Assembly: GCA_027485005.1 (NCBI GenBank)
Contig: JAIXRX010000179.1
Location: 1 to 32,400, forward strand
From: Alphaproteobacteria bacterium
GTDB taxonomy: Bacteria > Pseudomonadota > Alphaproteobacteria > Rickettsiales > JAIXRX01
Reading direction: 5' to 3'
DNA: 32,400 nucleotides
In this document: piece after piece, positions 1-32,400 of the stretch
Layout: every line of letters begins with the position of its first letter
How positions within the stretch are numbered: the first letter of the stretch is position 1
The notes under the pieces: model-generated
Database searches by the model: none
The model's input: the letters and a program-made list of their open reading frames with translations, nothing else
Told to the model about the DNA's origin: nothing
Translations under genes and position numbers: made by a program

Positions 1-54
1 GCGCCTAGAGTATGACCTACTTAGTAGTTTTCGAGGTATCAAAAATCCTGACCT

Positions 55-366
55 TCAGCGCAAGGTATTATTGCTTGTACAGGCAATGACAAGAGAAGAG
101 TAAAAGGAGGAGGGGCTATAGTATCCCTTCATTGCCGAAGTAGTAATGATTGGATCAAAGATTCCAATCCAAGGAACCTCGCTCCAACGACCTTCACCTA
201 CACTGGCTTTAATGTGCCAATTATTATCCGGTATGGTTATCCTATCATTTATGAGGATAGGAACAGACTGCCGAAAAAGCATTCCCAATGGATGGGAAGC
301 AAAGGGCTGATCTTTTGCCTTTAGATATTCTTCGGATATTTTATTGATTGCATCGCGTAGCTGCAT
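55..366 (-). CDS. MrcB-N/DUF3578-like domain fragment (N-terminal DNA-binding domain of McrB-type type IV restriction proteins), probably a truncated remnant
   Basis: The translation contains GEGRWSEVPWIGIFDPIITTSAMKGYY, the signature block of the DUF3578/MrcB N-terminal domain. The ORF ends about 20 aa later in a low-complexity tail, and no NTPase part follows before the window edge. Confidence 0.5.
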   Translation of the reverse strand: MQLRDAINKISEEYLKAKDQPFASHPLGMLFRQSVPILINDRITIPDNNWHIKASVGEGRWSEVPWIGIFDPIITTSAMKGYYSPSSFYSSLVIACTSNNTLR

Positions 367-410
367 ATTGCTCTCCAGCGGTTATTCAGAATCTCTACTA
401 ACTTTATAAT

Positions 411-598
411 ACGTTGACTGGCGGATTCGCTAGGGGAGAAACGAACTAAGAAAACGGGCAACATTGGCGCAAGAGAAAAATCTCCGGTCAACGCTCTAGA
501 ATGACGCCGGGAACGTGCGCGGCTGAGCGGCTGAAGCCATCTAAGTCATTGAAAAACAAGGGTAATTGGTGGAGAGTAGTCAGGGCGAACCGCTGTCA
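411..598. repeat. Direct repeat copy A (~165 bp conserved unit) ending in a degenerate tRNA-Ala 3'-end remnant (567-598)
   Basis: Positions 411-530 align without gaps to 1961-2080, with 12 mismatches in 120 nt by hand count. Positions 567-598 (tggtggagagtagtcagggcgaaccgctgtca) match the reverse complement of the 3' end of the tRNA-Ala gene at 31980-32011 at about 23 of 32 positions, including the CCA, acceptor and T-arm core. Confidence 0.8.
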
Positions 599-924
599 TT
601 CTACGAAAATATATCATTAAATTACAGTCTCTTGCGTGATGATAAGTAAAGCGGAGACACTTTTCTATTTTGCTTTGATAGATACAGGGTGCCCTAGACG
701 CACTTTATGGCGAAGCTTAAATCATAGAAGGCACCTTGGTTCTTTAGAGTATTATCTAAATAGGCTAATTTAAAGACTGAGTAGTTTGAAAATGCTGTTC
801 TTTCTTCTTTATGTATTTCTTTCATACGTGGGTGACCATTCAAATATTCCTGTCTAGCTAGCGTGGTTATGCGTGTTCAGAAATAAATAAACATAGAGAG
901 TTCTCTGCTTTTTTAGAGGAAGGC

Positions 925-953
925 TTGACTTGTGTACGGCATTGCCGTATATA
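925..953 (+). promoter_or_regulatory. Sigma70-like promoter of the toxin-antitoxin operon (TTGACT, 17 nt spacer, TATATA), predicting a leaderless or near-leaderless transcript
   Basis: ttgact at 925-930, a 17-nt spacer, then tatata at 948-953. The toxin ATG is at 960 with no purine-rich SD in between. Confidence 0.4.
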
Positions 954-959
954 TAATAT

Positions 960-1283
960 ATGGAAATTATACGTACTCGTAACTACGCTAAGCGTGCCCG
1001 CAAGCTTCTCAAGGAAACAGAGATGCAGGCTGCTGAGGACGAAATTGCTGAGGCACCGGAAGCCTGGCCAGTGATTGCAAGCACAGGGGGCGTACGCAAG
1101 GCACGCGCAGCAAGGGGTGCATCGGGCAAAAGCGGTGGGGTACGTATTATCTATTACTACCTGGTCGTAGATGAGCAAATTTACCTACTCGATATCTACG
1201 CAAAGAATGAGCAAGAGAATATTACCGAAGCATCGAAAAAAGTGCTTCGGGAAACAGTGAAGATTTTGAAAGGAGAAGCATAA
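960..1283 (+). CDS. RelE/HigB-family type II toxin (addiction module killer protein)
   Basis: 107 aa. The block GKSGGVRIIYYYLVVDEQIYLLDIYAKNEQENIT is typical of RelE/HigB-like toxins. The toxin-first order and the TAATG stop/start overlap with the downstream HTH gene also fit. Confidence 0.8.
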   Translation: MEIIRTRNYAKRARKLLKETEMQAAEDEIAEAPEAWPVIASTGGVRKARAARGASGKSGGVRIIYYYLVVDEQIYLLDIYAKNEQENITEASKKVLRETVKILKGEA

Positions 1284-1723
1284 TGGCAAAGGCTATAAAA
1301 ACTTCGAAAGTGAAAAGTACTTCTAAGAATGGGCGCTACGTAAAACGTGATGCGGCCACAGGAAAACTATCGGTGCGTAAGTCTGCTGACAGTACAGTGA
1401 AAGCTAAAGTAGCGACCGATAAGCCTACAGAAGCAGATCTACGCTTAATGGATGCAGCGAAAGATATGCTGGCGCATCGTCGTGGCGAAGTGGCACTTGA
1501 AACACGCAAAGTGCGTGTGCCGCAAGAGATTGATGTTGCAGCTATTCGTAAAGAGCTTGGATATAGCCAGAGCGAGTTTGCCGATCAGTTTGGTTTCGCA
1601 CTGAGTGCCATTAAAGAGTGGGAGCAGAAACGCCGTGCCCCAGAACGTTCTACACGTATTTTACTTGCCGTTATTGCAACAAATCCTAAGGCTGTTGAGC
1701 AGGCACTACATCGTTTTATATAA
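1283..1723 (+). CDS. XRE-family HTH antitoxin (HigA/COG2944-like) with a basic N-terminal extension
   Basis: The C-terminal IRKELGYSQSEFADQFGFALSAIKEWEQKRRAPERSTRILLAVIATNP is a Cro/C1-type HTH as found in HigA-like antitoxins. It is coupled to the upstream toxin by a 1-nt overlap. Confidence 0.8.
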   Translation: MAKAIKTSKVKSTSKNGRYVKRDAATGKLSVRKSADSTVKAKVATDKPTEADLRLMDAAKDMLAHRRGEVALETRKVRVPQEIDVAAIRKELGYSQSEFADQFGFALSAIKEWEQKRRAPERSTRILLAVIATNPKAVEQALHRFI

Positions 1724-1960
1724 TTAATAATTTTCTGTGATTACTGGATACAGAAAGAACCAGTTCGTATGTCTATGTTGCCAGGTGAATTCACCGTTGC
1801 TCTTAAAACAGTTGAGAGTCTTTTAGATGGAATCAGTCTGGATGGAAAAGATGGTCTTCGACATTCATTCTTTTTTGGTAAGCCGGGAAGATTTACAAGC
1901 CCTTTTGGTAGGATGGGGGCTGAGATCTTCCACAATAGAAAGCAGTATATTCGTAACCGT

Positions 1961-2125
1961 ACGTTGACTGGCGGATTCGGCAGGGGAGAAACGGACTAAG
2001 AAAACGGGCAACATTGGCGTAAGAAAAAAGTCTCCAGTCAACGCTCGAAAACGACGTCGCGAACGTGCGCGGCTGAGCGGCCAAATCATCTAAGTTATTG
2101 AAAGACAACAAGAAAATTGGTGGTG
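1961..2125. repeat. Direct repeat copy B; ends in aattggtgg but has lost the rest of the tRNA-like remnant
   Basis: About 90 percent identical to 411-530 over the first 120 nt. Similarity then decays but re-anchors at aattggtgg (2115-2123), the same string that precedes or starts the tRNA-Ala 3' end at 31977-31985. Confidence 0.8.
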
Positions 2126-2259
2126 TGTGGTGATCACTCTCGACACTGTGCTCAGTATGTACGCTGATATCCCCCGAAATACAGCGTAAATTTTAAAATC
2201 AGCAGTGTAATGACCCATCAAAATCTCGATTTCGCTGCCAGATCATGCTATTAGCATGA

Positions 2260-3222
2260 GTGAATTTTTTGGCTATCAGGGTAAGAACAGGGAATCAACC
2301 CGTTACGGCCCAAATAGCTGGCGCACGGAATACTATGATCAATATCGGCATCGAGAAACATCAAGGGCTAGTCTACGAAGTGGACGCCAATCGCGGACGC
2401 CCGGTGTGGCCGACGCCTGTTATTACGCCTGCCATATTTGTATATCCAGCCGATGGGGAAATGAAGGCGGAGTCGTCAAATAATGTATTCGGCTATCGAT
2501 TTAGGGAAGACTCATACGATCCCATCGCCCGTATCAGGCGCGGAAGATTTTATAGCGCAGAAAATAGCTCGCAGCCTCAATACTGGCTGGTGTCGCCCCA
2601 CCCAGCTGTGCCAATGGAGTCCATTGCCCCCGATATCCACGCGCACAATAAGCAGCTGGAAATTTTCTATGGCAATCCCATTTGGCACAAGCATATCGAA
2701 GGGAAGCGTGAGCTGCCCCTGGTGCTTCTTGGCGCCGACGCGCGCTTCACTGCATGGACGATTATTAGCGTGGAAGCGATTGTGACAGGGGAAGATCTTG
2801 TTACGCTCAAAGCCAGGAGCAGCTTTGGGATATTGCCCAAAATCATTGATGCTAATGTGCCTGAAGCATTTAAGGCTAAGCTTACAGAAACACTGGCATT
2901 ATTTGCCGACGAAGTGCATAGGGCCAGCCCTGTGTCAGTCATTGACCGCGCGCGCGATGCTGCAACCCATGCGCTACTGGCCTATTTTCAGCTGCAAGGG
3001 AGCGATGCGCAAGATTTGGGCAAGCTGATTAAGCGCCTACAAGACGTAGATAAGGCCGTTGCCGCCAATGCCGCTAACATTATTGCCCGCTTGCACGCGC
3101 GCGCAAAACCATCAGAACAAGAAAAGCGCGAGCTACGATCGATCCGAGAGCAAGACGCGGAACTGGCAACCCAATGCCTAGGCGCATTGCTCTGTGAGAT
3201 TGGCTTGGCGGAATGGGCGTAG
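2260..3222 (+). CDS. Hypothetical protein, no domain recognised (GTG start at 2260; ATG at 2335 is an alternative start)
   Basis: Long ORF with coding-like composition, convergent with the HNH gene (13 nt between stops). It has a helical C-terminal half. I recognise no motif. Confidence 0.55.
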   Translation: MNFLAIRVRTGNQPVTAQIAGARNTMINIGIEKHQGLVYEVDANRGRPVWPTPVITPAIFVYPADGEMKAESSNNVFGYRFREDSYDPIARIRRGRFYSAENSSQPQYWLVSPHPAVPMESIAPDIHAHNKQLEIFYGNPIWHKHIEGKRELPLVLLGADARFTAWTIISVEAIVTGEDLVTLKARSSFGILPKIIDANVPEAFKAKLTETLALFADEVHRASPVSVIDRARDAATHALLAYFQLQGSDAQDLGKLIKRLQDVDKAVAANAANIIARLHARAKPSEQEKRELRSIREQDAELATQCLGALLCEIGLAEWA

Positions 3223-3235
3223 CTGCTGAGTTGGC

Positions 3236-4402
3236 TTATTCCCGAATCAGTCGTCCAATTTTATGGTACAGATTTTCTTTCACGACGTCACGATCTGCAC
3301 CATGGTGCAGACGGCGGTGACAATTAGGGCATAACGCTACCGCATTGCTGATTGTGTCACTTCCACCATCCGCGAGAGTGCGAATATGGTGAACCTCTAA
3401 AAATGGCTCTCCAGCAAAAGTTACAAACGGTGCAGCGCTGTCACATGACTCGCAGTGTCCCGCCGCTTGTTGACGCACATAGGTGACTACCGTTGCCAGC
3501 CTCTCATAAGCAGTAGCGGTTCTTTCAGTGCGGGCGGGCTGACTATTGCCAGTTGGAGGGGTGATAAACTCATGCTCTTTGAGCTTTTCTGCGCGCTCCT
3601 CGAGCACACTTACATCGCTTGTGGGCTGATAGATGCCAGTATCGACATGCCCCAGCGCCTCTAAATAAAACGTTATTTTCTCTTTACCCGCGGGCCCCAC
3701 ATGTCGAGCGGGCGTGTACCCTTTTATGTAAGGATAGGACAGTTCGTCGAGAATAGCGGAAATATTGCGCATCCGAAAGCTGAGTGAGGCAAGCGTGCGA
3801 TTGCTAAGCTCGTCCTCCAATAGTCGTAATAGCACATTGTTCTTGTTATAGGTTATGCCGGCCTTTTCTAGAGCAAGCATTTCTAAGTAACCCTTCACCG
3901 CTGCTTCGAACTCTTTGTCAGTCCAATGATCGGTTTCATCGGATGTTGTGGCAACAGCTGGAAAATCACCCGTGGTTTTTGACAGTACCCAAAACCCTAG
4001 AGGATCAGTGTGCTTGGATGGCTCAATAGCGCGATCTTCACAGAATTTCTGAAAAGCCTCGACCATGGTTGTGTAATTTGCAGAGCCACTTTCCACCCGA
4101 TCTTGAACCAATACCTGGTCTAAATAGGCGCGTCCGCGGCCACGATACACTTTCTCGCCAAGCGCTTCCCATTGCTCGAGGGTTTTTCTGTCGTGAAAAG
4201 CCACGTAGGCTCCTGGACAAAAATCAAAGCCACCATCTGGATTGGCTACAGCGACGAAGCGTTTTGCATTCTTAATCCTGCCGCGAAAGAATTTCTGCTC
4301 CGCAGGCGTGCCCTTTTCCAAGGCCATGAATCTACGAAAACCAGCATGCAAATCCTCATAGGATGCAACTAGAGCCATTGAAGAGTTAGACATATTATCC
4401 AT
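3236..4402 (-). CDS. McrA-like HNH endonuclease with an N-terminal/central putative DNA-recognition region
   Basis: The C-terminus CESCDSAAPF...LEVHHIRTLADGGSDTISNAVALCPNCHRRLHHG is a canonical HNH (CxxC...HH...N...CxxC H) motif. The central WTDKEFEAAVKGYLEM...NRTLASLSFRMRNISAILDEL block resembles the head domain seen in McrA-type HNH proteins. The start overlaps the stop of the upstream 1711-aa gene (ATGGATAA). Confidence 0.85.
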   Translation of the reverse strand: MDNMSNSSMALVASYEDLHAGFRRFMALEKGTPAEQKFFRGRIKNAKRFVAVANPDGGFDFCPGAYVAFHDRKTLEQWEALGEKVYRGRGRAYLDQVLVQDRVESGSANYTTMVEAFQKFCEDRAIEPSKHTDPLGFWVLSKTTGDFPAVATTSDETDHWTDKEFEAAVKGYLEMLALEKAGITYNKNNVLLRLLEDELSNRTLASLSFRMRNISAILDELSYPYIKGYTPARHVGPAGKEKITFYLEALGHVDTGIYQPTSDVSVLEERAEKLKEHEFITPPTGNSQPARTERTATAYERLATVVTYVRQQAAGHCESCDSAAPFVTFAGEPFLEVHHIRTLADGGSDTISNAVALCPNCHRRLHHGADRDVVKENLYHKIGRLIRE

Positions 4403-7400
4403 TCTTCGGTCCCCTTTTAAGATCTTCTTCTAGGCGATGCGCTTCTGGAACCCCACAACGCACCAGTCCAGCCAGCAAATATTCAAGACTGGTGCGCAAA
4501 GACTGATCCGTTGATAAGACAGCACCATCAATTTCTAAGACTGTTCTAAACCAAGCGCACAGCCGTCGCCCAATACTGTGTTCAATCCAGAACGTGTTGT
4601 CAGATGAATACCCTGTCAGCCATGCGTTACCAGCGGCAATGACGAACGGTAAATGTGCTGCCCTAGGAGATACTTCGATTAGGTTAAGAGTGACGATTGC
4701 AAGAAACAGGCATGGGCCACCTGTGACCAGTTCTTGCAATGTGGGTAGGAAGGGATGCAGGCGGTCAACGCCTTTTGACAGCAGGTAACATTTTGCATTG
4801 CTGAGCATGTATTCGTTAAAGAAAATAGCTCCGAGTGCGGGGGCGATATGGAATTCAATGGTGTACGCTCGATCACGAGCAAGCCAGTACCACCCGCGGC
4901 TGGTCATCATGCGGCGAGTGAACGCAGCGCGTATGTGTATTGCTTGCGCTTCTTCCAGCCCTCGATCGTTAAAATACACATGGTCAATGCTTGGCAGAAA
5001 GGTAGCGATGGCATCGAAGAAGGATTCATCAGGCAACGAAGCAATCGGTGTAAGCGCAAGTTCGTCAATCCCTGCTAAATCAAGCCCTGGAAGGCAATGG
5101 GCTAGTAGGTCGAAATAAGTATTATTCCATTCTGTGGGCGGATCGCTCACGTCATCATCTAGGGCAAGACCCGCACCGTTTGCGGCCATTGTCCAAGCGC
5201 TGTAGGTTTGCGCGATATCACGTAGCCATGGTCTTTGAACGACATTGGAAAGCTTTACGACACTTTTGAGCCATAGTGCTGCTCCTTGAGATTCTACATA
5301 TTGATCTGGGAATGTACCTTCTACTTTACACTCCTCAGGCTGTTTCTTACCCCCCGGTACACGAAGACGCCGCTTAGGGCGCGCTGGTTCTACTGGAAAC
5401 TGGGGCCATTCAGGCTCTGGGTGCGTGCCGTTAAGCCATGCTATCTCCGCATCTACAGCTGCTTTAACTTGCCGCTGGTGTTTTCTTGCTCGCGCTGCAG
5501 CGTTTTTCTTCCGTTCATCCCACAGGCCTCTGTTAGGCTTAATTCGGGTGGCAAAAGCACAGCGCAGTATCGCGCGCGGTAGACGCTCATCAAGAGCAGC
5601 GATAGTATCCGCCACTGCTGCAAAACCGTGTGCTGCTGCTGGATTATCGCGCGCGGCAACTTCCAAAATGACAAGAATATCATCGCTAGAAACAGCATCT
5701 TTCAGCAGAAGAACCATCCCGACAAAGGCTATGGCAATTGGATTATACCGCAGGCCGGAACGTACCCAGTGGACAGAATCATCCTCACTTTGCATAGCAA
5801 GTGCAAATGTTTCGCGTATCCACGCTGCGTGCTGCGTACGTAACTCGGCACTGCCATCTCTAACAGCAACTAAGGCAGCAATACAAATCGCCTCATCCCG
5901 CATTTTCTGTTCATCTTCATCGCCATCCTGAGTTTTTGCGTTCTGTGCCCATGTGACCGCTGCTTCCGCAAATTCAGGAGAGGCGCGTTCAGGATGATTT
6001 AGGATGATGCTCAGAGTCATCTGCATATTTGCATCTGTTACCCGCTCCTTATGGGCTTCCTGTATTGGTTCAAGATGCTTAGCCTCGGACTCAGGAGGCA
6101 CGTACTGACGCACCGTTGTTGTTGAGCCATCTTTTAATGTGACAGTGGCTTTCGGCCAATTAGCCGGATCAGCAAGGTTGAGGGCATGGAGAACCGTGAA
6201 AGCAGGGTCACTTAGGTCTGATTGTGTATCTGGTGGTCCTAATCTTTCGGCTTCACGACGTAAGTTCGTAGTAAGAGTTGCCCGTAATTCATCTGGCCCA
6301 TGAACGGCGTACTGACCAATAAGCTCTTCAAGGTTGTAGCGTCTTGAGGCTCGTTCTTGCAGGCTGGCCACACTGGATGCTCCGCCAGGTTCTTTTTGCA
6401 GCCCTTTGATGCCAAAAATATCAGGATATTCATAGTGATCATGCACCTTACGCTCACGGTCGATGCAAAGAAGCTCAGGGCAGGAAAGAAACGGGACTGC
6501 TGCTTCACGTGACTTCGGCCAGTGCGATATTAGCAGATCAACTGCTACCAATAGGAAACATGCAGGTACGCTCGACGAGCCAAGAACATCGTTCAAAACT
6601 TTATCAAAAGGCTCTCCGGCTTCAATGCGACGATGCGCCCAGGCTTCAAGTGCCATAAGGGCTGATTTCACGCAGTCTTCGCTCGTGCCCTTTTCGCGCG
6701 ACCACATATATGTTTGTTCCCATGGAAACACCCGCTCACCATCGGGAAAGTATATTGTGATGTTATTATTTCCATGGGGCTGTCCCCGGCTACGGAACGA
6801 AACATCATAGTCAACTAGGCGACGAATCAGTGGTAGGCCATGTTCTGGGGCGGCGGTGAGCAGTTCTAAGAATGGCCCTTGATTGGGCGATGGTGGAAGG
6901 AACTCATGGTCAATAAACCCGAAAGCTCTTTCATGCCTATATCGGCGCTCGTATTCTGGCTCTAACTTTTCCTCTTGGATAAGCGCTGCTGCTGTGAATT
7001 CTGCTAGCTCCTTTGGCACTGCACTTGCAAGTGCACCACGGAATTTCAGGACGCTACGCACCACTTCATCATTATGATTACGCTGCATTAGGGATTGCAG
7101 ATATTGGGCCGCCAGCTCGGGTGTTTGATTACAGAATAATAGGAATCCCGTGCGAAGGGCGGATTCGAGCGAGGCAAGCTGCTCCCGGTCAAGCACACCT
7201 CCAAACACCTCATACCGAGTGCGCCATTCTCCCTCACGTGACTCTTCGATTTCATTCAGCCATAAATAAAGCCAGTGCAGCAAACGGGGCGTTAAAGGAT
7301 CAAGACCGATGGTGCCCATAGACCATTTAGTGTAAACATTAACTGCGTCAGGAATGGCCACTGCAGGAAGGTCTTTATCAAGAATCAGTAACCAAGTGAG

Positions 7401-9530
7401 CAACCTTAACCACGATGCTCCACGCGGCACATTAAGATTCACTGGTATCACTTTCGGGTCTGCACCTGCTGCGGCAAGGCGCTCAGTGATAGGTTCTACA
7501 TCAACCGCCATCATGGTTCGGATGAGTTCTTTCAGTATCTTTGCGTCATCCGCTAACAGATGGGTTGATGCGCGCTTTAATAAATCGGTGCCAACTTCCG
7601 AATGCACTAACGCGAGTAGCGCCGCGCGCCGCCATGTACCATGCGCCCCGTCACGACTGAGTGAGGTAAGAAGCGTATGCCAGCTAATACTGTCGGTGGC
7701 ACGTTCAATCATCATGCGTGCGGCGAGCTCTACCCCTCTGGCTAACGACGAAGAGGCGGGCCGGTCGAACGGTAGACGCTCAACCAGTGTCGCATCGGTA
7801 AAGAGCAAGTTAGCTATAGCCCACTCCCGCAGCACATCATGACGGAAGATCATACGGTCATTACCAAGGTCGCGCAGTGTTCCGCTTGCAACCAATGCCT
7901 CAATCGGAGTGGCAGGGTGAGTGCTCACATCCACCGGACCGGCGAGGCTTAATGCTCGTTCCGCCATCGCCCTTATCACGCGCGCGCGCTCCCGACGTCC
8001 GGTATCCTTTCCATCAGCGGATTTCCACCACTGCTCAGCCATATCGATTTCAGTGCGGGGGATTGGATCATCAGACGCCTGTTCGGCGAGGCGTGCAAGA
8101 CGGAACAGGTTGCGGACGACGTCACGAGCTGGGTGATTATTAGCTAGGAGCGCCTTGAGCCTTGGTGCAGAATCTCGAAGTTCGTTAATCTCGCTATCGC
8201 TTAATTCGCCTATAACAACTGGCGTTGCGCGGCCTAGCTGATTCAGAACGTCAATAGGCAGCCAGTTTGGCTCGTCTACACCGAAACTTTGACGGGCCGT
8301 AGCAATAATTAAGAAATGGGGCACCTTCGCTGCTTCGCGCACCAGGTCAATTACCGTGAGGCGTTCCTCGACTCCGAAAGAATCAAGATTGTCTATAAAG
8401 AGAATTGCGCCACCATCGGTTGCTAAATCCGATAGTAATGCATGTGCTGAGCCATCAAAACCAAGCGCAGACTTAAGTGCTAGCCATCCTTTCGGTATTG
8501 TGCGGCTAGGACTGAGTACAATCACTTGTCCTTCTGTAGCTACCTGTTCTGCAAAGTGACGCAGCACTCCCGACTTACCGACACCAGCGTTTCCACGGAT
8601 TTCTACATATCGGCCTTCATCACATGCGGTGTGGATGGCAGCAATATGTTCATGCCGGGTTAGCATTACATTGCCCACGCGCGTTTCCATATCGGTCAGC
8701 GCCTTGTCAGTTGCTTCCGCTAATGCAGCGCGGACAGAAAAGAAACGCCGTTCACCGATAAACCGGAATGATTCAGGGCGTAAGTCTTCAAGTAAGCGTT
8801 CGCGCGTGCGATCTCCGCCGCTTGCTGCAATCGTGAAGGCGAGTGTGTTGAGGCTTGACCATAGATTCCCTGCACGGTTTGCATCATCCGAATGTAGGAT
8901 GTGGATTGCGCGCTCCTTCGCAAGCTCTTCGGATGCAGAACCTTGTGCTGTAAAATCGAAAACTAGAATCTGAAATCTGCGCAGCAGTGCCCATACTGTC
9001 TCATCATCGTATGGCGCTCCAGCACTTTGGAGGTGCGCGCGGAACGTACTGATAAAAGCACGCATGTTGTCGTTACCGGAACCGGCACGCAGTATCCGAG
9101 CATGGAATGTCGTAGCATCACCTATTTCGCGCGCCCAGGTCAAAACATCCTGATAAGGTCCGTCGATTTGGCGGGAGCGTTTGGCAGTAGCAACAGCCAG
9201 TTCGTATTTACTGTTCCAAAAATCTGGCCTCCGCGAAGCAGCGGCGATTTGTCCCACGACGTCTTTAAATACATCATCAGAAGGAGCAAAGGTTAGCTCG
9301 CGTTTAACCTGTATTTCCAAAACCGCAGTTTTGCCCTGCGCATTCTGTGCGTGGACGATAACATCATCAAGATGCCGCTCTTCACCGGCACGCTGAAATT
9401 CAACGCGCGCGACTGTCCAGCCGGGTAATCCTCTCGGCTCGCTGCCTGCCAATAGCGAAAGTAAATAATACGCGCCGACCTGGCTCTCAAAAAGACTACC
9501 GGCCGGCCCGCTTGAGGCTGGACTTGCCAT
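4395..9530 (-). CDS. 1711-aa multidomain protein with an N-terminal Cap4/Mrr-like (DUF4297-type) PD-(D/E)xK nuclease, a P-loop (STAND/AAA-like) NTPase and a ~1300-aa helical C-terminal region; Avs/NLR-like antiviral ATPase candidate
   Basis: The N-terminus GSLFESQVGAYYLLSLL...VEFQ...HLDDVIVH...LEIQVKR gives a D..(E)QxK nuclease motif (DNA ~9303-9401). Walker A is GNAGVGKS (8571-8594) and Walker B is ILFIDNLD (8382-8405). The rest is a very long alpha-helical C-terminus with no motif I recognise. Confidence 0.8.
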   Translation of the reverse strand: MASPASSGPAGSLFESQVGAYYLLSLLAGSEPRGLPGWTVARVEFQRAGEERHLDDVIVHAQNAQGKTAVLEIQVKRELTFAPSDDVFKDVVGQIAAASRRPDFWNSKYELAVATAKRSRQIDGPYQDVLTWAREIGDATTFHARILRAGSGNDNMRAFISTFRAHLQSAGAPYDDETVWALLRRFQILVFDFTAQGSASEELAKERAIHILHSDDANRAGNLWSSLNTLAFTIAASGGDRTRERLLEDLRPESFRFIGERRFFSVRAALAEATDKALTDMETRVGNVMLTRHEHIAAIHTACDEGRYVEIRGNAGVGKSGVLRHFAEQVATEGQVIVLSPSRTIPKGWLALKSALGFDGSAHALLSDLATDGGAILFIDNLDSFGVEERLTVIDLVREAAKVPHFLIIATARQSFGVDEPNWLPIDVLNQLGRATPVVIGELSDSEINELRDSAPRLKALLANNHPARDVVRNLFRLARLAEQASDDPIPRTEIDMAEQWWKSADGKDTGRRERARVIRAMAERALSLAGPVDVSTHPATPIEALVASGTLRDLGNDRMIFRHDVLREWAIANLLFTDATLVERLPFDRPASSSLARGVELAARMMIERATDSISWHTLLTSLSRDGAHGTWRRAALLALVHSEVGTDLLKRASTHLLADDAKILKELIRTMMAVDVEPITERLAAAGADPKVIPVNLNVPRGASWLRLLTWLLILDKDLPAVAIPDAVNVYTKWSMGTIGLDPLTPRLLHWLYLWLNEIEESREGEWRTRYEVFGGVLDREQLASLESALRTGFLLFCNQTPELAAQYLQSLMQRNHNDEVVRSVLKFRGALASAVPKELAEFTAAALIQEEKLEPEYERRYRHERAFGFIDHEFLPPSPNQGPFLELLTAAPEHGLPLIRRLVDYDVSFRSRGQPHGNNNITIYFPDGERVFPWEQTYMWSREKGTSEDCVKSALMALEAWAHRRIEAGEPFDKVLNDVLGSSSVPACFLLVAVDLLISHWPKSREAAVPFLSCPELLCIDRERKVHDHYEYPDIFGIKGLQKEPGGASSVASLQERASRRYNLEELIGQYAVHGPDELRATLTTNLRREAERLGPPDTQSDLSDPAFTVLHALNLADPANWPKATVTLKDGSTTTVRQYVPPESEAKHLEPIQEAHKERVTDANMQMTLSIILNHPERASPEFAEAAVTWAQNAKTQDGDEDEQKMRDEAICIAALVAVRDGSAELRTQHAAWIRETFALAMQSEDDSVHWVRSGLRYNPIAIAFVGMVLLLKDAVSSDDILVILEVAARDNPAAAHGFAAVADTIAALDERLPRAILRCAFATRIKPNRGLWDERKKNAAARARKHQRQVKAAVDAEIAWLNGTHPEPEWPQFPVEPARPKRRLRVPGGKKQPEECKVEGTFPDQYVESQGAALWLKSVVKLSNVVQRPWLRDIAQTYSAWTMAANGAGLALDDDVSDPPTEWNNTYFDLLAHCLPGLDLAGIDELALTPIASLPDESFFDAIATFLPSIDHVYFNDRGLEEAQAIHIRAAFTRRMMTSRGWYWLARDRAYTIEFHIAPALGAIFFNEYMLSNAKCYLLSKGVDRLHPFLPTLQELVTGGPCLFLAIVTLNLIEVSPRAAHLPFVIAAGNAWLTGYSSDNTFWIEHSIGRRLCAWFRTVLEIDGAVLSTDQSLRTSLEYLLAGLVRCGVPEAHRLEEDLKRGPKNG

Positions 9531-9626
9531 TATAATTTATCCCTCCCCAAGGCATGCTAAATAATTCATTGCTGTGTTATAATCCTACCCATTTTAACGG
9601 CATCATTTGTTTATTGTGTTCTTATG

Positions 9627-10589
9627 TTATGCATTATTGCTCTGTTTAAGAGCGGTTACGACTTGGAAAATAAATTCCGTAATTATCAGAGCGTTTAGAC
9701 TGCTGCACAAATTATCATAAACCACATGCCCGTGAATGGCCGCATGACGGTTAGGAATAGGCTTCATCGAAAAAGCCATCTTGTGGTCAACTGTATTACA
9801 GTAGTCATAGATATGATCTAAGGACGAAAATAGAACAAACCCCCAATATCCTAGGTCTTGGAAATCATGCGTAGAAAGTGTGCCGGCTCTCTCTCGTAGA
9901 GTTTTTTGACTGGTAACCGTCTCCATTTCTCCTGTGTGAAGTTCGACTCGTGTTACCCGCTCTATTTCTGGGAATAAGGATCTGGCTACTAGGCTATATA
10001 ATCCATTTTCATGGGCTTGAAGCGCCTGCTTAAATACATTTTTGGCCGTATTATCGATATTTAGCCCATCAATAGTATCAAGAAATTGCTCTTTTACCTC
10101 GTCCCAATTCTCTCGATAATAATTTTCCAGAATTACGCCATCATGCTCAGCTTCATTCTCATCAAGTAGTGCAAAAGGTGTCGAAGTATGTGGCAGCCAT
10201 CCCGCCGCCTCCAACCTTTCTTGATGGTTATGCATCCTCGCCAGTTTGGCCATAAATGGCTGAAATCCTGACGCAACGCGTTGCATGGATTCATTAAGCT
10301 GACGATATGGTTCATTAATGGCATCAAACATGGATGCCATACGCTTGGTGAATTCTGTTGTTTGGCGATGTAGCTCCATCATCGCAGAAGACGGCTGGAG
10401 CGCGCGTAATAATGCCTGATCTGGCAAGCCCAAAGCCGCAGATTCGAATGCATTTTTAGGCACTACATTCGCTATTCTCTGCATCAAGCCATTCGTGGGC
10501 ATTGTTAGTGATTCAAGAATCTTTGAAGTTGAATCGCTAATACGGGGCAGCCCTCTTACAGCAGCAGAAATTTTATCGATATCGCTCAT
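9627..10589 (-). CDS. Hypothetical protein with a possible C-terminal HEPN-like domain (Rx4H motif)
   Basis: There is a good SD (AAGGGGGG) 4 nt upstream of the ATG. The C-terminal half has ALQAHENGLYSLVARSLFPEIERV followed by IPNRHAAIHG (R281-x4-H286, DNA 9732-9749), the arrangement typical of HEPN/Abi-type RNase domains. The gene is AT-rich relative to its neighbours. Confidence 0.6.
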   Translation of the reverse strand: MSDIDKISAAVRGLPRISDSTSKILESLTMPTNGLMQRIANVVPKNAFESAALGLPDQALLRALQPSSAMMELHRQTTEFTKRMASMFDAINEPYRQLNESMQRVASGFQPFMAKLARMHNHQERLEAAGWLPHTSTPFALLDENEAEHDGVILENYYRENWDEVKEQFLDTIDGLNIDNTAKNVFKQALQAHENGLYSLVARSLFPEIERVTRVELHTGEMETVTSQKTLRERAGTLSTHDFQDLGYWGFVLFSSLDHIYDYCNTVDHKMAFSMKPIPNRHAAIHGHVVYDNLCSSLNALIITEFIFQVVTALKQSNNA

Positions 10590-10683
10590 AGTGCCCCCCT
10601 TGCTTCACTTCACCTATAAACGAATTTTCCCACATTATCCATACGGTCACATATAAGGTAGAGCGTTGATATTTTTTATGACT

Positions 10684-11277
10684 TCAACGTTCATACTCGT
10701 ACCAGCCCGACTGACCATTCTTCCTAAATTTTATTAGCTTCTTCTGTACCAAAATTCGAATATCGCGCTTAGCCGTGCGCTCAGCGACGCGCCAGCTGAT
10801 GGCCAGATCGGTGCTGGTGAGTCGCCTGCCTTTGCGTATTTCTTCCAGGAACCATACCTGACGTCGATTGAGCGTTGGGGATAATAATCCTACTTCGGGA
10901 TTCCGAGGGGTGACAGATTTGTCACCCCTCGACTGGTAGTAACTGCTGCTTTCCTGGAGGCGTATTTGCATCCGTTGTGGGATATTTTCACGCAAGGCTG
11001 CGTGCCATAATTCTGGCCAGCCGATAATCTCGCAGATGGCTCGTAAGACTGCAGGGTAATGTGCTGCTAACGCGAGCAAATGCGCCGACTTTGGCGGATT
11101 CTGACGGCGATGCCATTTGGAAATAGTATTACTGTTGATGCCAGTGATCTGGCCAATGTTTTTGATGGTCGATGCGACATCCAAATGGTTCTCCCGCAGC
11201 GCCTGGCTCACCCGCTTGGCAACCTGCTGATCATCGATTTTATGAGGTAATATATGGTGGATTTTAGTGAAGGACAT
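10684..11277 (-). CDS. Dual-HTH transcriptional regulator (N-terminal XRE-like HTH, C-terminal DeoR/winged-HTH-like)
   Basis: Starting at MSFTKIHH (ATG at 11275-11277): IGQITGINSNTISKWHRR is HTH-like, and the C-terminal LTSTDLAISWRVAERTAKRDIRILVQKKLIKF is typical of a wHTH. The longer 246-aa ORF in the track would overlap the divergent recombinase gene. Confidence 0.7.
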   Translation of the reverse strand: MSFTKIHHILPHKIDDQQVAKRVSQALRENHLDVASTIKNIGQITGINSNTISKWHRRQNPPKSAHLLALAAHYPAVLRAICEIIGWPELWHAALRENIPQRMQIRLQESSSYYQSRGDKSVTPRNPEVGLLSPTLNRRQVWFLEEIRKGRRLTSTDLAISWRVAERTAKRDIRILVQKKLIKFRKNGQSGWYEYER

Positions 11278-11357
11278 AAATGCTCGCTCCTTGTTAAGTT
11301 GAATGGACAAGGAGCATTTCCGCGATTCAGCGGAGTAACGGAAGTATACACGGAACC

Positions 11358-12929
11358 ATGATATACCACGGCAATACGACATCAGAGTTGGGCGATACCA
11401 ATACACCAAAGCGCTATGCGGCAATGTATGTCCGCATGTCGACGGATCACCAGAAATACTCCACTGAGAACCAGGCAGATGCTATCCGCGAATACGCTGC
11501 CCGGTACCATATCGATATCATCGAAACCTATGCCGATGCCGGTAAAAGCGGCCTGAAGCTGGATGGGCGCGATGCGCTCAAACGCCTGATTGATGACGTG
11601 CAGTCGGGCAACGTGCGCTTCAATATGATCCTGGTGCTCGACGTCACCCGCTGGGGACGGTTCCAGGATGCGGATGAAAGCGCCTATTACGAGTATATTT
11701 GCCGCCGTGCCGGTATAGACGTGCAGTATGTTGCCGAACAGTTCGAGAATGACGGCAGCCCTGTTTCCACCATCGTTAAAGGCGTGAAACGCGCTATGGC
11801 TGGGGAATATAGCCGTGAGCTATCTACGAAGGTTTTTGCCGGGCAATGCCGCCTCATTGAACTTGGGTACCGTCAAGGTGGGCATGCGGGCTATGGCCTA
11901 CGCCGGGTACTCATCGATGAACAGGGCAATATCAAAGGCGAACTGAAGCGCGGAGAGCATAAAAGCCTACAGACAGACCGAGTGATCCTTGTGCCGGGCC
12001 CCGTAGAAGAAGTGGACACCGTGCGCTGGATCTATCGTGCCTTTACCGAGGAATCATTGCAGGAGAGCCAAATTGCCGCACTTTTGAACCAACGCGGGAT
12101 TCTGACGGATCTTGGCAGAAACTGGACCCGTGGCGTCGTCCACCAAATCCTCACCAATGAGAAATACATTGGTAACAACGTGTTTAACCGGGTTTCGTTC
12201 AAGCTGAAGAAGCGTCGCGTCAGCAACACACCCGATATGTGGGTCCGTGCAGACGGGGTTTTTGAGGCGGTAGTCGAGCCGAGTTATTACTATACCGCGC
12301 AGGGAATCATCCGCGAGCGTAACCGCAAGTTCAGCGACCATGAAATGCTGGATAAGTTGCGCCAGCTGCACGAACGCCAGGGTTGGCTCTCCGGCATACT
12401 GATTGATGAAGCCGACAGCATGCCCTCAAGCAGTGCCTACGCGCACCGTTTTGGCAGTCTCATCCGGGCGTATGAGTTAATCGGCTACACGCCCGACCGT
12501 GACTACCGCTATATCGAGATAAATCGCCATCTGCGCCAGATGTATGCTGGGGTCGTCGAGGATACGATCCGTAAAATCAAGGATCTTGGGGGTCATGTCC
12601 GCCGCGAGGTGACGTCCGATCTGCTCTTCGTCAACGACGAGCTCAAAGTATCCATTATCATCTGCCGCTGCCAGCAGACCAAAGTCGGCCAATATCGCTG
12701 GAAGATTCAGCTCGATAGCGGCCTGGAGCCCGACATCACCATTGCTATTCGTATGGACACAGAGAACAAGCGGCCGCTGGATTATTACCTGCTGCCCTCC
12801 CTTGATATGGAGAACCCCAATATCAGGCTGCAGGAAGAGAACGGCCTGGCACTCGATGCCTACCGATTTGATGATCTGGAGCTGTTTTTCCTGATGGCGG
12901 AACGTATTCCGCTGCGTGAGGCCATATGA
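11358..12929 (+). CDS. Large serine recombinase (resolvase/invertase N-terminal catalytic domain plus recombinase domain)
   Basis: AAMYVRMSTDHQ carries the catalytic Ser. The blocks SGLKLDGRDALKRLIDDVQSG...LVLDVTRWGR and the recombinase-domain region GYRQGGHAGYGLRR also fit. An alternative start is at 11424. Confidence 0.9.
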   Translation: MIYHGNTTSELGDTNTPKRYAAMYVRMSTDHQKYSTENQADAIREYAARYHIDIIETYADAGKSGLKLDGRDALKRLIDDVQSGNVRFNMILVLDVTRWGRFQDADESAYYEYICRRAGIDVQYVAEQFENDGSPVSTIVKGVKRAMAGEYSRELSTKVFAGQCRLIELGYRQGGHAGYGLRRVLIDEQGNIKGELKRGEHKSLQTDRVILVPGPVEEVDTVRWIYRAFTEESLQESQIAALLNQRGILTDLGRNWTRGVVHQILTNEKYIGNNVFNRVSFKLKKRRVSNTPDMWVRADGVFEAVVEPSYYYTAQGIIRERNRKFSDHEMLDKLRQLHERQGWLSGILIDEADSMPSSSAYAHRFGSLIRAYELIGYTPDRDYRYIEINRHLRQMYAGVVEDTIRKIKDLGGHVRREVTSDLLFVNDELKVSIIICRCQQTKVGQYRWKIQLDSGLEPDITIAIRMDTENKRPLDYYLLPSLDMENPNIRLQEENGLALDAYRFDDLELFFLMAERIPLREAI

Positions 12930-13819
12930 GGCAGGACCGCACTACGCGCATGGAACAGGTGCGCATTGAGGACATTAATATCCTGAATCCCCGCGTGCGT
13001 AATCCGAAGAAATTCATGGATATGACGGGCAATATCGCCAATGTCGGCCTTAAGCGCCCCATCACCATTACCCCAAGCAAAGCAAAAGCCGCCCACGGCA
13101 AGCCCTACGAGCTCGTATGCGGCCAGGGCCGTATTGAGGCGTTCCTTGCCTGCGGCCAGAAGACCATCCCGGCCATCATTATCAATGCCACCGAAGAACA
13201 GGCCTTGATCATGAGCTTGGTTGAGAACCTGGCGCGCCGGCAGCATCGTTCGCTCGAGTTATTGCATGGGATCGAGGTGCTACGCCGCCAGGGATATGAT
13301 GCCAAAACCATTGCCCAGAAAACCGGCCTTTCCCTCGAATATAGTAACAGCGTCATCACCCTCCTGGAAAAGGGTGAGGAGCGTCTGCTTACCGCCGTTG
13401 AGGCAGGACAAATTCCTGTGAGCGTGGCGGTAAAGATTGCGGAGGCCGGCGATAATGAGCAATTGGCGCTGCAGGAGGCCTATGAGAGCAAGGAGCTCAG
13501 GGGTCGTAAGTTAATGATCGCCAAGCGTTTACTCGAAACCCGCAAGCGTCATGGCAAGGCCATGAAATACGGTGGGCGCAGCGGCCGCAGCGGCAAGTCG
13601 AATCTCTCTGGCAGCGATATCATGAAGATCTATCAGAAAGAGGTCGACCGCAAGCGGCTGCTCACCCGCAAGGCAGATATCACCAGTGGCCGGCTGCTAT
13701 TCATCACGGAGGCGCTGCGCCAATTGCTGAAGGAGGATCATTTTGTGACACTCCTGAAGGCAGAGAAGCTATCGACCATGCCCAAGCAGCTTTCCCATGT
13801 ACTGGACAGCAGCACATGA
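12926..13819 (+). CDS. ParB/Srx N-terminal domain protein (ParB-like nuclease/partition family)
   Basis: INILNPRVRNPKK...GLKRPITI...YELVCGQGRIEAFLACG...SLVENLARRQH is a ParB N-terminal box arrangement, followed by an HTH (IAQKTGLSLEYSNSVITLL). An ATGA overlap links it to the recombinase stop. Confidence 0.85.
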   Translation: MRQDRTTRMEQVRIEDINILNPRVRNPKKFMDMTGNIANVGLKRPITITPSKAKAAHGKPYELVCGQGRIEAFLACGQKTIPAIIINATEEQALIMSLVENLARRQHRSLELLHGIEVLRRQGYDAKTIAQKTGLSLEYSNSVITLLEKGEERLLTAVEAGQIPVSVAVKIAEAGDNEQLALQEAYESKELRGRKLMIAKRLLETRKRHGKAMKYGGRSGRSGKSNLSGSDIMKIYQKEVDRKRLLTRKADITSGRLLFITEALRQLLKEDHFVTLLKAEKLSTMPKQLSHVLDSST

Positions 13820-14727
13820 GCCAGAAACGCCGCTTCCCCAAAAGTGATATCAAAATCGGGTTCAGCCAAGAAACACTGACGCTCGATATGGCGCAGATCA
13901 TCCCCCTCAAACTCTTAACCAGCCATACCAAAGCAACCGATAAGTACAGGCAGATCCTAGCTTCCATTAAGGAAGTTGGCGTCATCGAACCCCCGGTCGT
14001 GACGCACTCCACGCAAGGACGTAACCGGTACATGCTGCTCGACGGTCATATGCGGCTAGAAGCGCTGCGTGAGCTGGGCGAGACGGAAGTGATCTGTATC
14101 GTGGCGGAGGATGACGAATCCTTCACCTACAACAAGCATGTGAACCGTCTATCGGCCATCCAGGAGCATAAGATGATCCTGCTCGCGGTCGAGCGCGGCG
14201 TGCCCGAGGAAAAGATCGCCAAAGCCCTTAATCTCGACGTCAGCAGCATCGTCCGCCGGCGCAACCTGCTCGAGGGCATCGCCCCCGAGGTAGCCGAGCT
14301 CCTCAAGGACAAGCTGGCATCCGTCGGTATCTTTCCGGTGCTGCGTAAAATGAAGCCCGTGCGGCAGGTGGAGGCCGCCATGCTCATGTGCGACGCCGGT
14401 AACTACTCGCTTTCTTATGCCAGGGCATTGCTCGCCGCCACGCCCAAAGAGCAGCTCATCAACCCAGAAAACCCAAAATCCGTGAAAGGTCTGACCGACG
14501 AGCAAATGTCCCGCATGGAAACCGAAATGGCCAGCCTGCAGCGTGAGTATCGCCTCATTGAAGAAAACTATGGCACGGATGTCCTGAACCTAACCCTCGC
14601 CAAAGGCTACATCACCTCGCTGCTCAGCAACGCGCGGATCGTGCGTTATCTTGCGCAGAACCATTCCCAGATGCTGGGGGAGTTTCAGAAGGTCGCGGAA
14701 ATGAAGGCGCTGGTGACGGAGCGGTAG
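13816..14727 (+). CDS. ParB-like / RepB C-terminal-domain-type protein (second paralogous ParB-fold gene)
   Basis: IKEVGVIEPPVV...YMLLDGHMRLEALRELG is a DGHxR ParB/Srx motif. It is followed by IAKALNLDVSSIVRRRNLLEGIAPEV (HTH) and a RepB-C-like tail. An ATGA overlap links it to the upstream gene. Confidence 0.85.
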   Translation: MSQKRRFPKSDIKIGFSQETLTLDMAQIIPLKLLTSHTKATDKYRQILASIKEVGVIEPPVVTHSTQGRNRYMLLDGHMRLEALRELGETEVICIVAEDDESFTYNKHVNRLSAIQEHKMILLAVERGVPEEKIAKALNLDVSSIVRRRNLLEGIAPEVAELLKDKLASVGIFPVLRKMKPVRQVEAAMLMCDAGNYSLSYARALLAATPKEQLINPENPKSVKGLTDEQMSRMETEMASLQREYRLIEENYGTDVLNLTLAKGYITSLLSNARIVRYLAQNHSQMLGEFQKVAEMKALVTER

Positions 14728-14906
14728 GCGGCTGGGGTGGCATGCATTCGCATGCAGGGGACCGGGACCCTAACAAGCGCCGGGACCACTGGAGAAGCTG
14801 CACGAGATGCAGATCAATCGTGGGGTGGGGATGCCGGCGAACCCGTGCGGGGCCCACTAGCAATCGTGAATCGGCAATAGTTTCATTTTAAGATATCTCA
14901 CCCTCA

Positions 14907-17900
14907 CTAAGTCCCGTCAGATGCCTGCACGACTGGATTTTGTAATTTTATTCTAAATAATTGCGACAAAGCTAAAATATGTTGTTTTAGAGCCTCGTCG
15001 CCTGAAACAAATAAATCCTGCATTCTTTCTTTGAAAAATTCTCGAGTTGTCTTGGGTGAAGATTTAAGCCATTTCAGTACGTCATCGGCATTAGCGGTTA
15101 GCCATGTAGCTCCTTCTGCACTGACAAGAAGCGGAATGACAATAGTACGAATAATATCATCTGGCTTTTCTTCAAAGTGTCCATCGTTAATAAACGAAGC
15201 CCCTCCAGCATTCAGTAGAGGTAAATGGTTGGCTGTTCCCTGCAACATTTGGTCGCGAACATTTCTTAGTATAGTTTGACGGCTATTTTCAGAAAGCAGG
15301 GAAGCCGCACCGAACCATCTTTGAATGATAGCCGAGTCGCCGCCTGTTATCATGTCAGGGACGATTGCGGTCATAGCCTCGAATAATGCCTGACCATGTT
15401 CGAAAGTATTCTTTGTTAGTTCTAATAGCTTTCTGGCTATTTGTAGTGGTTCAGCATTGTTTCTAATAGATTGGTTCCATATATCGCTGTTCAGATTCTG
15501 CAATTTGGTAAAAAGAGAATTCCTGGATTGCTCAGAAATGTCTTCATCATTTGACACAATCAAAGCCTCAAAAATCCTTACCGCGTTTTGTTCGAGCGGA
15601 GCGGCTTCAAACTTTTCCCAGAAGGTTTGGTAGCCTGTAATTATATTAAGAAAGGCATCATGCTTTTCGCTATCAATGCATAGAAGGTGCTTGGGCAAAT
15701 TATTGATAATGTCTTCGATAGGCAGCCGCCCCATGTCTTCATCATCTAAGCGTGTTGTGCAGATTGAACGAATAAGAGGTTGTAGACGTTGATTATCATT
15801 TGCTGCCCTGCTCAGAATGGTAAAGTTATCTCGCGAATGGTACTCGTCAAGACAGTCGCTGATAAGGGCGACAATTTCCTTTCTGTCATCCAAGGCAGCT
15901 TCCAAGTTATTAGCTATATTAATTCCCTCGTTCGCGCGTCCTTCACCATTTGTGTTATTGAATGCAGGATTGGTCAGAATGATCAAAGCCAGAATACTGG
16001 CCTCTACCTCAATTGCCATAGCGTTATGAGCTTGAGCGAATTTTTCAAATAGGAAACCTTCATTGGAAAGATTTGTTAAATGTGCTGCAGCTTTCGATTC
16101 TTTTTTGTTGCGCAGTTTGCCAAGCGTTTCCAAGGCTGTTTTTACGCCGGGTTGACCAATAGGAACACTCCTGATTCTTTGTGCGGCCGCTTCTGTATAT
16201 GGTTCTAAAGGCCATGTATCTTTGCACTTTAAAAGGCTGAAAAGCTTCTTCTCTACTGTATCATGCTGATTCTGGTCATCTAACTGACGGCCCAATTCAG
16301 CCATCACCCCTGCTTCATCCTCATGTATAATTTGCTTCATCACATCCGGGCGCTCCTCAAGCAAATATGCCATCTCTGCATAAGCTTGAGTATTTCCGGT
16401 GAATTTTATTTCAGGCATTCTGGATTTTTTAGAGGCTGCGCCATCGAAGATTATTTCGACACAATCACTCCAACTTTGAGCAAACGCCTTATCGTTAAGA
16501 AGGCTGGCCTCTACCTGAGAAAGGCGAGCGGTAAGAGGTTCTATATACTTTTGAACGTCAGCTTCAGCACAGTTTTTAATAAGCGCCTCGATACCTTTTA
16601 CATGGTCAGGCGTAAGCCTCTGCCAATTATTTGGTGCTCCAGCTTGGCGCTTGACTAGCTGCTTCCACACAGATTCCACCCAAGCATCCGCCTCAAACGA
16701 TTGACTGCCGAATAACAGACATGCATTAGCTGTAAATTCTGGTTCTTGGCTCGCACTTTCCAGGACATTTTCAAGAACAATATCGAAGCCCGGTATTACT
16801 GCCCATTTAGTAAACTCATTAACATTCCCATCTTGAATTGCCTTTGTGAGCGGCTCTTTCATTACAAGCTGAAGGCCCTTTTCTTTTTCTACGCCGAAAT
16901 GCAGCCCAGCTACACTTGCTTGCCAGTGTTCATCCAAGGCTGCAATTTCTGAATGATCGGCACTGATAAAATCAGCTACAGATTGCTCAATTTTATTTTT
17001 ATGGATGGCGAAGTATGCCACGGAATAAAAAGATATTTCGTTGCGCCATTGGAGCCATAAAACGGCGATCGAGTTTACCAGCGTATTTATAAGACGCGGC
17101 GTAACTTCGTTCTTTTCAGAAGCAAGGAATTTTTCATAGAATCTACCAACTTCATATTTCCAACTGGATGTGCATTCCTTAGCAAAAACCTCCTGCATTT
17201 GAGTATCCAGGTATTTCTTCCAATCCGAGAATACCGGCGGAGGCACACGGAAAGTGAGGTCGAAGGTTTTATCCATGAATGCCTGGGCCAATCTTTTGGC
17301 TTCATCATTATCTGAATGACCCGCAGCGTACATACGTTGAACCGCATCAGGGTCAATTGGAAGAAGAATGGTTGGTAGAGAAGTATTTATCTCATTTGCA
17401 TTCCTTTCTTCGGCTCCTAGGAAGAAACTACGAATTGTTGCCCATAACTCAACTGCAGCAGCCTCTGGCAGCCTATCCAGGTTATCAACCACAAATATAT
17501 AACGATGCTTGGGGTTTGACACATGCTTCAGCAAATCGCGGAACATGCGCTGGAACTCTATGGTCGTTGTGTCGGGAGAGCGAGTAACGCGATGGTTTAC
17601 ACTTTCTACAGCCCGATTCATAAACAAGGTCAAAATAGATTCCTTGTCGTAAGGTGGCCTATGAGTTGTCCAAAAGCGTTTTGTGAATGGATTACAGAAG
17701 GGGCGGCGACGTAAATAAATCCAGCCTGCAACTAAAGCTGGTGCACAAACAGCTAAGCAGCCCAAAACAAAAGCTGTAACCTCCAATTTCCCCCATACCA
17801 GCTCAATACCTTCTTTATGTTCGCCCGGATTTATCCAAGAAAATCCTAACGGAAGCGATATAGAAAAAACTGTTTCTTTAAGCCAGTCATGGTCAATAAA

Positions 17901-18371
17901 TGGGAAACCTATTGGAACTAGAAACAGCGATAATAAAATCCAACGCCCAGATTTGGTTAAGCTAGGCGTTGTGGTTGTTTGAGTATCCTCAACTTGGCCG
18001 TTAAGTATATTCAAGCGTTGCTTCCAATAATCGTCGTCGGAAAGTCCCAAATAATTGACTAATGTTTCAAGGAATGAGCGACGCGGTGGGTCGCTTTGAT
18101 GCCGCCAGGCATCGTAAATAAAAATATGCGTCTTCTTATCGGTTTCTTTATCTAGCCAATTTTGAATAAGGCGTATTACAGTTGACTTACCGCTACCCCA
18201 TCGACCGACTAAACCAATAACTTTTAGGTCGTCGTGCGTCTGAATTACCGAAGCAACGGCTTTTGCAACACGGTCATGGGTTCCAAACGAATCAGCTTCC
18301 GCGGCAGTATCTTTTATAAATCTTAGTGGAGGCGGCTCATTTTTTTCTGTTACATGCTGAACTTTGCTCAT
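14907..18371 (-). CDS. KAP-family P-loop NTPase with two transmembrane helices inserted in the NTPase domain (Tmn-like)
   Basis: Walker A is VGRWGSGKST (18180-18206). FIYDAWRHQSDPPRRSFL is the KAP signature. Hydrophobic segments lie at about aa 148-165 and 203-225, and Walker B is YIFVVDNLDR. The ATG at 18371 has AGGGAG 6 nt upstream, and the ORF could extend to 18386. The gene is markedly AT-rich. Confidence 0.9.
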   Translation of the reverse strand: MSKVQHVTEKNEPPPLRFIKDTAAEADSFGTHDRVAKAVASVIQTHDDLKVIGLVGRWGSGKSTVIRLIQNWLDKETDKKTHIFIYDAWRHQSDPPRRSFLETLVNYLGLSDDDYWKQRLNILNGQVEDTQTTTTPSLTKSGRWILLSLFLVPIGFPFIDHDWLKETVFSISLPLGFSWINPGEHKEGIELVWGKLEVTAFVLGCLAVCAPALVAGWIYLRRRPFCNPFTKRFWTTHRPPYDKESILTLFMNRAVESVNHRVTRSPDTTTIEFQRMFRDLLKHVSNPKHRYIFVVDNLDRLPEAAAVELWATIRSFFLGAEERNANEINTSLPTILLPIDPDAVQRMYAAGHSDNDEAKRLAQAFMDKTFDLTFRVPPPVFSDWKKYLDTQMQEVFAKECTSSWKYEVGRFYEKFLASEKNEVTPRLINTLVNSIAVLWLQWRNEISFYSVAYFAIHKNKIEQSVADFISADHSEIAALDEHWQASVAGLHFGVEKEKGLQLVMKEPLTKAIQDGNVNEFTKWAVIPGFDIVLENVLESASQEPEFTANACLLFGSQSFEADAWVESVWKQLVKRQAGAPNNWQRLTPDHVKGIEALIKNCAEADVQKYIEPLTARLSQVEASLLNDKAFAQSWSDCVEIIFDGAASKKSRMPEIKFTGNTQAYAEMAYLLEERPDVMKQIIHEDEAGVMAELGRQLDDQNQHDTVEKKLFSLLKCKDTWPLEPYTEAAAQRIRSVPIGQPGVKTALETLGKLRNKKESKAAAHLTNLSNEGFLFEKFAQAHNAMAIEVEASILALIILTNPAFNNTNGEGRANEGINIANNLEAALDDRKEIVALISDCLDEYHSRDNFTILSRAANDNQRLQPLIRSICTTRLDDEDMGRLPIEDIINNLPKHLLCIDSEKHDAFLNIITGYQTFWEKFEAAPLEQNAVRIFEALIVSNDEDISEQSRNSLFTKLQNLNSDIWNQSIRNNAEPLQIARKLLELTKNTFEHGQALFEAMTAIVPDMITGGDSAIIQRWFGAASLLSENSRQTILRNVRDQMLQGTANHLPLLNAGGASFINDGHFEEKPDDIIRTIVIPLLVSAEGATWLTANADDVLKWLKSSPKTTREFFKERMQDLFVSGDEALKQHILALSQLFRIKLQNPVVQASDGT

Positions 18372-18441
18372 GCTTGTCTCCCTCATACCGCATCACCACT
18401 TGCAGCAAACGTTATTTAGCCCCCGATGATTGAAGGCAATG

Positions 18442-19647
18442 TTATTGCTTTCCTAGTAACGACTCTATTTTACCCGTACTTTTGTTATATACGAATTTCA
18501 CGATTGACCCGTCCTTAATTTTCTCCACCGCTTCATCAATCACAAAGCGTGGCACTAGGAACCACTCGCGAGGAACAATTGGATTCCCAAAGCGGTCCTT
18601 AATCTCAATATTTAATCGAGCTGGCTCAAAGAATTTATGTATCAGCTTTTCCAATCTGACTCGATTGATGTTGGAGAGTTCGTATGTGGCAACAACCTCG
18701 ACATCTGCCATAAGAAAGGTCGGGTCTAGCTTAGCATTAGCAATACGCTTACTGATGTCGCTGCCGGTGACGCCGATTTTATGGATAACATCCCGATGTT
18801 CCTTGATGAGGGGGTGATCGGATTTGCTGCGCAAGATGTAGATAGTGCCGCTTTCAATGTCGCCATCCTCTACACTATCCGAGAAGAGTGGGCCTGCAGA
18901 AGGGTCTGTAATGCGGCGCCCCGCGTCATCTTTGTATAATGCACGCTGAAGGGAGCGCATTAGCAAGTCGCTCTCCGTTCCATTATCATAAACTACACGT
19001 AAGCGTGCATCAGTCGCACCATTCGGTGCCTTAATGATTTCACCTACTTCAGCAACGTAGACAATCTGCCCGCCCAATATGAAGAACTCGCCCTTTTCAA
19101 TACCTGCATCTTCTTTGAAGCGACGGCTTTGCCGTATGCCCGTCTTCAAATCTTCCTGCACAGCAAGAAAAAGCGGCTTGAATTTATCAAAATCGAGGCA
19201 TGGCGCGCGCTTAGCAATTTCCTCTGCAGCACGAATCTCAGCGCGAGTTTTTACGTGGGTTAGCTTCGTTATATCATTTTCACCGGCATCCAACACGCCG
19301 AGTTCGGCCAGCAGCGCATCGTCATCTAAATCGTCTGCGATCGGTTCATGGGCACCGGACTGGCCTGTAAGCAAGTTATGTTTATCCATACCGGCGAGGA
19401 CAGCACGGCACTCGCTAGAGGCCCGGATCTGATCGAGTCGGACAGCATAAAGCCGCTCGAAGATATCTTTATCTTCGCCATTGGTTGGCACGCGCCCATG
19501 CTGCTCAAAGAAGCGCTCTATGTCCTCGAAGCCTGCAATAATTCGCTCTTCTCGAGCTGAGCGGCTCGAGGCTTTGCGTTCTTCTACCTCAACACCAAGC
19601 TCGGCAAGCAGCGCATCATCTTCATCGGTAAATTTTGCTTTAGCCAT
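18442..19647 (-). CDS. T5orf172 (MUG113) / GIY-YIG-superfamily nuclease-like protein
   Basis: The C-terminal GTIYILRS...VIHKIGVTGSDISKRI...REWFLVP matches the T5orf172/GIY-YIG pattern (DNA ~18523-18852). The start overlaps the helicase stop by 8 nt (ATGGCTAA). Confidence 0.85.
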   Translation of the reverse strand: MAKAKFTDEDDALLAELGVEVEERKASSRSAREERIIAGFEDIERFFEQHGRVPTNGEDKDIFERLYAVRLDQIRASSECRAVLAGMDKHNLLTGQSGAHEPIADDLDDDALLAELGVLDAGENDITKLTHVKTRAEIRAAEEIAKRAPCLDFDKFKPLFLAVQEDLKTGIRQSRRFKEDAGIEKGEFFILGGQIVYVAEVGEIIKAPNGATDARLRVVYDNGTESDLLMRSLQRALYKDDAGRRITDPSAGPLFSDSVEDGDIESGTIYILRSKSDHPLIKEHRDVIHKIGVTGSDISKRIANAKLDPTFLMADVEVVATYELSNINRVRLEKLIHKFFEPARLNIEIKDRFGNPIVPREWFLVPRFVIDEAVEKIKDGSIVKFVYNKSTGKIESLLGKQ

Positions 19648-21697
19648 TCGCGGCCTCTGCTTTCATGCGCGCCATGAAGGCAATACCTTCGGCCATTTTC
19701 TTTTCCCACGGATCGGGGGATGTAAGCGATGGCAGCCGGCCGCGCTCTAGCTTGAATTTCAGCGCACGTTTCGCCAAATCACGCGCCTCATCCAATGTTA
19801 GGGGCGATTTCTTCCCTGCGATCACTGCCTGCACCTGTTTAAGGCTGTCCTCGGTCATGGCTTTTGCAAGGATGGCATACGCCTCGCCAAATGGGTTAAT
19901 GCGATCAATCAAATCGATATCGAGATCACGTACATCCATCGTGAATTTACGGACACCATCGATCAACGCAGTGTTTCCACCAGGCTGGAGCTCGGCGCCT
20001 GCATTGAGGATTTTCTTCGCCTGTTGGGTAAGATTAAGCGCCGCAACAGCATGCTGGCGAACGGCTTCCTGGTCTTCTTCATCAAGGTCAGGATATTTAT
20101 CCTTCACAATTTTACCCATACGCACTTGGGTCAACTCCTCAGGCACAGCCTCGGAATCGAATAGACCGCGCTCGAGTGCCGTTTTATCCTGCACAAACGC
20201 AGCAATCACCTCGTTCAGGTCTTCTTGGCAAATGCGGGTGGCTTCTTTGCTCTTTGGCTCAACCAATCCTTTAATCTCGATCTGGAATTGGCCTGTTTGT
20301 TGATTGAAGCCGACATTTTCCTTCTTAGGGTCATACCCGCCGGCACCATAATCGAAGCCCTCAATTGGGCCGCTGCCGGTGCTTTTGGGCGTAAAGTTGA
20401 ACTTCGGCGCGAGCACCTGTTCCATCAGCAGACTTGCGGCGATGGCCTTCAAAGTATCATTCACGGCATCCGTGACGGCATCCTCGGCAGCATCGGGCTC
20501 TGCAATGAAGTTGGTGAATCGGGTATGCGTCTTACCCTTCGCATCGCGCGTAGCGCGGCCGATGATCTGAATGATTTCTGTCAGGCTTGAGCGATAGCCG
20601 ACGGTGAGTGCATGCTCGCACCAGATCCAGTCGAACCCTTCCTTCGCCATACCGAGCGCGATGATGATGTCGACGTGATCGCGGTCGTCTTTGTGCGCAG
20701 GGTCTTTCAGCGCAGTAAGCACCTTGGAATGGCGCTCTGGCCCATCATCGACAAGATCGGCCACTTTAAGTAAGCGCCCATCGGGTAGCTCCACCAAATC
20801 AAAGCCCGTAATTGGGTCTTTGCCTTTCCACGAGCCGAGCGCATCCATAATCTCGCTGACCTCGGTGGTCTTGCCGCGCTTGGTGCTCTCGCGCGCATTG
20901 ACGTTGGGAATATGGATGATGGTTTTCAGATCTGGATCAAGCACATCCGCGATCTCGTCAATGTACGAACCGCTGTAGAAATAATAGCCGATATCAAGGC
21001 GCTTGAGATATTCATAGCCATTCAGCTGCTCATAGTAGGTGTAGGTGACTGACTCGAATTTCTCCTCATCCTGCGCTGACAGCACGGGAATGGCATCACC
21101 TCGGAAATAAGACCCGGTCATCGCCACAATATGCGCTTTTTCACGGGCAATGAGCTGCGATATGTTGGCGCCTAGGATGTTATCCTCTGACGCGCTGACA
21201 TGGTGAAATTCATCGACTGCAATCAGGCAATCGTCAAAAACAGCGAGGCCAAAGCGCTCTAGTGCGAAGCGGAAGGTGGCATGAGTGCAGACCAGCACAC
21301 GATCTGCACTTTCCAAAAACGCCTTCACCGAGTTAACCTTGCCGCCGTTATCATCCCCCGGTGCATTACACAGGTTCCATTGCGGCGCCACTTCCCAATC
21401 CGCCCAGAAACCGTACTTGGTGAGCGGCTCATTATTGAAGCTTGAACCGATGGATTTCTCCGGCACCACGATGATGGCTTTCTTGAGGCCTTGATTATGA
21501 AGCTTATCGAGCGCGATAAACATCAGCGCACGGCTTTTGCCCGAGGCTGGCGGGGATTTAATCAGCAGAAACTGCTCGCCACGCTTCTCATATGCGCGCT
21601 CCTGCATCGCACGCATACCCATTTCATTGGCCTTTGTCGAATTGCCGTTGCTCGCATAATTAACGGAAACGGATGGAACGGGTTTTTTCTGTGTCAT
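19640..21697 (-). CDS. SF2 DExH-box helicase (ResIII/type III restriction Res-like motor)
   Basis: Motif I is SPPASGKS (21533-21556), motif II is DEFH (21203-21214), motif III is MTGS and motif VI is QIIGRATR. The start overlaps the methyltransferase stop (ATGA). Confidence 0.9.
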   Translation of the reverse strand: MTQKKPVPSVSVNYASNGNSTKANEMGMRAMQERAYEKRGEQFLLIKSPPASGKSRALMFIALDKLHNQGLKKAIIVVPEKSIGSSFNNEPLTKYGFWADWEVAPQWNLCNAPGDDNGGKVNSVKAFLESADRVLVCTHATFRFALERFGLAVFDDCLIAVDEFHHVSASEDNILGANISQLIAREKAHIVAMTGSYFRGDAIPVLSAQDEEKFESVTYTYYEQLNGYEYLKRLDIGYYFYSGSYIDEIADVLDPDLKTIIHIPNVNARESTKRGKTTEVSEIMDALGSWKGKDPITGFDLVELPDGRLLKVADLVDDGPERHSKVLTALKDPAHKDDRDHVDIIIALGMAKEGFDWIWCEHALTVGYRSSLTEIIQIIGRATRDAKGKTHTRFTNFIAEPDAAEDAVTDAVNDTLKAIAASLLMEQVLAPKFNFTPKSTGSGPIEGFDYGAGGYDPKKENVGFNQQTGQFQIEIKGLVEPKSKEATRICQEDLNEVIAAFVQDKTALERGLFDSEAVPEELTQVRMGKIVKDKYPDLDEEDQEAVRQHAVAALNLTQQAKKILNAGAELQPGGNTALIDGVRKFTMDVRDLDIDLIDRINPFGEAYAILAKAMTEDSLKQVQAVIAGKKSPLTLDEARDLAKRALKFKLERGRLPSLTSPDPWEKKMAEGIAFMARMKAEAANG

Positions 21698-24474
21698 TTT
21701 GCAGCCCTCTTTTTCAGTTCATCCGCCACGGTCGGTTTGGCAGTCATTTTGGTGTAGAGATCAAACAGCTTTTCCAGCCGCTCGGTGTCATTTTTGAAGC
21801 GACGCCCGATATAAATGCGCTCTAGCACTTCGTCGTTGCGCTCGTGCGCGCGTCGAAGGTTTTCGGGCATGTGGTCGGGATCATATAATTCTGCGATGTT
21901 GGCAGGGAAATGCGCCTCCCGAGCCAGCAAAATATCTTCCGCGCATCGTGTAAGGTCAGCTTTATTCTTTTCTGTTAGCGGTGGAATTGGAAATGTATGC
22001 CATCCCATTTTATTAGAGTAGCTTAAGCGCGTTTCTAATTTGCCGCAAATTGCAGTTATCCAGCATAAATGGAGCTTGGATGACAGGATTGCAAAATTCC
22101 AAATATCGCCATCGTACAACGCATATGATTTATTGGTCATTGAGCAGGGGCGCCCAATTAAATCTGGTGTTAAGTATTCCCTATTTTCCGAGCTTACTAA
22201 AGGAACTGCAATCGTCCAATTAATAGCGGAGTTCATTTCTCTAAATTGATGCGGACGATTGGCCATTGATCTTGTGCCAGCGTCACTGCTTGCCAAACGC
22301 ATTTTTTTGACTTCCTCAATTCTTTTTCGAATAGCCTCGATTTTTATAGCTTCTGGCAAATCATCGTCTTCAATCCATATGCACTGACGGGGTAACCCAT
22401 CGATAATTTCTGCAGATCCTAATAATGGTCTCAGCCATTTTTTCTCTTCAAAACTTGATAAGCCAAGAGTTGGAGTCTCATCAATTTCTAAAATTAAATT
22501 TCCACCATCATAAGGGGCATTCCCAAGTGACATAGATGTTAAATCAGATATTGGGTTGACTCGACCCTCTACGATTATCTTGGATCCTGGAATTAAATAG
22601 GGTCCGATAAGGTTTGTAGAAGTCTCTAGTTCTTCTGATTCAGCTCCTACTTGGAATAAACGCTTTCTGCTTGTTTGTTGTTTTGAGAGTCCTGCAATAA
22701 TCACTGTTACGCCAGCATTATTACTTGCCAGGTTTCTCCATTTAAATGATTGATGTGCAAACTTAATATCTAGGTTGAGGTTGTAGAGTAATGGCCAAAG
22801 CACAGGCACATGACCGCCTTGGCAGATCGAGTTTGTACTCACAAATGAAAAATCAGCTTGTGTGTTTTGAGCATATAGGGCCGCTTTCATAAACCAGCCA
22901 CATACATAATCCAATGTTCCACTTCGCTTTGTATAATTATCAAAAACTGCTTTGAGATCCTCTTTCTCAGCTTTGCTTTGGTTTTTTGTGCCCTTATATG
23001 GCGGGTTACCACAGATGTAGGTTTCGCCACCTTCGTTTTCGAAATCAATTTGTGCTTGGTCGAGCGGTGTGCTGAATAAATCATCGCCTTGTAGCTTCAC
23101 GCCCATACCTGTTGGTGGGCAGATGGAAAGCCAATCTAGCCGCAGGGCATTACCACAGGTAATCCAGTTTTGTGCATCCAACGGAAGAAACTCTGCGAGT
23201 GCTTCCTTTTGCCCGCGATAGAGCACATCACACTGGTATTCGGCCATAATCAGCGCAAGGCGGGCCACTTCCGAAGGGAAATCTTTCAGCTCAATCCCTC
23301 GAAAGTTGGTGATGGGGATTTCTGTGCCGAGATGTTCTTCGCCACGCCGTTTGTTAATCTCCGCCTCAATCTCGCGCATTTGCTTGTAAGCAATGACAAG
23401 AAAGTTACCTGAGCCGCATGCTGGATCAAACACTCGAATCTTCGACATGCGCTTGCGTAGGTTGAGTAACATACGTGGGTTGTCGCCGGCTTCTTCCAGC
23501 TTCGCGCGCAGATCATCAAGAAACAGGGGGTTCAGAACCTTCAAGATATTGGGTACGCTCGTGTAGTGCATCCCAAGTGCGCCCCGCTCATCGTCATCGG
23601 TCACGGCCTGGATCATGGATCCGAAAATGTCGGGGTTGATCTGCTTCCAGTCCAAACTACCGACATGTAGCAAATAGGTGCGTGCGATTTTGCTGAAGCG
23701 CGGGGTCTCGGTGCTGCCCGAGAAGAGACCGCCGTTTACATATGGGAAGGTATCAGCCCAGCGCGGCAGTTTCGCCGTGGCACGATCCTTAATGGCGGTA
23801 TTCATCGCACGGAAGATTTCGCTAATAACCTCATGAGTGTTTGAGGAATCGCGCTCAGTCATCTGGTCGACCGTGGCCGTAAACAGGTTGCCGCTATTAA
23901 AAATACCAGTGTCTTCTGCATAGAAGCAGAAAATAAGCCGCGCCATGAAGTGGTTCATATCATGGCGTCGATCGGCCTTCCCCCACTCTGGGTTATCTTG
24001 TAGTAGCTGAATGTAGAGCTTGTTCAGGCGGCTTGTGGCGCGGATGTCGAAAGAGCTCTCGCGGATTTGCTTGACGGTGGTGATGCCTGCCAGTGAAAGG
24101 AAGAAGCCGAAGTGGTTCGGGAAATCCTCGTAGTCACAGGCAACGGTTTCGCCGGTGCCCATGTCCTCGGCCTGGAAATCCTGGCCATCGGTAGCTAGGA
24201 TAAATTTGGCTTTGTGTTTTACTGTAGCTGGGCTGCTTCTCAGCTTCTCCAGCATGTGGGACACATCACCCGCGGCGCAGGCTACCATGTGGATATTGCT
24301 TGGCTGAAGAACGGCGCCCGACAAATCAGTTTTATTCGAGTGCCCGGAGCGGAGCTTTTTGATTACTGTTGGCTTGTTACCGAAGGCTTCTAAAAACGCG
24401 TAAGGAAACTCTGCCGGATCAAAGGGTTGTTCGGCTAATTTTGATATTTCTTCTTCGATTTCTACTGCGTTCAA
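21694..24474 (-). CDS. MmeI/PglX-architecture N6-adenine DNA methyltransferase with C-terminal target-recognition domain; no nuclease motif seen
   Basis: Motif I is VFDPACGSGNFLV (23407-23430) and motif IV is NPPY (22996-23007). The helical spacer block LIFCFYAEDTGIF...FPYVNGGLF...LDWKQINPDIFGSMIQ is typical of MmeI-family enzymes. TTG start at 24474. Confidence 0.9.
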   Translation of the reverse strand: MNAVEIEEEISKLAEQPFDPAEFPYAFLEAFGNKPTVIKKLRSGHSNKTDLSGAVLQPSNIHMVACAAGDVSHMLEKLRSSPATVKHKAKFILATDGQDFQAEDMGTGETVACDYEDFPNHFGFFLSLAGITTVKQIRESSFDIRATSRLNKLYIQLLQDNPEWGKADRRHDMNHFMARLIFCFYAEDTGIFNSGNLFTATVDQMTERDSSNTHEVISEIFRAMNTAIKDRATAKLPRWADTFPYVNGGLFSGSTETPRFSKIARTYLLHVGSLDWKQINPDIFGSMIQAVTDDDERGALGMHYTSVPNILKVLNPLFLDDLRAKLEEAGDNPRMLLNLRKRMSKIRVFDPACGSGNFLVIAYKQMREIEAEINKRRGEEHLGTEIPITNFRGIELKDFPSEVARLALIMAEYQCDVLYRGQKEALAEFLPLDAQNWITCGNALRLDWLSICPPTGMGVKLQGDDLFSTPLDQAQIDFENEGGETYICGNPPYKGTKNQSKAEKEDLKAVFDNYTKRSGTLDYVCGWFMKAALYAQNTQADFSFVSTNSICQGGHVPVLWPLLYNLNLDIKFAHQSFKWRNLASNNAGVTVIIAGLSKQQTSRKRLFQVGAESEELETSTNLIGPYLIPGSKIIVEGRVNPISDLTSMSLGNAPYDGGNLILEIDETPTLGLSSFEEKKWLRPLLGSAEIIDGLPRQCIWIEDDDLPEAIKIEAIRKRIEEVKKMRLASSDAGTRSMANRPHQFREMNSAINWTIAVPLVSSENREYLTPDLIGRPCSMTNKSYALYDGDIWNFAILSSKLHLCWITAICGKLETRLSYSNKMGWHTFPIPPLTEKNKADLTRCAEDILLAREAHFPANIAELYDPDHMPENLRRAHERNDEVLERIYIGRRFKNDTERLEKLFDLYTKMTAKPTVADELKKRAAK

Positions 24475-24556
24475 AACTCCACCCCTTCAGGCCCACTATT
24501 TTTAGCAATTAGGAATACAGGAAAAATCGTTTTCGGCAACGGCTTAGCGGTATCTA

Positions 24557-24934
24557 TTAGCGGGTTTCTATCGTTGCCTCGCGGCGGCCGCTCACATTGC
24601 GAATTTCTTGCCTGCCTCCATACCCTTTCTCGATGCGGTGAGTGATACGGCCAGAGCCATCCTTAATGTATTGGCGGTCACCAATGCCGGGCTCGATGGT
24701 GCCAGTGCGGCGGCCGCTGGAATCCTTTATCACTAAGCGGTCGCCTATCCCTTGCTCAACGGTTCCGATGCGTTTGCCGCTGGCGTCGCGGCGAATCCAG
24801 CGGTCGCCATAGGATTTCTCGACGGTTTCAGCGCGCTTGCCGGAGCTGTCGCGCACGACATAGCGATCTTGCGCATGCGCGGCGGTGCAGAGGAAAAGCA
24901 ATGTAAGGGTAGCAAGTATGGTTGTTGCGCGCAT
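24557..24934 (-). CDS. Small secreted protein made of five tandem ~21-aa repeats
   Basis: It has a signal peptide MRATTILATLTLLFLCTAAHA/Q followed by 5 units of DRxxI(K/R)DxSG(K/R)RxGT(I/V)ExGxG. An AAGGATG SD precedes the ATG. Confidence 0.65.
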   Translation of the reverse strand: MRATTILATLTLLFLCTAAHAQDRYVVRDSSGKRAETVEKSYGDRWIRRDASGKRIGTVEQGIGDRLVIKDSSGRRTGTIEPGIGDRQYIKDGSGRITHRIEKGYGGRQEIRNVSGRREATIETR

Positions 24935-24990
24935 AAAACATCCTTTTTTAGGATGATGCTCGAATCTGAATTAGATTCAAGTGAAAGACG

Positions 24991-25221
24991 CTACAGCAGC
25001 GATTTCAGGATTTTGCTGGGGTTGGCCTTCAGCAGGCGGGTGATCTTCAGGAATTCGATCACATCGAGTCGGCGCTCGCCAAGCTCATACTTGGCAACAA
25101 ATGACTGCGGCTTATCCAGTTCTTTCGCCACTTGCTGCTGTGTCATCCCTGCAGCCTCACGCGCAGCGCGCAATGCAGCGCTGAGTTTGGCGGATTCTTT
25201 GGAATGAATGGTTTTCTTCAC
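24991..25221 (-). CDS. XRE-family HTH regulator (controller/antitoxin-like)
   Basis: LRAAREAAGMTQQQVAKELDKPQSFVAKYELGERRLDVIEFLKITRLL is a canonical Cro/C1 HTH. GTG start. It is divergent from the Mrr-like gene across an 80-bp intergenic region. Confidence 0.8.
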   Translation of the reverse strand: MKKTIHSKESAKLSAALRAAREAAGMTQQQVAKELDKPQSFVAKYELGERRLDVIEFLKITRLLKANPSKILKSLL

Positions 25222-25301
25222 GGTTGCCGCACAAAGGATTGGATATGTTGTGCAACCAGAGCTAATCCTGCTTTCGGATTATCCCAAAACAGGATGTTTA
25301 T

Positions 25302-26255
25302 ATGCCGCAAGCCAGCAGAGTGACTGCTAAAACAGCCCGCTATATCAAACTTGGAGGTGGCGGCGGATGGGAAGCCCAGTGCCTGAAAGAGGGCACCATG
25401 CGGCTGGGCTATTATGAAGTGCCCCATGAGCTAGGCCTCAAGCGCGACAAAGAGGCGATCAAGAATATCTATAAGGACACTGCTGGTTCGGTAGGGTCTG
25501 CCTCTGACCATGCACGCCAGGTAGTGGATTTTTATGACCCAGCCCCGGATGTGCTCTGGATCACCTTTGCCGATGGGCATTTATGGTGGGCGAAGGCTAC
25601 CCCGGAGATCACTTATTACGGCAATGACCCTGCAATACATATCGAGGGTAGCCGGTCACGTAAAACGGTCGATGGGTGGCATAAGACCAGCTTAGGCGGC
25701 AAGACCCTGAGGATCCTTGACCTAAATGGCGAGCTGACCAAGACGGGGGCCTATCGCGGCACTATGTGTGATCTAAAGCCCCATATGCGTGATTATGTGT
25801 TGCGCAAAATTAACGACGAGTTGCTGCCGGAGCTGGTGGAAGCGCAGGAAGCGATGGCTGATCTGCTGCATGCCGTGCAGCGGATGATCGCGATGCTGCA
25901 TTGGCGTGATTTTGAGCTGCTGGTAGAGCTGATCTTCAGCCATAGCGGCTGGCAGCGTGTCAGCGTGGTGGGCGATGGGCTGAAAACCACCGATATCGAG
26001 CTGCTGCTTCCGGTTACCGGTGAGCGTGCTATGGTGCAGGTGAAGTCGCAGACATCGCAAGCACAGCTCGATGAATACATCGCGGCATTCGCACGCTGGG
26101 ACATGCAGCGGCTGTTTTATGTCTATCACACGCTTAATAACGCCATGGCACTCGATGTGGAAGATGCACGCGTAACCCTCATCGGGCCTGAAAAGCTATG
26201 CACCATGGTCCTGCGTGCAGGGCTGGTAGAGTGGCTCATGGGCAAAGTGGGCTAA
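25302..26255 (+). CDS. Mrr-like (PD-(D/E)xK) restriction endonuclease-fold protein with an uncharacterised N-terminal domain
   Basis: The C-terminal WRDFELLVELIFSHSGWQRVSVVGDGLKTTDIELLL...AMVQVKSQ matches the Mrr_cat pattern (DFE..V..L, GiD, QVK). An AGGA SD lies 7 nt upstream. Confidence 0.75.
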   Translation: MPQASRVTAKTARYIKLGGGGGWEAQCLKEGTMRLGYYEVPHELGLKRDKEAIKNIYKDTAGSVGSASDHARQVVDFYDPAPDVLWITFADGHLWWAKATPEITYYGNDPAIHIEGSRSRKTVDGWHKTSLGGKTLRILDLNGELTKTGAYRGTMCDLKPHMRDYVLRKINDELLPELVEAQEAMADLLHAVQRMIAMLHWRDFELLVELIFSHSGWQRVSVVGDGLKTTDIELLLPVTGERAMVQVKSQTSQAQLDEYIAAFARWDMQRLFYVYHTLNNAMALDVEDARVTLIGPEKLCTMVLRAGLVEWLMGKVG

Positions 26256-26508
26256 AAAAAGCTTTTCATGCATTTTTGATTTGTTTATATTAGGCCTTAC
26301 AAAGCAGTTGGTATTGTGTTCGGAAGCTGGTTTTAGTGGTTTTTAGCGCTGTTTTGTTTTTTGGAAGGTAGATTGGCACGAACGGAGTGCGAGCAGCGAG
26401 GCTTGAAGGCCATCCTGAGTAATCACCTGGATTTATTCGAATAAACGGTTTGTAGCGCAATGCTGTGTTGCGCGGCTGATTGTTCGTGTTTCCAGAGAGG
26501 AGCTCATT

Positions 26509-27849
26509 ATGGAAACTTCACGTCACGGTGATATTGTTCACCGCCCCATTTCTTCACTCAAACCCAACCCCCGCAATGCGCGTACGCATAGTAAGCGCCA
26601 GATTCGCAAAATCGCCAATAGCATCGATGCATTCGGCTTCATCGGTTGTATTTTAATCGATACGGGAGGTACCATCATTGCCGGTCATGGTCGCCTTGAA
26701 GCGGCAAAGCTGCTCAAGATGGAAACGGTACCAACGCTCACCATTTCGCATCTGAACCCTGAAGAGATTCGTGCCTTAATGATGGCTGATAATCGCCTGG
26801 CCGAGCTTGCAGGCTGGGACGATGGGATCCTTGCTATCGAGTTTCAGGATCTGATGAGTACAAATCTTAAGTTCGACATCACGCTGACTGGCTTCGAAGC
26901 ACCACAGATCGATATGATCATCATGAAGCAACGCGCGGCTGAGGATGAGGAATCCGGCGATCAGGTGTTCATGGATGAGAACGATCCGGTCGTGAGCCGC
27001 CCGGGCGATCTCTGGCTGGCCGAAGAGCACCGCATCTACTGCGGCAATGCGCTCGAGCCAGAGTCCTATGCCCACCTCATGCAGGGTGACGTGGCGGATG
27101 TCGTTTTCACAGATTATCCGTATAACGTAAAAATTTCAGGCAACGTGTCCGGTCTCGGCAAGCATAAGCATGGCGAGTTCGCGATGGGATCGGGCGAGAT
27201 GGGCGATCCACAGTTCATTGGTTTCATGCACACCGCTGCCATGCGTATTACTGAAAATGCACGCGCAGGAAGCATTCACTTCCTGTGCATGGATTGGCGC
27301 GGGGCGGATAAGCTCATGCAGGCGTCGCAGGGCGTTTACAGCGAGTTGAAGAATATTTGCGTGTGGAATAAAGATAAGGGCGGCATGGGGGCGCTCTACC
27401 GCTCGAAGCATGAGTTCGTCTTTGTTTATAAGCAAGGCGATGCGCCACACGTGAATAATATCGAGCTCGGCCGTCACGGACGCAATCGCACCAATGTATG
27501 GGATTACCCCAGCGCCAACAGCATGATGAACCGCGATGGCGGCATGCTGACCAAGCACCCCACGCCAAAGCCCGTGGCCATGGTTGCCGATGCGATTCGC
27601 GATTGCTCGAACCAGCGCGACCTTGTCCTTGATCCGTTTGGTGGTGGAGGCAGCACCCTGATGGCCGCGGAGCGCACGGGGCGCGTTGCGCGCATCATGG
27701 AAATCGAACCGCGTTACGTAGACGTGATCATTCGCCGCTGGCAGCAGAAGACCGGTAAATCGGCGATTCTTGCCTCGAGCGGGCTTCCCTTCGATGCCGT
27801 AGCCACTGCGCGCGCCGCTCAGGCAGGCAAGGAGGTGCAGCATGGCTAA
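26509..27849 (+). CDS. ParB-like N-terminal domain fused to a beta-class N6/N4 DNA methyltransferase (phage-type ParB-MTase)
   Basis: ISSLKPNPRNARTHS...IIAGHGRLEAAKLL is the ParB N-domain. Motif IV is TDYPYN (27112-27123). Motif I is at the C-terminus (LVLDPFGGGGSTLMAAERTGR), which is the beta-class order. Confidence 0.9.
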   Translation: METSRHGDIVHRPISSLKPNPRNARTHSKRQIRKIANSIDAFGFIGCILIDTGGTIIAGHGRLEAAKLLKMETVPTLTISHLNPEEIRALMMADNRLAELAGWDDGILAIEFQDLMSTNLKFDITLTGFEAPQIDMIIMKQRAAEDEESGDQVFMDENDPVVSRPGDLWLAEEHRIYCGNALEPESYAHLMQGDVADVVFTDYPYNVKISGNVSGLGKHKHGEFAMGSGEMGDPQFIGFMHTAAMRITENARAGSIHFLCMDWRGADKLMQASQGVYSELKNICVWNKDKGGMGALYRSKHEFVFVYKQGDAPHVNNIELGRHGRNRTNVWDYPSANSMMNRDGGMLTKHPTPKPVAMVADAIRDCSNQRDLVLDPFGGGGSTLMAAERTGRVARIMEIEPRYVDVIIRRWQQKTGKSAILASSGLPFDAVATARAAQAGKEVQHG

Positions 27850-28216
27850 AGATTATAAAATCGGCCGCGGCAAGCCGCCTGCGGACAAGCAGTTCAAGCC
27901 AGGCCAGTCGGGGAATCCGGCTGGCCGCCCCAAAGGCAGCAAAAACTTTAAAACTGACTTCATGGAGGAATTGCAGGTCAAGATTGAGATCGCCGAATCC
28001 GGTGCAAAGCAAACCGTTACCAAGCAGCGCGCGCTCATCAAGCGCATGATCAACGCAGCGCTGAGCGGTGACGCCAAGCACGCGGATATGGTTGCTCGTC
28101 TTACCTTGAGCTTCACTGAAGTGGATGATGCAAAAGGCAGCGAGCAAATGAGCGAGGAAGATCTGGCACTGCTGGAAGCCTTCATCCAGGGGCAGCGCGG
28201 GGGTAACAATGCATAG
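27842..28216 (+). CDS. DUF5681-type protein, likely small terminase subunit
   Basis: GRGKPPADKQFKPGQSGNPAGRPKGSKN is the DUF5681 signature. The gene sits immediately upstream of TerL and overlaps it, and it has 8-nt overlaps on both sides. Confidence 0.7.
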   Translation: MAKDYKIGRGKPPADKQFKPGQSGNPAGRPKGSKNFKTDFMEELQVKIEIAESGAKQTVTKQRALIKRMINAALSGDAKHADMVARLTLSFTEVDDAKGSEQMSEEDLALLEAFIQGQRGGNNA

Positions 28217-29639
28217 CATCCAACACCTGCCTGCTGAATTCAAGCGCAAGGCCCTTAACTGGGCCTTGCGTGAGGATTTTCGTGTTTTCCTGCGCAAAGC
28301 CTTTCATGACGTGCATGGGGTTCCACTCGCGTGGAATTGGCACCATGACGTGATTTGTGACGATCTGATGGCCGCTTATCGCGGCGAGCAACGTCGTCTC
28401 ATCATCAACGTGCCGCCGCGCTCGCTAAAATCCTTCATTTGCAGCGTTGCATTCCCGGCATGGCTGATGGGGCGTAACCCGCGCATCAAAATCATTGGGG
28501 TCAGCTACGCGCAGGACCTGGCCAATAAGTTCTCGCGTGAGCAGCGTATGTTGATGATGCGCCCCTGGTATCAAGAGGCATTCCCCGAGGCGCGTATTAA
28601 CCCAAAGAAAGCCGGTGAAGGCGAATTCGAGTTGCTGGGCGGTGGTTTCCGCCTGGCAACCTCGACTGGCGGCATTCTTACCGGCCGCGGGGCGGATCTG
28701 ATCATCATCGATGACCCCATGAAGCCGCAGGATGCGCTTTCCGAAACCATGCGCATGAATGCCAATAACTGGGTGGATAGCACGCTGATGACCCGCCTGG
28801 ATGATAAGCAGCGTGGGCAAATGGTATTGATCATGCAGCGCCTGCATGAGGAAGATACTACCGGCTACCTGCTTGAGAAAGGCGGATGGACGCATCGTAG
28901 CTTCCCAGCCATTGCCCTTGATGATGAGCGTTGGCAAACCGGCGGCGGCAAAGTCTACACGCGCAAGGCGGGTGAATTGCTCCACCCCTCGCGTGAGCCA
29001 AAGCAGGTGCTCGATGATTTGCGTCGTGACCTGGGCCAAATGAACTTCAGTGCCCAGTACCAGCAGATGCCGGTGCCGTTCGATGGAAACATGCTCAAGA
29101 AAGAGTGGTTCCGCTATTATGACGGAGCCCCCTCGCAATCGCAGCGCTTCGTCATGAGCGTGGATACGGCCATGAAGGAAGGTGCCGATAATGATTGGAC
29201 GGTCATCACCATCTGGCAGATGGAAAAAGACGCCTATTATCTGGTGCACATGACCCGTGAAAAAATGGCATTTCCCAAATTGCATGCCACCATTCGCTAC
29301 TTGAAGGAGGTTTTTAAGGTACGCACAATCCTGATCGAAGATACAGGCTCTGGCACTGCACTGATTCAGCAGCTGCGCTTTGAAAACATCTACTGCCACG
29401 GCGTGAAGCCCGTGGGAGATAAGGTTGAGCGTCTCGCTACTGCCAGCATCGCGTTTGAGCAGGGTCGCGTTTATTTCCCGGCCCATGCGTCGTGGCTGCC
29501 CGATCTTGAGCGTGAATTGCTTGGCTTTCCGGCCACAAAACACGATGATCAGGTCGATAGCATCAGCCAATACCTGAACTGGGCGCTCACGGAGGGGCGC
29601 TACGTTATAGGTTATGCACGCGCAATCGGCATGTACTGA
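28209..29639 (+). CDS. terL: Phage terminase large subunit
   Basis: The ATPase region has INVPPRSLKS (Walker A-like) and LIIIDDPMKPQDA (Walker B). The C-terminal RNaseH-like nuclease region has FVMSVDTA...WTVITIW...ILIEDTGSGTALIQQL. Confidence 0.9.
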   Translation: MHSIQHLPAEFKRKALNWALREDFRVFLRKAFHDVHGVPLAWNWHHDVICDDLMAAYRGEQRRLIINVPPRSLKSFICSVAFPAWLMGRNPRIKIIGVSYAQDLANKFSREQRMLMMRPWYQEAFPEARINPKKAGEGEFELLGGGFRLATSTGGILTGRGADLIIIDDPMKPQDALSETMRMNANNWVDSTLMTRLDDKQRGQMVLIMQRLHEEDTTGYLLEKGGWTHRSFPAIALDDERWQTGGGKVYTRKAGELLHPSREPKQVLDDLRRDLGQMNFSAQYQQMPVPFDGNMLKKEWFRYYDGAPSQSQRFVMSVDTAMKEGADNDWTVITIWQMEKDAYYLVHMTREKMAFPKLHATIRYLKEVFKVRTILIEDTGSGTALIQQLRFENIYCHGVKPVGDKVERLATASIAFEQGRVYFPAHASWLPDLERELLGFPATKHDDQVDSISQYLNWALTEGRYVIGYARAIGMY

Positions 29640-29696
29640 GCAGATTCCATTCGACTTCCCCTGCACGGCAAGCATTCGTGGTGGCAGGAGGTTGAT

Positions 29697-30137
29697 ATGG
29701 ATAAAGGCTTACAAAAGCGGCTTACGGCACTGGCAGCGATGGATCGGGATGCGCTGCTGGCAGAATGGGAGCGCCACTTTAAAACGCCGCCACGCAACAC
29801 CCGGCGGGACTATCTGCTGGCAGAGATTAGCTACCACCTGCAGGCCCGTGCGCTGGGAGGCATCAGCACGACGATCAAGAACAAACTAGAGCGCATGGCT
29901 TTCGGTGGGCAGTCACAACACCAGGGTAAATTCACGATGCAGCCTGGCAGTCGGTTGGTGCGTGAATGGAACGGCAAATCCCACACCGTCATCGTGCACA
30001 CGGATGGGTATGAATATGACGGTACGCGTTATCGCAGCCTTTCCAAAGTGGCGACCGCCATCACGGGTGCCCATTGGTCGGGGCCGCTCTTCTTCGGAAT
30101 CAAGAAACAGAAAGGTGCCCATGAAAAAGTCGCCTAA
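29697..30137 (+). CDS. DUF2924 domain protein (accessory gene commonly preceding large serine recombinases)
   Basis: LLAEWERHFKTPPRNTRRDYLLAEISYHLQ...GSRLVREWNGKSHTVIV...YRSLSKVATAITGAHWSGPLFFG is the DUF2924 pattern. Its end overlaps the recombinase start. Confidence 0.8.
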   Translation: MDKGLQKRLTALAAMDRDALLAEWERHFKTPPRNTRRDYLLAEISYHLQARALGGISTTIKNKLERMAFGGQSQHQGKFTMQPGSRLVREWNGKSHTVIVHTDGYEYDGTRYRSLSKVATAITGAHWSGPLFFGIKKQKGAHEKVA

Positions 30138-31776
30138 GATCCGTTGCGCCATCTACACCCGCAAATCTCATGAGGAAGGGCTGGAGCAGGAATTTAACAG
30201 CCTGGATGCCCAGCGCGTTGCCGCTGAGGCTTACATCCAAAGCCAGATGCATGAGGGCTGGGAAGCGTTGCCCACCCTCTATGACGACGGCGGCTATAGC
30301 GGTGGCACATTAGAGCGCCCAGCACTGCAACGGCTGCTCGCGGATATTAAGCGGGGTGAGATTGATGTAATTGTCGTCTACAAAGTAGACCGGCTGTCAC
30401 GCTCGCTGCTGGATTTCTCCAAGCTGGTGGAAACATTCGATGCGCACAACGTATCGTTTGTATCGGTGACCCAGCAGTTCAACACCACCAATTCCATGGG
30501 TAGGCTGACGCTCAATATCCTGCTTAGCTTTGCGCAATTCGAGCGCGAAGTAACGGGTGAGCGCATCCGGGATAAATTCGCCGCCTCTAAAAAGAAGGGA
30601 ATGTGGATGGGCGGTCCTATACCGCTGGGGTATGATGTACAGCATCGCAAGTTGCTGGTGAACGAGCTGGAAGCCGAGCAAGTGCGGTTTATTTACCAGA
30701 AATACCTGGACCTAAAATCCCTGCATGCGGTGAAGGATTATCTCAATACCCACGGCCATCAGCCTAAACGCTGGCTTACGCCTGCCGGAAAGGAAGCTGG
30801 GCCACAACGCTATTGCCTGCAGAGCGTGCGCACCATCCTTTCCAACCCCATCTACGTTGGCAAAATCAAACATAAGGAGAAAATCTATGATGGGGAGCAC
30901 CAGCCCATTCTCGAACTAAGCACATGGCAGGCAGCGCAGCAGGTAATGCAAACCAACTCGGTGGCACGTAGATCACCTCGCAATCACGACCATGCGATTT
31001 TATTCAAGGGCAAGGTTTTTGATGCCGCCGGGCAGCTATTCAGTACCACCTACACAGGGCGCGGTACCAAGCGTTATCATTACTACCTTAACAAAGTGAC
31101 CAAGGCCCGCATCAGTATCGGCGAGCTGAACGGTATCGTTAGCAATGCCATCCAGGGCTTGGATATCGCAGCGGCAGCGCTGAGCGTCCCCGGCGTCAGC
31201 CATCTTGAACTGGCCGGGCGCTATCAGGGGGCGGTTGACAGAATCCTCACCCAAGCCCTAGAGCGCGTTGTCTTGCATGAGGCATCCGTCAACATCCTCA
31301 TCAGCAAACAGCAGCTTATCTCTATCCTGCAACAGGCCGCATCCCATGCCGGCAATGCAAATTCCTCCGCCATGCTGACCGCCATGATCGACCACCCCGA
31401 AACTATAGAGCTCACCGTCGATGTGGCCTTCCGCAGCTATGCCGGACGTAAGATTGCGTTCAGCGCCAAGCGCGGAGCCGTTAATATTCACCAGACGAAC
31501 CATGATCAATCTCTGGTCACGGCTATAGTGCGATCCTACAAATGGAACAAAATGATGGATGCTGGCGAACTGGCATCCGCTGCCGACATCGCTACCAAGG
31601 AAAAGGTCGAGCGCACCTATGCCGGAGATGTGCTTCGCCTGAAATATCTGGCCCCTGAAATCGTGACCATGATTATGAATGGCACTCAGCCGCGCACCCT
31701 GAAAGTCAGCCAACTGCTACGCCAGCAGCTTCCGCTGGATTGGGAAGCTCAGAAGCGGCTTCTTAACATCGCCTAA
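30121..31776 (+). CDS. Large serine recombinase (integrase candidate of the phage-derived module)
   Basis: MKKSPKIRCAIYTRKSHEEGLEQEFNSLDAQ carries the catalytic Ser. VVYKVDRLSRSLLDF and the recombinase domain MWMGGPIPLGYD also fit. The track ORF start at 29905 is an in-frame upstream extension running through the DUF2924 gene. Confidence 0.9.
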   Translation: MKKSPKIRCAIYTRKSHEEGLEQEFNSLDAQRVAAEAYIQSQMHEGWEALPTLYDDGGYSGGTLERPALQRLLADIKRGEIDVIVVYKVDRLSRSLLDFSKLVETFDAHNVSFVSVTQQFNTTNSMGRLTLNILLSFAQFEREVTGERIRDKFAASKKKGMWMGGPIPLGYDVQHRKLLVNELEAEQVRFIYQKYLDLKSLHAVKDYLNTHGHQPKRWLTPAGKEAGPQRYCLQSVRTILSNPIYVGKIKHKEKIYDGEHQPILELSTWQAAQQVMQTNSVARRSPRNHDHAILFKGKVFDAAGQLFSTTYTGRGTKRYHYYLNKVTKARISIGELNGIVSNAIQGLDIAAAALSVPGVSHLELAGRYQGAVDRILTQALERVVLHEASVNILISKQQLISILQQAASHAGNANSSAMLTAMIDHPETIELTVDVAFRSYAGRKIAFSAKRGAVNIHQTNHDQSLVTAIVRSYKWNKMMDAGELASAADIATKEKVERTYAGDVLRLKYLAPEIVTMIMNGTQPRTLKVSQLLRQQLPLDWEAQKRLLNIA

Positions 31777-31979
31777 ATCCCATCGATTTTAACCCCATCA
31801 AAGCAAAGTATGGGGGCAGCCGAATTTCGGGTTTGAGAGAATCCGGCAAACCGGCTCCTAAAATGCCAAAAATCCTACTCTCTAGCCCCCATAGTCTGGA
31901 GGCATGAGTCGCTGAGGCCCGCAGAACGCGCGCATTGTCATGAATGTGGGTGGAGAGAGGGGAATCTAACTTTGGAAAT

Positions 31980-32055
<76 letters not shown>

Positions 32056-32137
32056 ATCTTTAACAGAAGGTGGTTGGCTTTTAGCAAAGCTGCGGCAAGT
32101 TGCAACCTCAAATTACGCTCGCGCCCGCTCCACCCAC

Positions 32138-32161
32138 AAAAAAGGGAGCGCTGAGGCTCCC
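32138..32161 (-). terminator. Rho-independent terminator of the HMA-domain gene
   Basis: On the minus strand, GGGAGC-CTCAGC-GCTCCC is followed by TTTTTT, about 27 nt downstream of the stop at 32188. Confidence 0.6.
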
Positions 32162-32187
32162 TTTCTCAATGCTTTTGGGCGCTGCCA

Positions 32188-32400
32188 CTATTTCATGTGG
32201 TGGATATTGGTGGTTTTGAAGCCAGAATCCGCAACGATTTTCTTGATAGCTTTGTCGTCCAGCGTTTTGTCTTTTTTGGTGGTGATGGTGGCGAGGGATT
32301 TTTCCAAATCCACCTCCACTTTTTCTACCGCTGCATTGCTCGAGAAATTGGTGGTCACGGCTTTGGAGCAGTTTTCGCAGGTCATGCCTTCAATGCCGAC
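32188..32400 (-). CDS. Heavy-metal-associated (HMA, CopZ-like) domain protein, 5' end outside the window
   Basis: The GMTCENC metal-binding motif is present (VGIEGMTCENC when read past the ATG to the window edge), with a ferredoxin-like betaalphabetabetaalphabeta length. Confidence 0.8.
   Translation of the reverse strand, partial: VGIEGMTCENCSKAVTTNFSSNAAVEKVEVDLEKSLATITTKKDKTLDDKAIKKIVADSGFKTTNIHHMK

Follow-up and report, generated by a model that had tools for sequence, protein, structure and literature searches.

The 32,400-nucleotide stretch of alphaproteobacterial DNA analysed here (the window) carries on its minus strand a gene for a 1711-aa protein (the giant; 4395..9530, ATG start), the end of which overlaps the start of a gene for a 388-aa HNH endonuclease (3236..4402, minus strand, ATG start). 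In our judgement these are most probably two separate defence genes that adjoin one another in the cargo hotspot of a mobile island, and they do not form a new two-gene system. From its sequence and models the giant appears to be a distant, deep-branching and uncharacterised relative of the single-gene antiviral sensor Avs4. The HNH protein has the features of a three-part, self-contained nuclease of the McrA family that is independent of the giant.

The giant protein

The sequence-only reading had given the giant the layout of an antiviral STAND sensor, and both profile searches and Foldseek bear out the order of nuclease, STAND NTPase and large helical sensor. The nuclease, Walker A and Walker B motifs that it quoted are all present and conserved in homologues. 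The PD-(D/E)xK nuclease effector domain is predicted at aa 1-120 (9171..9530, minus strand) by its invariant signature and model fold. Its catalytic signature, assigned by conservation (E15, D55/D56 and E72-x-Q74-x-K76; DNA 9303-9368, minus strand), is invariant across 48 homologues, and its modelled elements follow the order alpha-beta-beta-beta-alpha-beta (H11-28, E39-47, E54-62, E68-75, H86-99, E108-116). Searched alone, the domain gave no Pfam or PDB sequence match. The putative STAND NTPase module (aa 290-600; 7731..8663, minus strand) comprises a P-loop domain, in which Walker A (GNAGVGKS, 8571-8594) and Walker B (ILFIDNLD, 8382-8405) are found on the minus strand, followed by helical and winged-helix subdomains. 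Over sets of 20-48 homologues, the invariant motif residues were D55, D56, E72, Q74, V75 and K76 in the nuclease, G313, G316, V317, G318, K319 and S320 in Walker A (with A315 in the 20-sequence set) and D380 in Walker B (with D383 also in the 20-sequence set). Pfam matches of the NTPase to AAA_16 and nSTAND_NTPase5 were weak and below cutoff; the question of whether it is of the STAND or the ABC/AAA type was answered by Foldseek on the model, which places it with the STAND type. The C-terminal part (aa 601-1711; 4398..7730, minus strand) is a predicted alpha-helical sensor with the EcAvs4 sensor architecture in the AF2 model. The helical region of about 1300 aa that had been proposed to follow the NTPase motifs is not one undivided stretch, since the models resolve it into approximately 200 aa of STAND helical and winged-helix subdomains and a sensor of approximately 1100 aa. 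The pLDDT was 85 for the 640-aa N-terminal model and 83.8 for the 1111-aa C-terminal AF2 model.

EcAvs4 is a portal-sensing antiviral STAND protein and SeAvs3 is a terminase-sensing Avs with a Cap4-type nuclease. The best Foldseek matches of giant aa 1-640 were to EcAvs4 (2e-13; 596 columns of the 640-aa model aligned to 8dgf_A) and SeAvs3 (2.6e-12), with plant NLR RPP1, CED-4, Apaf-1, SAMD9 and Avs5 lower in the list. SeAvs3 (PDB 8DGC) thus resembles the giant in its nuclease and STAND N-terminal half, but the sensors are dissimilar: for aa 601-1711 only Avs4 was retrieved (8dgf_A/B, E 1e-15 to 2e-16, TMq 0.61-0.65, approximately 1200 columns), the next matches being generic solenoids at 1e-5 and a TM of approximately 0.2. 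When the giant profile was searched against the PDB, EcAvs4 (8dgf) was again the sole match (4.7e-7), in three collinear segments. Avs4 (AVAST type 4; EcAvs4, PDB 8DGF) has the same parts in the same order, namely an Mrr/Cap4-type PD-(D/E)xK nuclease, a STAND NTPase and a large helical sensor, and is similar in size (approximately 1580 aa for EcAvs4 against 1711 aa). Both are single genes within defence or mobile islands. Unlike Avs4, some members of the giant clade add an N-terminal GNAT domain.

At the level of sequence the relationship is faint. Similarity to the Avs4 profiles spans aa 834-1081; the PADLOC Avs4 model matched with E = 2.3e-13 over aa 834-1078 only (approximately 250 aa), and the NCBIfam Avs4 equivalog NF041815 gave E = 3.7e-15 and 54.3 bits, which does not pass its cutoff of 1500. 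The structural alignments to EcAvs4 are at approximately 12% identity. Since the similarity to Avs4 is this weak (54 against 1500 bits, approximately 12% identity), the trigger of the giant could differ from the portal, and the clade may sense another phage protein despite its Avs4-like sensor fold. By analogy with EcAvs4, we propose that the helical sensor would bind a structural protein conserved in phages, the portal being the most likely candidate, that ATP-dependent oligomerisation through the STAND module would then bring the N-terminal PD-(D/E)xK nuclease domains together, and that the assembled nuclease domains would degrade DNA and abort the infection.

A further PADLOC candidate for the giant, PDC-M54, was rejected, as only aa 168-610 match PDC-M54A (E = 2.3e-9) and the match is not full-length. 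No neighbour of the giant matches the PADLOC model of the partner PDC-M54B.

The giant clade and its gene neighbourhoods

The giant has more than 1148 homologues, the hosts of which are mostly environmental (Nitrospirota, Actinomycetota, Burkholderiales and rhizobial megaplasmids), and close members of the clade are 54-61% identical to it over the full length. Listed members have essentially no precomputed Pfam domain, and their depositors labelled them "hypothetical" or "ATP-binding protein". In their genomes the homologues are surrounded by AbiE, toxin-antitoxin, IS, integrase, DISARM-like and restriction-modification genes, and the annotated plasmid copies are solitary. No conserved neighbour cluster was found on either side of the giant homologues in the 88 loci fetched. 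Since no neighbour is conserved in these 88 loci, the giant would appear to work as a single gene with no partner needed.

The sequence-only reading had proposed a single sensor driving two nucleases, one in cis and one in trans, and co-conservation of the HNH gene with giant homologues had been set beforehand as the test that could refute it. Such co-conservation was absent. None of the 56 loci with at least 1.2 kb of downstream sequence had an HNH gene downstream, and when a profile HMM of the HNH protein was scored downstream of 74 other complete giant homologues, the gene was detected in one (1/74), namely L095. This locus is collinear with the window (87% over 11.6 kb) and its giant-HNH arrangement appears to be the same arrangement by descent, so that an effector gene co-conserved across the clade, the trait of a multi-gene Avs, was not found in these loci. 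In L008 the giant is 91% identical to that of the window, yet there is no HNH gene. Together with the presence of the same HNH behind unrelated genes (see below), these results do not support the proposal of one sensor with two nucleases.

The HNH protein

The smaller gene had been read as a McrA-like HNH nuclease with extra domains of its own, and this is supported by comparison with EcoKMcrA, by PADLOC and by the domain matches. The predicted McrA-type HNH catalytic domain (aa 256-385; 3248..3637, minus strand; core 3305-3454), with a beta-beta-alpha-Me finger and a Cys4 zinc site, is homologous to EcoKMcrA (6ghc, E = 2.6e-28), and the protein also matches Pfam HNH (6e-12) and PADLOC mREase_IV (1.8e-29). 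At least 95% of 120 homologues retain each of the residues H338, H339, N353, H362 and H366, as well as each of the zinc-site cysteines C317, C320, C358 and C361. The middle domain (aa 157-255; 3638..3934, minus strand) resembles the N-terminal half of the PADLOC candidate PDC-S36 (3.2e-22), and together with the HNH domain it makes up a common stand-alone core of approximately 238 aa; Pseudomonas proteins of 238 aa, encoded by solitary genes, have the same two matches (PDC-S36 and HNH). The N-terminal domain (aa 1-150; 3953..4402, minus strand), which is probably a DNA or modification reader, is rare: a set of 1.8 billion proteins contained only 18 representatives, and those scanned are mostly proteins of 250-290 aa that consist of the N-domain plus HNH or HNH_2. 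It had no Pfam match, and the N-terminal 156 aa had no sequence match in the PDB.

EcoKMcrA (PDB 6GHC), ScoMcrA and other Type IV HNH enzymes share with the HNH protein the homologous catalytic domain, with an intact Cys4 zinc site and HH...N...H motif, and the modular layout of reader domain plus HNH. The 5mC-binding domain of EcoKMcrA is unrelated to the N-terminal 255 aa of the HNH protein, where the N-terminal 5mC-reader domain was not found (the 6ghc alignment covers aa 256-385 only) and where there is instead the rare 150-aa domain and the PDC-S36-like module. Going by its family resemblance, the HNH protein would most likely be a restriction enzyme of a Type IV-like kind, directed by modification or structure.

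The mobile element and its cargo slots

The genes beyond the giant constitute the backbone of a mobile element (10684..14727), recognised by Pfam as an HTH protein (10684-11424, minus strand), a large serine recombinase (11358-12929, plus strand) and two ParB/RepB-like genes (12926-14727, plus strand), and this backbone is collinear with L095 and L096 at 86-87%. A further backbone gene (2260..3222, plus strand; a listed ORF of 320 aa, approximately 295 aa in relatives) is convergent with the HNH gene and is conserved at 86-95% in L009, L095, L096 and L100. Copies of the HNH protein with 90-93% identity are present in the same four loci, with or without the giant. The slot upstream of the HNH gene holds the giant in the window and L095, a SocA pair in L009, an unrelated 759-aa gene in L096 and a DUF6998 gene in L100. 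A second cargo slot lies on the other side of the HNH gene; it is empty in the window (gap 3222-3236), holds a DUF6998 gene in L095, and holds a DUF6602/NucC-like nuclease and a 287-aa gene in L096. Upstream of the giant, a second ORF of 320 aa (9627..10589, minus strand), with no family match and no assigned function, is present also in L008 and L095 and absent at the other giant loci, and is taken to form one cargo block with the giant in the window lineage only. From these comparisons, the HNH gene appears to be the anchor gene of an element family whose upstream slot takes alternative cargo. The gene order of the family would be ParB-ParB-serine recombinase-HTH ... HNH-295 aa gene, with the variable cargo inserted before HNH.

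The window also encodes a terminase large subunit (28209-29639), approximately 24 kb from the HNH gene, and in L009 a DUF5681 gene is found near HNH.

A backbone gene may serve the element itself, and with a terminase in the window and DUF5681 near the L009 copy, the HNH protein could be of a packaging or homing type that works with the terminase rather than in phage defence. We consider this very unlikely, since the catalytic domain resembles McrA in particular (2.6e-28) and the PADLOC Type IV model also fits it (1.8e-29), the N-domain recurs in small reader-plus-HNH proteins, and the gene lies far from the terminase and amid defence genes.

The conservation of HNH beside a variable slot would also suit an element with a fixed effector and interchangeable upstream sensors (the giant, the 759-aa protein or DUF6998), all the more as three different upstream genes either overlap the HNH start or end no more than 3 nt from it. 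The upstream occupants share nothing, however, and one of them, SocA/Panacea, belongs to the antitoxin-type domains. A nuclease is already part of the giant, which stands alone in other genomes; the HNH core exists naturally as a lone gene, and the slot downstream of HNH is equally variable, as a plain hotspot predicts. A sensor slot with a shared nuclease is therefore very improbable.

The gene junction

The reported overlap between the stop of the giant and the start of the 388-aa HNH ORF is real and comprises 8 bases (4395-4402), the minus-strand junction reading gaATGGATAAtatg. HNH starts with the ATG at 4402-4400 and the giant stops with the TAA at 4397-4395, while HNH Met4 provides a second in-frame ATG (4393-4391) 1 nt past the giant's stop. 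The junction falls within what appears to be a portable HNH leader and recombination junction (4390..4431, minus strand), which combines the Shine-Dalgarno-like AAAGGGGA with the ATG and, inside HNH codons 2-3, a stop codon. The leader encodes the C-terminal residues of the giant, KRGPKNG*, and in L100 the DUF6998 gene ends KRGPENG* with the same overlap with the HNH start. Homology of L100 to the window reaches 29 nt upstream of the HNH ATG, so that a leader of approximately 30 nt is common to the giant-HNH and DUF6998-HNH junctions (approximately 73% identity). Homology to the window stops at 4389 in L096 and at 4395 in L008. The giant is not alone in its translational coupling to HNH, since an upstream ORF that carries the leader, whether giant or DUF6998, terminates on the HNH start. 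We propose that cassette shuffling in the mobile defence island would have placed HNH beside the giant, and that any upstream ORF that acquired the leader, with its ribosome-binding site, ATG and nested stop codon, would terminate atop the HNH start.

Both the window and L095 retain the pair with its 8-nt overlap, and in neither element do the genes have a promoter- or terminator-like signal between them. Since the overlap is kept and there is no such signal, the giant and HNH are probably co-transcribed in this lineage. Against the reading of two separate genes, functional cross-talk between them may exist in the window/L095 lineage.

The same retained overlap and uninterrupted junction would be expected of a true two-gene system, in which the triggered STAND sensor uses its cis nuclease and also activates the coupled HNH in trans. 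Avs2-trypsin plus MBL offers a precedent, being an Avs protein adjoining a gene for a separate DNA-degrading enzyme. That module is described as widespread and experimentally validated, with activation by proteolysis, whereas in the window the pairing is confined to one lineage and the giant lacks a protease domain; the fused protease of Avs2-MBL cleaves its partner, but the fused effector of the giant is a nuclease, for which no activation route is apparent. A two-gene system is further opposed by the counts of 0/56 and 1/74 with the single case a twin by descent, by the giant without HNH in L008 and HNH without the giant in L009, L096 and L100, by a leader that likewise couples HNH to DUF6998, and by the wide occurrence of the HNH core as a solitary gene. 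We regard it as very unlikely. Septu (PtuA, an ABC-type ATPase, and PtuB, an HNH protein), to which the pair had been likened, has the same succession of ATPase gene and HNH gene, but the comparison fails because the ATPase of the giant is STAND-type and not ABC-type (PtuA is ABC/AAA_15, AAA_15/AAA_21). Sizes and domain sets also differ, and the PADLOC PtuA/PtuB models had no match in the giant or the HNH protein.

Implications

The reading of two separate defence genes removes a supposed new STAND-plus-HNH system as a tempting false lead, and suggests that the shuffling of cassettes at a portable leader, and not a functional partnership, can be what makes two genes overlap tightly. It is very improbable that HNH is a shared second-line nuclease tied by the leader to swappable upstream sensors or, as a separate matter, that the giant clade senses a non-portal protein; if HNH were such a nuclease, the locus would have a modular design of the "swappable sensor, fixed effector" kind. 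Attention is also drawn to a large clade of Avs4-like receptors, unannotated and more than 1000 members strong, the addition of which to defence-system annotation tools would improve the annotation of defence islands in environmental bacteria. With its well-conserved sensor, this clade would lend itself to testing whether portal proteins are what the Avs4 fold reads in every case.

The gene pair and its junction

Both open reading frames are present on the minus strand as the sequence-only reading had placed them, a giant of 1711 aa (4395..9530) and an HNH nuclease of 388 aa (3236..4402), and all of the motifs quoted there were found in the ORFs. An ORF of 1711 codons in DNA of 50% G+C cannot have arisen by chance. 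At the junction, which reads ...AAAAGGGGACCGAAGAATGGATAATATG... on the minus strand, the two genes overlap by 8 bases, with the HNH ATG (4402-4400) lying ahead of the giant TAA (4397-4395). Promoter and terminator scans of both ends of the giant gave counts that were not above those of shuffled sequence, and since no above-chance signal of either type lies between the giant and HNH, their co-transcription here is plausible. Insertion into a pre-existing transcription unit would give co-transcription too.

The giant is Avs4-like throughout

The protein search returned more than 1148 homologues of the giant, and the best 120 were nearly all full-length with 54-61% identity. Pfam gave only sub-threshold P-loop matches to AAA_16 and nSTAND_NTPase5. 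The Avs4 models of PADLOC (E = 2.3e-13) and NCBIfam (E = 3.7e-15) matched the region of aa ~834-1081 only, with the NCBIfam score of 54 bits falling far under the 1500-bit equivalog cutoff. When a profile of 20 homologues was compared with all PDB sequences, the sole match was EcAvs4 (8DGF, E = 4.7e-7), in three collinear segments comprising the P-loop, aa ~618-765 and aa ~861-1086.

The AlphaFold2 model of aa 1-640 (pLDDT 85) found EcAvs4 (2.1e-13) and the terminase-sensing SeAvs3 (2.6e-12) as its best PDB matches, followed at lower rank by the plant NLR RPP1, CED-4, Apaf-1, SAMD9 and Avs5. Whether the NTPase is of the STAND or the ABC type had been left to such a model, and these matches to Avs, NLR, CED-4 and Apaf-1 proteins therefore identify it as STAND-type and not ABC-type. 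The model of aa 601-1711 (pLDDT 84) aligned with the EcAvs4 chain over ~1200 columns (TM 0.61-0.65, E ~1e-16), all other matches being generic alpha-solenoids (E ~1e-5, TM ~0.2). From the sequence profiles and both structural models it therefore follows that the giant is Avs4-like along its whole length, both in architecture and in fold, though very distant in sequence.

In the model, residues 1-120 fold into an alpha-beta-beta-beta-alpha-beta unit in which E15, D55/D56, E72, Q74 and K76 are invariant, a PD-(D/E)xK arrangement; phmmer with the first 160 aa returned no matches in the PDB. The phage collection searched with the giant likewise gave no match. A subgroup of the family (~1880-1905 aa; P0090, P0101, P0111, P0114 and P0115, encoded for example at 8001-13679 of locus L004) has an additional GNAT acetyltransferase domain (aa ~53-140) at the N-terminus, before the nuclease, and would thus carry two putative effector domains in cis, in keeping with the modularity usual for the N-terminal effectors of Avs proteins.

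Two known systems were considered for the pair and rejected. The likeness to Septu drawn in the sequence-only reading fails because the ATPase is STAND-type rather than ABC-type, and PADLOC gave no PtuA/PtuB match. For PDC-M54, aa 168-610 alone match PDC-M54A (E = 2.3e-9), and there was no neighbouring PDC-M54B match.

The HNH nuclease

Residues 256-385 of HNH are a homologue of the EcoKMcrA catalytic domain (6GHC, E = 2.6e-28) and match the PADLOC Type IV model (1.8e-29), with the HH...N...H residues and both CxxC pairs conserved. A longer region, aa 157-388, is the counterpart of a common ~238-aa protein, called '5-methylcytosine-specific restriction protein A' in some sources, which is solitary in Pseudomonas and other genomes. 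The N-terminal domain (aa 1-150) is rare, 18 representatives having been found in 1.8 billion proteins, and phmmer with the first 156 aa found no matches in the PDB. Relatives of this domain, among those scanned, are mostly small proteins in which it is joined to HNH or HNH_2, a layout typical of a self-sufficient reader-nuclease. On this evidence HNH is a new domain variant within the McrA family.

HNH is not a conserved partner of the giant

The pair had been proposed as a possible new system in which one sensor NTPase would serve two nucleases, one in cis and one in trans. To examine co-conservation we fetched 88 loci of giant homologues, including those from a metagenome scan with the homologue alignment. 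By tblastn with the window's neighbour genes, HNH was found in none of the 88, the sole match to the HNH query being a weak HNH motif upstream of the giant in locus L059; the window's 320-aa and HTH genes were found upstream only in its 91% twin, L008. Clustering of flanking ORFs in the 56 loci where a complete giant is followed by 1.2 kb or more of sequence revealed no conserved neighbour on either side, HNH included (0/56). With a profile HMM of 120 HNH homologues, HNH was found downstream of one giant among the 74 that are complete and have 300 nt or more of flank; a few loci are duplicated, and independent counts are somewhat below 56 and 74. In the single case, L095, 11.6 kb align collinearly with the window at 87% identity, and the giant-HNH order there is the same arrangement by descent. 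The two-effector system is therefore unsupported.

The annotated plasmid copies of the giant in Neorhizobium, Rhizobium and Pseudomonas (28-45% identity) are solitary and labelled 'ATP-binding protein' or 'hypothetical protein'. On long contigs, giant homologues lie among AbiE, toxin-antitoxin, IS, integrase, helicase and R-M genes.

An element family with cargo slots and a portable leader

HNH is an anchor gene of an element family. Locus L096 shares with the window the ParB-ParB-serine recombinase-HTH backbone (86%) and HNH (92%), and has an unrelated 759-aa gene (7718-9997), directly upstream of HNH with a 3-nt gap, where the window (4390-10756) has the 320-aa gene and the giant. The 759-aa protein had no Pfam or PADLOC match, and no relative among the ORFs of the giant loci or in the window; kinship to the 753-aa ORF that follows the giant in locus L070 was considered and rejected. 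We regard it as a candidate uncharacterised defence gene. The contig that carries P0244 has an incomplete gene, of 555 aa or more, that stops 3 nt before HNH, and likely resembles L096 in slot occupancy. In locus L009, HNH (90%) follows a 279-aa gene and a SocA/Panacea gene and adjoins the MmeI-DEAD-T5orf172 genes also present in the window; in locus L100, DUF6998 lies directly ahead of HNH; and in L008, which lacks HNH, the beginning of a DUF6602-like gene comes after the giant (91%). The 320-aa ORF (window 9627-10589, minus strand) has no detectable family; in the window, L008 and L095 it accompanies the giant as a single block of cargo, and it is missing from the other 80-plus giant loci.

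Between the HNH stop and a convergent 295/320-aa gene there is a second variable slot, which has no cargo in the window (3222-3236), holds a DUF6998 gene in L095 (16302-16808), and in L096 (11172-13290) holds a DUF6602/NucC-like PD-DExK nuclease gene and a 287-aa gene.

Approximately 30 nt before the HNH ATG are common to the giant-HNH junctions and the DUF6998-HNH junction, the proteins ending in ...KRGPENG* (L100 DUF6998) and ...KRGPKNG* (window giant) with the same ATGGAT(A/G)A overlap. The overlap is part of a portable HNH leader consisting of a Shine-Dalgarno-like AAAGGGGA, the ATG and a nested stop codon. Since leader and overlap are common to both kinds of junction, the overlap is not evidence for a partnership specific to the giant.

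The remainder of the window

A direct repeat of 150 nt (410-559 and 1960-2108, 88-90% identical) flanks genes for a RelE-like toxin (960-1283) and an HTH/NadS/MqsA-like antitoxin (1283-1723), its second copy ending exactly at the start of the L095/L096 homology (2108/2117). It looks like an attachment or target site duplicated by tandem insertion of a small TA island beside the element end. At the window edge, a 103-aa ORF (55-366, minus strand) has the motif ...EVPWIGIFD..., which resembles the DNA-binding domain at the N-terminus of McrB-like Type IV enzymes; the ORF had no match in PHROGs or PADLOC and may be a gene fragment.

A further defence-type block on the minus strand (14907-24474) encodes a 1159-aa KAP-family P-loop NTPase, of which the P-loop alone resembles PifA/QatA, a 401-aa T5orf172/MUG113 protein, an overlapping 685-aa DEAD/ResIII helicase and a 926-aa MmeI-type IIG restriction-methyltransferase (PADLOC 6e-282). 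The last three are found again in L009, where two additional genes separate MmeI from DEAD, and may be a functional module of their own. The region 25302-32055 resembles the integration end of a prophage-like element, with genes for an Mrr_cat-domain protein (25302-26255), a ParB-N-fused DNA methyltransferase (26509-27849), a large terminase subunit (28209-29639) and a 623-aa large serine integrase (29905-31776) adjoining a tRNA-Ala(GGC) (31980-32055), the only Rfam match.

Proposed function

The architecture, fold and catalytic residues of the giant are established here; for its trigger and activity we infer that it most likely resembles EcAvs4, which is portal-sensing according to the literature. 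Its sensor would bind a conserved phage protein, and ATP-dependent oligomerisation would then activate the N-terminal nuclease and lead to abortive infection. HNH would most likely act independently as a Type IV-like endonuclease. Avs2-trypsin with MBL provides a precedent for an Avs with a trans nuclease, but that system depends on a fused protease and has been described as a widespread module; neither applies to the giant-HNH pair.

A recent survey reports 589 STAND clades, 198 of them defence-associated, and 684 sensor clusters, with Avs families named up to Avs24 (Lee et al. 2026). The giant is on this evidence a new, uncharacterised protein of the Avs4 kind. The locus is of modest interest, for the large unannotated Avs4-like clade to which the giant belongs and for the hotspot and leader architecture.

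Follow-up and report, generated by a model that had tools for sequence, protein, structure and literature searches.

Three genes on the minus strand of the window (the whole stretch of DNA analysed here, 32,400 nucleotides) encode a methylase, a helicase and a GIY-YIG-type protein, and direct reading of the open reading frames shows that they overlap at both junctions. This raises the question of whether they form a split restriction-modification (RM)-like system with a swapped nuclease, as an earlier note on this DNA had proposed, and whether they belong to a system that is already known.

Identification of the locus as a YeeABC cluster

By sequence, the locus belongs to the DnmA(YeeA)-YeeB-YeeC cluster, which is widespread, and is a full-length, compact but otherwise ordinary example of it. 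All three proteins, their order and their strand match the clusters of Bacillus subtilis and Vibrio crassostreae. The window trio differs from the named cluster in belonging to a proteobacterial-type clade, in which many copies from metagenomes and genomes are 73–98% identical to it. The genes and their junctions are:

21694..24474, minus strand: yeeA/dnmA-like methylase, 926 aa, TTG start; predicted specificity and modification
19640..21697, minus strand: yeeB, 685 aa, predicted stand-alone SF2 helicase/translocase
18442..19647, minus strand: yeeC, 401 aa, nuclease candidate
21694..21697, minus strand: yeeA/yeeB stop/start overlap ATGA, '...GCA AAA TGA' over 'ATG ACA'
19640..19647, minus strand: yeeB/yeeC 8-nt overlap ATGGCTAA, '...AAT GGC TAA' over 'ATG GCT AAA'

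The genes next to the trio that encode a KAP NTPase and an HTH protein do not belong to the YeeABC module.

The window proteins were compared by BLASTP with the YeeB and YeeC reference sequences of B. subtilis and V. crassostreae (PMC9973331, Fig. S5). YeeB is 48% identical to its B. subtilis counterpart over the full length (E=0) and 44% identical to that of V. crassostreae (E=0), again over the full length and including a C-terminal tail that the B. subtilis protein is missing. For YeeC the identities are 33% (E=2e-52) and 32% (E=4e-58, full length), respectively, and here too the window and V. crassostreae proteins keep a C-terminal part that is absent from B. subtilis.

The YeeABC cluster is already named and partly characterised: its synteny, its phage phenotypes and the motif methylated in B. 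subtilis have been published (PMC9973331; bioRxiv 10.1101/2021.05.05.442762). The window trio is not new, and a claim of novelty has to be given up. That the trio maps to a named family is largely the outcome which the earlier note had said would count against its proposal. The idea of a split RM system is plausible, but it too had been published. MmeI homologues that have no endonuclease motif and lie next to genes for a DEAD helicase and a GIY-YIG protein were described by Morgan et al. (2009, NAR; PMC2731913), who proposed a type-I-like split mechanism for the PD-ExK-less homologues with YeeB- and YeeC-like neighbours. Two of these, YeeA and MslORFHP, had no endonuclease activity; the homologues of this kind make up a "second set", highly similar to MmeI outside the first ~100 residues (PMC2731913).

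In B. subtilis, the methylase modifies GACGAG to give m6A (Fernandez et al., 2023, mBio; PMC9973331). Phage genomes show no avoidance of GACGAG, deletion of yeeB or yeeC gave no phage phenotype, and loss of dnmA had effects on gene expression and none on DNA uptake. A 2025 review of RM systems lists DnmA as an orphan MTase. In V. crassostreae, yeeAB conferred resistance to P1b_red phages, and yeeC was not mentioned (Piel et al., 2021; bioRxiv 10.1101/2021.05.05.442762). Our literature search returned no biochemical evidence of cleavage, ATPase activity or complex formation for any member of the YeeABC family.

The methylase has an MmeI-type N-domain without its catalytic residues

The methylase contains all five MmeI Pfam domains, namely MmeI_N (1.1e-33), MmeI_hel, MmeI_Mtase (2.5e-114), MmeI_TRD (5.5e-72) and MmeI_C. 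From these it is recognised as a gamma-class N6-adenine methyltransferase of the MmeI family to which a target-recognition domain (TRD) is fused, and the motif I, NPPY and TRD that the earlier note had read in it could all be located:

23998..24474, minus strand: MmeI_N-type domain lacking PD-ExK, aa 1–159 (Pfam MmeI_N 1.1e-33)
24268–24318, minus strand: segment GAVLQPSNIHMVACAAG, just upstream of the start of the MmeI alignment (aa 89)
23401–23430, minus strand: motif I FDPACGSGNF, aa 349–358
22996–23007, minus strand: motif IV NPPY, aa 490–493
22996..23430, minus strand: MTase catalytic core, motif I FDPACGSGNF to motif IV NPPY
21955..23037, minus strand: variable low-GC specificity segment, aa ~480–840
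21976–22587, minus strand: MmeI_TRD, inside the variable segment

A phmmer comparison with the MmeI structure 5hr4 gave E=1.6e-137, with an alignment beginning only at query residue 89, and the N-terminal 162 aa of the methylase alone gave no alignment with MmeI. Since the match excepts the first ~88 aa, the window methylase falls into the "second set" of Morgan et al. (2009).

The first 100 aa of 69 methylase homologues contain no conserved D..(D/E)xK. In these homologues the first 50 aa are 71–78% and the MTase core 79–91% identical to the window protein. The segment GAVLQPSNIHMVACAAG lies at what we take to be the place where MmeI has D70...E80-x-K82, a placement that does not come from a tool alignment. 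The methylase is thus predicted to keep a conserved MmeI_N domain that has lost the catalytic D...ExK, and the N-domain is presumed to serve docking or communication with YeeB and YeeC. The earlier note had described a methylase with no nuclease motif; this holds for the D...ExK, but the protein has kept the N-terminal domain of MmeI as such.

The PADLOC model REase_MTase_IIG (PDLC03598) matches the methylase over its full length (6.2e-282), which we attribute to the non-nuclease domains common to both. As the N-terminal catalytic PD-ExK is absent, we rejected an assignment of the methylase as a single-chain Type IIL/IIG enzyme. Matches to the NCBIfam PglX models were confined to the motif-I region and far under the cut-offs, and the PADLOC matches to DrmMI, PglX and mad2 were weak.

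The specificity segment differs between near-identical relatives

The variable segment has a GC content of 0.34–0.44, against 0.50–0.57 in the remainder of the methylase gene, and the same aa ~480–840 form the variable region of the methylase in the family as a whole. Two near-identical relatives, L084 and L085, show only 23–55% identity to the window protein in this segment and 93–100% in most of aa 1–440. Their YeeB proteins are 97–98% identical to that of the window, and the YeeC of L084 is 95% identical. The backbone genes common to the mobile elements of the window and of L084/L085 are only 43–62% identical, compared with 95–98% for YeeB (both relatives) and YeeC (L084). The specificity segment is probably a recombined TRD cassette, and relatives that differ only in the TRD point to cassette swapping. 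With a TRD of its own, the window methylase presumably recognises a site different from those of the known members.

YeeB is a predicted SF2 motor and YeeC a candidate nuclease

A separate SF2 DExH motor had been proposed for the second gene, and the Pfam matches of YeeB, though weak (ResIII 3.3e-06, DEAD 1.1e-05), agree with this, as do its GKS, DEFH, TGS and QIIGRATR motifs:

21527–21553, minus strand: motif I PPASGKS
21200–21214, minus strand: motif II DEFHH
21107–21121, minus strand: motif III MTGSY
20627–20647, minus strand: motif V AKEGFDW
20543–20569, minus strand: motif VI QIIGRATRD

The databases hold at least 8000 YeeB homologues, the best 120 of which are all >80% identical. No matches to the PDB were obtained with the YeeB sequence. 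With a predicted model of low confidence (pLDDT 62), Foldseek returned only generic SF2 matches at TM about 0.2; HsdR ranked 3–4 with scores that do not discriminate, and LlaGI ranked 46 (TM 0.21).

The N-terminal half of YeeC is helical. Its C-terminal domain (aa 267–377, positions 18517–18849), to which Pfam T5orf172 (2.2e-12) and MUG113 (1.2e-15) both match above their cut-offs, is predicted to belong to the GIY-YIG superfamily. This agrees with the first reading of YeeC as a separate T5orf172/GIY-YIG nuclease candidate. Although no alignment with solved GIY-YIG structures was obtained, the beta-beta-alpha-beta-alpha order predicted by a model of pLDDT 48 fits this fold. Of 92 diverse family members, all 92 have Y270, 91 have K290, 91 have E361, 90 have R301, 88 have E333 and 84 have H337. 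The second "Y" of GIY-YIG corresponds to position 289, at which 56 members have H, 21 have Y and 8 have F; the window protein has His instead of Tyr in this second motif.

An acidic motif occurs twice in YeeC:

19591–19620, minus strand: DDALLAELGV, copy 1, aa 10–19
19294–19323, minus strand: DDALLAELGV, copy 2, aa 109–118

Both the family consensus and the Vibrio YeeC have acidic, Leu-rich counterparts at these two sites, and the B. subtilis copies are degenerate. Speculatively, the two copies may represent a short docking motif.

The trio is conserved across phyla and carried by mobile elements

A survey of gene neighbourhoods, which the earlier note had suggested as a check, covered 80 genomes from many phyla and found the trio co-conserved across them. 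In 77/77 loci YeeC comes directly after YeeB, and 68 of these loci have the identical 8-nt overlap; in 68/70 the methylase is encoded upstream of YeeB and on the same strand. Chance is far from accounting for this arrangement, which, together with the ATGA and ATGGCTAA junctions, agrees with the earlier view of one overlapping minus-strand operon acting as a unit. The conserved overlap and the 73–82% identity of YeeB across distant phyla argue for purifying selection on the YeeB-YeeC pair.

The ATGA junction between yeeA and yeeB is not conserved in the family. A gap of >300 bp separates the two genes in ~40/72 measured loci, usually with extra genes, and those found between them in roughly half of the measured loci encode RhuM, GmrSD_N, YhcG/DUF1016, AlbA_2, DUF3800, Abi_C and PLD-like proteins. 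Similar embedded genes are found in Type I hsd operons.

The trio is found on unrelated plasmids with differing flanks. In the window a mobile element carries it as cargo, inside a defence island that includes an Avs4-like STAND protein with HNH and a KAP NTPase. PADLOC identified no PglZ, BrxC, DrmA or DrmB among the candidate genes at 1283–11424 and 14907–27849, as the earlier note had said of these partners. The scans reached as far as 29639, and the recombinase and ParB/RepB genes (11358–14727) and the terminase were analysed with Pfam only. Membership in BREX or DISARM was rejected, as the scanned genes hold neither PglZ and BrxC nor DrmA and DrmB.

Proposed function

We consider it rather probable that the trio is a three-gene, methylation-based defence module borne by a mobile element and working by the YeeA-YeeB-YeeC mechanism proposed here; its most likely function, judged from domains and motifs, would be that of an ATP-dependent three-subunit RM system. 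YeeA would recognise a short asymmetric site and methylate one adenine on one strand, like MmeI-family enzymes and B. subtilis DnmA. At an unmethylated site its catalytically dead N-domain would recruit or license a YeeB-YeeC complex, in which YeeB would use ATP to translocate on or unwind the DNA and YeeC would nick or cleave it. When a site is asymmetric and methylated on one strand, only one of the two daughter duplexes carries the mark after replication. Self-protection therefore probably needs motor-mediated communication between two sites, which is also how Type III and Type ISP systems work.

Several features suggest that the locus may be active and not a relic: YeeB and YeeC are full length with their C-terminal parts, residues of catalytic type and the YeeA N-domain are conserved, the TRD diversifies and stands out by a foreign GC content, and the setting is a defence island. 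The phage resistance mediated by yeeAB in V. crassostreae supports a defence function in a homologue, and the genes embedded between methylase and yeeB are in keeping with an RM-like operon. Points against restriction are the missing phage and DNA-uptake phenotypes and the unavoided GACGAG site in B. subtilis, and the second GIY-YIG tyrosine, which is H, Y or F in the YeeC family; to our knowledge, not all T5orf172 domains are proven nucleases.

The lack of conservation of this tyrosine would suit an alternative that we regard as unlikely, in which methylation gates a defence without classical restriction. YeeA would then mark self, and YeeB-YeeC, with YeeC mainly binding or nicking DNA, would block replication or trigger abortive infection on an unmethylated invader in a BREX/DISARM-like way. 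The limitation of the Vibrio yeeAB phenotype to some phage subclades and the methylase's weak DrmMI, PglX and mad2 matches are in line with this. Yet the scanned window genes include no PglZ, BrxC, DrmA or DrmB, YeeC residues Y270, R301, E333 and E361 hardly vary, as they should in a working GIY-YIG-type site, and TRD shuffling is typical of sequence-specific restriction.

It is quite improbable that the conclusion drawn for B. subtilis also holds here, with a methylase that functions alone in an epigenetic role beside yeeB and yeeC genes that are no more than inactive relics. The gene-expression effects and missing phage and transformation phenotypes in that species, and the listing of DnmA as an orphan MTase, speak for such a role. 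The window proteins, however, are full length, with the C-terminal segments that B. subtilis has lost and intact catalytic motifs; the sequence identity of YeeB across phyla, the conserved 8-nt overlap and the position of the locus as mobile-element cargo inside a defence island also speak against relics.

That a stand-alone Type IIG/IIL MmeI-type RM enzyme sits beside an independent helicase-nuclease defence pair is hardly credible: automated annotation would name a one-gene Type IIG from the PADLOC match, YeeB-YeeC is the tighter unit and other genes often separate it from the methylase, but the methylase lacks the PD-ExK motif, two such MmeI homologues alone had no endonuclease activity (PMC2731913), 68/70 loci combine the methylase with YeeB-YeeC, and yeeA and yeeB overlap in the window.

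Returning to the three-subunit RM system, we see about an even chance that YeeABC is a mechanistically distinct class of ATP-dependent restriction. The dead PD-ExK domain of an MmeI-type protein with one-strand methylation would have been repurposed to dock a free SF2 motor coupled 1:1 to a GIY-YIG-type nuclease, self would be discriminated through motor-mediated site communication, the window locus would be active with its own specificity, and defence-finder models would mislabel such loci as one-gene Type IIG.

Comparison with known restriction-modification systems

The window methylase and the MmeI-type Type IIL/IIG enzymes (5hr4) have in common the series of N-domain, helical spacer, gamma-MTase, TRD and C-domain, and by homology one-strand m6A methylation of an asymmetric site would be expected in the window system. 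Unlike these enzymes, the window methylase has no D-x-ExK and the system relies on two further genes.

With the Type ISP enzymes LlaGI and LlaBIII the trio shares an inventory of nuclease, SF2 motor, gamma-MTase and TRD. The window system is divided over three polypeptides with a nuclease candidate of the GIY-YIG superfamily, whereas Type ISP enzymes are one chain with Mrr/PD-ExK, for which none of the three window proteins has a Pfam match. Of the Type ISP-like split put forward in the earlier note the domain inventory stands, as an analogy and no more; with a low-confidence model and TM about 0.2, the motor could not be shown to be homologous to those of Type ISP or Type I systems. Type ISP systems likewise modify one strand of an asymmetric site, and a logic of translocation and collision would meet the same problem of self-protection.

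As in Type I RM systems (e.g., EcoR124I), motor/nuclease and methylase/specificity functions are placed on separate subunits, and the operon tolerates embedded accessory defence genes. YeeABC differs from Type I in that it has no HsdS, its TRD being fused and monopartite, and in that its nuclease candidate is a separate GIY-YIG-type protein and not the PD-ExK domain of HsdR.

Gene organization and domain content

The trio consists of three consecutive genes:

21694-24474, minus strand: gene 1, methylase, 926 aa, TTG start
19640-21697, minus strand: gene 2, helicase YeeB, 685 aa
18442-19647, minus strand: gene 3, YeeC, 401 aa

The genes overlap at both junctions exactly as the earlier note had read them: the stop codon of gene 1 overlaps the start of gene 2 in an ATGA at 21694-21697, and genes 2 and 3 have ATGGCTAA in common at 19640-19647. 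The parts named there, an MmeI-type methyltransferase, a separate SF2 helicase and a T5orf172/GIY-YIG protein, likewise agree with the Pfam and motif analyses. All five MmeI-defined Pfam domains could be identified in the methylase (MmeI_N, 1.1e-33; MmeI_hel, 4.8e-27; MmeI_Mtase, 2.5e-114; MmeI_TRD, 5.5e-72; MmeI_C, 2.6e-17), which matches the sequence of the MmeI crystal structure (5hr4) with E=1.6e-137 and contains motif I (FDPACGSGNF, aa 349-358) and NPPY (aa 490-493). YeeB has the GKS, DEFH, TGS and QIIGRATR motifs of an SF2 helicase, with weak ResIII/DEAD Pfam matches, and the C-terminal domain of YeeC matches T5orf172 (2.2e-12) and MUG113 (1.2e-15).

Between 14700 and 25500, promoter-like sites were no more numerous than in shuffled sequence and did not pick out the operon boundaries, and terminator-like sites showed a modest excess with none bounding the operon. 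Because the alignments were shallow, both AlphaFold2 models were weak (YeeB, pLDDT 62 and pTM 0.40; YeeC, pLDDT 48). Foldseek with the low-confidence YeeB model gave generic SF2 matches at TM ~0.2, in which EcoR124I HsdR ranked 3-4 and LlaGI 46, and searches of YeeB and YeeC against the PDB by sequence and profile returned nothing meaningful. A module shared between the C-terminal tail of YeeB and the N-terminus of YeeC was unsupported (hhalign probability 9%).

Relation to the DnmA(YeeA)-YeeB-YeeC cluster

The window trio is virtually certain to belong to the YeeABC family, and every feature of the DnmA(YeeA)-YeeB-YeeC cluster that can be read from sequence was found in it. MmeI homologs fall into two sets, with and without PD-ExK (Morgan et al., 2009, PMC2731913). 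Members of the second set diverge from MmeI over their first ~100 residues, and their neighbors are "invariably" a YeeB-like DEAD-type helicase and a conserved YeeC-like protein bearing GIY-YIG motifs. In that study, YeeA and a Moraxella homolog, each expressed alone, had no endonuclease activity. The MmeI-like subunit was proposed to provide specificity and protective methylation, and its N-terminal domain to contact a helicase and a nuclease carried on other subunits, "similar to type I R-M systems" (PMC2731913).

Publication of the trio, of its synteny and of the suggested division of labor dates from 2009; they were revisited in 2020-2023, including a Vibrio phage-resistance phenotype. The anatomy given in the earlier note is correct, and its model is a sensible one that coincides with the 2009 proposal; its novelty does not stand, since both the trio and the model had been published (PMC2731913) and the finding is already known. 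As a discovery, the window trio contributes little.

The B. subtilis and V. crassostreae reference sequences of YeeB and YeeC were taken from Fig. S5 of PMC9973331 and compared with the window proteins by BLASTP. Window YeeB is 48% identical over its full length to the B. subtilis protein and 44% to that of V. crassostreae, while YeeC is 33% (E=2e-52) and 32% (E=4e-58) identical, respectively. The V. crassostreae proteins keep C-terminal stretches as in the window proteins, whereas those of B. subtilis lack them, a loss that the mBio authors suggested as one reason why the Bacillus system is inactive (PMC9973331).

The N-terminal domain of the methylase

The alignment of the methylase with MmeI begins at residue 89, and residues 1-162, searched alone against the PDB, gave no match. 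When 69 homologs were aligned, no conserved D...(D/E)xK pattern could be identified in the N-terminal 100 residues, a region that is well conserved, the first 50 aa being 71-78% identical to the window protein. The claim of a methylase without a nuclease motif therefore holds for the catalytic residues, which are gone, but not for the MmeI-type N-terminal domain itself, which persists. Since conservation is high where catalysis is lost, the domain has probably been retained for another job, and docking or signaling to the partner proteins would be the obvious candidate.

A functional Type IIL/IIG enzyme could be ruled out by the missing PD-ExK motif, despite a match of the methylase to the PADLOC Type IIG model at 6.2e-282. 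This match is an annotation trap: annotation tools treat the methylase as an entire Type IIG enzyme although its nuclease motif is gone, and defense inventories consequently miscount YeeABC.

Conserved residues and motifs in YeeC

Residues were counted in 92 diverse YeeC homologs (36-63% identical) and are numbered as in the window protein. Y270 is present in 92/92, K290 and G292 in 91 each, R301 in 90, E333 in 88, H337 in 84 and E361 in 91, and W362-F363 are near-invariant. By these counts, the Tyr/Arg/Glu core that a GIY-YIG-type nuclease should have appears intact. Where the second tyrosine of GIY-YIG would stand, 56 homologs have H, 21 have Y and 8 have F, and judging from this alignment the second tyrosine is evidently dispensable in YeeC. 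The N-terminal half of YeeC contains two copies of DDALLAELGV (19294-19323 and 19591-19620, minus strand). Similar acidic Leu-rich motifs occur at both places family-wide, but only in degenerate form in the B. subtilis YeeC, which is inactive.

Distribution and synteny of the family

YeeB and YeeC each form at least 8000 database clusters at 90% identity, and YeeC forms 648 clusters at 50% identity (E<=1e-30). When one genome per species was scanned, at least 591 YeeB relatives were confirmed. The best 80 of these are 73-82% identical to the window protein and come from Chlorobiaceae, Mariprofundus, Nitrosomonas, Nitrospirales, Bacteroidota, Terriglobia, Geobacter, Bdellovibrionales, Gemmatimonadota, Frankia and many Alpha- and Gammaproteobacteria. 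Plasmid records with YeeB number 265; of these, 119 are typed as conjugative, and many come from clinical genera. Nearly none of the phage genomes searched contained YeeB, and no near-identical DNA was found in the E. coli genomes searched. Many A. baumannii plasmids (e.g., NZ_CP008851.1 and NZ_CP096708.1) carry YeeB-like fragments only, covering query residues 10-168 or 157-672, a sign that the system may have decayed or been disrupted repeatedly in this lineage.

YeeC lies directly 3' of YeeB in all 77 loci with enough sequence, 68 of which have the 8-nt overlap exactly as in the window, and in 68/70 loci an MmeI-like methylase precedes YeeB on the same strand. The parts, their conservation and their linkage are a matter of observation, and the survey of gene neighborhoods that the earlier note had suggested finds the trio co-conserved. 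On three plasmids (Agrobacterium, Pseudomonas and Kozakia) the trio is placed between unrelated flanks.

Probable exchange of the target-recognition domain

Two close relatives of the window trio are found in the loci L084 (GCA_964530085.1) and L085. Their YeeB proteins are 97-98% identical to that of the window, and YeeC, compared in L084 only, is 95% identical. Residues 1-440 of the methylase are mostly 93-100% identical, and residues ~480-840 just 23-55%. The GC content drops sharply to 0.34-0.44 in the methylase segment 21955-23037 (minus strand), the rest of the gene being at 0.50-0.57, and this low-GC segment is the sole part of the methylase that differs from the near-identical relatives. 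Residues ~480-840 are the variable part across the family too. Read from these alignments, the divergence points to exchange of a target-recognition domain (TRD) cassette, as is expected for a system selected for new target sequences.

A variable slot between the methylase and yeeB genes

YeeB and YeeC form the tight unit. In the window the junction between the methylase and YeeB is compact as well; in about 40 of the 72 loci measured it is a gap of >300 bp, which reaches ~2.7 kb in the loci examined and usually holds one to three genes on the same strand. Examples of genes between the methylase and yeeB in related loci are:

L012, 5465-8007
L030, 6256-8004
L034, 6236-7927
L084, 9207-9992

The slot families, seen in loci within L004-L085, include RhuM (8 loci), a PLD-like protein, AlbA_2/HATPase_c_4, GmrSD_N, YhcG/DUF1016, DUF3800 and Abi_C, and several recurring families without a Pfam match, e.g., of 277 and 282 aa. 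Genes of these kinds resemble those embedded in Type I hsd operons, and the slot content is consistent with an RM-like operon that may act as a landing pad for other defense genes. The slot has gathered cargo of the defense type even where two systems share 97-98% identity. Being an exchangeable cassette whose TRDs can be swapped, and a gene-collecting slot in relatives, the locus is a useful anchor for finding new defense genes.

Flanking genes and the surrounding mobile element

The following features surround the trio:

3236-9530, minus strand: two overlapping genes (overlap at 4395-4402)
11358-14727, plus strand: left element backbone, with a serine recombinase and two ParB/RepB-like genes
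14907-18386, minus strand: KAP-family P-loop NTPase, 1159 aa (Pfam 3.9e-23)
24557-24934, minus strand: small repeat protein, 125 aa, between the HTH gene and the methylase
24991-25221, minus strand: Xre-type HTH_3 gene with weak resemblance to C-proteins and capH
25302-29639, plus strand: right element backbone, with an Mrr_cat-like gene, a ParB_N-N6_N4 methyltransferase and a terminase large subunit
27842-28216, plus strand: small ORF at a place where relatives carry DUF5681
31980-32055, minus strand: tRNA-Ala(GGC), near the right end of the window

The KAP NTPase gene begins 55-70 bp beyond yeeC, and the interval contains no obvious terminator. It was rejected as a fourth subunit, being absent from 83/83 related loci and having a GC content of 0.43 vs. 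~0.5 for the trio. Its N-terminus resembles PifA (PADLOC 2.8e-19) and QatA (4.9e-12), and it is probably a separate single-gene defense candidate.

Neither the HTH protein nor the small secreted protein (24557-24934) has a homolog in the 83 related loci, and both were rejected as conserved regulators. The latter has a signal-peptide-like N-terminus and about five tandem repeats of ~17 aa (..DxSGKRxGTIExGxGDR..), and gave no match in Pfam, PADLOC or NCBIfam. Unrelated small genes are found upstream of the methylase in other loci, where they abut its start (e.g., L001, L011, L013, L016, L022 and L039). They include a HigA-like HTH in ten loci (so annotated in L001), a VapB/VapC-type pair of antitoxin and PIN toxin look-alikes, recognized by eye, in eight, and an excisionase-like HTH in seven. 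The Mrr_cat-like gene (25302-26255; borderline Pfam match, 2.6e-4) was considered as the "missing" PD-ExK nuclease and rejected, as it is absent near the trio in the 83 related loci.

L084 and L085 carry the same kind of element as the window, with a serine recombinase, ParB/RepB-type genes and a ParB-N6_N4 methylase, and in L084 also a terminase. The backbone proteins common to these elements are 43-62% identical, compared with 95-98% for the trio, which argues that the trio moves as a cassette. The gene pair at 3236-9530 encodes a 1711-aa P-loop protein with weak similarity to Avs4 (2.3e-13) and PDC-M54A (2.3e-09), and an HNH protein of 388 aa with matches to models of Type IV methyl-directed restriction (1.8e-29) and to PDC-S36 (3.2e-22); by these matches it looks like a second defense system in the island. 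The tRNA-Ala(GGC) may be an integration site for the element.

Proposed mechanism and comparison with known systems

YeeABC most probably works as a split, motor-driven restriction-modification system. By homology to MmeI and DnmA, YeeA would recognize an asymmetric site and methylate one adenine on one strand. The domain content and the 2009 proposal suggest that at an unmodified site YeeA would engage YeeB-YeeC, that YeeB would hydrolyze ATP to move on or open the DNA, and that YeeC would cut it. Marks on one strand leave one daughter site wholly unmodified after replication, so cleavage should require two communicating sites, for which the motor would be the natural means. Such a two-site requirement is established for MmeI, Type III and Type ISP enzymes. 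We consider this sequence of steps somewhat better than an even bet.

A non-cleaving or abortive, BREX-like mode is an unlikely alternative. It is harder to reconcile with the conserved nuclease core of YeeC. Considerably less probable is an orphan methylase with relic partner genes. In B. subtilis, DnmA places m6A in GACGAG, a sequence that phages do not avoid; deletion of yeeB or yeeC left phage sensitivity unchanged, and loss of dnmA did not affect DNA uptake (PMC9973331). A 2025 restriction-modification review names DnmA solely as an orphan methyltransferase. In V. crassostreae 7F1_18, resistance to one phage group is mediated by yeeAB (bioRxiv 10.1101/2021.05.05.442762). Two independent systems that are merely adjacent, as the gap before yeeB might suggest, are scarcely credible given the methylase found upstream in nearly all loci.

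No published report of ATPase activity, cleavage, complex formation or structure of YeeABC was found in the literature searched, nor any newer name or mechanistic paper for the MmeI-like/helicase/GIY-YIG trio, including since 2023. The family is very large yet without a solved structure or published biochemistry in that literature. What keeps the system interesting is this unsolved biochemistry, in view of how widespread it is, together with its cassette and slot behavior.

Among known systems, Type I is excluded by the absence of HsdS and HsdR. In agreement with the earlier note, BREX and DISARM are excluded by the absence of their partner genes from the candidate genes at 1283-11424 and 14907-27849 that were scanned with PADLOC. 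Type ISP is excluded as well: these enzymes unite their functions with an Mrr nuclease in one polypeptide, whereas the window system has no Mrr nuclease and is divided over three polypeptides.
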